Source: Macrostomum lignano
Lineage: Eukaryota
Reading direction: 5' to 3'
NCBI GenBank assembly: GCA_002269645.1
Contig: NIVC01003350.1
Location: 1-64,000 of the forward strand
DNA length: 64,000 bases
Within the stretch, counting starts at the first letter, position 1. Every line of letters begins with the position of its first letter. A program made the translations under genes and the position numbers. Shown here piece by piece: positions 1 to 64,000 of this stretch. The notes under the pieces are model-generated. The model was not told the origin of the DNA. It did not search any database and saw only the letters and a list, made by a program, of their open reading frames with translations.

Positions 1-1683
1 AGGCAAATGAGGAAGGTAACAAACCAAAATTACAGCCGAAGTAAACTGAGATCCGTTTCCTTTTGGGTGGGAAGTCAGTTTTATGCTGCTTTAAGCACCT
101 TCTTTCATCCGCGAATTGCTTCAGGTGATTATCCTGCCGCAAGGCGAGTTCCCCGACTCCTCGTACGCTTTTGAAGTAGATCCAGCGCAGCTCGTGGTGA
201 TCCGACTGCGTTATGACCGCGTGACCAAAATTTCGCGCTCGGAGCTGCCCTGCAAGAAGTTAGAGGCTCCAGTCACTTACCGGATGTCTAGCTGGGCCAG
301 CGCTCGTGATAAAAATTTAACAAAGTATGCCGGTTAGACCTTCATAATACTCAATATTATAATTTACATTATATAGTATTCCAGCCCGTCAATATTTTCA
401 CAGGCTGAAAATCGACGCCAGAAATCTTGTTCAATCTTCGGCCAATTGGAGTCAAAAAATTGCTATGCTCAAAGCAGCCCTCCTGGAAAACAACCAGGAT
501 GAGTAAGAGATGCATTCTTAACAAGCGCAAATCTTTAATTCTGCACTTAATTGTAAAATCTGATACAATAATTTCAGTGGAGGATTTCAGCAAAAAATGG
601 AGTTCAAAGTTTCCGGCTTCCAGGACTGCATCTACGCCTACCAGGTGCAGAAGTTCGTTGATGCCTGCAACTGCCTACCGGAGTCGTTGCCGATCCCTGA
701 GGCCTATTTCGATCGCTACTCGTACTGCTTCAACAGCAGCAATGTCGCGTACCTGGATGCGACAGAACAATGCTATGTCCGACAAATGGCCCGTTTGTTT
801 CTTTACCAAAAGGAGACCTTCAGCGTTTGCGAGTCTCAGTGCCGAATTCGAAAATATGTGTTGCGCCAGGCTACGCGCACCTGGCCCGTCATCAGTCGGG
901 TGAATGCAGTGAAGTTCCTTGCCAACCTGGCCTCCCTGACCGGTTACCGCTTCAATTTGAGCAACTCTCGAGGCATAGCCAGCATCTACCACACCTACCT
1001 CTCGGCGAAGAGCGTCGAGAATGTACCCGCGACAACATGAGCTCGTCGGAGTTGCTGAAGTTTGACTATCAGCTCCAGGCCATAAAGAACCGACTGGCCA
1101 AGCTGACTGTAAAGGCATCGTCTGCCTTTGGCGAGGACATTACCGAGGAAGAAGCTTATCCTGCTAAGAATCTCGTTGCTGACATTGGTGGTGAGTTCGT
1201 TGTTGGGTGCATTATTTGCTAAATGTAAATATAAGTTACATCTAGAGTGAGTCTTCAAGAGCCAAAAAGTCATTAAAAGAACTGGTCTGAGATATTTGTT
1301 CTGTTGATATCCACATCAGTATAATAATTGTCAATGGACTGAATGGGCTGCGTTAAGTAAAGTTAAAACATGAACTTGCTACTTGTCATTCCAAACGTTG
1401 CTCCAAATTTGTGTCAGGTGCCCTCGGCCTCTGGAGCGGCGTCTCAGTTCTGACCGTCTGCGAGCTGGTCGAACTCCTCATCTACATCGGCATGGTCGTT
1501 GGGCAGCGGATGCGCAAGCAAGACGTTGAACCCGAGACTGGCAAAATCAACAATGACAACGGCACCCAGGAAGCTCAGAATGAGATCGAAACAGTCGATA
1601 CAGGGGAATCTGAGCAAGTCGGCAACGGTGAAACACAGCATGTAGTCACGAGTTCCAAAGACTCTGCTGAGACGTGCCTATGA
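1..1683 (+). CDS. DEG/ENaC (amiloride-sensitive/ASIC-like) channel subunit, 3' portion; 5' end lies outside the window; one apparent frameshift near 1000-1040
   Basis: Phase-consistent GT-AG exons 1-15, 125-324, 404-502, 578-1190, 1418-1683. Translation shows the Cys-rich thumb (DCIYAYQVQKFVDACNCLP...CESQC) and the pre-TM2/TM2 signature EEEAYPAKNLVADIGG|ALGLWSGVSVLTVCELVEL including the GxS filter. Exon 578-1190 switches from frame 597 to frame 770 and is one base short of phase consistency. Confidence 0.88.
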
Positions 1684-2014
1684 AGTTTTCAGAGATCTGT
1701 TTTTGGGCCTTTGAAAAAAACCTATATTTATACTGTCCCCCGCGTGGCGCATAAGTAATTGAACAACTAAACTTAAATAACTAACTCATACATGAGGAAC
1801 GTTGACGAAACTTAACAGCCCTAAAGATCATATAATGTTGCGCCGGTTTTAGCTGACCGGGGCCTGTTACCTCTGCCCGCTGGGTGGGTGGGGTTGCGAT
1901 GTACGTGTGTGTGGTATGAGGTGGTGGGTTGTGGTCGCGCTGGCCCTTTTATTCGCGTGTTCTGCCTTGGCGTGCTTGGCTGAAATTTTTTTTTGTTTTC
2001 TTGTGTGCTTGCTT

Positions 2015-2245
2015 TTGCCCCTCTGCTTTTACCCCTCTGCTTTTACCCCTCTGCCTTTACCCCTCTGCCTTTACCCCTCTGCCTTTACCCCTCTGCTTTT
2101 ACCCCTCTGCTTTTACCCCTCTGCCTTTACTCCTCTGCCTTTACCCCTCTGCTTTTACCCCTTTGCTTTTACCCCTTTGCTTTTACCCCTCTGCTTTTAC
2201 CCCTCTGCTTTTACCCCTTTGCTTTTACCCCTCTGTTTTTACCCG
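2015..2245. repeat. 14-bp minisatellite (TTTTACCCCTCTGC)n
   Basis: Direct tandem copies are visible; they explain the LCFYPSAFTPL-type ORFs. Confidence 0.95.
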
Positions 2246-2499
2246 TTTGATTTCGCATAAAATACGCTGGCTCTCGCTGGGCTCGTTTCGCCCGCTTTTT
2301 CGCCGCCACCCCTGCGTCCTCTCTTTGCTCCTTTTGGCCCATTCAAATTCTTACTATGTTTTCTTTAAGGCTGTTGAGATTCGTTAACGTTCCTCATGTA
2401 TGCGATAGTTATTTAAGTTGAAAGTTGTTTCCGTTACTTACACGCCACCCTGTACATTAACTAGGGGGGTGGGGAGGGGGTTGATTGAGAAAGAAAAGG

Positions 2500-2690
2500 T
2501 GGGTCGGGTGAAGTGCGCGACTGAGGAAGGAGGCGAAATTAAAGAGCCAATCAGAAAGCAGCGAGGGAGAGAAATAAAAATATCAAGACTGAACTGGGCA
2601 GAGAAAGAGAGAAAACAGAGTAAACAGAGACAAGTGCAGATAAATTGAAGAAATGGCTGAGAAAGTTGCGACAATGCCGGTAGGCGCGAG
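2500..2690 (+). repeat. Dispersed repeat; inverted copy at about 39840-40020
   Basis: aagtgcgcgactgaggaaggaggcgaaattaaagagccaatcagaaagcagcgagggagaga and gagagaaaacagagtaaac..caagtgcagat match the reverse complement of 39840-40020 with scattered mismatches. Confidence 0.8.
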
Positions 2691-3959
2691 CCATAGACAA
2701 ATCGTTGTCACGTGCTGCGACCGCTGATTCTTTGCATTGTTTTTCTGTTTGACGATCCTACAGACAATGCATTGTTTGTAGTAATGGATTGTTCTGCATT
2801 AAAAATGTGAATAATGATCGTCAAATTGCTAAACAATGCCTGTCATATATACTCAACAACATTAAAAAGTCGCCACCTTTGAGAGTGCGCAGTAAATTCC
2901 AGCTCAGTATTGACTTTTGAGTGACGCAACTTGCGCCACGCGATGCAGAGTTGGGCTTGCTTGGGTGGAGAGGGATTGGGAAGAGCGGAGGGCGAAGCTT
3001 GGATGGATTGAAGCTTCCGCCCGGTTTTCATTGTTTTGTTTTCATTGTTTTCAGGCACGGCTCACTGGGGCAAAGGCTGGCGGCTTTTCAATATTTCTGA
3101 GTATAACTTGAATTAGGATTCATCCCGATACCGAGATAGAGGTGACAAGCAATGATTTGATTGAAACGCTTTCACAAGACCTGAAATTCGCATCGCCTGA
3201 AGTTTTTTTCATTGTAACGCTGAAACTCTGCTGTTGACGGAAGTTACGGTTTTTACTATCAATGCTCGACACAAGCAAATTTAAAATTGTGTATGAAAAT
3301 TGAATTCATGAAGCTTATAAATGTAATGTCTCTTTTTTATTAGACTCAGTCACTTTCTTTTGAATCGATGCGATATTCGCCTGATCAATATTTCAACTTT
3401 GATTTACTATATATGCCTAAAATATGGCTCTTTAATATCAAACTGTTCTGTCGCTGCTGCGCTCTCAGTGGTACTCCTAAGAACTCCTAAATTTATAACT
3501 ACGCTCTAACCGGCACGTTTACATCTGTCATGATTTATGAAAATTAACGCAGCATATATTGAGCCTTTTTTCTCAATTCTTGGATTTTAATTTTCATAAA
3601 AAATTTTCCGCTTGTATTCTAAAAAAACAACAAAAGATGTTACAATACAAGGTTATAATACAATATAATAAGTTTGTTTTAATCTTATTGCGTTAATTAA
3701 TTTAGTGTTTAATTTTTTCCAGCCGCTTTTCAAGCGTTTCAACTGCTTTTCAGCCGCTAAAAGCCGCTTAAATGAGGAGCTGGTAGCCTCCATCCAGACC
3801 AGCTGTGAGGCAGAAATCCCAAAAAGAAGGAACTGACAGTTGCATCGATCTAGCTTCTCTCGTTATGTTTGGCTTGCTATCTAATTTGATAACTTCTGCA
3901 TGAAAAATGGGAGCTGGATATTAGCTCGTAAAAAGCTAAAAGTTGCTTGAATCCCTAAT

Positions 3960-4290
3960 TGAAGAATATTCAAATCCATCAAGCCAACTGTGGATTATGA
4001 ACCATTCTGGCAGGGAGAGGGGTCTGCAGAGGTTGGGGGGGGATAACTGCAACTGTGGAATCGGGCCTGGATATTGACTGCCACAGCAGTCAATATTATT
4101 CAAGCATTCAAGAGGACTCAATGTTATTCAATTTTTTATAATGCAACAGTTGCTCAGAGGGGGCAGCTCAGCCACTGGCGGAGTCACTATAACCGTGGGG
4201 AGAGGGCATTTTAAGCTAAAGCTACCCAACAAACCTTGTTAATACTCAGCTTGAAATAGCTACTACCTTCCTTTAAAGTTGACACTGTTT
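3960..4290 (+). repeat. Old diverged direct repeat; second copy at about 6445-6830
   Basis: Shared collinear anchors: gaaga.attcaaa.cc.tcaagcc, tggattatga.ccatt, aactgcaactgt, gactgccacagc, ttgctca, actataa..gtggg. Confidence 0.6.
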
Positions 4291-6110
4291 AACCCAAATT
4301 CATTTACATGCACGCAACTGCATCGTTGATCGCCGCTGCTCGCCTTTACTCTCGCAGGAATGGCCTTACATACGAGCCGTAGCTTACTGCCCTCCAATAG
4401 CAAGTAAGCACTGGAAACCACCAATATAAAGTATGGAACTCTTGAATAAAGTTGAGGTTTTCCTCTATTTAATCGCATGTGCCTGTCATAAGTAGAATTT
4501 GAGTAGCAGAATTTTTAGACTTAGCAAGCTTCTACTAAAGTTATTTTCTTGCATTGCTACTAACAATAGCATTCTATGAGTGGCTGGAAATGTTTAAGCT
4601 AGGGTTGTGTTAATAAGATGAGATAGATTGCGAGGCGAAGACGAAAGTGCCAGGCGCACTTGCCGAACGATACAATGTATTGTAATCGAGCAACAATATC
4701 GGCCACCCCATGGCTAAAACAGCCACGGTGTACATCAAAGTTACACGCACGCATGGAGTTAAAATGACAAACGAAACCGAATGAATGAAAACAACTCCAA
4801 CTCCCACGCACGAGACACAACAGGTTGTTACTTTTGCAGTGATGCAGTTTAACCGCAGAGATGGGTTGGAAGGCCGGACCCATGGGAGAGTACAGCGCAG
4901 CCTAGCCCAGCTCGACAACAGCCGCTCATAGCAAGGCTCTGCGGCTGTTGCAGCCATAGCAACATGGGGAAAATTGTTTACTGTATTTAACTTTATCTCA
5001 CTTCTCTCTTCTAAGCCTTTCATTGTACAATGTGCATGCGTTCATTATAATATTCCCTCGGAGGAACTGCATGAGCCGTAGGATGTTCTCGGTTCGGTAA
5101 ACAGCGGCAAACAGGGAACACGACCCATAAAACGCCCCCCCCCAAAACAAATGCTGGCTAGTCTCCTACGCCCAACCAGGGACTACTAAAACAGATTAGT
5201 AGTCCCTGGGAGCAACCTGACCGGTGTAACGCCTTTTCTTTAGACGTTTTCTGGCGGTCAGATGCCGGAGTTATTAACAATCACGTGAAGCTTTCACCAG
5301 GATTATTCTTCATGGAATCGCAGATGAGAACAAGAAAGCCATTTTGCGTGGAAAACTTTATTGCAGCCATTGCAGCATGACCCCTTTGACCATATAAGTC
5401 AGAACTGAATTCAGTCACATGATACAACGATCGAAAGAGAGTTGCAAACAGTCCTTTTAAAAGAACTTTTTACGGTGTAAACCCTTTACTTCAGTTGTCT
5501 GTGATGATATTTTCTTCAAACAAATTAGTCCTAAAAAGAGCACCTAAGCTACTAAAAGTACCAATTAGAGATCGATTTATACGAGTACTTTGCTAAGGTG
5601 GTCGATCATGAGACGGCAGGAATGGTGGCTCCAGGCCGCTAGAGAGGCCCAGTTAAACGCTTCAGGTTAAACGCTTAAAAGGTTCAGGCAGAAATTTATC
5701 TAGCAAATGGCCCGGATAACTATAGAAGCAAACAAATTTTCAGTTCAACCCGCTCTGAGAGCAACACCGTAGCCTAGATACTCAAAACCTCACTCTATTA
5801 GCAGTTTTGTCTGTCGTTTCTTAAGAATTAAAAACTGCGCATTCTGAAGAAAAATAACAAATAAATGACGCCCAGGCATACTTCTATCTGCATTATAAAT
5901 TCCAAGCCAAATAAATTCCAATAAATACCTTCTTTCCATTTAACTATAACTCTTATAAATTCTGAACGCATTGGCGGCCTTTACTCAACGCCATACATTT
6001 TAAGTTACGCTATTTCTAATTCTAATTAGAAAAAACTGTCTGCATCCTAGCTCAGTCTCGCTCCTAACTGATGGACTCCGAGCGACAGACCGAGGAAGGC
6101 CTTCAGGCTG

Positions 6111-6335
6111 ATGAGAAGCAACAAGGCGAACAACAAGAAAAGTTCACCGCCCCAGAAGGTAACCAAGTGTGTGTCCGATTTCTGCGGCTACACCTCCGCT
6201 CACGGACTCGACCGGTTCTCTTCCCAGTCCGGCACCTTGGGTCGCGTCATCTGGCTCACCTTCCTGCTGGGCACCTACAGCCTGTTCGACCGGTTCATAA
6301 GCGCACCGGTGCTCACGTCCATTGCGACCTCGCTG
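6111..6335 (+). pseudogene. Orphan 5' exon of a second DEG/ENaC subunit (HG motif plus shortened TM1)
   Basis: MRSNK...VSDFCGYTSAHGLDRF...GRVIWLTFLLGTYSLFDRFISAPVLTSI contains the conserved pre-TM1 T-x-x-HG motif and the post-TM1 P-V-x-T turn. No downstream DEG/ENaC exons are recognisable. Confidence 0.7.
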
Positions 6336-7304
6336 GGAGGCAGCTGGGAGGCAGAAAAATGTATCCTACTAATTGGATAACTTCTGTGCGGACAAAAGAA
6401 CTGGGTATAAAAATTGAAACGAAAAATTGCTTTAATTAATCATTGGAAGACATTCAAACCCGTCAAGCCCGTGCAGCTAAAGGCACATGGATTATGAGCC
6501 ATTGTGACAGTTTTATGGGTCCGGAGGGAGGGTGGTGGTGAACTGCAACTGTTGGATGAGGCTTGGAAGCTGCCCTCCTCATCTCCGTCTAGTCAGACTG
6601 CCACAGCCGGCGACGCTATTTGAAGCATCGTAGGGAGCCCCACAAAGCATTGTTTTAACAGGCAGCAATTGCTCAATTATTAGAACTGTGGTGGCCCAGC
6701 GCAGACAGCGGAGACAGGCGCCACATGTGTAACTATAATTAGTGGGATTAAAAGCCATAAAGGACTATAGCTTTAATAATAAAAACTTGGACCACTCGCT
6801 GCCTTTGGGTTAAAGTTTGGGACTTCAACGATAAAGTTTGTATTGAAAATTGACGCGCATCATCCCTTTCGTGGATATTTGCGCTTCACACTACTGACTG
6901 ATTCAAGTAGTCTGCAGTTTATTTAAGCATAATAGCATTGTGGTGAGGGCGCACTTTTTTTCAAATCTCACACTCGCACATGGATTCCAAACTTGTTAGC
7001 CTACTAACAGCAGGCTACGGGCATTTTTCTTCTTTTTATGTAATTTCCTAGAATTCATACTAGTAGAATTTTTGTAGCTATATGGTTTTGGCCTACTTAA
7101 TTGTAGTCATTATAACATAGGCGCGGTTTTCGCTACTTTTGGGGTCATAAATCATTGCTTGTGAGCTGGTCTGACAGCCACCTGCGCCTTACTCAGTGTT
7201 AGGGCTCGCGCCAGATGGTCTGAGTGGATGCGGGCGGTAGCTTTTTTCTCATCATTTTTGACAGGCCATCAGATTTGTGAGATTTATGTAGCGTTCTTAC
7301 TTGC

Positions 7305-7642
7305 TATTCTTTTATCTTCTATTAAAGACAGGGGCTGCGTTCACTCTGGCGCACTTTAAGCGACGTTGTCTTACAACCGGCGAGGGGCATTACTGCCCAT
7401 TCCGCCGACTCCCCTGAGCAGGCATACAAGCGCGCAGATGCGTACGCAGCCGTATGCACAGTCACACACAGGAGTGTGCAGCGGCCCTGACTGCATGTAC
7501 ACTGCACTGTGCATTGGGGGGGGGGGGGGTTGGCCCTCAAGGGCATTAATTTCACAGCCCCAAATTAATTTGAATGCACTTCGAATCGAGCCTGGGCTGC
7601 TGGCACATCAGAGCGCCGCGCTAGACTACTGGGCTACGGTCC
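7305..7642 (-). mobile_element. tRNA-derived SINE, family A copy 1
   Basis: The minus strand starts GGACCGTAGCCCAGTAGTCTAGCG (A-box) ... GGCTCGATTCG (B-box-like). The body matches the copy at 27861-28223 and ends in an A-rich tail. Confidence 0.85.
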
Positions 7643-9264
7643 TTTTGCAGCACCGTCGATATACATGTACTTTCGTATCTTGAGTACATAGGATTTTTAC
7701 CAACATTATCTAGAAACGTCTTCCTGCTGAAATAACAGCTTGGCAGTAACCTGAGAGTGAGCCTCACGAACTGCAGCCTTGGTAGACAAAATGGTGCAAT
7801 GAGCAGTGCATTCCGAGTGTGCTGCATCCCCAGTTACGAGTAGTTAGTGCCACCGTTTTCGTGACAAATATGAGTACAATGCAGCTGAATTTGAGCTGCA
7901 TTCTGAGTCGTGTTACCATTCTAAACTAAGAGCGTTCTCCTGACCAAGACCTTTTTTGGTCAGTCGATTTCGGATTTCATGGTAAAATATAATTCAACCA
8001 AAAAAGTGGCACACTTTGCTGAGGTAAGCCAGGGCAGATGGTGTTTCTATTATATTTTCTTCTAATGATTGTTTTATTAACAGCAGATTGCCTTAAACTA
8101 CTAAGAACACAAACATAAAAAGATGGCAACTTCGAGAGGACAAACAAAATAACAACATGGCATGGCAAATGAGCTGCTTTACCATTAGCGAACCTGATCG
8201 ATTCGAGAGATTTCAGCGTGAAGCAGACTCTCAGCTTTTTGCTCAGTCAGCGTTTTGTGACTACTGCAACCGTGAGCAGTGGATTTGCCTGATAATTTTG
8301 GGATTTGCCTTTGTTCCGGTCCTTTCGGTTCTGGGGGATGGTCTCAATTGATACTATTATAATTTTGTTGCAGGGTCAATTGGGTTTTAGGGAATAAATA
8401 TTGCTCGGGACTTGGGAGTTTCTTAGAAGAGGGGAGTTACTCCGGGTAGTGTCCGAGTGTAAGTGTCCGAGCGGCAAGACACTGTCTAAATTTATGCAGC
8501 TAACTTCAGTCCGGGGGAAGGAGGAAGAAGGGCTACACGGTGGATCAAAGTTGCCTGGGAAACGGTGGCGCACTAATGGGGAATTCTAATAGCTAATAGG
8601 GAATGCTACGAGTAGCATAGAGGGTAGGACGTCTAATAGGGAATTGGGTAAAGAGGCAGGGCGCTTAATAACAAAAAAGGGGGGTTCAGGGATAGGCAAA
8701 GCTTGATAAGCCAGTTGTGCGTCTGGAGAAAGGGGCTGGCAGGAAGTCTCAAGGTTGGGCTGTACGTCCTGGGAAAGGAAGGAAGCGCGTTTCTAACGAA
8801 TGGAATGTTCGCGGGAAATAGGCGCCTTATTGAACAACGTGTTCTTGGGATAGAAAAGGAAGACCGAACACTGATTCAAGTCTATTTTTAGAACAAAACG
8901 TTCATCAAGGCCTCAATGCTACAGGCACCAGTCAGAAAGGCTGAATAAGCGGGCGAAGAAGTTCGAGAGCGAGTTGTCTCTTCAAGGTATATTTTCGCTA
9001 GTCATTAAAAGATGGCGGACGATTTTCAGCAAAACTTTTAAGTGAGATTTTATTAGAAAAAGAGTAATCTGAGTTTTTTATGAGTAATCTATGCGGTTTT
9101 TATTTGACATTATTAAATAAGCGTCTATTACTAAAAAGGAAGGCAAAAGTATTGATTGGCAATAATGAGCACTACTAAAAATAGCTATATCACCTTCAAC
9201 ATGCACGTTTGATTATCAATAGAAGGCAACGAATATGGCGAATATGGCGATATGAGCTGCTTAT

Positions 9265-11850
9265 TGTAGTGAGTAGTGTAGTGAGTTGCAAGTGTACTTG
9301 TATGCCCTAGTCGCTAGAGCGGGGTTGGGGGTTGCTATTGTACAGCATGTACGTGCTTTCCACTCACCCTCTGTCTCTATCTTTTATACCCAGTTATGTA
9401 ACAATCGTTGTATCGTATTTAACCTGCGTATCGATCTGATAAATGCCAAGAGGCTTCGTCAAATCTCAGTCGCATCTCTCTGCCTTAGTCTACAACTGGT
9501 AGCAGAGCAAATTATTCTAGAATGGCTGAGAAAGGTTTGACCGACAGTGCAGCGCTGCCCAGAGTTTTCAGTACCGGCAACTTTAAGAAATGGCTGCGCG
9601 TTTCAATGTGTGCGCAAAAGTCAACAAGTGGGACACATGCAAAGCGGAGCGACTGGCCACATTTCTGGACGGCGAGGCTCTCGTCGTATATTTGGAGCTG
9701 TCGGCAGGAGATCAGGCAGACTACCACAAAGTAGTCCAGGCATTGGATAATGCATTCCATCCGAACCGCGAGCACTTCGCCGTCAAGGAGGCGTTCAAAG
9801 CAAGGAAAAATTTGTCGACTGACACTCCACGCATGTATCCATACGAGTTAAAGAAGATGCTCAAAAGCTCCTCCGTGGACAACAAAGATGCTCAAGAGGC
9901 TCTGCTGTTTCATCAAAGTTTTAAACGGCTGCGATTCACGTTCCTCGATGACAGCCTGTGCTTCTCAAAGACCAAGTCGGATCATCTCCGGCAACATCTC
10001 CGGCCTTAGGCTCCAAGTGCAAGATCGCGGTACCCGAAGTGACCTTTCTCGGCACACGATATACAAAGGATGGTGCCCAGCCCAGCCAAGAGAAGCTGGA
10101 GGCAATTCAGCAGTGGAAAGAGCTGAGGTCAGCCAAGGAGGTGCGTCAGTTCATCGGCCTGTGTAACCAATATCCAACTATCCAACGTAGCCAACTTTGC
10201 TGCCATCGCCGCACCGCTGCAGCCTTCGACAAGCTCAAAAGGTGCCTAATTAGTCCTCCGATAAGTCCTTCTAAGGAAATCTGCATTTGGACACGGCGGG
10301 ATCCCCTGATGTCGCACGTCGTTCGCTTCTGCCTTACTGGTTGGCTGGAGACCGTGCCACCGGAGCTGTTGCAATACAGTCGTCGATCCAAGAAACTCTC
10401 TGTGCAAGATGGCTGCTTGTTCTAGAATAGCCGCATCATTATTCCACCCGCAGGTCGCGTTCAGTTGCTTCAGTGTCTCCACCAGAGTCATCCGGGTTCT
10501 TCTCGTATGAAGTCGCTGGCCTGAAGCTATGTTTGGTGGCCAGGCATTGATCAGGAAATCGAGTTGATGGTGGCGTCTTGTTCTGAATGTCAGCAAAATC
10601 AACGGGAAGCATCTCCGGTACCGCTGCAGCCCTGGCCTCTGCCTACGCAACCGTGGACGCGGATTCATGTCGACTATGCAGGCCCTGTTCGTGGCAAGAT
10701 GCTGCTAGTCGTCGTGGACTCGAAGTGGCTTGACGTCCACGTGACATCGTCGGCGACAGCGGCGACAACAGCAGAGAAGCTGCGTCAGAGCTTCTGTACG
10801 CACGGCCTGCCATAATTCGTGGTGACAGACAATAGGCCCTGCTTTGTGAGCGGTGAATTCGGCGAATTCTATCGCGAAAACGGCATTCGACATGTGTTTA
10901 CCCCGCCGTACCACCCTGCGTCCAACGGTTGGCTGAGAGGGCCGTGCAAAGTTTGAAGCGCTCGCTGGAAAAGCAGACTGGTGGCACGCTCGAAACGCAG
11001 GTCGCCCGCTTCCTGATGAGCTACCGGATCACTCCACACTCAACGACGGGAGCGGCGCCTTGAGAGCTTCTGATGGGGCGAACCCTGCAGTCATTACTGG
11101 ATCACCCGCGTCCCAGCATCTCCCGGCGGCTCCTAGAGCGTCAGGAAAGCCAGAAGCTTCATCACGATGTGACGGCAAAGCCTCTGTTCTTTGAAGAGGG
11201 AGAAGCGGTGTACGCTGGGAACTTCGGACAAGCGGCCAATTGGTCTCCCGCGGTCGTCACCCGGAAGGAGAGCCAACTATGGTACGAGTGCAGCCTGCTG
11301 GACAGCCGAGATATCCGGCGACACGCGGATCACCTGCGAGGACGTCCAGCCGATCCAATGTCGGACACAGAGCCGGTGCCAACGGAGTCACCGGAGGTCG
11401 CTACGGCAACGCCACAAGAACTGCCCGTGCCGAAGGCTGGTTCGGCGCCGACGGCCCAGTCCGAACCGCCGTTGAAGCCTGCGGCGAAATCCGAGCTCCG
11501 ACGGTCTGGACGCACCCGGGCACCTCCCGACCGGCTGATGACTAAAGGCTGAGGCTGAGACGAAGACTGAACTGTAACTGAGTTGGGTTCCGCTCTTGGT
11601 TGGGAGAGGTGTGGTGGCGTGTGGCGGGTGTCGTGTGTTTGGGGTGTTGGGGCTGGGTTGGTTTGTGTTTTTGGGTTGCGCTGCTCTGGCTATTTTACCT
11701 CCTCTCTGTACTTCTGTTTGTGCGTACACCGTCGCGTACTCATTCACACTCACACACTCGCATAAGTCGCTGCAGTTGGAGTTTTCATGCAAGGGTTTTT
11801 CGGCTAGTGCCATCGTAAGTCAAGTTGTTTCAGCAACTCCACACACAATT
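9265..11850 (+). mobile_element. Degenerate, internally deleted Ty3/Gypsy LTR retrotransposon
   Basis: Candidate LTR TGTAG..CTACA (9265-9494) is followed by PBS TGGTAGCAGAGC (9497-9508). A gag-like ORF from 9590 is fused to the RT C-half (FLDD..SKTKSDHL; KCKIAVPEVTFLG). The integrase H2C2 finger (HQSHPG..WWPG..CSEC) and core (HVDYAGP, TDNRP, TPPYHPASNG) carry stops and frameshifts. Confidence 0.88.
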
Positions 11851-12395
11851 ATAATAGCGAGTAAGTAATGTAAATTTTCACTATTTTAATACTTTAGAAT
11901 GTTCATTGCGAAAGAACGCAAACGCTCATAGCAGCTATTAAACAAATTCGCATAGCTCGTTTAACTACCGACTAATCATTCTCGCCAAAAGATCCCGCAA
12001 ACAATGCACCACAATGAATCCGATACACCCTAGCTCCCGTGGTGAAAAATTCGACCCAGAATCGACCCAGAATGTTCTGTGTCGATTCGGTGTCGAATTT
12101 GCACTCAGAAATTTTGGAAATTCGATCATCGAAATTTCGACGAATATTTGACCACTGCTTTCACAAAGACTAAGGTTTCAGACAAAGTGTTAAAAGATTG
12201 TATGTTATAAAAGATATTTATTGTGACGAAAAAACGAATCTATGAAGCACTATACTCGAGATGAGAATGATCTAATATATTCCTTATACACGCTCCTATT
12301 AAACTACGCTAATTAAATGACTAATATTTTCGCAAAAATTTAATAGTCCGCGATCAAATAAAAGACAGACAGAAGTCACGCGTTAAGTGCAACTC

Positions 12396-14060
12396 TCAGT
12401 CACTCTGCGCTGGCGGCAGGACCACGGAGCTCTTTCGCTGGGGAGTGCGCAGGCCAGATCGTACGACTGGGGCATCCGAGATGAAGTTCGCAATGCGCTC
12501 CTCCACCTCCTTCGTGCTGAATTGTACTTGGTCTTTCGAAATCGCCTCTGAAATGCAATTACGAGCGCAATATTAATTTAGCAACTCGAGGTCACTATAG
12601 CCTGCTACGAATAGCTTTCTCCTATATAGACGCTTTGGCACTATTCGAACCAAGCCCCAAACGCACTCCTACGACTTAGCAACCTGGAGTGGAAACGAGT
12701 TGTTCACTTTTACCTCACGAGGCCAGACTAGCACAGACAGAGTCAGACAGAGCCATAGACATTCAGTGCTGGCTCCTAATCTTAACAATTGCCAATCCAG
12801 ATTGCTAATTTTAAAACTCCTTGCCCCAGACAAATAAAGCTACCGGGGAGATGATCTATCACCCAATTAACGACGCCAAACCCCGCTTGACTTCGACGAG
12901 ATTTCTTACCTCGATCAGAATTTGTTACTGAACTCCCTTGTTTCTTCTTCTGACGACGTCGTGTTCCCATTTAACTTGATCTGACTAAAAGAAACAATTG
13001 CTTATACACATTCAATCAGAAAGGCTCTCGAGCTAGATATATATTTTTAAAATCCAACTTTACCAACCAAAATATTTGTTTCCTTATCATCACGAGACAG
13101 CCGGTTGGGCCTAGTTCCAGATTTTGGCGCTGCCTATTCCGGGTGACTCTTGAACCTTCAAAGTAGTAATTGTGGCTGAGGGTTCATTTTTATTGGATGC
13201 TTCCTCCAAAATGAGTTTTTTTGCTACCCGCATAGTCTTCGTCCTAATAAAAAGGCCGATTTGAGTCTACTAACTCGGTAGGCTACTAATCCGATTAACG
13301 TTCCAGGCGGCAGGAAAAGGCAAAGGCCTGTCGATATGATGGACGTATCATCACAGGCATCCAAAGTTCTATCGGCAGTAGATAGGTAGATCGGCAGTGG
13401 AGTAATGCAAAAGCTTCAGGTAGAACGAATCAACATTTATTAAGCGCCCCTCGTCCATTAGCGCAATAGCTAGACAACCAATCCAAAAACTGACTCGGCT
13501 TACTCGGATTTTTAAACTCCTCAACATCAACTGGTATATTTTCAGCCACTCGACGACGTAACCAACGATATGCTTTATGCGACAAGGCTTGTACCATACG
13601 AATGGCATATAGAGAAGTAGCATCAAGATTTTCCAAGTGGTTACTATACGTTGTATTCTGTCGTGGTCCTCTGAAATCCGAATCGTCAGGTCCAGCTGAC
13701 GACGACATTCTTCTACGATAGCATTGTTTGCTGTAGTAAGATGTCGAGTTCCGAAACTGAACCCTCCTCGAACCAAAGTTTCAACCTCCGAGTATACCTT
13801 GTCTGAGGAAGCAGTAGTTCCCCTGGATCTTACCAGCTTCTTGACGTGAGCTGCTGTCTTTGAGGCTCGTTTGACTGGAGTGCCCACGGGCTGCGGGCTG
13901 CAGGCGACGTTTCCTTCTACCGGCTGGCTTCATAGTCTCGTCTTCCTCAGTGGTGAATGGAAGAGACGAAGTAGGGATGTGCCAGCGTAGGGCCTGGTCT
14001 AGAGTTGACAGGTGCTTTGGGTCGTTGTCAACCGGAGTGAGCGAGCGAAGGGCCATGTAC
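12396..14060 (-). pseudogene. Degenerate multi-exon coding sequence of unknown function, reminiscent of DUF4806/BEN-type TE accessory proteins
   Basis: Clean acceptor tttcag at 12548 followed by a GC-rich terminal exon 12547-12396 (EAISKDQVQFSTKEVEERIANFISDAP...*). Protein-like fragments lie upstream (TEEDETMKPAGRRKRR; VDVEEFKNPSKPSQFLDWLSSY). The family call is by eye only. Confidence 0.3.
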
Positions 14061-14534
14061 GTGTTACTATCCGCTGATGGTACAGCTAGTAGATGCTGGC
14101 TTGTACAGATACATGCAGATTGTACAGGCCACTGTCCCCCTTCAGCTCCTTAACATCGACTTAATTCACGCACCTCCTGGTTAGGCAGAGCTCGGACGGT
14201 GAAGCAGGGCAGTGAATTGCTTGATCGCAATCCACGGGGCAATTCGGAAAGGATCGTAAAATATATTCGTGTGAGTATTAGATGAGGAGGTTTGGAGTTT
14301 ATTCTTTATCTGGGACGTGAGTTAAGACGGGATAAGGTTGGTCTATGGGAGTTTGTGGTGGCCGTTATGTCACCTGAGTCTATATCCTGAGTCTACATCC
14401 TGAGTCTATAAATAGAAACACCCCTACTGTTACCATAACCAAAGACTAATCACTACTGCGCTGATAACTAATACTGCTATAATATACGCTCTCCTCTGCC
14501 GATCGCAATTAGTCGGTTTGGTTAATATTGAATA

Positions 14535-15281
14535 TAGCTTTTTGCAGCCCATTTGGGCTTACGCGCATTGAATTTAATCCAAGATATGTTTGTCAAAGTA
14601 ATGGAGCTTTTGTCTATGGTAGCAAGGCTGGCACAGCGGCATTTAATTTGGTCCAACAAGCATTAATTTGGTCCATTTAGTTCATTTGCAGCTCAATCCC
14701 AGAATTGTGGACCATATGCTAGGCTGTTGAACGAATGTCATTGGCTTGTGATCAAAGCACTCGACGGAGGTGAACACCCAAAGGACATTGCAAGGTTGCT
14801 GAATGTAAAAGAAAAGGTGGTTTATAGCATCCAGCAGCGCCTTGAAACTCTGCCGGCAGAGATTGCCTGCGAAAGGTTGGCAATCGCCAAGGAAAGTTGC
14901 TCGAGAGCCTCAGGTCCAACTGCTACTCGATGCTGTGGAGACGAACCCTTTGTTGACGTTTCAGAAAATGCAGCAGAAGTTGAGGGAACAGCTCTAGTTG
15001 ATTATCAGATTGCGACTATCAGCAGAGCTCTGGAAAAGCGACTGAAAATTTTTGGTAGAGACGCTGACATTCCAGCGGTGCGCAACAACCTGCAGACGGT
15101 TGAGAGAAGGCAAGAGTTTGTCCAATGGCTCACGAGTGTTTGGACCAAATGGATGCTTGTTGGACCAAATCAAATGCCGCTGCGCCAGCTTTGCTACCAT
15201 AGACAAAAGCTCCGTTACATTGGCAAACGTATCTTGGATTAAATTAAATGCGCGTAAGCCCAAATGGGCTGCAAAATGCTA
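14535..15281 (+). mobile_element. Non-autonomous IS630/Tc1-like DNA transposon with about 140-bp TIRs and TA target duplication
   Basis: 14535-14674 is the reverse complement of about 15141-15281 with few mismatches, and TA flanks both ends. The internal ORF has an HTH-like N-terminus (GEHPKDIARLLNVKEKVVYSI) and IATISRAL..RNNLQTVERRQEFVQWL, truncated before the DDE domain. Confidence 0.75.
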
Positions 15282-15720
15282 TATTTCAAGTCTCTGTTCA
15301 TTCCCAAAGATACAAAAAGTCCAATCTTCTCAGCTCATTTGCTTCACGGTCGAAAAGCTTTGTTTGTTGTAGCGGATTAGCGCTCCTTAGCTCAGCAACC
15401 TGACATACAATAATTAAAAATGAGCAGGTTTATAACAAAATCTTTTGTTGCCAAAATGTGCGCCGGCGAGTTAGAACATATTTATTTCTCAGAATAAATT
15501 TTAATAAAAACATCTTAAATTTAGTGATTTAAGTAGTGTTATTTTTGTATGTATATTTACCTTAAATATTTCTTCAAAGTTATCGCCAACATCTTTTTTA
15601 GAAATATATAATTTAGGTTAGGGAACTAATCCAGTAATCCACTGAAGTTGATTTCGATAAGTTAAAATCTTTAAAGATAAATTTACACCTAGTCCTAGTA
15701 GAGCCAACCGCCTACTTAGT

Positions 15721-16608
15721 AAACTTGCTAACGAAGTTAACGAACCAATGTTGTAACATTTCAATTTAGACCTACAGACATCCACGATCCACCTAAGTCC
15801 TAACATATGCATCACATGTAGGGGTAAATGTAGGGGTAACAAAGTAGTAAAATTTCAGTAATTACATTTAATTATTGCAAATAGCTCTAATATATAAAGT
15901 CCACATTAAACAGTATTAACAGTTAAAACTTTTCTTGATTGTCAATGCAAAAGCAAAATTATTTTCATTTTTTGGGCCCAATAACCTATTCTTATATACA
16001 TTTAATTTTTGTACTCAGTCTTAGTGTTAGGCCTATACTATACCTACCTATACCTAAGAAGCTAAGGCATACTGATTAAAATGGGGCTTGATAGCTATAG
16101 ATAGTAGCTAACAAACAGAGTTAATCGCCTCTATTTTATGATTTAATTTTTTCATAGATTTGCTTATATGGTTATATTTGTGTTACTGCTGTTACCAAAG
16201 TGGCTCTAAGGCTTTCCTATCTTATAGCTATCATAAAATTTTTAACAGATGTAATATAGACCAATTATTGATTTTTGACTGATTTCTATATATAATGTCT
16301 AAGCAAAAGTCTAAGAATAAGTCTAAGTATTTCTTACTTGTTATGCTTACTAATAGTATTCTTCTTACTTATTAGCTTATAATTAGTAAAATACCAAATC
16401 TTTACTATATACCAAGCAGTCTCAAAATTTCTTATATAGTTGTCTGCTGTTTATTTAAACTTGCTAACGAAGTTAACAAACCAATGTTGTAACATTTCAA
16501 TTTAGACCTACAGACATCCACGATCCACCTAAGTCCTAACACATGCATCACATGTAGGGGTACATGTAGGGATAACAAAGTAGTAAAATTTCAGTAATAA
16601 CATTTAAT
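15721..16608 (+). repeat. About 150-bp direct duplication (15721-15872 and 16457-16608)
   Basis: aaacttgctaacgaagttaac...aaagtagtaaaatttcagtaa is present twice with few differences. Confidence 0.9.
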
Positions 16609-17126
16609 ATTTGAGAACTAACTCAATACTGTATCTGATAAAAATACAATTTAAATAAAATTGAAAGAAATTGAAGTTGAATATTATTATTAAGTATTAG
16701 CATAGTTGAGCAAACCTTAAATATTATTTACTTATTAGAAGACTATTAAAACAACAATGATTGGTACAATTTTTAATATAGTATGCTGATATAATTTTTA
16801 AAAATTTCAATGACCATTCATATTTTGTTTTTTAGTTATATCTCTCTCACATTCTAGGCCTATTGCACTTTGGCTTAGAGACATGTGATAGTTTAAATGA
16901 ACTATACTTTGTATGCATTATATTCTTCATATTTGTGCTTTACCTATGAGTGTTTTGCCATGAGTTATATAAAAAATAACTTTTTTTAAAAACATATGCA
17001 GGGTTTTCTGAGATTTATTAATAATCCTGTTTTGTGATAATTTATTGACAAAACACTGCAGCAAGAAACTCGTGCCTCAGTGCTGTGAGATGCCCCAGTA
17101 TTGCCACTGGAGCTGCCAGCATTGCC

Positions 17127-20100
17127 ATGAGATTGCCATTCTCTGTACGCCGCCGTGGCCGCCTATTGTCAGCTCTGCTGGCTGGCTGCTCCCTGCTCTG
17201 CCTGCTGTCCATCGCACGTGATGGCTCTGCCGGCAGAGCTGCCAGCAGCAGCCCAGATTGCCAGTGTGAAATCGCGGGCAGCCTCGGGGTGGCATCGGCG
17301 GCCGGCTCCGGCGCAAATGCTTCACTGGCTGCTGGGCCCAGCCTGACCCCAGGGCGTCAGCAACTGGACTGCCAGGCCATCCATGTGGCGCTCATTGTTG
17401 GCGGCCAAACCGCCACTCGCTACGCTGTGACGGTGGTCAAGAGTGTCCTGTTTCACCGGTCAACCCCCATCCACCTGCATCTGGTCACTGCAGGCCGAGC
17501 AGAGCGGGTGCTCAAGACTTTGTTTCGAACTTGGAGAATTCCTCACCTCAGAGTGGATTATTATGATACAGCCACTGATCAGGTAGGTCTAATGTACTGT
17601 TTCTTTGCGTAGGTGTGTCCGAGATTGAACCTTACTGTGAATGGTAGGATTCCCCTGTGAATGGTAGGATTCCCCTGTGAATGGTAGGATTCCCCTGTTA
17701 ATGGTAGGATTCCCCTGTTAATGGTAGGATTCCCCTGTGAATGGTAGGATTCCCCTGTGAATGGTAGGATTCCTCTGTGAATGTTAGAATTCCCCTGTGA
17801 ATTCACAGGATTCCCCTGTGAATGCCAGAATTCCCCTGTGAATGCTATAATTTCATTGGGAATGGTAGAATTCCCTTATGAATGTTAGAATTCCCCTGTG
17901 AATGTTAGAATTCCCCTGTGAATGGTAGGATTCCCCTGTTAATGGTAGGATTCCCCTGTGAATGTTAGAATTTCCCTGTGAATGGTAGGATTCCCCTGTG
18001 AATGTTAGGATTCCCCTGTGAATGTTAGAATTCCCCTGTGAATGGTAGGATTCCCCTGTGAATGTTAGAATTCCCATGTGAATGTTAGAAATCACCATAA
18101 GAGCCTCTTTATAATTTTACTAATACGGTACCTTTTTGCAATTACCAGGATGCCAAAGCAAAAAAGCGGTCCCAATTTTTATATCCGCATTCCTGAACTC
18201 CCCCTGCGGCAGGTGAGCTGGCTGTCCAACACGCACTACTCAGGCGTGTACGGCCTGCTAAAGCTGACGCTGCCCTCCGTGCTGCCCCGGTCTCTCGAGC
18301 GGGTCATTGTGCTGGACACTGACGTGGCGGTGACGGCCGACCCCCTCCAGCTGTGGCAGCTGTTCGGCCAGCTGGCCGAGCGGCCCGGCCTCGCTATCGG
18401 GCTGGCGGACAACCTGTCCGATTGGTACCTGTCTGGCAAGGCCGGGGTCTGGCCAGCTCTGGGGCGCGGCTTCAACACCGGGGTGATGCTCATGCACCTC
18501 GCCAGGCTGCGGGCCTGGGGCTGGGACAGGCACTGGCCTGCCGTGGCCAGGGAGTGCGCGGCCAAGCATGGACCCGCCCAGCTGGCTGACCAGGTGTGGC
18601 GGTGCTTCACCTGATGGGGATTTGGGATATTTTATAGTTGGTGGGGATTTGTAATATTTTTATAGTTGGTGGGGTTTTGGGATATTTTTATAGTTGGTGG
18701 GGTTTTGGGATATTTTAATGTTGGTGGGGTTTTGGGATATTTTTATAGTTGGTGGGGTTCTGGGATATTTTAATGTTGGTGGGGTTTTGGGATATTTTAT
18801 AGTTGGTGGGGTTTTGGGATATTTTTTATGTTGGTGGGGTTTTGGGATATTTTATAGTTGGTGGGGTTTTGGGATATTTTTTATGTTGGTGGGGTTTTGG
18901 GATATTTTATAGTTGGTGGGGTTTTGGGATATTTTATAGTTTCTGAGGATTAGGGATATTTTATAGTTACCGAGGATTAGGGATATTTTAAATCTTTAAT
19001 GTGATAACAGAAAGAGTTGGGATATTTCTTTTATTTAAGATTTTGGCGACTGAATCCCGGAATCCCTCGGCACCAACTCCGCCCGCCCGCAGGACGTCAT
19101 CAACGCCCTGGTGCGGCGGCACCCGGGTCTGCTGTACCGAATCCCCTGCTACTGGAATGTGCAGCTCGGTGACCACACCCAGCCGGAACTGTGCTACCGC
19201 TCCCCCGCCAACCTGCCCAGCGTTCGCATCCTGCACTGGAACTCGCCGCTGAAGGTTTGGGGCGCCCGCAGGCATCGATTCGCGCAGCACTTCCACACGC
19301 TGTACATGACCTACTTGGACTATGATGGCGGCCTGTTGCGCAGGCGGCTGTTCGCCTGTCCGGACGATGGCGCGGAGGACGACCAGGACCAGCTGCTGGC
19401 AGAGGACGCCTCCGGTGCCAACTCGCTCGCCGGCCCGGCTGCCGCTGGCGTCAGCGCCGGGGACGAGTGCTACGAGATGCGGGCGGAGCAGCGGCTGGTC
19501 CGGAGGACGCACCTGTACTACTTGGAGTACAACTACACCGCCCAGGGGCCTCACGATGTCACCCTGGTCAGCCAGCTCAGTCTGGATCGGGTACAGCTGC
19601 TGGAGAGCCTGTCGCGACACTGGGCCGGCCCCATCAGCCTTTGCATCTACGTCACGGATGCTGAGGCCCACCAGTTGGCCACCTTTGTTGAGTCTTCTCA
19701 GGTTTGTGCGATCCCACATCCCTAATCAATGAGATCCCACATCCCTAATCAATGAGATCCCACATCCCTAACCAATGAGATCCCACATCCCTAATCAATG
19801 AGATCCCACATCCCTAATCAATGAGATCCCACATCCCTAACCAATGAGATCCCACATCCCTAACCAATGAGATCTCACATCCCTAACCAATGAGATCCCA
19901 CATCTCTAATCAATGAGACCCCACATCCCTAACCAATGAGATCCCAAATCCCTAATCAATGAGATCCACATCCCTAACCAATGAGATCCCACATCCCTAA
20001 CCAATGAGATCCCACATCCCTAACCAATGAGATCCCACATCCCTAAAAAATGAGATCCCACATACCTAACTAATGAGATCCACATCCCTAACCAATGAGA

Positions 20101-21655
20101 TCTCACATCCCTAACCAATGAGATCCCACATCCCTAACCAATGAGATCCCACATCCCTAACCAATGAGATCCCACATCCCTAACCAATGAGATCTCACAT
20201 CCCTAATCAATGAGATCCACATCCCTAACCAATGAGATCCCACATCCCTAACCAATGAGATCCCACATCCCTAACCAATGAGATCCCACATCCCTAACCA
20301 ATGAGATCTCACATCCCTAACCAATGAGATCTCACATCCCTAACCAATGAGATCCCACATCCCTAACCAATGAGATCCCAAATCCCTAACCAATGAGATC
20401 TCACATCCCTAACCAATGAGATCTCACATCCCTAACCAATGAGATCCCAATCCGCAACCTTTCCAGGTGCTGCGTCACCGCCGCAACATTGCCTACCACC
20501 TGCTGATGAAGGAGGGCCAGTTCTATCCTGTGAACCGGCTCCGCAATGTAGCCATGGAGAACGCCGTGACCGACTTTGTGTTCCTGCTGGACTTCGACTT
20601 CCTGCCCAGTCTGGGGCTCTACGAGCATCTCAGGTCCGAGATTGCCAGATTCTCCGCCCAGCAACGGCAGCAGAGGGTGGCCCTGATTGTGCCCGCATTC
20701 GAGACATTCCAGTACAAGCTGCAATTCCCCGCCAGCAAGGCCGAGTTGCTGAGCCGCCTCAACCTGGGGGAGATTGTTCCCTTCAGGCAGGAGGTTAGTA
20801 GTGCGTGGGCCGATTAGGCAGCCTGTGTCAAATCCTGCCTTATAAAGTATTTTTCGCTACATGTCGGCTATTGTCGGCTAGGTTTTTTATCTGGCGCCAC
20901 TGTTAGTGTCTGGCGCCACTGATATTATCTGGCGCCACTGTTAGTGTCTGGCGCTACTGTTAGTGTTTGGCGCCACTGTTAGTGTCTGGCGCCACTGATA
21001 TTATCTGGCGCCACTGTTAGTGTCTGGCGCCATTGTTAGTGTCTGGCGCCACTGTTAGTATATGACGCCACTGCCTGGCGCCAACTTTTATGTGACGTGT
21101 TGCCCTTGCTGGTTTTTGGTGTCTTTGTTAGCGTCTGGCGCCTATTTGAATTACGAGTATGTCGTGGCCCCAGTCCCAGACCGAGGCCCTGTGCTTAACC
21201 AGTCTTGACTCTCGTGCACCCATTGTGTTCTCTCTCAACCCTACAAGGTGTTCCGGGAGGGCCACCGGGCCACGGACTTCACCCGGTGGAAGTCGGCCAC
21301 CCAGTCGTACCCGGTGACCTGGCAGGCTGACTTCGAGCCCTACGTGGTCATCGGCCGGGACGCCGCCAGGTTTGACACCAGATTCGTGGGGTTCGGCTGG
21401 AACAAGGTGTCCTTCATCATGCAGCTGGACATCCTGGGATTCGCTTTCCGAGTGCTGCCCAATGCCTTCATCGTGCACCTGCCGCACGCGCCGAGTCTGG
21501 ACGTGGCGAGGTTCAGGTTCATACCGGAGTACCGGCACTGCATCAACACGCTGAAGGTGGAGTACATCAAGTACTTGGCTAAGAGGCATGGAGTCCGCGC
21601 GCTCAAGTATTTGTCATTTCGTAGGGACGCGAGTGGGTCTGTGGGATCGTCCTAG
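17127..21655 (+). CDS. LARGE: LARGE-like bifunctional xylosyl- and glucuronyltransferase (GT8 + GT49), about 726 aa
   Basis: Phase-0 exons 17127-17582, 18213-18593, 19093-19701, 20467-20793, 21248-21655. N-terminal TM anchor; VSWLSNTHYSGVYGLLKL, VIVLDTD (DxD), GFNTGVMLM, LADQ|DVIN, PCYWNVQL, YPVNRLRNVA, LDFDFLPS (DxD), FEPYVV, FVGFGWNKVS. Confidence 0.95.
17636..18078. repeat. 20-bp minisatellite (GAATGGTAGGATTCCCCTGT)n in LARGE intron 1
   Basis: Tandem copies in two blocks. Confidence 0.95.
18612..18990. repeat. About 28-bp minisatellite (TTTTATAGTTGGTGGGGTTTTGGGATA)n in LARGE intron 2
   Basis: Tandem copies start just after the donor. Confidence 0.93.
19710..20450. repeat. 23-bp minisatellite (AATGAGATCCCACATCCCTAACC)n filling LARGE intron 3
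   Basis: The array spans nearly the whole intron 19702-20466. Confidence 0.95.
20891..21085. repeat. 19-bp minisatellite (CTGGCGCCACTGTTAGTGT)n in LARGE intron 4
   Basis: About 9-10 tandem copies. Confidence 0.9.
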
Positions 21656-21705
21656 CAGCATTCCCTGGGACTCTTGGGTAGCTGGATCTTGCGTCACTGG
21701 CTGCT

Positions 21706-23700
21706 GAGATGCTGTGTGTCTCACTGAGATGCTGTGTGTCTCACTGAGATTCTGTGTGTCTCACTGAGATGCTGTGTGTCTCACTGAGATGCTGTGTGTC
21801 TCACTGAGATTCTGTGTGTCTCACTGAGATGCTGTATGTCTCACTGAGATGCTGTGTGTCTCACTGAGATGCTATATGTCTCACTGAGATTCTGTGTGTC
21901 TCACTGACATGCTGTGTGTCTCACTGAGATGCTGTGTGTCTCACTGAGATGCTATGTGTCTCACTGAGATGCTGTGTGTCTCACTGAGATGCTGTGTGTC
22001 TCACTGAGATGCTGTGTGTCTCACTGAAATGCTGTGTGTCTCACTGACATGCTATGTGTCTCACTGAGATTCTGTGTGTCTCACTGAGATGCTGTATGTC
22101 TCACTGAGATGCTGTGTGTCTCACTGAGATGCTATGTGTCTCATGCTGTGTGTCTCACTGAGATGCTGTGTGTCTCACTGAGATGCTGTGTGTCTCACTG
22201 AGATGCTGTGTGTCTCACTGAGATGCTGTGTGTCTCACTGAGATGCTGTGTGTCTCACTGAGATGCTGTGTGTCTCACTGAAATGCTGTGTGTCTCACTG
22301 ACATGCTGTGTGTCTCACTGAGATGCTGTGTGTCTCACTGAGATGCTGTGTGTCTCACTGACATGCTGTGTGTCTCACTGAAATGCTGTGTGTCTCACTG
22401 ACATGCTGTGTGTCTCACTGAGATTCTGTGTGTCTCACTGAGATGCTGTATGTCTCACTGAGATGCTGTGTGTCTCACTGAGATGCTATATGTCTCACTG
22501 AGATGCTGTGTGTCTCACTGAGATTCTGTGTGTCTCACTGAGATGCTGTGTGTCTTACTGAGATGCTGTGTGTCTCACTGAGATGTTGTGTGTCTCACTG
22601 AGATGCTGTGTGTCTTACTGAGATGCTGTGTGTCTCACTGAGATGCTGTGTGTCTCACTGAGATGCTGTATGTCTCACTGAGATGCTGTGTGTCTCACTG
22701 AGATGCTGTGTGTCTCACTGAAATGCTGTGTGTCTCACTGACATGCTGTGTGTCTCACTGAGATTCTGTGTGTCTCACTGAGATGCTGTATGTCTCACTG
22801 AGATGCTGTGTGTCTCACTGAGATGCTATATGTCTCACTGAGATGCTGTGTGTCTCACTGAGATTCTGTGTGTCTCACTGAGATGCTGTGTGTCTTACTG
22901 AGATGCTGTGTGTCTCACTGAGATGTTGTGTGTCTCACTGAGATGCTGTGTGTCTTACTGAGATGCTGTGTGTCTCACTGAGATGCTGTGTGTCTCACTG
23001 AGATGCTGTATGTCTCACTGAGATGCTGTGTGTCTCACTGAGATGCTGTGTGTCTCACTGAGATGCTGTGTGTCTCACTGAGATGCTGTGTGTCTCACTG
23101 AGATGCTGTGTGTCTCACTGAGATGCTGTGTGTCTTACTGAGATGCTGTGTGTCTCATTGAGATGCTGTGTGTCTTACTGAGATGCTGTGTGTCTCACTG
23201 AGATGCTGTGTGTCTCACTGAGATGCTGTGTGTCTTACTGAGATGCTGTGTGTCTCACTGAGATGTTGTGTGTCTCACTGAGATGCTGTGTGTCTCACTG
23301 AGATGCTGTGTGTCTCACTGAGATGCTGTGTGTCTCACTGAGATGCTGTATGTCTCACTGAGATGCTGTGTGTCTCACTGAGATGCTGTGTGTCTCACTG
23401 AGATGCTGTGTGTCTCACTGAGATGCTGTGTGTTTCACTGAGATGCTGTGTGTCTCACCGAGATGCTGTGTGTCTTACTGAGATGCTGTGTGTCTTACTG
23501 AGATGCTGTGTGTCTCACTGAGATGCTGTGTGTCTTACTGAGATGCTGTGTGTCTCACTGAGATGCTGTGTGTCTCACTGAGATGCTGTGTGTCTCACTG
23601 AGATGCTGTGTGTCTCACTGAGATGCTGTGTGTCTCACTGAGATGCTGTGTGTCTCACTGAGATGCTGTGTGTCTCACTGAGATGCTGTGTGTCACTGAG
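21706..23700. repeat. 20-bp satellite (CTGAGATGCTGTGTGTCTCA)n, about 100 copies, just 3' of the LARGE stop
   Basis: Highly homogeneous. A 340-bp (17-unit) higher-order duplication is visible at 22381 and 22721. Confidence 0.97.
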
Positions 23701-24267
23701 AATCGCATGATAGATACTTAAGATTTTCACTTCAACAAAAAGATTTTAATTTCTGCTATTTACGCCAATTTTTTCAACATATCCTCCTTATACTACTTAA
23801 CAAGTGAGCAAAATATCAGTAGTATCAGCTGAACACCAGCCGCAGACATGCAGTTGTTATTCCACTCCAGTTCATTCTAGTCAAAGCGACTTTGTTCTTT
23901 GCTTTTATTTGCTAAAGTATCGATTGGAAATTGCTAGCAAAATGTTGTGCACCAAATGCGGGTTTTTATTCGTGTACTCTGCACACTTTACACCAATGTT
24001 TATCTTGCACCGATCACGTTCTTATCAGTTCGATTTAAATCCCAATTTGACCCTGATTTGTAGCATTTATTGCATTTTAATTGCACGGCGAATTCAATCG
24101 ATTGCTTAATTGATCAATTATTAGTTCATCTTGTGCTGCAATGTGTAAAATGAAAAGGCTTAATTAAAAACTGAAAAAATTTGTTAAAGCTAGGGATATA
24201 ATTAATACCAACGGCTTCTGAATCTCAAATTGGATACTTGTGAATCTTCCATTATTAATTTATTTTT

Positions 24268-26090
24268 ATCGGAGCTGTGAATGTGTTAGACACTCCGTGA
24301 ACTAGCTGCCTGTTAGAGATCGGAGCTGTGAATGTGTTAGACACTCAGTGAACTAGCTGCCTGTTAGAGATCGGAGCTGTGAATGTGTTAGACACTCCGT
24401 GAACTGGCTGCTAGAGATCGGAACTGTGAATGTGTTAGACACTCAGTGTGAACTGTTAGAGATCGGAGCTGTGAATGTGTTAGACACTCAGTGAACTATC
24501 GGCCTGTTAGAGATCGGAGCTGTGAATGTGTTAGACACTCAGTGAACTAGCAGCCTGTTAGAGATCGGAGCTGTGAATGTGTTAGACACTCAGTGAACTA
24601 TCGGCCTGTTAGAGATCGGAGCTGTGAATGTGTTAGACACTCAGTGAACTAGCAGCCTGTTAGAGATCGGAGCTGTGAATGTGTTAGACACTCAGTGAAC
24701 TAGCGGCCTGTTAGAGATCGGAGCTGTGAATGTGTTAGACACTCAGTGAACTAGCAGTCTGTTAGAGATCGGAGCTGTGAATGTGTTAGACACTCAGTGA
24801 ACTTGTGGCCTGTTAGAGATCGGACCTGTGAATGTGTTAGACACTCAGTGAACTAGCAGCCTGTTAGAGATCGGAGCTGTGAATGTGTTAGACACTCAGT
24901 GAACTAGCTGCCTGTTAGAGATCGGAGCTGTGAATGTGTTAGACACTCCGTGAACTGGCTGCTAGAGATCGGAACTGTGAATGTGTTAGACACTCAGTGT
25001 GAACTGTTAGAGATCGGAGCTGTGAATGTGTTAGACACTCAGTGAACTATCGGCCTGTTAGAGATCGGAGCTGTGAATGTGTTAGACACTCAGTGAACTA
25101 GCAGCCTGTTAGAGATCGGAGCTGTGAATGTGTTAGACACTCAGTGAACTAGCAGCCTGTTAGAGATCGGAGCTGTGAATGTGTTAGACACTCAGTGAAC
25201 TTGTGGCCTGTTAGAGATCGGAGCTGTGAATGTGTTAGACACTCAGTGAACTAGCAGCCTGTTAGAGATCGGAGCTGTGAATGTGTTAGACACTCAGTGA
25301 ACTAGCAGCCTGTTAGAGATCGGACCTGTGAATGTGTTAGACACTCAGTGAACTAGCAGCCTGTTAGAGATCGGAGCTGTGAATGTGTTAGACACTCAGT
25401 GAACTTGTGGCCTGTTAGAGATCGGAGCTGTGAATGTGTTAGACACTCAGTGAACTAGCAGCCTGTTAGAGATCGGAGCTGTGAATGTGTTAGACACTCA
25501 GTGAACTAGCAGCCTGTTAGAGATCGGAGCTGTGAATGTGTTAGACACTCAGTGAACTAGCAGCCTGTTAGAGATCGGAGCTGTGAATGTGTTAGACACT
25601 CAGTGAACTTGTGGCCTGTTAGAGATCGGAGCTGTGAATGTGTTAGACACTCAGTGAACTTGTGGCCTGTTAGAGATCGGAGCTGTGAATGTGTTAGACA
25701 CTTAGTGAACTAGCGGCCTGTTAGAGATCGGACCTGTGAATGTGTTAGACACTCAGTGAACTAGCAGCCTGTTAGAGATCGGAGCTGTGAATGTGTTAGA
25801 CACTCAGTGAACTAGCGGCCTGTTAGAGATCGGAGCTGTGAATGTGTTAGACACTCAGTGAACTAGCGGCCTGTTAGAGATCGGAGCTGTGAATGTGTTA
25901 GACACTCAGTGAACTAGCGGCCTGTTAGAGATCGGACCTGTGAATGTGTTAGACACTCAGTGAACTAGCGGCCTGTTAGAGATCGGAGCTGTGAATGTGT
26001 TAGACACTCAGTGAACTAGCAGCCTGTTAGAGATCGGACCTGTGAATGTGTTAGACACTCAGTGAACTAGCGGCCTGTTAGAGATCGGGG
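24268..26090. repeat. 51-bp minisatellite, about 36 copies, with a short variable cassette
   Basis: Unit GGAGCTGTGAATGTGTTAGACACTCAGTGAA-[CTAGCAGC/CTAGCGGC/CTTGTGGC/CTATCGGC]-CTGTTAGAGATC. Confidence 0.95.
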
Positions 26091-26585
26091 CCGCAAGTTT
26101 TAACCGAGTTCAATGACAGTTTGCTGCTAATTTTAGCAAGCGTGCCTAATTAAATATCTTATTATTTGAGTCTACTAAACTGAATGAGAACCAAGATAAA
26201 AGGTACTCATTGTGCTGGTGTGGGTACTCGTTCTCAGTTGGAATTAGTTTGTTCTCAGGTAAATTTATTACAGCTGCTGTGTGCAAGGTAGAAAACTAGA
26301 TTTAGCATTTTGTCTCGGAGACAAAGGGCTTGTCTGGGGCCTGGCAGGACTCCCACTGCTAACACTGCATCACTGCCAAGGCTAAATGAAAGCAGAGCAT
26401 TTCCCAGACTCACACTGTTGATGGCGCAGTACTCGTATTCGTGTGCAATGAAACTTATTTTCTCGCGAAATTAATTTGATAAATTAAACCGAACAGTAAG
26501 AGGCTCGAGGGCTTCTTCTCAAGCCGTCTCTCACGTGTTTCCGACCTTGGCAAAGGCAATGTGCGGAGCGGATCGGGCGTATATC

Positions 26586-26591
26586 TATAAA
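26586..26591 (+). promoter_or_regulatory. TATA box of the small secreted peptide gene
   Basis: TATAAA lies 67 bp upstream of the ATG at 26653. Confidence 0.6.
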
Positions 26592-26652
26592 TAAGCTGGC
26601 GTGAACAGCTCGAGTGTTGGAGATCGCAACCAGCTGCACTACACGAGTCACA

Positions 26653-26889
26653 ATGAAGCTCCGGTTTTGTCTCGCAATGCTGACTGCCTCGGCTTTGCTG
26701 CTGCTGGCGCTGCTGCCGGCGGGCGCCAACGGCGAGGCCGAGCGACCGGACGATGATGAGGCCGACGGGCCGCTGGCCGACCTGGAGGAGCCGAGCAGCT
26801 CGGAGCTCGAGGAGGAGCTCGCCGCCCAGCAGAAATGGTTCGTCCGCTGGCGCAGGAGGAGGTGGAGGTTTCGCTTCTTCCGCGGCTGA
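26653..26889 (+). CDS. 78-aa prepro-peptide: signal peptide, acidic pro-region and cationic Arg/Trp/Phe-rich C-terminal peptide ending in Gly (antimicrobial peptide candidate)
   Basis: MKLRFCLAMLTASALLLLALLPAGANG / EAERPDDDEADGPLADLEEPSSSELEEELAAQQK / WFVRWRRRRWRFRFFR-G*. GC-rich codon usage like the neighbouring genes, with a TATA box upstream and AATAAA downstream. Confidence 0.8.
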   Translation: MKLRFCLAMLTASALLLLALLPAGANGEAERPDDDEADGPLADLEEPSSSELEEELAAQQKWFVRWRRRRWRFRFFRG

Positions 26890-26968
26890 AGGTTGTCGAA
26901 TCGATAGACTATTGCTTCTGTATGAAACTCCCCGCTGCGTTTACAGCTGCTTCTTCATGCTGCCATTA

Positions 26969-26974
26969 AATAAA
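26969..26974 (+). terminator. Polyadenylation signal AATAAA
   Basis: 80 bp downstream of the stop codon at 26889. Confidence 0.55.
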
Positions 26975-27070
26975 ACTTTTTATATGAAGCCCTCGACAGT
27001 ATCTTCTCGACTTTCACGGCATTTCTTTTAGTCTCTTGTAATAACTTTCGATCAATCATCGCCGATTGAA

Positions 27071-27330
27071 GGGGCTGCAGCCCAGTGGTTGGAGCGTCGG
27101 ACTCGCGACTGAAAGGTCGGGAGTTCGATTCTCGACCTATTCGGAACAATTTGTGTCCTTAAACAAGACACTTAACTCTGCATTGCTTCAGTCCACGCAG
27201 CTGTAAAATGGGTGCCAGCATTAGCTGGGGTAATTGAGGGTGTGTGTGGCGACCCCCCAGTCCTTGGACCGAACAGCCGTACGCAGCCTTCAGATGCGGC
27301 ACGCAATAGCTGCGGCTGAGCTGTCGGTTG
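27071..27330 (+). mobile_element. tRNA-derived CORE-type (MIR-like) SINE
   Basis: A-box AGCCCAGTGG and B-box GAGTTCGATTC are followed by TTGTGTCCTTAAACAAGACACTTAACTCTGCATTGCTTCAGTCCACGCAGCTGTAAAATGGG, which follows the CORE consensus (..GCAAG.CACTTAAC....CTCAG.....CTGTAAAATGGG). Confidence 0.75.
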
Positions 27331-27860
27331 CCAATCTGATCATCAATTATTATTACATGTATAATCCACTGATTTAATCCACTAAGTTTTAATCCACTGA
27401 TGAAGGGCTGACAAAGTTGACTTGAACGGGGAAGCCTGTCCTGATATTGTTCCGGACCTTTTCAGTGAGTTCACATTCCAGACAGTTGAGATGTTCGCAG
27501 CTGGTGTTGTTTCAGGCGCCTTTTAGTTGTTTCACAGAATTTGAACTGCTCAAAACAGATGGTTTAATATTTCAGGATGGCTGTCCTCCATCTAAAGCTC
27601 AGCTTAATGCGTCTATTGTTATTATATAACGAATGTTTTCTCGAATGTCATAACGGTAGAAACATAGCCGTAATTTAGTCGGAAGTCGTGACTAAGTGAG
27701 CTTCGGAACTGCAGCAGCGTCAAAGCGACTTCGAGGCAGCCCAAAGAGGGCTTCTGTTGAAATTAAAGTCAGAATGTCTAGCAATGCCTCGTACGCGCGT
27801 AAGTCTGAATGCGACATCCTTGGTGTCAATATTGGAGCAGAAGAAACGGAACTTCTAAGG

Positions 27861-28223
27861 GGGGCCGTAGCCCAGCGGTAGCGCAGCTGCTCTGGTGTGC
27901 CAGCGACCCAGGCTCGATTCCAAGTGCAGTCACATTAATTTGGGGCTGAATTGGAATCTCGGCTTGGCTCTGCTCGTGCAATTAACGGCCTTGAGAGCCA
28001 ACCCCCAAGGCGCAGTGAAGTGTACATGCCTAACGATAAAATAAAGTTAGGGCCGCTGTACACTCCTGTGTGAGTGTGTGCCTGCGTACGTATCCGCGCG
28101 CTTGTATGCCTGCTCAGGGGAGTTGGCGGAATGGGCAGCAATGCCTCTCGCCGGTTGTGTGCCTGTGTCGCTTAAAGTGCGCCAGGGTGCACACAACCCC
28201 CTGCCTCTAATAAAAAATAAAAA
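27861..28223 (+). mobile_element. tRNA-derived SINE, family A copy 2
   Basis: GGGGCCGTAGCCCAGCGGTAGCG...GGCTCGATTCC head, body homologous to 7305-7642, A-rich tail. Confidence 0.88.
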
Positions 28224-28996
28224 ACGGAACTTCTGGCACAACCCCTGGTGTGAGAGAGAATAGAAGTCGGATGTGAGCTATGGAGGGCGGTGGGACTTTG
28301 AGAAGCCACACTCAAGGTTGGAACCAAGCAACTCAGCGATAAACGCGTGTGACTCTCGCGTCACAACCGTCAGTTTCGATTCGGTTTGCGGCGACATTCA
28401 TTTGGGGCTGGTTAGCACGGAAATTAGCCGGGCGATTCGCGGCCATAAGGTGGCCAAGCCCCAAGGCACAGATCGAGTGTGCATGCCTATGGTGATGACA
28501 AGATCTGGGCTGCATTACAACCTGTGAGAGCGTGTGAACGTATGAGGGCGTTGTACGTTGCACCAGGTCTCACAAGACAGCAAAAGTCAAATCTAATGAC
28601 CCAATTCACAGTTTTTCTTTGCTTACTGGGCCGAGGACCATTGAATCGTTTTTCTAATATATTAAAAAAATTGTTTTTTAAAGCTAATTTTAAGAAAATC
28701 GGCAGGACGGTTGTCAAAAAATCAATGACAGACAGAAAAACAGCGCAAAACTAGTATATAGACTTGCAGGAGTAGAGCTGCATCTAAGCCCGATTCAAAT
28801 CAAGAATTCCAATCAAAACATTCTCGTGATCTTGATTGACTTGGCAAAAAACATAAATTATCCAGTGGAATCTGTCTCTGGTGCAGCACCCTGACACAAG
28901 GCTTGCACTGTAATCATGCACTGCCAGATGCTACCTTTCCCACACTTGCTTGACATCGATAAGTTGTCAATTTTCTCGCAGCATTTTATGAGCGTC

Positions 28997-30311
28997 TCAA
29001 TTATATTCTGTAAATGTACGCAGCACTGAGCCCAGCAACGGAGTCAGTAGGAGCAGTAGCAGTAGCCATTGGTCAGAGCCATATTGCTTGAACAGCAAAT
29101 GCAAATTCAAATCAAACACGGAATAAGCGGCGCACTTACTGATACAGCAGTTCTGACAAACCAGCCAACTTATTAAAAAATATCAAGAATTATGAAATCT
29201 TACCTTAGCTCTACCTGATAGCCACATCATCTTGGGAATTTCTGAAGCGAAATGAAACCACTAAGAGCGCTCACCCATCAGCTGGAAGAAGCGAATCTCG
29301 CAGATGGTCAGGACCACTCCTGTCAGGGTCTGAACCCGCAGCACCCTGCCGCTGAGACCGCAGCTCACATTGAAGACGGACTCGGGAGTCTCTGTGGAGT
29401 AGCTGGCGCACTGAACTCCATCCATCAGCAGCTGGAAGTTCGCCAGCCTCTCCGGGCAGCAGTCGGCTCGATTCCACAGGGTGACGAAGTCGACTCGAGC
29501 TGGGGAGCCGAGCTCGGCCTGCCACCAGGCTGCCGTGTCTGAGCTGTTGGTAGCTGAGCAGCTGTCAGAGTTCCAGTACTGCGCTGTGCTGCCGTCGATG
29601 GCCCTGTCGCAGCTGGTGAAGTGAAAGGTGGAACTCTGATTGCAGGAGACAGGCGTCAGCAGCCTCACGGGAGCCTGGGTCATCGGCTGCATCCTGAAAT
29701 ATGAGAAATTTGTGTTTTTAGCTAGTACTAGCAAGCAGCGCCCTCCCCCCCCTGCAACAAAGAATTGAATATAAGCTTATGAACAAACTACATCTCAGCA
29801 ACCCCCCCCCGAAAGCTTTGACTTCTCAACAATTTCTCAAAAGAATCTTTTGCTGGACATGACGCTTCTTTTCGACATGACGCTTTTATGCTTGACATGG
29901 TGCTTCATTTATGTTTGACATGATGTTTCATTTATGTTTGACATGATGTTTCATCTATGTTTGACATGATGTTTCATCTATGTTTGACATGATGTTTCAT
30001 CTATGTTTGACATGATGTTTCATCTATGTTTGACATGATGTTTCATCTATGTTTGACATGATGTTTCATCTATGTTTGACATGATGTTTCATCTATGTTT
30101 GACATGATGTTTTATCTATGTTTGACATAACGCATTTTCGAGATGACGCTTTTTATGGAGTTTATGTGCATCCTGAGGGCTCTGTGAAAACGAGGATGCT
30201 TGATATTCCACCATCGACGCACGGCTACAACTCAGCAAGCAACTCTGGCCCGCACTCCTTCGGAACTCACCAAACAGCCGCGAATAATAGGGCTATCAAC
30301 ATTGAATTCAT
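28997..30311 (-). CDS. F-type lectin (fucolectin/FTP domain) gene 1, with signal peptide and hydrophobic, possibly GPI-type C-terminus
   Basis: Exons 30311-30271 (MNSMLIALLFAAVW), 29693-29275 ([33 protein letters not shown]), a putative 11-nt micro-exon 29214-29204, and 29086-28997 (QYGSDQWLLLLLLLTPLLGSVL..*). Phases are consistent. The last two exons are less certain. Confidence 0.85.
29870..30135. repeat. 23-bp minisatellite (ATGTTTGACATGATGTTTCATCT)n in lectin gene 1 intron 1
   Basis: Tandem copies are visible. Confidence 0.93.
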
Positions 30312-30329
30312 GCGATTTTAGATGATCTG

Positions 30330-30507
30330 ATCTAAAAAATCCTGCGAGACAGCATACAGCCAAATGAGCTGTGCAGTGAGTAAATGATCCCCTATAATGC
30401 AGGAGATGAGCCACTTCGCCGGTGCTGATTGGTCCGGGCGCTCGAGGTTCGGAAAGTCAAGGGAAAGAGCTTGTAGTTTTGAATTTTGCTTTGCTACTAA
30501 TGAGTAG
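30330..30507 (-). promoter_or_regulatory. Conserved promoter block of lectin gene 1 (homologous to 37530-37688)
   Basis: Shared gatgagccactt, gctgattggtccggg (CCAAT on the minus strand), agcttgtagttt and ttgctac..atgagtag with the upstream region of lectin gene 2. Confidence 0.6.
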
Positions 30508-30519
30508 TAATAGTATCAG

Positions 30520-31072
30520 AGTGTCACTGGTCACTGTTGTTGAGTGTCACTGGTTAAAAATGAGTGTCACCGGCTCAAACTGAGTGTCACTGGCTCAAAC
30601 TGAGTGTCACTGACTAAAAATGTGTGTCACTCGCTCACAATGAGTATCCCTTTCTCGAAATGAGTGTCACTGGCTAAAAATGAGTGTTACTGGCTCACAA
30701 TGAGTATCACTTGCTTGAAATGAGTGTCACTGGCTCAAAATGAGTGTCACTGGCTCAAAATGAGTGTTACTGGCTCACAATGAGTATCACTTGCTTGAAA
30801 TGAGTGTCACTGGCTCAAAATGAGTGTCACTTGCTTGAAATGAGTGTTACTGGCTCACAATGAGTGTCACTGGCTCAAAATGAGTATCACTTGCTTGAAA
30901 TGAGTGTCACTGGCTCAAAATGAGTGTCACTGGCTCAAAATGAGTGTTACTGGCTCACAATGAGTATCACTTGCTTGAAATGAGTGTCACTGGCTCAAAA
31001 TGAGTGTCACTGGCTCAAAATGAGTGTCACTAGCTCACAATGAGTGTCACTGGCTCACAATGAGTATCACTT
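30520..31072. repeat. 20-bp minisatellite (AAATGAGTGTCACTGGCTCA)n
   Basis: Tandem copies with recurring variant units. Confidence 0.93.
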
Positions 31073-31734
31073 GCGACACCTTCAAGTGAGCGGAGATGGC
31101 AGCCCTGGCAGCGATCAACGCGGTGACGGTGGCGGACCCGCTGCTCATGTTGGTGATTCTGCGTCACGGCGTTCCCTAAGAGCTTATTCAATTTTAACTG
31201 AAATCGGACAATCAAATAAATTGTCAATACAATGTGACTATTGCGTCCCACAGAATAAAAGCAGAATGCTCCATTACGCATTTTGAGAAATTTTCTAGCC
31301 ACAAGAATGAACTACTTTCTACGCTAGCTAATTGTGAAAAATTAAGTAGGCTGGATGGCACTTAACAATTTTTTTGCAATTTTTTCCGGCTTGTCCCTCC
31401 CTGACGGCTATGGTGGCGAGTCGAGACTTTCGGATGTCTATTTGTCTCTGGTCAGCAGTGCTCAACATTCAAGCACTAAGAGAGATGGCTTCATATGCAA
31501 AACCGAAGGGCAGACGAAGGGTCCTTTCCAGTGTGCCCGAACAAGAACAGGGAGTGGCATGCTCTGCTAAAATACATACCTATGGTAAGCAGCGGCTCGT
31601 TAGCGAGCAAGTGACCATATACCTCGACATAGACAAGGTTTAAATCTATATAGTTACTTAATACTTATGCGCCACCCGGTATGTGGTTATAGATTAAAAC
31701 ACGGGCAAGCCGGTAGAAAGTAGAAAGCCGGTAG

Positions 31735-32023
31735 TAGGCAGGGTGTATGAGCAATGCTGAGGCGTGACGTGAGGCAGGGTGTATGAGCAATGCTGAGGCG
31801 TGACGTGAGGCAGGGTGTATGAGCACTGCTGAGGCGTGACGTGAGGCAGGGTGTATGAGCACTGCTGAGGCGTGACGTGAGGCAGGGTGTATGAGCACTG
31901 CTGAGGCGTGACGTGAGGCAGGGTGTATGAGCACTGCTGAGGCGTGACGTGAGGCAGGGTGTATGAGCACTGCTGAGGCGTGACGTGAGGCAGGGTGCAT
32001 GAGCACTGCTGAGGCGTGACGTG
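31735..32023. repeat. 36-bp minisatellite (GAGGCAGGGTGTATGAGCACTGCTGAGGCGTGACGT)n
   Basis: About 8 copies; gives the PASRHASAVLIH pseudo-ORF. Confidence 0.93.
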
Positions 32024-33319
32024 AAACCGGAGCAAGCGACTGAAACAGAAATTTCACCCCAGGTCCTGTAGAGAACAGCATTTCCTGCATAAGGAGGAAA
32101 ATTGCATGAGGAGAAGAGGCGGCTTCAACAATTGTCCTGAGTACAGACAGGCAGCTGCAGCTTTTAGATCGATAATTGTCAACCATGCAGCTTCTTGGCA
32201 GTAGCTTCAGCCGTAAGAACTGCGCTGCTGAAAATGGTAAAAATCTGCTTCAGTCTCTCCTTGAGTTGCCTGCTGCTTGCAAGCTTACTTTTTCTGCTGA
32301 AGAGGCTAATCTTTTGCTAAGTGAAGTTAGTGCTGCAGTCGCTCACACTGATGAGGCACAAGAGGAGATGCGCAGTGGGGATGCAGTGGAGGCTGAGTAA
32401 CATTTGCACTCTCAGTTCTCACTCGTGACTTCGCTCGAGTTGAAGTCGCACATTTAGGCCTTTTATTCGACCGCGATTGCATCATTAGTGCAAGAGTCAA
32501 AAGAGAATTGCTCAAAGCAGCAGGATGTTTGTAGTGCATGTGCCCTTGTCTTTTTGGCAGGGCGCGATGCACTTTAGGACTCGCTGAGGGGGGGGGGTTG
32601 GCGTTCGTGGCAAGGTTCGTTTGGCCGCTGGGCTTTGTGCGCACCCCTCCCCAACCGTGCGCCCTGCCCCATGCTCTGAGTTGGTTGGCTGCGGCCGGGC
32701 CGGCTTTGGCGCCGGCGCTGCACCCCTCCCCCAGGCGGGGTTTTGATTGGCTGGCCGGTGCGGGTCTCTATTTTTGTCGGCTTAGCCGGTGGGGCCGGGC
32801 CGTCTGCCCTCAGGCCTGACTTGATATTTATACTTTTTTTGCACGCCCCCTTGTTGCATGTTCCTTCTTGCGCCCGCCTTTTTGTGACGCCGCACGACTC
32901 ACAGCGGTCTGAGAAAGTCTCAGAGACAGATTCGGTTAAGAGTAAGCAGCCGAAAAGCTTTAAAATTTAACCCCGAGACCGGGCCAGAGAAGTAAATTGT
33001 AGACCGCTAAATCCACCAGCGAGCAAGACCGCCCCGTGTCCTGGTAAGTTATTGCCACCGGTGCGAACTCAAATAAAAGCGCGTTCGGTAACTCAGCCAC
33101 TGGTAGCCGCCTGCTTTGAGTATTCACTCTTTTCTGGGAAGCTTGATAGGCTACGCTCTTACAGTAACTTCTTTCCAGAGCGTCATAACGCCAGGAGAGC
33201 ATATGTACTTTTATTGTACTTATACTGTACCACTGTATAAGCACCAGAGTGTCGCAGCACCTCTGGGAGCAACGCGAGTTCTGAGCGTCATCACGCCAAA
33301 ACAAGCTTACTCATACCCA

Positions 33320-34457
33320 GAGCGTCACAACGCCTGTCAGTAGCAGTATCGCATTGGCAGAGCGTCACAATGCCTGTCAGTAGCAGTATCGCATTGGCAG
33401 AGCGTCACAACGCCTGTCAGTAGCAGTATCGCATTGGCAGAGCGTCACAACGCCTGTCAGTAGCAGTATCGCATTGGCAGAGCGTCACAACGCCTGTCAG
33501 TAGCAGTATCGCATTGGCAGAGCGTCACAATGCCTGTCAGTAGCAGTATCGCATTGGCAGAGCGTCACAATGCCTGTCAGTAGCAGTATCGCATTGGCAG
33601 AGCGTCACAATGCCCGTCAGTAGCAGTATCGCATTGGCAGAGCGTCACAATGCCTGTCAGTAGCAGTATCGCATTGGCAGAGCGTCACAATGCCTGTCAG
33701 TAGCAGTATCGCATTGGCAGAGCGTCACAATGCCTGTCAGTAGCAGTATCGCATTGGCAGAGCGTCACAACGCCTGTCAGTAGCAGTATCGCATTGGCAG
33801 AGCGTCACAATGCCTGTCAGTAGCAGTATCGCATTGGCAGAGCGTCACAATGCCTGTCAGTAGCAGTATCGCATTGGCAGAGCGTCACAACGCCTGTCAG
33901 TAGCAGTATCGCATTGGCAGAGCGTCACAATGCCCGTCAGTAGCAGTATCGCATTGGCAGAGCGTCACAATGCCTGTCAGTAGCAGTATCGCATTGGCAG
34001 AGCGTCACAATGCCTGTCAGTAGCAGTATCGCATTGGCAGAGCGTCACAATGCCTGTCAGTAGCAGTATCGCATTGGCAGAGCGTCACAACGCCTGTCAG
34101 TAGCAGTATCGCATTGGCAGAGCGTCACAATGCCTGTCAGTAGCAGTATCGCATTGGCAGAGCGTCACAATGCCTGTCAGTAGCAGTATCGCATTGGCAG
34201 AGCGTCACAACGCCTGTCAGTAGCAGTATCGCATTGGCAGAGCGTCACAATGCCTGTCAGTAGCAGTATCGCATTGGCAGAGCGTCACAATGCCTGTCAG
34301 TAGCAGTATCGCATTGGCAGAGCGTCACAATGCCTGTCAGTAGCAGTATCGCATTGGCAGAGCGTCACAATGCCTGTCAGTAGCAGTATCGCATTGGCAG
34401 AGCGTCACAATGCCTGTCAGTAGCAGTGTCGCATTGGCAGAGCGTCACAATGCCTGC
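33320..34457. repeat. 40-bp minisatellite (GAGCGTCACAATGCCTGTCAGTAGCAGTATCGCATTGGCA)n, about 28 copies
   Basis: Near-perfect tandem array. Confidence 0.97.
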
Positions 34458-35290
34458 TGGTACCACTTAGAGTACTTAGGCTGGGCACCCGAACCTACTC
34501 GGGTGACTACAAGTTTGTTTTGTTTTTTGGCCATTTTCATTGCATATTTCCACTACATTGACTTCTACCAGCGCTCCTTGAAATGCTTTTTTCATTACTA
34601 TGCGAGCCAGGCTGTCCGTCTTACTATGGGCGTCTATTTGTAGTTTGAATTTTTTAAATTTCAATATGTGCAGAAAAAGTCTTATAATTTCAATGGCTCT
34701 TCTGTTCAACTGCAAGTTTCGATCGCAAGTCGCCAAGCCTCAACTCCGCAGCCTTCTTTTAAATTTATAATAAAACTGCCTCAGTAACCAATAGCAATCG
34801 TAGCAAAAGAGTTCGAATGGCTAGAAAGTATGGGAATTATATTTGATGAGAAAGTTTGGACGCCTGCAAGCCAGTTTCATGATCGGACCCGGCTGTCGTG
34901 CATCCTTCGGCAGCTCCACCAGTGTTGCAGCTGTATCGCTGTCGCAGATCTTGGGAGCTGATCTCAGCAGTTTTCGTGGGAACCCGAAGTTCTTAGTGCA
35001 AGCCAATTTCAGCCGGCTGAACTTTTCTAACTTTCACTTGTGCAAACAATTAAGCGTGGGAAGCACAATGAACTCCTGCTGAACTGGTCTTGCTGTCCTG
35101 GGCTGATCGGCTGATTGCTGATGTGCGTACTGCTGAGATCGTTGATGCTGCTGCTGCTGATGGTGCGAGCCGAGCAAGGTTGGGTGTCTCAGACAAAGGC
35201 TAGCGTCCGCAACGTTGGGGCCTGCTTCTTAACTTTGGTCCCCTCGCTCCAGGCTCACATTGGATCCTCTCGTTGCCGTCCAGCCTCGGC

Positions 35291-35557
35291 TAGGTGACAC
35301 GACCAGGTGACACGACCAGGTGACACGACCAGGTAACACGACCAGGTGACACGACCAGGTGACAGGACCAGGTGACACGACTAGGTGACACGACCAGGTG
35401 ACACGACCAGGTGACACGACCAGGTGACACGACCAGGTGACACGACCAGGTGACACGACCAGGTGACACGTCCAGGTGACACGACCAGGTGACACGTCCA
35501 GGTGACAGGTCCAGATGACACGACCAGGTGACACGTACAGGTGACACGTCCAGGTGT
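35291..35557. repeat. 13-bp minisatellite (GTGACACGACCAG)n
   Basis: About 20 copies. Confidence 0.93.
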
Positions 35558-36144
35558 CCTAGCCTATCCCCGTTCCTAAACTCATGAGCATGTTCTTATG
35601 GCTCATACTTATTAATGCAGAGAATTGAGAATTCTCGTAAATTTCACGCGTACGAGCGTACCACTTAGAAAGCTTACTAGAAGGCTAAGCAAATTTATAT
35701 TTTCTACAGTGTCGCGGTAGTCTCTTTGTATTTTACTCGTCAATTGAGTAGTGTAGCAGATCGCAACCGAGATTGTACGCGGCATTCACCTAAATAGACA
35801 CAGCGCCGTGGGGTGGAGGGATATAGAGGATAGGGAATTGTTAGACGGTGAGAGAGGACTCAAAGTCCTACACTTCTGATCTGCACCCATCAGCACGCGG
35901 GGGATGTTGAGTATCATAGGCTAACGCAGACAGTGGTAAAAAACAAAAGCAATGATCCTCATAAAAATGAGAGAAGCAGATCAAAGTCAAGACAAAAAAC
36001 AGTGTTTGACAGACCGAATTCACTTGCCGATCTGCCTTTAGACCGGAACTACAGGTGTAACAGCCACTAGGGGAGACTGAGAAAGAAGCATTTGAGCTGC
36101 TGACTCCACTGACGGGCACGCACAATGCAGCATAATTAAGTTGC

Positions 36145-37469
36145 CTATGGCAGATATACAGAACAAAAACCATCGTAAGTGGGAATAAAAATTTGCGACC
36201 CCAATAAAAATAATGAAGTAAGTAAGAAGGCAGAACGAAATGCTAGTAGCCAAAGCCATAGCCATAGCCATAGCCATAGCCATAGCCATAGCCATAGCCA
36301 TAGCCATAGCCATAGCCATAGCCATAGCCATAGCCATAGCCATAGCCATAGCCATAGCCATAGCCAACATACTCGTACCAGCGCAAATTCAAGTCACACA
36401 CAAAAGAAACCGCATTACAACAGTTATGACAAGCGAATCAAATATATAATGAAAGAATAAAGTACATGCTGACATCTTACCCAAACTCCTACCTGATATC
36501 CACATCTCCTTGAAAGTTTTCGATGCTTGAGAATTTCCGAAGCAAACTGAATCACTGTGAGCTCACCCATCAGCTGGAAGAATCGAATCTCGCAGATGGT
36601 CAGGACCACTCCTGTCAGGGTCTGAACCCGCAGCACTCTGCCGGTGAGACCGCAGCTCACATTGAAGACGGACTCGGGGGTCTCCGTAAAGTAGCTGGCG
36701 CACTGAACTCCGTCCATCAGCAGCTGGAAGTTCGCCAGTCTCTCCGGGCAGCAGTCGGCTCGATTCCATAGTGTGACGAAGTCGACTCGAGCTGGGGAGC
36801 CGAACTCGGCCTGCCACCAGGCTGCCGGGTCTGACCTGTTGGTAGCTGAGCAGCTGTCAGAGTTCCAGTACTGCGCTGTGCTGCCGTCGATGGCCCTGCC
36901 GCAGGGGGCGACAAGCGAATGTTCAGAGCTCTGTTGGCAGGAGTCTGGCATCAGCGGCTGCACAACTGGCTGCGTCATCAGTTGCGGCCTGAAATCGACA
37001 ATTGACAATTGGCTTCTTCTGACTGGCAGGGTTTGCATTTGAGATCTCGGAAACAAAAGGTCACAGATTCGAACCCGCGTCGCTTTGGCCACATGACGTT
37101 TGACGCACAGAATTGCTTTGATGAAGACAAACGGATAACTGAGATAAAAAACAGAGTATGTACATGAAAGATGCAAAATTTGCGCCTGTGCACGAAGGAA
37201 TTGTAAATATGGGTGCTCAGGGGGCAGCCGAATGACGTGCCTAAATAGGAAATAGCCTAACCAGCAGTTGTCTGACTGTCACCAGAAGTTGCAACCTGTA
37301 CCACTTTTTTTAAATTTGTTACTACGTGAATAAACCCCATGAAAAGCGGCCAGAACAATCCTACTAATGCAGATTTTACATCTCAGCAAACACTTGGCAT
37401 GCACAGGTCACACACTTGTGGCACTCACCAAACAGCTGGTAGTATTAAAGCAATCAATGTAAACTTCAT
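36145..37469 (-). CDS. F-type lectin gene 2, with signal peptide; the predicted tail contains an expanded (Trp-Leu)n repeat
   Basis: Exons 37469-37429 ([14 protein letters not shown]) and 36988-36567 (FTP domain, near-identical to gene 1), then a putative 12-nt micro-exon 36492-36481 and a putative last exon 36371-36145. The first two exons are solid; the 3' exons are tentative. Confidence 0.8.
36255..36366. repeat. Hexamer microsatellite (GCCATA)n, about 18 copies
   Basis: Perfect array. Confidence 0.97.
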
Positions 37470-37711
37470 TTGATTTGAAATTACCTAAGCAAGATTAAAA
37501 ATCTAAACTCAATCTCACGAGAAATTCATTATCACACTGAGCAGTGCAGTGAATATATATATCCGTTCGATTGAGAAGATGAGCCACTTGCAGCTCAGCT
37601 CTCTTCGCTGGTGCTGATTGGTCCGGGGTGCGGTAAGTCCTGTAAAACAGCTTGTAGTTTGAAGTTCGCTTTGCTACCCATGAGTAGCAACCGAATTCTT
37701 TCAGCAATGAT

Positions 37712-38424
37712 ACCAAATCGTGATTAAAATCATGTAATCATGTAAAACCGTGATTAAAATCATGTAATCATGTAAAATCGTGATTAAAATCGTGTAATCA
37801 TTTAAAATCGTGATTAAAATCATGTAATCATGTGAAATCATGATTAAAATCGTGTAATAATGTAAAATCGTGATTAAAATCATGTAATAATGTAAAATCG
37901 TGATTAAAATCATGTAATCATATGTGAAATCGTGAATAAAATCATGTAATCATGTGAAATCGTGATTAAAATCATGTAATCATGTGAAATCATGATTAAA
38001 ATCGTGTAATAATGTAAAATCGTGATTAAAATCATGTAATCATGTGAAATCGTGATTAAAATCATGTAATCATGTGAAATCGTGATTAAAATCATGTAAT
38101 CATGTGAAATCGTGATTAAAATCATGTAATCATGTGAAATCGTGATTAAAATCATGTAATCATGTGAAATCGTGATTAAAATCATGTAATCATATGTGAA
38201 ATCGTGATTAAAATCATGTAATCATATGTAAAATCGTGATTAAAATCATGTAATCATGTGAAATCGTGATTGAAATCATGTAATCATATGTGAAATCGTG
38301 ATTAAAATCATGTAATCATATGTAAAATCGTGATTAAAATCATGTAATCATGTGAAATCGTGATTGAAATCATGTGTTCATATAAAATCGTGATTAAAAT
38401 CATGTAATCATGTGAAATCGTGAA
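37712..38424. repeat. 30-bp minisatellite (AAATCGTGATTAAAATCATGTAATCATGTG)n
   Basis: Tandem copies; gives the MILITISHDY pseudo-ORFs. Confidence 0.95.
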
Positions 38425-39126
38425 TCCATTATTTTACGACCTAATTTTTGTCAGCCACAGACGATACGATTGTGGGATACAATCGCTTTCAGAAAATTAG
38501 TTTGATCTACTCAAAATAAGTGTCAAAATGAGTGTCATGGACTCAAATAGAGTGACAAGTAAAAAGTATTTTCCAGTGACTGATGAATTTACGCCATTCT
38601 AATAACAAGTTGTCTTTGGAAGGTGAAGCCTAATCACTGCACGAATTAAAAAAGTTCAAGACTCACATTAATAACTATTATCATGTTAATAAAGAATAGT
38701 ACACCCGAATTAATACACCTATGAATATGCTAAAATACATAAGCTGCTGGCATGCATGTCATGCTGACGTACATGAAAGCTTTGATGCACTTCTAACAGC
38801 ACCCAAAACGACTGCTCACCTGAACCTTACCCGTCAAGAGGTTCTGGAGCCAAATGAAATGCAAGCAGATGAACCTCCATAAACTCACCATCAGTCTGAG
38901 TTCGCAGGGAGTGGCTTAAGTAGTCTTTTAGGCGAACACCAGGAGTACACAGGTGACGTCACTGCTATACCTTCGATTTGTGCGATTTAAGCTGGTGGAC
39001 TCAGCTGTGTTTTAACCAGCTTCTTAAAGAGAATTAAACAGCTGAGATTCTTTGTTTAATGATCTCCGTGTTTCTTATTCAAAGTTATAATGAAAAGCTT
39101 GATAATCTGCAACTAGAGCGACTCAC

Positions 39127-40801
39127 CCGTCAGCTGGAAGAATCGAATCTCGCAGATGGTCAGGACCGATCCAGTCCGAGTCTGAACCCCCAGCACTCTG
39201 CCGCTGAGGCCGCAGCTCACATTGAAGACGGACTCGGGAGTCTCTGTGGAGTAGCTGGCGCACTGAACTCCGTCCATCAGCAGCTGGAAGTTCGCCAGCC
39301 TCTCCGGGCAGCAGTCGGCTCGATTCCACAGTGTGACGAAGTCGACTTGAGCTGGGGAGCTGAACTCGGCCTGCCACCAGGCTGCCGGGTCTGAGACGCT
39401 GGAGTGTGAGCAGCTGTCAGAGCTCCAGTACTGCGCTGTGTTGCCGTCGATGGCCCCGTCGCAGCGGATGTTGGCCCGGTATTGAGAGCTCTGCTGGCAG
39501 GACGCGGGGCTCAGTGCGATCGGCTGGACCTCAGCCCGAGCTGTCTGCCTGCCTCAGCCTCAGCCCGAATCGAACCCGCCACTGCCCATAGCAGCAGCCT
39601 GCAACAGTTTGAGCGAGGACTTCCAGTTCCGGTAGATGTACACCCACCGGCCAATCACAATCGTGTAGAAGTTTTCGAGTGCACTGGTCATATACAGTAC
39701 TGCATGTAGGCTCACATGTGAGTTGGTTCACATAAAGTTTGTGAAGCTTATGAAACTTATGAAACACACGAAATCGAATGAAGTTTATAAGTGCACACAT
39801 TGTCGGACATCTTACTACAGTGAATTGCAGGTTGGTTCTCTCATTAGTTGGCGTTACAGCGACTTGCTTATTCATTTCTTAGTTCATCTGCACTTGTTTG
39901 TTTACTCTGTTTTCTCTCCCTCTGTCCGGTTCAGTCTTGTTATCTCTCTCTCCCTCGCTGCCTCTGATTGGCTCCTCAATCTCGCCTCTTTCCTCAGTCG
40001 CGCACTCCACCCCTACTCCCTACTTTTCTCATCTGCTCTTGTCTCCAATTTATTGCCTTATAAATATACCCGTTTGGGCCTGCCTGCGTCCGACTTAACT
40101 TGTTTGTTTTCAAATAAGGTAATTACATGTAATAGCTGCTCTGGTTCCAATGGTAAGAGCTACGTAAGATGCATAAATCGGCCATTATCCAGTGTCCCTT
40201 CAAAATATAAAACTCTCAGTATCGAGTCACTGCACCTCACTGACTCACTCCACCTCTCACTGTTTCACTAAACCTCTCATTTCACTCCACCTCTCACTGT
40301 TTCACTAAACCTCTCATTTCACTCCACCTCTCACTGTTTCACTAAACCCCTCATTTCACTCCACCTCTCACTGTTTCACTAAACCCCTCATTTCACTCCA
40401 CCTCTCACTGTTTCACTAAACCCCTCATTTCACTCCACCTCTCACTGTTTCACTAAACCCCTCATTTCACTCCACCTCTCACTGTTTCACTAAACCCCTC
40501 ATTTCACTCCACCTCTCACTGTTTCACTAAACCCCTCATTTCACTCCACCTCTCACTGACTCACTCCACCTCTCACTGTCCCACTCCAACTCTCACTGAC
40601 TCACTCCACCTCTCACTGTCCCACTCCAAATCTCACTGACTCACTCTACATCTCACAGTTCCACACTACCTCTCACTGTCCCACTCTACCTCTTACTGTC
40701 CCACCACTATAACTCTCGCTTACTCCAATTCCTACAGAAATCAAAACAGCAACCTGAACAGCAGACACTTACCAGCATGCAGTGAATTTTGCAGCAAGCA
40801 T
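39127..40801 (-). CDS. F-type lectin gene 3 (retains the fucose-binding His); apparent 1-nt frameshift after the signal peptide; 3' end unresolved
   Basis: Putative exon 40801-40773 (MLAAKFTACW|gtaagt) and exon 39598-39127: LLLWAVAGSIRAEAEAG, a frame change near 39545, then [41 protein letters not shown]|gtgag. Confidence 0.72.
40245..40700. repeat. 37-bp minisatellite followed by a related 20-bp repeat, in lectin gene 3 intron 1
   Basis: (TGTTTCACTAAACCCCTCATTTCACTCCACCTCTCAC)n followed by (CTCACTCCACCTCTCACTGA)-like units. Confidence 0.9.
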
Positions 40802-41624
40802 CAGTCCGACAGAGTACCTTATTGAACACTGCTGCAGCGCCGGCATATAAGAACCCAAGGCCCAGATTGCCAGCCAATGAGGCTTCAGCAGCAGAAACTA
40901 AAGAAAGCCAGCTGAACTCAGCAAGCAAAAGCAATTGAAATTGGAAACTATTAATTTATATTTACAGTCGCGTAAACAAATTAAAAAATAGTTGACAATA
41001 GAAATAAATAATAAGTTGTTGATCAGTAGAATTAAAGCTAATGAAATTTCCAACTGTCTTTAACCTCTATGTACAGGTAAATTATTAAAAAATTAATTCG
41101 CGCAGCAGAAGTGCTTAGAGAGAAAAAATGTAAAAAATGAAGAAAATATTAAAAATGTTAAAGTATGATAGATGAACAACCAGCATCTGCTCAGATTTCG
41201 CATTAGGTCTACAACGCCTGATCCTGACCACTGAAGCAAATGAAATAGAATAGATGTTAACACCGAATCTTGAAGCAAAAAGTTACAATGAACTGCTAGA
41301 CAAGGTTAATAAAAATCAGTCCATGCAGCCGGTTGCCATGGTGATTCGGTAGGCAATAAACACGGGGAACAAGCATAGCTCATACATTTATATTTATCAG
41401 TAATACTAAGAATTCAATCCGAGTGGAGACAGGGATGCTCAAGCAGTTTGCTGAACTGGCTACACAGCAATTCAAGATTTTCATTCAATGCAACCGGTAG
41501 AAAAAAGTATGGGAACTGAGTTGCTCAGTTAATAGAAGATGAAGATATTTCATGCGGTGCTGACACGGACTGTTATGTACAGGCTGAAAGGGACATTGTC
41601 ATGCGAGCAGGGAGGTAGGGAGGT

Positions 41625-41662
41625 AGACAGACCGGCAGACACACACACAGACAGACAGACAC

Positions 41663-41717
<55 letters not shown>

Positions 41718-41718
41718 G
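41625..41718. repeat. (GACA)n microsatellite 3' of the RXR stop; a second (GACA)n lies in RXR intron 1 at 42880-42933
   Basis: Visible tetranucleotide runs. Confidence 0.9.
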
Positions 41719-41730
41719 CAGTCGGGAAGC

Positions 41731-42897
41731 TCAAGGCTCGGCGAGCATCTCGGCCAGGAAGGAGTCCTCGGGAGTCTGGCCCACCAGCTGGAAGAAGAAC
41801 AAGTGCTCCAGGGTCTTTAGGCCGATGCTGCGCAGAGCCGGCAGCCGTAGCAGTAGCCTGGAGAAGCGGCCGGATTCGTCCGGGTAGGCGTTCCGGCAGT
41901 ACTCCTCCAGAGCCAAGTAGAGCTTGTCGCGCACCTGACCAAGCGGATGAGGTCGACCAAAGCAAAGAATTGATAATGAGTTGGGATAATCGTAAATCAA
42001 CTTATTCTTCCTTATTATTCCTAAGGAGGTCAGACTCAACCCGAGGGGCAGTGGAGCTAGTCCTATATACTAAATGCAATCAGAAAGCTCAGCTCTCATT
42101 TAGCCCGAGGGGGGGGCAGTGGAGCTAGTCCTATATACTAAATGCAATCAGAAAGCTCAGCTCTCATTTAACCCGAGGGGGGGCTATATATGAGGTGCTA
42201 CTATACATCAAACGATGCTCTTTTAATAAGACTGATAATTTAGGGTACACTAGGGGGGGTACTTAGTACCCTGCTCGAGCCACCCATCTTAATGCAGCCA
42301 CCGAAAGCGATAGGCAACTAAACTTGAGCTCCACAGTTAGCCGTGCTGTGATAGGGTAGCATCTCTGAGCTGCGATAGAAAGACAGGGTGCGATTAAAAC
42401 GAATATCACAACACCGAGTAAAAAACAAAGTACATTTTCTAGTTAAATAATAAAAGTGCGAACCCACCTGTTCCACCAGCGGCCTGGCCGTGAGCGACCT
42501 AGCGTCGGAGTTGAACAGCACGATGGCTTTGAGGCAGCCCAGCTCGGTCCGGTCCATCCGCATCTCGCGCATTTTTTGCACCAGCTCCACCAGGATCCTG
42601 TCAAAGATGGCGCCGACTCCGTGCTCTTTGGCCACCTCGCGATGCACGTGGAAACCTGTGGCCAGCAGGATGCCGTTGCTCACCACCGTGCTGCGATAAG
42701 AAAACGACGCAATCAGCAGTTCGTTCCAACTGCTCTTGATCAGCACCACCTGGTCTTCTAGGGGCAGCTCGCAGAAATGCGGCAGCTGCTTGGCCCAGTT
42801 CACCAGCGCCATCAGCTGCTTGTCGGCCGCCTGGCAGATGCGGCTCACCTGGACAGGTGGGGAGACGGCCGGTTAGTAGAAAGACAGACAGGCAGGC

Positions 42898-42933
<36 letters not shown>

Positions 42934-43519
42934 TCACCGGGTTGTCCGTGGCGTCCACATAGGAAGACATGGGCGGCTCCAGCGCCAGCTCGGCATTGAG
43001 AATTTTCTGCACGTCGATGCCGTGCTCGCCATTGGCGGCGCCGGCGCCGGCAGCCGGGGCGCCGACACCAGAGGCGCCTCCGACCGACGCCGGCGTGTTC
43101 GGATCGCCGAAACTCAGACCGCCGGCGCCGCCGCCGCTGCTGGCGGGAGACCCGACGGTGGCGCTGAAACCCGTGGAGGCGGCGGCGCCCCCCGGCACAG
43201 CGGCGGCTGCAGCGGCGGCAGCCTCTTCGCGCTCCTTGGCGCGCTGACGCTCCTCCTGAACGGCCTCGCGCTTCATGCCCATGGCCAGGCACTTCATGTA
43301 GCGGCAGTATTGGCAGCGGTTCCGCTGCCGCTTGTCTATGCAGCAGCGGCGCTCGTCCCGGCAGGTGTACTTCAAATCCTTGCGCACCGTCCGCTTGAAG
43401 AAGCCTTTGCAGCCCTCGCAGGAGTACACCGAGTAGTGCTTGCCGGAGGCGCGGTCGCCGCATATGGCGCACAAATTCTTAGTGAAGGTGGAGCTCACCT
43501 CCAGAGTGCTTGAGAACAT
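41731..43519 (-). CDS. RXR: Retinoid X receptor (NR2B) ortholog
   Basis: Phase-0 exons 43519-42938, 42848-42468, 41934-41731. [55 protein letters not shown]; LBD DNP|[53 protein letters not shown]. An additional 5' exon is possible. Confidence 0.95.
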
Positions 43520-44309
43520 AGTCTAGCGATTAGTTTGGTGGCTATTGGGAAAGTGCCATGAAGGACAGAAATCAAATTCGATGTTTTTCACACCCAAAAG
43601 AATTATTCACATAGTCTATTTACACTACTATACTAGAAGAGAAAGAGTAGTATGATTATTAACCTATTTATACTACTGTACAAATATTTAAGTAGCAAGT
43701 AGTGTAAATGTCTATCTAAAAAAGTTGGGTCAAAGTAAGGTCATTAAAAATGGATGAAAGAAAGGAAAAAAGCCGCTAATCTTTTATTTTATTTAAGGCA
43801 CGCGGAATTCGGTCGGCATAGAGAACTGGAATGAAATAGCACAAGTACGTAGTTCATAGCGCAACTAAAATCGACAGCAGATTTAAAATACAATTGGAAT
43901 TAACACTAGAATCAGATAAGGACTGCCCAGCTCTAGTCTGGAAGCGCTTATGTATGAATAAATAAACAATAAAACCGGTTTGACTAAACACTGCTTTTAG
44001 AAGAAATTGGACAACGGCTCTACTCAAAACAGCAATCAGAGTGAAGCATTAACTCATTGTTTGCTGTTTTATTGAAACAAAATGCGCAACCTAGTAAGCA
44101 CAGGCTGACACGAAAAAACTATTGATCCACAAGAATTCAAACAACTTTTACAAAAAGGGCTACAGGGTACTTTTAAATATAAAAATCTAGGAAAAACTGC
44201 TGAGGACATGGAAGACATTATTAGATAGACTAATAATGGACTGACAAAACAATGCCTTGTCGTAAAACTTCCAGCCATAAATGTCTCGGTACGTATTGAT
44301 AATCAAAGT

Positions 44310-44480
44310 TAATATTTCGATACATATCGGCTACGGAATTTACATAGTTTCGATACATATCGGCTATTAAATTTATATTTTCGATGCCTATCGGCTACTC
44401 AATTTATATAGTTTCGCTACATATCGGCTACTCAATTTATATAGCTTCGATACATATCGGCTATTGTATTTATAGTTTTT
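44310..44480. repeat. About 33-bp degenerate tandem repeat (TTTCGATACATATCGGCTAC...)
   Basis: About 5 copies between RXR and the PPM1H 3' end. Confidence 0.8.
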
Positions 44481-44807
44481 CTACAAAGGCATGACATCAA
44501 TCTACTGGTAGTATACCATATGGGATATATTGATATATAAAATACTAAAAATGTAGCATTAAAATACGAAATGAAAAAATTAAATTGTTCCATAAACGGG
44601 GTTACAAATAAGATTCGTTAAAAAATTAACGGACAAGCAGACAGACAGAACGCGCAGCACCATAAATGAATAAAAAGAAAAAAGAGCACAGAACAATGAG
44701 ATGCTACGGAATTTATTATTGAAAGCCAGCTTGTCTCATGGAAATCAAGTTTTTTTCAATTAAACAGTTAAATAATTTTCGACACATATCGCCTGATCCT
44801 AACGGTT

Positions 44808-45496
44808 TCAGTTGTCGCCATCAGCCGAAGGAACTTCAGCTGGCGTAGGCGGCTTGCTGAGCCAGCCAAGCGGAATCACAAAGCAGGAGATGTCGTCCAG
44901 AGAGGCTGGGGGCTCTTTCGCGGTGCCATTCGCAGCTTCCTTTGCCTGGCTATCGTCGGGTGCGGCGGTGGCATCGCTGATGGTGAGTCGCCAGAAGCCG
45001 CCGCTCTGTCGACTGTCGGGAGTTTGAGAGCCGCGCTGCCAGGTGCCCCGGGCCGCGCCAACCAGAGCTTGTGCGGCGATGACGCACCTGCCAAGTGGCA
45101 GCAGCAGTAGTAGTATTGTGCGGGTACAATGGTACGTGTGCTAGGAAATATTATTCTGGACGAACCCATCATGCACTTTTTCAATAATCCAGAGTAGGCA
45201 ATAAGCATACTTATACTCAGCATAACTGTAGAGTATAAGAATTCCACTGTGTCAGGGTAATTACAGAGCAGACCAGCTCAATAAGTAATTGGCAGAATCT
45301 GTCAAGCGCGGGAGCCGAAATTTGCTGTGCCAGACGGTCTAATTGGTGTTGCGATGGCGTGGACTGGCTGGCCTTAAAGTGCACGCCTTTTAGATAGATA
45401 GATAGATAGATGGATGGATGGATAGATAGAAAGACGGATAGATAGATGGATAGATAGATAGATAGATAGATGGATAGATAGATAGATAGATAGATG

Positions 45497-45591
<95 letters not shown>

Positions 45592-48500
45592 GGATAGATA
45601 GATAGATAGACAGATAGATAGATAGATAGATAGATAGATGGATAGATAGATACATACATAGATAGATAGATACATAGATAGATGGATGGATAGATAGATA
45701 AATATTAGGGTGATCCAAAAGTTTCCAGAATTTTTTAGAATCCAACTTTTAGTTAATTTTTGTCTATGGAAAAGCTTAAAAGCAGCAACCATCTACTATG
45801 CTGTTGGCCAGCCTTATCATCACTCTTTAGCTTAACATTGCTCAGTTTCCCAGACCCTGCCTACATAAGCCAGCAAACGCATCCAATGGAACTGCCAAGA
45901 ACTGAATGGCGAGCAATTCTGCTCAACCACTTTCATGCGGGACGCAACGCAGCAGAGGCACATCGCGAGTTGTTGCAGCTGATGGGCCCACATGCACCCT
46001 CCAAGTCGTCGGTGTACGAGTGGTTCTCTCGCTTTGCTGAGGAGAACTATGAGCTGAAGGACAAGCCGAGGTCAGGCCGACCCCCTGCTGCTGATGGCGA
46101 TGCCGTTCTCCAAGCCCTTGAGGACAATCCAGACTACAGCGTGCGCAAGCTGTCAGCCGCTACTCGGGTGTTCTATGGCACGGTCCGGCGGAGCCTGCAT
46201 GCTGCGGACAAGGTGCCGAAGGAGCCAACTCTGGTGCCCCATGAGCTGACGCCTCAGCAGCTGAGAGCCAGGGTGGATGTGGCAACTTCGAATCTTCGCC
46301 AGGCCGGTTCGCCAAACTTTCTCAAGTCGATAATCGCTCAAGACGAGAAGTGGGTCTGCTATGAGAACCCAAGCACATCAGCCGTCTGGGTCGATGCTTA
46401 GAAGAACCACCCAGCCAGCTGCCAAATGCGGAACCGCCACTGCGCAAGGAGCTGCTCTCTTTCTGGTTCTGCTCGTCTGGCCCTGTTTTCTGGGAGGTCA
46501 TCCCGCATGGCATGGCTGTGAACGCGGAGGTGATCTGCAGCGAACTGGAGCAGGTCACCCGTTTGCTGCGATCCGTGTGCCCGGGACACCGCGACAAAGT
46601 GCTCCTCTTCGACAATGCGCGGCCTCACAAAGCAAGACTCACCCAGGCCAAGCTGGCAAGCCTGGGCTTCAGTGTTTTGCCCCACCCACCATATTCGCCA
46701 GACCTCTCGCCATGCGACTACCATGTGTTCAGGTCTCTCCAGAGCTTTTGTGATGGACAGCGGTTCGCCAACAAGCAACATGTGGAGCAGGCAGTGCAGA
46801 AATGGATTGATTCAAAGCCTGCGAGCTTCTGGAGGGAGGGGATTGAGGCATTGCCAGCAAGATGGGAGAGGGTCAGGGCCTTGAATGGCAACTACATCAC
46901 ATCGCTGTAAACTGTTTGTTCTTGACACTATTTGTTATAGTTTTAAATTGTTCAAATTCCGGAAACTTTTGGCTCACCCTAATAGATGGTTAGATAGATA
47001 GACAGATAGAGGATAGATAATGGATAGATAGATAGATGGATAAATAGATAGACAGATAGATAGATAGACAGAACTCAAAATCTCACCTATTACTAGTAGA
47101 CTGACTAACAGCGTCCTTGACAACAGCCTCAGCCGCTTCGTTGCTTAGCACATCCCACAGACCGTCGGTTGCCATGACAACAAAATCGTCGGCGCCCATG
47201 CAGTCGCGCAGCGGCACAACCTGCGGCACGCAGCTCAGGAACGGCTTCACTGCGATACTGCTGTCGGACACGAGCAGGTCGTGATCGCCGAACCCCCTGG
47301 CAACGCCAATGGTTGCTAGGAGACGGGACTGGAGATTATTTAAAATTAAATTAAAAGAGAAAACGTTTCAACGGTTCTGCTTTTAATTAAGGTTTCAGTT
47401 TGTTTAAGTTGGGTTTAGGTTGAGCTCTAGGTTGGGCTTGGGGTTTAGGTTTTCAGTTTAGGTTAGGGTTTGAGCTGAGGTCTAGGTTAGGGTTTGGGGT
47501 TGGGGTTTAGGTAAGTAAGTTTTTTGGGTTTAGGTCTTGGGGTTTAGTTTGAGGTTTGGGTTTAGGTTGTAGGCAGAGACCAGAGAAGTCAGTGCCTTCA
47601 AACAATTTAGGCCTGTTTCCCGCAAGCTTGAAGCAGAGAAGCCAAGAAAATGCTGGGTAAAAAGCAAGGCCGGTGCATTCGGTACATTCACAGGGAAGAC
47701 TTAAATTCAAGACAGAACTGCTACATCAAGAATTGCACTAGTGATCGATACATTTGGGGCTGCAGTTCGCATATAATTGTAATCAATTTTGCAATTCTCC
47801 TGAGGCCAATCAAGTGCAAATTAGCAGCTATAGTGGACATGCATAACAAACTTCTTCTTCTCTTCAATAAGGGACGGAACTGCACTAGATGGGCTGGAAC
47901 TGGCACTAGATGGGGCGGAACTGGCACTAGATGGGCTGGAACTGGCACTAGATGGGCTGGAACTGGCACTAGATGGGGCGGAACTGGCACTAGATGGGGC
48001 GGAACTGGCACTAGATGGGGCAGAACTGGCACTAGATGGGCTGGAACTGGCACTAGATGGGGCGGAACTGGCACTAGATGGGCTGGAACTGGCACTAGAT
48101 GGGCTGGAACTGGCACTAGATGGGCTGGAACTGGCACTAGATGGGCCGGAACTGGCACTAGATGGGCTGGAACTGGCACTAGATGGGCTGGAACTGGCAC
48201 TAGATGGGCTGGAACTGGCACTAGATGGGCTGGAACTGGCACTAGATGGGCCGGAACTGGCACTAGATGGGCTGGAACTGGCACTAGATGGGGCGGAACT
48301 GGCACTAGATGGGCTGGAACTGGCACTAGATGGGCTGGAACTGGCACTAGATGGGCTGGAACTGGCACTAGATGGGCTGGAACTGGCACTAGATGGGCTG
48401 GAACTGGCACTAGATGGGCCGGAACTGGCACTAGATGGGCTGGAACTGGCACTAGATGGGCTGGAACTGGCACTAGATGGGCTGGAACTGGCACTAGATG

Positions 48501-51500
48501 GGCTGGAACTGGCACTAGATGGGCCGGAACTGGCACTAGATGGGCTGGAACTGGCACTAGATGGGGCGGAACTGGCACTAGATGGGCTGGAACTGGCACT
48601 AGATGGGCTGGAACTGGCACTAGATCGGCTAGAACTGGCACTAGATGGGCTGGAACTGGCACTAGATGGGCTGGAACTGGCACTAGATGGGCCGGAACTG
48701 GCACTAGATGGGCTGGAACTGGCACTAGATGGGCTGGAACTGGCACTAGATGGGCTGGAACTGGCACTAGATGGGCTGGAACTGGCACTAGATGGGCCGG
48801 AACTGGCACTAGATGGGCTGGAACTGGCACTAGATGGGGCGGAACTGGCACTAGATGGGCTGGAACTGGCACTAGATGGGCTGGAACTGGCACTCGATCG
48901 GCTGGAACTGGCACTAGATGGGCTGGAACTGGCACTAGATGGGCTGGAACTGGCACTAGATGGGCTGAAACTGGCACTAGATGGGGCAGAACTGGCACTA
49001 GATGTGGCGGAACTGGCACTAGATGGGCTGGAACTGGCACTAGATGGGCTGGAACTGGCACTAGATGGGGCGGAACTGGCACTAGATGGGCTGGAACTGG
49101 CACTAGATGGGCTGGAACTGGCACTAGATCGGCTGGAACTGGCACTAGATGGGCTGGAACTGGCACTAGATCGGCTGGAACTGGCACTAGATGGGCTGAA
49201 ACTGGCACTAGATGGGGCAGAACTGGCACTAGATGTGGCGGAACTGGCACTAGATGGGCTGGAACTGGCACTAGATGGGCTGGAACTGGCACTAGATGGG
49301 CTGAAACTGGCACTAGATGGGGCGGAACTGGCACTAGATGGGCTGGAACTGGAACTATATGTGGCGGAACTGGCACTAGATCGGCTGGAACTGGCACTAG
49401 ATGGGCCGGAACTGGCACTAGATGGGCTGGAACTGGCACTATATGTGGCGGAACTGGCACTAGATGGGCTGAAACTGGCACTAGATGGGGCGGAACTGGC
49501 ACTAGATGGGCTGGAACTGGCACTAGATGGGCTGAAACTGGCACTAGATGGGGCGGAACTGGCACTAGATGGGCTGGAACTGGAACTATATGTGGCGGAA
49601 CTGGCACTAGATCGGCTGGAACTGGCACTAGATGGGCTGGAACTGGCACTAGATGGGCTGGAACTGGCACTATATGTGGCGGAACTGGCACTAGATGGGG
49701 CGGAACTGGCACTAGATGGGCTGGAACTGGCACTAGATGGGCTGGAACTGGCACTAGATGGGCCGGAACTGGCACTAGATGGGCTGGAACTGGCACTAGA
49801 TGGGCTGGAACTGGCACTAGATGGGCTGGAACTGGCACTAGATGGGCTGGAACTGGCACTAGATGGGCCGGAACTGGCACTAGATGGGCTGGAACTGGCA
49901 CTAGATGGGGCGGAACTGGCACTAGATGGGCTGGAACTGGCACTAGATGGGCTGGAACTGGCACTAGATCGGCTGGAACTGGCACTAGATGGGCTGGAAC
50001 TGGCACTAGATGGGCTGGAACTGGCACTAGATGGGCTGAAACTGGCACTAGATGGGGCAGAACTGGCACTAGATGTGGCGGAACTGGCACTAGATGGGCT
50101 GGAACTGGCACTAGATGGGCTGGAACTGGCACTAGATGGGGCGGAACTGGCACTAGATGGGCTGGAACTGGCACTAGATGGGCTGGAACTGGCACTAGAT
50201 CGGCTGGAACTGGCACTAGATGGGCTGGAACTGGCACTAGATCGGCTGGAACTGGCACTAGATGGGCTGAAACTGGCACTAGATGGGGCAGAACTGGCAC
50301 TAGATGTGGCGGAACTGGCACTAGATGGGCTGGAACTGGCACTAGATGGGCTGGAACTGGCACTAGATGGGCTGAAACTGGCACTAGATGGGGCGGAACT
50401 GGCACTAGATGGGCTGGAACTGGAACTATATGTGGCGGAACTGGCACTAGATCGGCTGGAACTGGCACTAGATGGGCTGGAACTGGCACTAGATGGGCTG
50501 GAACTGGCACTATATGTGGCGGAACTGGCACTAGATGGGCTGAAACTGGCACTAGATGGGGCGGAACTGGCACTAGATGGGCTGGAACTGGAACTATATG
50601 TGGCGGAACTGGCACTAGATCGGCTGGAACTGGCACTAGATGGGCTGGAACTGGCACTAGATGGGCTGGAACTGGCACTATATGTGGCGGAACTGGCACT
50701 AGATCGGCTGGAACTGGCACTAGATGGGCTGGAACTGGCACTAGATCGGCTGGAACTGGCACTAGATGGGCTGGAACTGGCACTAGATGGGACGGAACTG
50801 GCACTAGAGGAGGCGGAACTGGCACTAGATGTGGCGGAACTGCACTAGATGGGGCGGAACTGGCACTAGATGTGGCGGAACTGCACTAGATGGGGCGGAA
50901 CTGGCACTAGATGGGGCGGAACTGGCACTAGATGGGCTGGAACTGGCACTAGATGGGCTGGAACTGGCACTAGATGGGCTGGAACTGGCACTAGATGGGC
51001 TGGAACTGGCACTAGATGGGACGGAACTGGCACTAGATGTGGCGGAACTGGCACTAGATGTGGCGGAACTGCACTAGATGGGGCGGAACTGGCACTAGAT
51101 GTGGCGGAACTGGCACTAGATGGGCTGGAACTGGCACTAGATGGGCTGGAACTGGCACTAGATGGGGCGGTATTGGCCTGGAAATGCTTGTCATCATTCA
51201 AATAGCACATCAAAGGAGGAATAAAAATCTGCGTAAAAACCTTTTTTGAATCGCCGGTAATGAGTGGAAACAGCAGATCCTCTTCTGACACCGTTTTAAG
51301 AAACCTGCGAATGGGGAAAGTTTCTCGAGTAGGATCGGAGGCATTGAGATTTGACTTACTGGTAAAGGGTGAGATTTTACGAAATGGATGATGAGATTTG
51401 ACTTTGTCAGATTCGATCTACAAATAAAGAGTGAGATTTGATCTACCAATGGAGGGTGAGACTTGACCTAATGGAAGATGAGACTTGATTTTCAGATGCA

Positions 51501-54500
51501 GGTGAGATTTAACTACAGAAGATGAGATTCGCTTTCCAACAACAGCAGAGACTCGCACTTACCAGCCCTGAACAAAGGCGGAGCGGCACAGAACCCGCCT
51601 GCCGAGGTCTCGCCTGCCCAGCCGCTTGGCAAACTGTAGCGGACTGAACTCGCCCTGCGCCAGGCGCGGGTGATTGGCGGCGATGGTCTGCAGCCGCTGC
51701 CGGTCGTTGTAGGGCGTCTGGTCCTCCGTGAGCTGCCGGCCCGGGGCCTGACCGCCACGGCACAGGACCGCTCTGCGTGGCGAAGGGGAATTGTGAACTA
51801 TTTTCTCCCAGTTAATCCCACATTTATCCCTTAGCTAATCCCACATTTATCCCTTAGCTAATCCCACATTTATCCCTTAGCTAATCCCACATTTATCCCT
51901 TAGCTAATCCCCTAATTATCCCTTAGCTAATCCCACATTTATCCCTTAGCTAATCCCACATTTATCCCTTAGCTAATCCCACATTTATCCCTTAGCTAAT
52001 CCCACATTTATCCCTTAGCTAATCCCCTAATTATCCCTTAGCTAATCCCACATTTATCCCTTAGCTAATCCCACATTTATCCCTTAGCTAATCCCACATT
52101 TATCCCTTAGCTAATCCCACATTTATCCCTTAGCTAATCCCACATTTATCCCTTAACTAATCCCACATTTATCCCTTAGCTAATCCTACATTATTCCTTA
52201 GATAATCCCACATTTATCCCTTAGCTAATCCCACATTTATCCCTTAACTAATCCCACATTTATCCCTTAGCTAATCCCACATTTATCCCTTAGCTAATCC
52301 CACATTTATCCCTTAGCTAATCCCACATTTATCCCTTAGCTAATCCCACATTTATCCCTTAGCTAATCCCACATTTATCCCTTAGCTAATCCCACATTTA
52401 TCCCTTAGCTAATCCCACATTTATCCCTTAGCTAATCCCACATTTATCCCTTAACTAATCCCACATTTATCCCTTAGCTAATCCTACATTATTCCTTAGA
52501 TAATCCCACATTTATCCCTTAGCTAATCCTACATTATTCCTTAGATAATCCCACATTTATCCCTTAGCTAGTCCCACATTTATCCCTAAGCTAATCCCCT
52601 AATTATCCCTTAGGTAATCCCACATTATCCGTTAGCTAGTCCCACATTTATCCCTTAGCTAATCCCCAAATTATTCCCCAGCTAATCCCACATTTATCCC
52701 ATAGCAGGTATAATAGTCACCTGCTGTCCCCAGCGGAGGCAACGTAGGCCCTGCCAAGCAGGAACACGGTGACGAGGGCGGTGCAGCCGCCTTTGATTTT
52801 GTGGGCAACGCGATTTTTACCGATTTCTTGGTCCTGCAAGTTTGGAAAAAGCACAGCTTGCAGCTGCAATAAGCCATTGGGCCAAGTTAAAAGTACTTTT
52901 TGATCATGCTCAGTGCTCACCATGGTGATGAAAGCGTTCTCCAAGGCTCCAGTAACTAAGTCGTCAACTCCAATGCTCGAATTCTCTGCTTTTGCTGTGG
53001 TCGAATTCGAACCAGACAGGGCGCTCAGCAGGAAAGGGTGCATCTGCTGAAGGCGGTCCTGAGGGGCCAGATGAGAGAAGGGATGACAGAATGATTCTGG
53101 ATCCATCTGAGTGATTCTGAATCCATCTGAGTGATTCTGGATCCATCTGAGTGATTCTGAATCCATCTGAGTGATTCTGGATCCATCTGAGTGATTCTGG
53201 ATCCATCTGAGTGATTCTGGATCCATCTGAGTGATTCTGAATCCATCTGAGTGATTCTGGATCCATCTGAGTGATTCTGAATCCATCTGAGTGATTCTGG
53301 ATCCATCTGAGTGATTCTGAATCCATCTGAGTGATTCTGGATCCATCTGAGTGATTCTGAATCCATCTGAGTGATTCTGGATCCATCTGAGTGATTCTGA
53401 ATCCATCTGAATGATTCTGGATCCATCTGAATGATTCTGGATCCATCTGAATGATTCTGAATCCATCTGAGTGATTCTGAATCCATCTGAGTGATTCTGG
53501 ATCCATCTGAGTGATTCTGAATCCATCTGAATGATTCTGGATCCATCTGAATGATTCTGGATCCATCTGAATGATTCTGAATCCATCTGAATGATTCTGA
53601 ATCCATCTGAGTGATTCTGGATCCATCTGAGTGATTCTGAATCCATCTGAATGATTCTGGATCCATCTGAATGATTCTGGATCCATCTGAATGATTCTGG
53701 ATCCATCTGAGTGATTCTGAATCCATCTGAATGATTCTGGATCCATCTGAATGATTCTGGATCCATCTGAGTGATTCTGAATCCATCTGAGTGATTCTGC
53801 CTCCATCTGAATGATTCTGCCTCCATCTGAATGATTCTGCCTCCATCTGAATGATTCTGCCTCCATCTGAATGATTCTGCCTCCATCTGAATGATTCTGC
53901 CTCCATCTGAATGATTCTGCCTCCATCTGAATGATTCTGCCTCCATCTGAATGATTCTGCCTCCATCTGAATGATTCTGCCTCCATCTGAATGATTCTGC
54001 CTCCATCTGAATGATTCTGCCTCCATCTGAATGATTCTGCCTCCATCTGAATGATTCTGCCTCCATCTGAATGATTCTGCCTCCATCTGAATGATTCTGC
54101 CTCCATCTGAATGATTCTGCCTCCATCTGAATGATTCTGCCTCCATCTGAATGATTCTGCCTCCATCTGAATGATTCTGCCTCCATCTGAATGATTCTGC
54201 CTCCATCTGAATGATTCTGCCTCCATCTGAATGATTCTGCCTCCATCTGAATGATTCTGAATCCATCTGAATGATTCTGCCTCCATCTGAATGATTCTGC
54301 CTCCATCTGAATGATTCTGCCTCCATCTGAATGATTCTGCCTCCATCTGAATGATTCTGCCTCCATCTGAATGATTCTGCCTCCATCTGAATGATTCTGC
54401 CTCCATCTGAATGATTCTGAATCCATCTGAATGATTCTGCCTCCATCTGAATGATTCTGCCTCCATCTGAGTGATTCTGAATCCATCTGAATGATTCTGC

Positions 54501-55955
54501 CTCCATCTGAGTGATTCTGAATCCATCTGAATCGCGAGAACGCAGTCTCAGATCGCAGTGCACTCACCCTGATGTGCAGGTGCAGCCTGTGCCTGGCATA
54601 GGTGGAAGCGCCGTCCCCGGCGTGGCCATCGAACAGGGCAAAGTAGGTAACTAAGGTGCTTCCAACGGGTCTGGCCGCTTCAGCCTAAGGTAAACGGTGG
54701 GAGTAACTAATGCTGAATTATAATAAACAAACACCTCGTCACCTAATTAGTAGTCAGTGAAGCATACGCGCACTCACTGCTCGACAGTCCTCAAAAGTGC
54801 AAATAAAATTCGAGTACATGATCGCATCGGGCCGGGGCTCCTGGCCGCCTGCTGCCGGGCTGTTTGGAGGCGACAGCCAGAACTGGCAGGCCTGCGCCTG
54901 GTCCTCGTTGCGCTGGCTCTTGCCGCCATTGATGGTCCTTTGGTTGAGGCAGGTGATCAATTGATGTGAGCAGGAATGCTCAGGTGGGGTTCTCAAAATG
55001 GGGGAATTTCTCACTTTATTCTCAAAATGGGGGAATTTCTTACCTTTTTCTCAAAAATGGGGGAATTTCTCACTTTATTCTCAAAATGGGGGGAATTGCT
55101 CACTTTATTCTCAAAATGGGGGGAATTGCTCACTTTATTCTCAAAATGGGGGGAATTGCTCACTTTATTCTCAAAATGGGGGAATTTCTCACCTTTTTCT
55201 CAAAAATGGGGGAATTTCTCACTTTATTCTCAAAATGGGGGGAATTGCTCACTTTATTCTTAAAATGGGGGAATTTCTTACTTTATTATTAAAATTGGGG
55301 AATTTCTCACTTTATTCTTAAAATGGGGGAATTTCTTACTTTATTATTAAAATTGGGGAATTTCTCACTTTATTCTTAAAATGGGGGAATTCTTACTTTA
55401 TTATTAAAATTGGGGAATTTCTGACTTTATTCTAAAAATGGGGGAATTTCTTACTTTATTATTAAAATTGGGGAATTGCTAACTAAATAAGTTTCCAAGC
55501 GGAGGGCCACTTCTGTAAATCAGATTTCATTAGAAATATCAATAATTTGATAATTGTTAGAATTTTTGGAAAATCAAGACTTCAATCAATTGTCAATTTT
55601 GAGCAGCAATCGGTAAACACGGCATCTGCAGACTTCTGATTGCTTCTGTGGGTCAGAGAGGCTCAACCCTAGGATTAGGCTAGGGTGACAACAACCCCTG
55701 CCTCCAGACTCACTCGGCATATCCGGACATGCCCGGCAGCGGGCACTTGTCTCCGGCCACCAGAATCGGCCGACTAACATTATAGCCGGCCAGCCCAGTC
55801 ACCTCGTCCGGCTCCAGGGACAGGCTGAGGAAGTCCGGCCGACTGTAGGCGTACCGAGGACCCGAGGCTGAGGACCCAGCCTCCGCTGCCTCATCCTCCG
55901 ACCGGTCCAGCTCGGCCAGCCCGGAGCGGATGGCGCCGGACAGTCGCCTGAGCAT
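44808..55955 (-). CDS. PPM1H: PPM1H/J/M-family (PP2C) Ser/Thr phosphatase, about 521 aa
   Basis: Phase-consistent exons 55955-55714, 54937-54778, 54684-54568, 53058-52921, 52833-52721, 51772-51563, 51304-51241, 47328-47087, 45087-44808. Motifs YSRPDFL, GYAE|[69 protein letters not shown]. Confidence 0.93.
45391..45700. repeat. (GATA)n microsatellite, split by the mariner; continues at 46983-47072
   Basis: Long GATA/GATG run on both sides of the element. Confidence 0.95.
45705..46982 (+). mobile_element. Mariner (DD34D) transposon, full length (1278 bp), with one frameshift
   Basis: TIRs TTAGGGTGA(T/G)CCAAAAGTTTCC(A/G)GAATTT with TA TSD. Transposase from ATG 45886 to TAA 46910 with [30 protein letters not shown] (34 residues between D2 and D3); frameshift at about 46396. 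Confidence 0.95.
47875..51172. repeat. 21-bp satellite (GGAACTGGCACTAGATGGGCT)n, about 155 copies, in PPM1H intron 7
   Basis: Unit length divisible by 3 produces the 600-1000 aa repetitive ORFs. A higher-order duplication with 1071-bp period is present. Confidence 0.97.
51820..52705. repeat. 23-bp minisatellite (AATCCCACATTTATCCCTTAGCT)n filling PPM1H intron 5
   Basis: Spans almost all of 52720-51773. Confidence 0.96.
53085..54530. repeat. 20-bp satellite (RTGATTCTG-GA/AA/CC-TCCATCTGA)n filling PPM1H intron 3
   Basis: Spans almost all of 54567-53059, with two variant zones. Confidence 0.97.
54990..55475. repeat. About 30-bp minisatellite (AAAATGGGGGAATTTCTCACTTTATTCTC)n in PPM1H intron 1
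   Basis: Tandem copies are visible. Confidence 0.93.
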
Positions 55956-56552
55956 AGTTGGAGTTGCAGATGGGAAAGCGATAAGGCTGAGTCCAGATTA
56001 GCTAATTAGGCGCTAATTATCATGAACTCGCGCGCTCTCTCGGTGCATGCATTAGAAAGCGAAAAACAGGCGTGTAAAACAAGTTGAAATCTGGGTTTCA
56101 GATAATTATTAAACAACCCAAGTTGCGCAACTTTAACTTGTTACCTTTGAACAAGAAAATCATTAAAGACTAATTGTTCAAATGTGATGATAATGATTAG
56201 AAACTGACAAGGTGCCTGCAGAGATTTGACCGCAATGCTTTTTTTCTGCATTGCCTCTCCCCAATGCTTAGTAAGTCTTTTTTGCTTTTTTCCTACAGCG
56301 CATTTGATAGCTGGAATCTGTCTGCATTGCCCCCCCCCAAAATATGCATTTGATATGCAGTTACTATCAAAACGTTTGATTGGGTAAATCTCTTTATTAA
56401 TAAGACTTACTAAGCATTGGGGAGGCAATGCAGAAAGACTTTGCCACGTGGCAAAATGCACTGTATAGGAAAAAAGCGTTGCGGGCAAATCTTAGCAGGA
56501 AAATCACAATGGGAAAATCTCCTGCGGGCAATTTGTCTGCAGGCATTTCTCG

Positions 56553-56697
56553 TGCTCCCCTGTGTGTGCTTGTGTACACAACTGCATAAGTATCTATGTA
56601 CTTATGTGCCTGCTCTGGGGAGTTAGCAGGATAGGTAGCAATGCCTCTTGCTGGTTTTGTGACAATGTTACTTAAAGTACACCAGGGTGAACACCAC
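56553..56697 (+). mobile_element. SINE family A copy 3 (3' body only), CpG-depleted
   Basis: Collinear with 28060-28195 and with the reverse complement of 7335-7480; all CpGs are lost. Confidence 0.8.
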
Positions 56698-57409
56698 ATT
56701 GCAGACCATGCCGCATGTACAATATGCCAGAAAGAAAAAGCATTGTATTAGAGTGTACACCAAGTCACAAAATAAAACAAGCATATATGCATATGCATAC
56801 TCAATAAACAAATTAAATAACACTAAAAATCATTTTATTTATGAAATAAATTAAAGCATCAAATTATTTGAGAAGAATAAATTACAAAATATATCATAAT
56901 GTATCATTCCTATTTATATTCTTTTAACCAATTTTAAGAAACTTTAATTCTTTCTTAATTATTGAATATGTATATATATATAATATATATATATTACTGT
57001 TTTGATGGCTTACATTGAATAAAAATTTCATATTTATTTGCATAACAAAATATGCACAACTTTTTTATAAAGCTTGTATATGCCAAAAACAGCTTAATAG
57101 ATTGGCTGCTACCATTGCACAGAAGCAAATGAATCATGGTCTGGTCTAATTCCTGCACAATAATGCCTTATCCCCAAACTACCAAGGTGACTTACAAAAA
57201 GTTACTGGACCTTGGCTGGAAACTAATGCCTCATCCATTGTATTCCCACAACCTAGTGCATAATGACTAACTACCATTGTTCTTGGTAGTTGTTTCCTAA
57301 TTTCCTAAAATGTTTTTTTCTATAGAACTAATATTGTATATACTAACTATATTGTATATAGTTGTATAATCTATACCTATAATATGAGTTGACTTTACTT
57401 ATACTCCAG

Positions 57410-58420
57410 AATGGCAGACTCAAGGCAATACCAAGTTTCAAAATGACAGAGAATTTCAACAGCCTATAGGTTTGAGGAACATGCCCAAATGACATACATT
57501 ACTATTCTTTAAAGATGATAAGACCTATTCCAAGCTAAGTGCCAACTCAATGCTATTACTAAGAGCTTTACAAGATAGACCTGCAACAACTCAAACTAAA
57601 AATGGCCATATAGTTAACAAATGGACTAACTGGCTATGTTGTCCTTTCTTCAATGAGCACATTGCTCTTAAGTACTAGTCAATCTTCTAGCATTGCTAGT
57701 GCATCTAGTGTGACCTTTTCAAGCCAGGTCACAGGTGGTACAAGTCATCTTCCTGATAATCAATCAGATTCTTATGAGGACATGCAGCTAGCAGCTTAAG
57801 ATTCTTTGAAGAATGAGACTGACACTTATTATAGTAGAAGATAGAGAAGAAGTGATGATGATGACCCATTCTCTATCAATATAAGTATGACTTCAAATAT
57901 GACCAGTGATTAGAATGATCAAGTGTCTAAACTAAAAATGTTGAACAAAAATGTTGCAAAATTGCTTGGGTGGCAATCAGTTATTCAGAAGCTGAGAAAG
58001 TTGCAAAAGGCTTAGAAAAATGGTCAACATAATGGTAATAGTGTTCCTCTCAATGATATTGCTATTGGAAGTAAGTGTGAGAATTTGGAACCCATGCTTT
58101 TCAATGGAATTGACTTAAGTCAAATTGGTCATACCAACTCATCTTATTCTGAGTTTGGGATTTTACTAGCAAGGCACCTATGGTTAGATGATGAGCTGAA
58201 GGCTTGTTGAGTAAGAGGTAAAAGGCAATCTGATTGTGCTCATTATGTGTATCTCTTACTTGAGGGAATCTATTCTTCTAAGCTATAAATAGCTACTTTT
58301 GTTCTGACCTAGTTGCTGCAGAAGTTGCTAGAGATATTGCCAACTAACTTGGCAATGACCTAAAGAGAATAATCTAAGAATAGAAGTCAAAGCATACATG
58401 CACAACTGCTAGCTGATCTG
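57410..58420 (+). pseudogene. Decayed coding sequence with a BEN-domain-like C-terminus
   Basis: One frame runs from about 57653 to 58250 with isolated stops: Ser-rich linker, coiled-coil-like KLKMLNKNVAKLL, then FNGIDLSQI..SYSEFGILLARHLWLDDELKA. The family call is by eye. Confidence 0.35.
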
Positions 58421-59260
58421 GCTAATCTGGCCATTGTAACTTATAGTAGACCACTAGAGATAAGTTGGGAAAATGCCCACGTGAAAAAATATAGGTGATT
58501 ACTAATTAGATGACAAGGTATTGAGCCTTAATAATAGTTATTCCTACTATTTACCTAAAATTTGTTAATTTTTGTTTTAGGGTTTCTTTCATAGGTAAGT
58601 TGTAGTTTTAGTCAAAATGTAAGTTGGATAGCCATTATAAATCAATGGGTTTATGCATGTATGATTATCTGTGTTATTTTTGCTCACTTAATAATTCAAA
58701 AAATAATAGTAGGGAAACCAATTGTAACAAGATTATAGAAAAAAGAAAATTATTAGTTTATACTAGCACATTAATCCCCTATAGGGGCATTCAAATTCAA
58801 AATTCAAATATTGAAAGTATGGAAAATTTGCTTTTTGACCCAAACTATTTTATCTATTTCCAAATTGATTTCTTTCTTATTTGAAATTTTATATATATTT
58901 AGCAACATTGATTGAAAAGTCACCATTCTATGTACCTCTGAGCAATTTCTCTTGGATTATTCTAAATAAAGATATGAGAAAACTGATCACTGATTAGTAG
59001 CTTTAATCCATCTAATAAAACCCTCGCACACTGCACCCACCCCCCCCCTACTTCATTCTTCAACTCAAGCATCAAGCCTGCCATGGCATAGCAAGTTGTC
59101 ACTCACAAAAAAAGAGACTTCATCTGCACTTTTAAAAGAGGTGACCATAGATGGAATCTTCTATAGGCCTAATGGTTTCTATTCCTATCAAAAAAGTTTG
59201 CTTGCATTATAAATTGCAACTTAGGCCCTATTAAAAAAACACAAAAACCATCAGTTATTA

Positions 59261-60047
59261 CGGTTCCTGGACACTTCGTCATCTTACCACTTCGTCATCT
59301 ACGATACTATTGTGAACACATCGTCATCTACTTCCTGGACACTTCGTCATCCACTTTGTCTAAAAAACTTATTGAATAGCTATATGTAACTTCGTCAGCT
59401 AAGTTGTATCGAGTAGTCATAAATATAGGTGGCTACACTGAGGATTAACTAACTGATTAACTAACTGATAATTAATGAGGATTAACTATGACGGGGGAAG
59501 AGCTGGAGAAGAGAAGAGATCGCGATCGCGATCAGTACAAAATTGAATTCTACTCGCGGTTTAAATCATACAATATCTTGGAATGATACAGTAAAACAAA
59601 AATAACAATAAATTGGAAATATGCATACCTGAATAGCAAAATTAAATGCAACTTAAAAAAAACATATTAATAAAAACACAAAAACACACTATTCATAAAC
59701 ATATTTAAATCTACATCGTTACAACTCCACACATGTTTGTGGAAGCGAAGCTATAATAAAATTACAATGAACACTTGTACTCATACAGCGTGCATTTAGA
59801 TGCCAATTATAGCGAGAAGTTGAATCCCTAAACGTGTATTTAATCCTATATTTTACAGACTATTGATCGAATCAAATAACAATTTTACAGCTTTGCAAAA
59901 TCTTGGGATGACGAAGTGTCCTCAAAATTTGGTCACTTCGTCATCTAGATTTCTAACAATTTTTTTGTATGACGAAGCGTCCAAAAACCATGGTCACTTT
60001 GTCATCTGGATGACGAACTGGTAAGATGACGAAGTGTCCAGGACCCG
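59261..60047. mobile_element. MITE with about 39-bp TIRs and TTA target duplication (PIF/Harbinger-like)
   Basis: CGGTTCCTGGACACTTCGTCATCTTACCACTTCGTCATC versus GATGACGAACTGGTAAGATGACGAAGTGTCCAGGACCCG; TTA directly flanks both ends; subterminal TTCGTCATC/GATGACGAA repeats; no ORF. Confidence 0.85.
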
Positions 60048-62118
60048 TTAATACAATGTTTAATGTGAATTAATTAAAAAAGCCATCAATATATTGGCAA
60101 ACAAAAAGTGCTAATAAAAAATTATATGCTAATTTTCTGTTAAGAAATATGTTGTCTCATTGAAAATTTTGGTTTTGCATTAAATTCAAATTGTGCCTAT
60201 ATCTTGCACTATTGTAATGTATCTTTATATCTGTTTTAAAAGTAATCATATTTTGTTTTTTTGTATTTATTTCACATTGTGCATTATTTGTATTTGTATT
60301 CTATTTATATTTCATTATACTTTTTATTGTATATATTTATGTTTATTTTGCTGGACAGTTTAAAATGAAGCCTGTTTTATTGACTAATAATTACCTAATA
60401 TTAATATGAATCATCAATTTTTTGTAAGAGTTTGCCGCTCCGATTTGGCACTTTTGACTAAGAATTTAAAACAGGCTCCTTGGTATTCATTTCATTACAC
60501 TATATCCATACTATGCTAGATTTAATTTTCTCCCTTGCCAACTTGTAGCAAAATGCACTAGTGCCAATGTGGCGCATGTCTAACCTCCTTTTGTGCCAGA
60601 ATTTTCTGTGAAAAATGCTATCTTCCTGACTATGTCTATGGTATGGGTAACACTATAGCCACTAGGCTATTCTATAAAACAGCCAATGCTAGCAGGGCCA
60701 TACTATAGGGCATAGGCCTATTTTGTATTTTATAATAAAGAAAAGTAGCTATGACATTATAATCATTCATATGCAAATATCATATAACTGACTGAAGTCC
60801 TGCATGCAATTTTTCAGCACTAGATTATATTATATAGTAGAAGCAAGCGAAAGTACTTGAACTCGAATATCATTATATCAATTCAATATATTGTGAAAAT
60901 AAGGGAAACATTGGTTTTTTTGCAAATTATAAAAACTTTTTAATTACCTGCAAACACAAATTTTTAAAGCTATTTATGATTAATCACGCGCGTGATTTCC
61001 TTCTGTAGACTGTAGCCTAGGCCTAGGCGCTAGAATATTTCGGCTTTAAATAGTAAACTAAGCGTTTAGAGCTATGAAAGCAGGATTTTTGTTATTTCTA
61101 AACATCTTATCTATATCATCTATGAATATGATTACAGAATATTTGAATGTCCTAAGTATTGAAAAATCAGTTGCCTCAATCTCACAAAATTACTTACTCT
61201 TAAAAACACCGCGTCATAATAAAAACCTTCGAAATTAAAATTTTGAATGTTCTATGAAAACAATCAGCTGTTATAACAATTTTTAAAACAAGTAAGGTAC
61301 TTTTTTATTAGGTGTAAATTTCGTTATCGTTGTCTAATTCTACTCAAAAACTGTTAAAAAAGCAAATCACTTATAGCTAAAAACATAGCTTGCCAGTACG
61401 TAAATTTTACAATTGCCAAAATAACTCCTTGTTACGTTGGTGTTGGTCTTGACCTGTCTACAGGCCAACAGGCGTTGGACTTGGAGTTGCAGCAATTAGC
61501 AATACAACATATGGCTCTTATGTATTATAGTATTACTAAGCTAACACTCAGGCACCTTTTTATGTTTTTTTTTACTTTAACTAATATGATAAATAAATTA
61601 GATATTAGATAGTAGGCCTAGGCCTTATTCCTAGCCCCTAGCTAAGCTAGACCTATTCCCTGAAATCCGAGAATCCAAGTAAAAATTATAGGCCTACTTC
61701 ATTAATTAATTCCTTAATCTTAAAAAGTTGATTATATTTCATACTAGAAATAATATAGGATTTTAAGATACTAAATAAGCCTATTAGGCTATTAGTAGGC
61801 CTAATATGCCTAGGCCTATGGTTATGTCTAAAATTTCCAGTCTAGCCTAAGCCTAGTAAGATCCTATGGATGGCTATAAGGTTTGGGTTTGCAATGATCA
61901 ATTTCTTTGTATGCCTAGCCTGATATCCCAAGTAGAGAGTCCAGTGAGATTTTAATAACACTTTTAGTGTCATATAAATGCAATTCCATAATGCAATTTT
62001 TGGCAATCTTCTAGTTTTGCACATTTAATTCAAACTGTTTTTAAAACGATAGTTAACGACAGTTTTGTTTTATGTTTTATGCCTCAGACAGCATAATATA
62101 ATAATAATAGTGCGCCAC

Positions 62119-62535
62119 CTAGAAAAGGATGTTCCCAAAAGTGTTGCGCGGATGGCAGCGACACCAGAGAAATTTGTCCAAGTGGGTGTCGAATAGGGCC
62201 TTGGACGTGCCATGCATTGCCCTGAAATGGGCCTTAGCATGGGCCCATGTGCCTTCCACTATGTTTGTGTGGACTTCTGGGTGGTTAGGGTCCACAAAAT
62301 GCAGCCATTGGTTCACTGTCAAATGATTGGGTAGTTGGTTAGGGGGGGGCCTATATGCCTGCCACTGGTCGGTGATAATGCGAGTACCGGGCAGCATATA
62401 CCATTGCACAAGGGGTAGGATGCTAGCAGCGTTGCAATCTGGGATGGCCACAATCATGCAGCGGCAGGTCGTAGGTCTAGGTCCAGAACGATAGTTGTTG
62501 ATGCTGCAGGGTGCCCAGCCATGATTGCTTTGCTG
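62119..62535 (-). mobile_element. Decayed Merlin (ISXO2/IS1016-like DDE) transposase fragment
   Basis: IPDC.AASILPLV..LPGTRIITDQWQAY..HLTVN..HFVDP..VHTNIVEGTW..K..HG..HLDKFLW matches the ISXO2-like motif order. Confidence 0.8.
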
Positions 62536-64000
62536 AAAATAAAAAAAAATACTTTAAAATAATTAAACATGTGAAACTAGAAGATTGCCCAATTTTCCCT
62601 TAAGGCTTTGGGATCATTTTTGATCAAAAGGTTTGATTTTCCAAGTTATAGATAAGAAGATGACATAACTTTTGAACTATTCAATAGATTTTCATTCCTT
62701 ATATGTCATTTTTAAGAATTTTTCTTGTAGATTATTTTGCCTTAGGCCTAGTGCTTTGCAAAATAAAACTAATCTTTTTTATTCACAAAACAATAATATA
62801 CTATATATGGAATTTTAATCCTTATACCATAATTAAGCTACTTTTGTCCTTATATAGATCATCCAAATGTAACACCAAGCTAATCCAGCTGGCTGGCAAG
62901 GGGCCTAGCCAAGGTAAGCTACAAAAATACATATTCAAAACATTTTAAAGTAGTAGGCCTAGGCCTAATTAGCTGACAAGGCATTTAGCCCTTATAATAC
63001 AGTTAAGTTATTCCTGTCATTTACCTAAACATTATATTAACTTTGCATATGCTTCTTTCAATTTCATAGTTAAGTTGCTTTTTCAATAAAAAAGTTGTAT
63101 CATATTGCCAGTGTATTTATGTATATACATGCTTATATGCACATATAATATCCAATGCAATGAAACTTGATAGTAAAATCAAAATCAATTTGACTAATAA
63201 GATGACAAGTCACTTTCCTATAAAAACAGTAGTAATAGTTACTCCTGCTGTTTACCCAAAACATTGGTGCCATTCTGGAGTTGCCGGAAAAGCTGGCAAT
63301 GAGATCATTGTTTTGTCTTGTTTGTTTGCCAGTTTAGATAATAAAGCAGAAGAAAAAACACTATCAATGCATATTTGTAAAAATTGCACAACATTTTTTA
63401 TTTTAAATAGAAATTTATATCTACTTTTGGCTCCAACTTTGAATTGCTATTGTGTAAATGCAGGAATACATATAAACAAGCAGTTTTCTACATTGGAAAC
63501 TATGTGGCTAATATAATAGAAAACATTATTCAAAAGTTCCATTGATAGTTTTTTTAGGACAAAAACTCAAAAACAAAATTTTGCTAGCCTTTTAAAGGGG
63601 TATATGGGGTATTGTGTTATATTCCTTTAATTTTGCAATGATTTTCAATTTTCTAGAAGCATATGTTTTCCCTTTTTTCAGCTTCATTTTATAAATTAAA
63701 TACAAAATGTATTAAGTTTGACCAAGTGTAACTTTTTTCATATTTGCACAATTCAATCAGTTAGTTGTTTTTTTTCCATTTTTCCTACCTTGTATATAGC
63801 TCACAGGACTTGCTACCGAATGTATCACTTTTTGTTTTTTATCTAAGATTAAGAAAGCCTAAAAAGTTGTTTTTTTCTAGGGTCTAGAGACAATAAAAGT
63901 AGACCCTAATCCTTTATATTAGAAAAAGAGCACTTGTTATTTAAGTTGTTATTTATACAATAACTAAAATAAAACAAATACTAGGCCTATTTTTATATAC

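Follow-up and report, generated by a model that had tools for sequence, protein, structure and literature searches.

The window, as we call the whole 64-kb stretch of DNA analysed here, comes from contig NIVC01003350.1 of the free-living flatworm Macrostomum lignano (assembly Mlig_3_7, GCA_002269645.1), and its plus strand carries an ATG-to-TGA ORF of 78 codons together with promoter and polyadenylation elements (Table 1). The 78-aa precursor encoded by this ORF, MKLRFCLAMLTASALLLLALLPAGANGEAERPDDDEADGPLADLEEPSSSELEEELAAQQKWFVRWRRRRWRFRFFRG, is made up, in order, of MKLRFCLAMLTASALLLLALLPAGANG, EAERPDDDEADGPLADLEEPSSSELEEELAAQQ, K, WFVRWRRRRWRFRFFR and G, followed by the stop codon. The gene range given by NCBI equals the length of the CDS (237 nt), so the coding part contains no intron. 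The start codon has an A at position -3 and is the first ATG downstream of the inferred transcript start, and the overlapping polyadenylation signals consist of ATTAAA from 26965 and AATAAA at 26969-26974. The initial annotation of this DNA had described a complete single-exon unit with TATA, ATG and AATAAA, and in this it was right, all three being present and the CDS uninterrupted; its counts for the product, namely 14 Asp/Glu in the pro-region, a single Lys, and a 16-mer with 8 Arg, 3 Trp, 4 Phe and no Cys ahead of Gly-stop, are correct in every case. Upstream, at a distance of 500 bp, the gene is preceded by a pair of large minisatellite arrays (one of 20 bp x 100, the other of 51 bp x 36), and a tRNA-like element is found 180 bp downstream; a tRNA scan and an Rfam scan of the 64-kb window gave no matches.

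Table 1. Features of the gene, with positions in the window
Feature	Position	Strand	Basis
Block without any difference among the three genomic copies, 480 bp	26425..26904	+	Three-way alignment
TATA box, TATAAATA	26586..26593	+	Read directly; same in 3/3 genomic copies
5' UTR, inferred	26612..26652	+	From the 5'-partial annotation of the third copy; upstream ATG absent
CDS of the 78-aa prepropeptide, including stop; single coding exon	26653..26889	+	NCBI gene call of exactly 237 nt
Predicted signal peptide, residues 1-27, MKLRFCLAMLTASALLLLALLPAGANG	26653..26733	+	Simple -3/-1 rule
Acidic propiece, residues 28-60, EAERPDDDEADGPLADLEEPSSSELEEELAAQQ	26734..26832	+	Composition, charge
Lys61, putative monobasic processing site	26833..26835	+	Read directly
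Cationic aromatic tail, residues 62-77, WFVRWRRRRWRFRFFR	26836..26883	+	Composition, charge
C-terminal Gly78, potential amide donor, abutting the stop codon	26884..26886	+	Read directly
Stop codon TGA	26887-26889	+	
Overlapping polyadenylation signals, ATTAAATAAA	26965..26974	+	76-85 nt past the stop codon; same in 3/3 copies

Short ORFs of this kind were expected by the initial annotation to have been missed by gene prediction. This proved wrong: an exact-sequence look-up finds the 78-aa protein in NCBI, NCBI nr and UniRef, so it is annotated and not an overlooked ORF, and within GCA_002269645.1 it has been called on three contigs (NIVC01003350.1, NIVC01003697.1 and NIVC01003909.1). The sole source of the GenBank annotation of Mlig_3_7 is a genome-guided RNA-seq transcriptome, Mlig_RNA_3_7_DV1.v1.coregenes, on which ORFs were called with TransDecoder and from which novel transcripts below 0.5 RPKM were dropped (PMC5730564). 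Since the annotation derives from RNA-seq transcripts only and the protein is annotated, a transcript has presumably been assembled at this locus; transcription, whose absence had been named beforehand as a ground for rejecting the gene, thus receives indirect support. The ORF was not found in RNA-seq-derived (Logan) assemblies, and a control exon of the neighbouring glycosyltransferase gene likewise gave no M. lignano-level match from any source (best match, 54% identity), which makes the absence of the ORF from these assemblies uninformative.

The copy on NIVC01003909.1 also locates the start of the transcript. Its annotated product is 91 aa long and begins with VLEIATSCTTRVTMKL... (VLEIATS...), the first codon corresponding to window position 26614; because it starts with Val and not with Met, it represents a 5'-partial CDS that reaches the end of its transcript model. 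An in-frame TGA occurs at 26602-26604, and the three sense codons that follow it are left out of the 91-aa product, from which we infer that the 5' end of the transcript model falls at 26612-26614, that is, 26-28 nt (about 27 nt) downstream of the start of the TATA box at 26586. A spacing of about 27 nt between TATA box and transcript start is canonical, and since TATA spacing played no part in building the annotation, it provides independent support for a complete gene unit. The evidence thus comes close to establishing an mRNA of about 380 nt that starts about 27 nt past the TATA box and carries one 78-codon ORF from its first AUG, and the gene is real, transcript-supported, secretory and orphan.

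The composition of the ORF also sets it apart from its surroundings. In six frames the window contains 145 ATG-ORFs of at least 50 aa, of which 137 do not exceed 200 aa, and it was to these 137 ORFs of 50-200 aa that the tail screen was limited. Only this ORF carries at least 7 K/R within its last 18 residues; being the sole one with such a basic tail, it is also the sole one that joins this tail to a signal-like hydrophobic N-terminus and an acidic middle. The signal/acidic/cationic arrangement is not that of a chance ORF. The GC content is 68% inside the ORF and 41-49% over the 300 bp that flank each of its ends, giving a sharp island whose bounds coincide with those of the ORF, and by codon position it amounts to 68%, 49% and 86%, the last value (GC3) equalling the 83-86% of exon-like ORFs taken within the neighbouring LARGE-like glycosyltransferase gene. 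The charged runs of the product have a common basis in the DNA: the Glu runs are encoded by GAGGAG at 26785 and 26809-26817, the Arg run by AGGAGGAGG at 26854-26862, within which four Arg codons of the tail are AGG, and both are instances of a single GGA-type trinucleotide repeat, translated in one phase as Glu (GAG) and in another as Arg (AGG).

M. lignano is a neopolyploid (PMC10733133), so three copies that are about 99% identical are to be expected. In the three-way alignment of NIVC01003350.1, NIVC01003697.1 and NIVC01003909.1, the stretch 26425-26904 has zero variable columns; these 480 bp take in 228 bp of promoter along with the 5' UTR and the CDS and run on for 15 bp past the stop codon. 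In most adjacent 250-bp bins, by contrast, about 9-13 columns vary, and within the 3' UTR the three copies differ by several substitutions and a small indel. Further invariant blocks occur elsewhere, for example at about 29.1-29.6 kb. Since such blocks exist and gene conversion would give the same picture, the invariance of promoter and CDS, which may reflect either constraint or gene conversion, is suggestive and not proof; with zero CDS substitutions among the three copies, dN/dS is not computable.

Beyond these copies, the gene stands by itself. A word-indexed search of 5.8 billion proteins (E<=10) and an exhaustive phmmer search of 1.84 billion representative proteins (E<=0.001) brought back nothing but the query, no Pfam family matched at E<=10, the PDB sequences contained no match, tblastn of the precursor on the 64-kb window recovered only the gene itself, and peptide fragments looked up in the full-text literature brought up nothing relevant. 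This bears out the view of the initial annotation that the mature sequence belongs to no described family: no relative appeared in the 1.84 billion proteins, Pfam, PDB or the full-text searches. The paralogues with a conserved pro-region and a variable tail that it had proposed to look for did not turn up among the database proteins, a set that contains the annotated M. lignano protein and in which the only relatives are the three polyploidy-derived copies of about 99% identity. By these searches the gene is an orphan, lineage-restricted to Macrostomum lignano.

Could the ORF be simply young, possibly born de novo, transcribed and of little or no function, with its charge runs as by-products of the GGA repeat? 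We consider this unlikely. It would agree with the lack of homologues in the databases searched, with GAGGAG and AGGAGG runs being what encodes the Glu runs and the Arg run, and with a setting between large minisatellite arrays and a tRNA-like element; the identity of the copies, which leaves dN/dS out of reach, also speaks for it. However, several features of the locus speak against a functionless ORF: (i) the GC3 of 86% against 49% at the second position is a strong coding-type periodicity, as seen in the exon-like ORFs of the neighbouring gene; (ii) the signal peptide is well formed, with a -3/-1 site, and the TATA box is rightly spaced; (iii) translation would start at the first AUG in a good context, a poly(A) signal follows, and the ORF ends exactly in Gly-stop; and (iv) the three copies vary in the 3' UTR and flanks but not in promoter and CDS. 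A young, lineage-restricted gene as such would nevertheless fit the two-phase repeat, the minisatellite setting and the absent homologues.

The N-terminus of the product has the three regions of a typical cleavable signal peptide, whose prediction we regard as close to demonstrated: an n-region MKLR (+2), an uncharged h-region of 17 residues and a c-region PAGANG, with cleavage predicted after Gly27 (Ala at -3, Gly at -1) and, by the same simple -3/-1 rule, alternative sites after residues 25 or 29. The only Cys of the precursor sits in this signal peptide. The acidic propiece that follows has 33 residues, among them 9 Glu and 5 Asp (14 acidic in all) and 1 Arg, resulting in a pI near 4.05 and a net charge of -13. 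The secreted pro-form would thus be a 51-aa diblock composed of the acidic 33-mer, Lys61, the +8 16-mer and Gly78. With a net charge of -4 for the whole pro-form, the neutralisation of one block by the other is only approximate, which speaks against an antimicrobial reading. A single-sequence AlphaFold2 model (mean pLDDT 64.6) places a signal-peptide helix at residues 3-20 and leaves the propiece mostly disordered; the long helix that it draws over residues 49-76 (pLDDT 60-77) deserves little weight and is too weak for use.

The tail is of extreme composition. Arg (8), Phe (4) and Trp (3) account for 15/16 of its residues, the remaining one is Val, Cys is absent, and the net charge amounts to +8. 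Its helical hydrophobic moment at 100 degrees is 0.06, under that of 98% of shuffles, with a maximum near 150 degrees; an amphipathic-helix model of the tail is ruled out by these values, and with helical amphipathicity close to nil an antimicrobial action would need the mode of the extended Trp/Arg-rich class. As to how the tail might be released, the residues up to P1 of the putative site are E-L-A-A-Q-Q-K, and as none of P4, P6 and P8 is basic, Lys61 is not, judged by established knowledge, a canonical monobasic convertase site. R-X-[K/R]-R is the furin/prohormone-convertase consensus, and it is matched by RWRRRR (residues 65-70) ahead of Trp71, within the proposed 16-mer. Release of an intact 16-mer after the single Lys, as put forward in the initial annotation, is therefore weakened, Lys61 being non-canonical and the better match lying inside the peptide. 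In the secretory pathway the internal RRRR would be a likely target of convertase or furin, and this counts against the antimicrobial reading. The mature product may then be the 16-mer amide (monoisotopic mass 2511.415 Da, against 2512.399 Da for the free acid) or, if cut after RRRR, WRFRFFR-amide (1112.614 Da) together with WFVRW (792.407 Da). The propiece would weigh 3583.545 Da if Lys is left off and 3711.640 Da if it is kept; Gly78 would presumably be amidated by peptidylglycine alpha-amidating monooxygenase.

This internal site invites a reading of the gene as a neuropeptide or peptide-hormone precursor, which we judge distinctly unlikely. In such a precursor the acidic stretch would be an ordinary spacer. 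After a convertase cut behind RRRR (67-70), removal of the basic residues by a carboxypeptidase and enzymatic amidation at Gly78, WRFRFFR-amide, perhaps with WFVRW, would act on a G-protein-coupled receptor. The standard layout of amidated neuropeptide precursors combines a signal peptide with an acidic spacer, a multibasic site and a C-terminal Gly, as here, the junction after RWRRRR fits R-X-[K/R]-R, and the tail is aromatic and basic, as in flatworm FMRFamide-like peptides; neuropeptides can, moreover, double as antimicrobials (PMC5614986). Compared with flp/npf/npp precursors, the signal peptide and Gly-stop are present, and the only canonical multibasic site is the RRRR at 67-70 inside the 16-mer. 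However, neither phmmer nor Pfam links the sequence to a known neuropeptide precursor, from flatworms or elsewhere, no FFR-amide family came up in the literature searched, and the C-terminus would be an Arg-amide, versus the Phe-amide of flatworm FMRFamide-like peptides. From one flatworm to another, neuropeptide genes tend to be conserved, but this gene is an orphan, and a run of four Arg is unusual for a processing site.

The reading that we prefer, tentatively and with a little less than even confidence, is that of an orphan Macrostomum lignano gene for a small, secreted and processed cationic peptide of the host-defence type. By analogy with the precursors of alpha-defensins, melittin, dermaseptin/temporin and arminins, the acidic block would neutralise and mask its cationic partner while the precursor is made and stored in granules; the two would then be parted by a protease, and the terminal Gly would be turned into an Arg-amide. 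The freed Arg/Trp/Phe peptide could bind anionic microbial membranes, Arg supplying electrostatics and hydrogen bonding and Trp/Phe inserting at the membrane interface. It would do so in an extended, non-helical mode, as indolicidin, tritrpticin and synthetic (RW)n peptides do, and the membrane would be either permeabilised or crossed. What suggests this is the Arg/Trp/Phe tail of +8, the C-terminal Gly and a layout common to alpha-defensin precursors and the others named, and the lack of a competing family in Pfam, PDB, the 1.84 billion proteins and the FFR-amide literature. Precedents for restricted families also support it, in the form of the lineage-specific AMPs presumed for flatworms (PMC10414684) and of the taxon-restricted AMPs of Hydra (PMC6369191, PMC11767717).

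Several observations weigh against a host-defence role. Most AMP loci are multigene families with hypervariable paralogues, and neither was found here; Lys61 is non-canonical and helical amphipathicity is nil. M. lignano lives in seawater, and salt weakens a purely electrostatic AMP action; many orphan secreted peptides of Macrostomum are, in addition, products of the reproductive glands. In the supplementary text covered of the helminth AMP screen, one file of it in part, neither WFVRW nor RFRFFRG was found, and this absence, within that portion of the source, is also counted against the antimicrobial reading (PMC10414684). On balance that reading is plausible, and the gene is a good but ordinary AMP-like candidate.

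In another explanation, also unlikely in our estimate, the product is a gland secretion that serves a physical or reproductive purpose and not an antimicrobial one, with a charge-block polyampholyte formed by the 51-aa pro-form or by its two halves. Possible roles include granule condensing or packaging, the attach/release chemistry of the duo-gland system, or that of a seminal-fluid or cement-gland component. The pro-form is indeed a clean acidic block followed by a basic/aromatic one, a diblock composition that is established to drive complex coacervation and cation-pi adhesion, and gland-specific products typically come from genes like this one, short, secretory, TATA-driven and orphan. Detachment of M. 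lignano has been proposed to be set off by a 'small negatively charged molecule', and release in this animal can be blocked with cationic peptides, but the vesicles of the releasing gland are reported to be low in protein density and polysaccharide-positive (PMC6410801). The Gly-stop end and the extreme Arg/Trp content, for their part, fit bioactive peptides better than structural material.

Bolder and highly improbable is a combination of these ideas, namely that the gene was born recently, possibly de novo, from the two-phase GGA-type repeats and that its product is a charge-block pair and not a classical AMP. In an adhesive version of this idea, the freed 33-aa polyanionic propiece may be the 'small negatively charged' releasing factor of the duo-gland system and the Arg/Trp/Phe block may be a cation-pi surface binder; in a tamer version, free-living flatworms may have here their first gene-encoded family of linear Arg/Trp antimicrobial peptides.

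To our knowledge, no classical gene-encoded AMP family has been characterised in free-living flatworms. The value of the gene rests mainly on the tractability of M. lignano, in which RNAi, transgenesis and a transparent body are available, so that a validated, promoter-defined, single-exon effector would offer a direct handle on epithelial or gut immunity and on the control of the microbiome. The peptide also comes near the minimal (RW)n motifs designed for antimicrobial action and cell penetration, and a natural version that is amidated and self-masked would be of interest to peptide chemists. Should the product turn out to be neuropeptide, reproductive or adhesive, the gene would still be a compact orphan whose acidic and basic blocks derive from one type of repeat.

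Returning to the host-defence reading, the gene can be set against several known systems. The Hydra-like layout claimed in the initial annotation is borne out, with a signal at 1-27, an acidic block of -13 and a tail of +8, as a resemblance of architecture only. Arminins, reported in Hydra only (PMC6369191), are taxon-restricted AMPs whose N-terminus is anionic and whose C-terminus is cationic, the latter being the active antimicrobial fragment (PMC6369191, PMC11767717). Our gene, too, is taxon-restricted, and in its product a signal peptide precedes an anionic N-terminal part, while the C-terminal part is highly cationic and contains Arg and Trp. In spite of these similarities the two differ: (i) phmmer and the word-indexed search detect no sequence similarity between them; (ii) the C-terminal peptides of arminins, some 31 aa in length, have been described as alpha-helical, but the tail here is 16 aa long and lacks helical amphipathicity; and (iii) arminins form a multigene family, while here only polyploidy-derived copies exist.

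A second likeness concerns indolicidin, tritrpticin and the designed (RW)n peptides, which are also very short and Cys-free and in which Arg and aromatic residues dominate. The Arg/Trp richness pointed out at the start does place the tail in this class (16 aa, 3 Trp, 8 Arg, +8, no Cys), but Trp/Arg-rich antimicrobial peptides are a compositional class and not a homology family, and the tail fits by composition alone. Indolicidin is C-terminally amidated, and indolicidin, tritrpticin and (RW)n act on membranes in an extended, non-helical form. Unlike the natural two, the peptide here has no Pro, contains Phe as frequently as Trp and, at 50% Arg, exceeds their Arg content. Indolicidin and tritrpticin are, furthermore, cut from a cathelin-domain proprotein. 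In cathelicidins the cathelin-like pro-domain has four conserved Cys; none was found in our precursor, which gave no Pfam match at E<=10 and has its only Cys in the signal peptide.

Closer in overall design are prepromelittin and preprodermaseptin/temporin, also about 70-80 aa long, in which signal peptide and acidic propiece are followed by a short cationic peptide and, at the C-terminus or close to it, by a Gly amide donor. The melittin propiece, however, consists of X-Pro/X-Ala dipeptides that are taken off stepwise by a dipeptidyl peptidase, whereas residues 28-61 of our precursor, read as dipeptides, have Ala/Pro in second position in only 4/17. The amphibian dermaseptin/temporin precursors are cut at a Lys-Arg site that closes a conserved signal/acidic spacer, in place of which a lone Lys stands here, in Gln-Gln-Lys before Trp. 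By phmmer neither prepromelittin nor the amphibian precursors are homologous to the gene.

The nearest comparison by species is the computational screen for helminth AMP-like peptides (fAMP-LPs) of Irvine et al. 2023, which used the same proteome (Mlig_3_7, BOX15 locus tags) and targeted small signal-peptide proteins with predicted cleaved cationic peptides (PMC10414684). The in-silico AMP-like candidates that it lists for helminths number more than 16,000, and the pipeline also removed peptides without relatives in a second assembly; the flatworm candidates are mostly Cys-rich, unlike the linear peptide described here (PMC10414684). According to this phylum-wide survey, flatworms are without the traditional lophotrochozoan AMP families, and lineage-specific ones are presumed to take their place (PMC10414684). 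Taken together, these similarities and differences indicate that, as far as its sequence can tell, the gene is a member of none of the arminin-, melittin- or temporin-type precursor families, and yet it is built like all of them.

The coding sequence of the peptide gene (window positions 26653-26889, forward strand), which specifies a 78-aa prepropeptide, carries a GGA-family trinucleotide repeat at 26785-26862 that encodes both the Glu runs of the acidic propiece and the Arg run of the tail, read in different phases: GAGGAG for Glu versus AGGAGG for Arg. That one repeat family in two phases supplies these segments hints that the precursor arose by repeat expansion.

Tandem repeats also lie just upstream of the gene, where TRF describes two minisatellite arrays, both very large (see the table). 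Across the whole 64 kb window, TRF returned 27 rows with a score of at least 200 and periods of 4-82 bp, some of these rows being overlapping descriptions of one array. The other side of the gene holds a tRNA-like sequence, possibly what is left of a SINE, in which motifs similar to an A box and a B box (GGGGCTGCAGCCCAGTGGTT...GGGAGTTCGATTCTCGACC) can be seen. It occurs once within the window, is present, with a few substitutions, in all three genomic copies (the near-identical contigs of this neopolyploid species), and was called by neither ARAGORN nor Rfam in the window scan. The closest annotated neighbour of the peptide gene is a LARGE-like glycosyltransferase, which shares its strand and lies 5 kb upstream of it; the copies that the other contigs carry are annotated at different lengths, 212 and 510 aa.

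Features surrounding the peptide gene (window coordinates)
Feature	Position	Strand	Details
ORF with generic helix-turn-helix (HTH) matches	14727-15242	+	all sub-threshold
LARGE-like glycosyltransferase	18568-21655	+	449 aa; annotated; Pfam Glyco_transf_49
Minisatellite array	21704-23694		20 bp x ~100 copies
Minisatellite array	24268-26088		51 bp x ~36 copies
tRNA-like sequence	27066-27140, on to ~27300		180 bp downstream of peptide gene
Long ORF, F5/8 type C / NedA-like galactose-binding (discoidin) domain	29261-29734	-	E 3e-12
Long ORF, F5/8 type C / NedA-like galactose-binding (discoidin) domain	36424-37176	-	E 2e-10
TLC-domain exon-like ORF	39723-40271	+	
Nuclear-receptor-type C4 zinc-finger ORF	42845-43519	-	E 6e-30
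HTH ORF	45760-46401	+	match to Mos1 transposase HTH domain, E 1e-11
ORF over 21-bp array	47650-50889	+	1079 aa; GTGTRWA heptads
ORF over 21-bp array	47721-50825	-	SSASSSP-type repeats
21-bp unit x ~157	47876-51166		both strands open

The helix-turn-helix matches of the two ORFs that have them are weak to moderate; since those of the ORF at 14727-15242 are all generic and sub-threshold, it would be at most a possible transposase remnant. Further along, the 21-bp array, open on both strands, could encode a real repetitive protein or could be a stop-free minisatellite and nothing more. Towards the end of the window the base composition changes, the GC content being 31-35% at 56001-64000 versus 40-58% in the remainder. 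Finally, neither of the two discoidin-domain ORFs has a gene call in the deposited GenBank annotation, which extends to at least 36889; they may represent lectin-like exons that the annotation missed, or a repeat-associated gene family.
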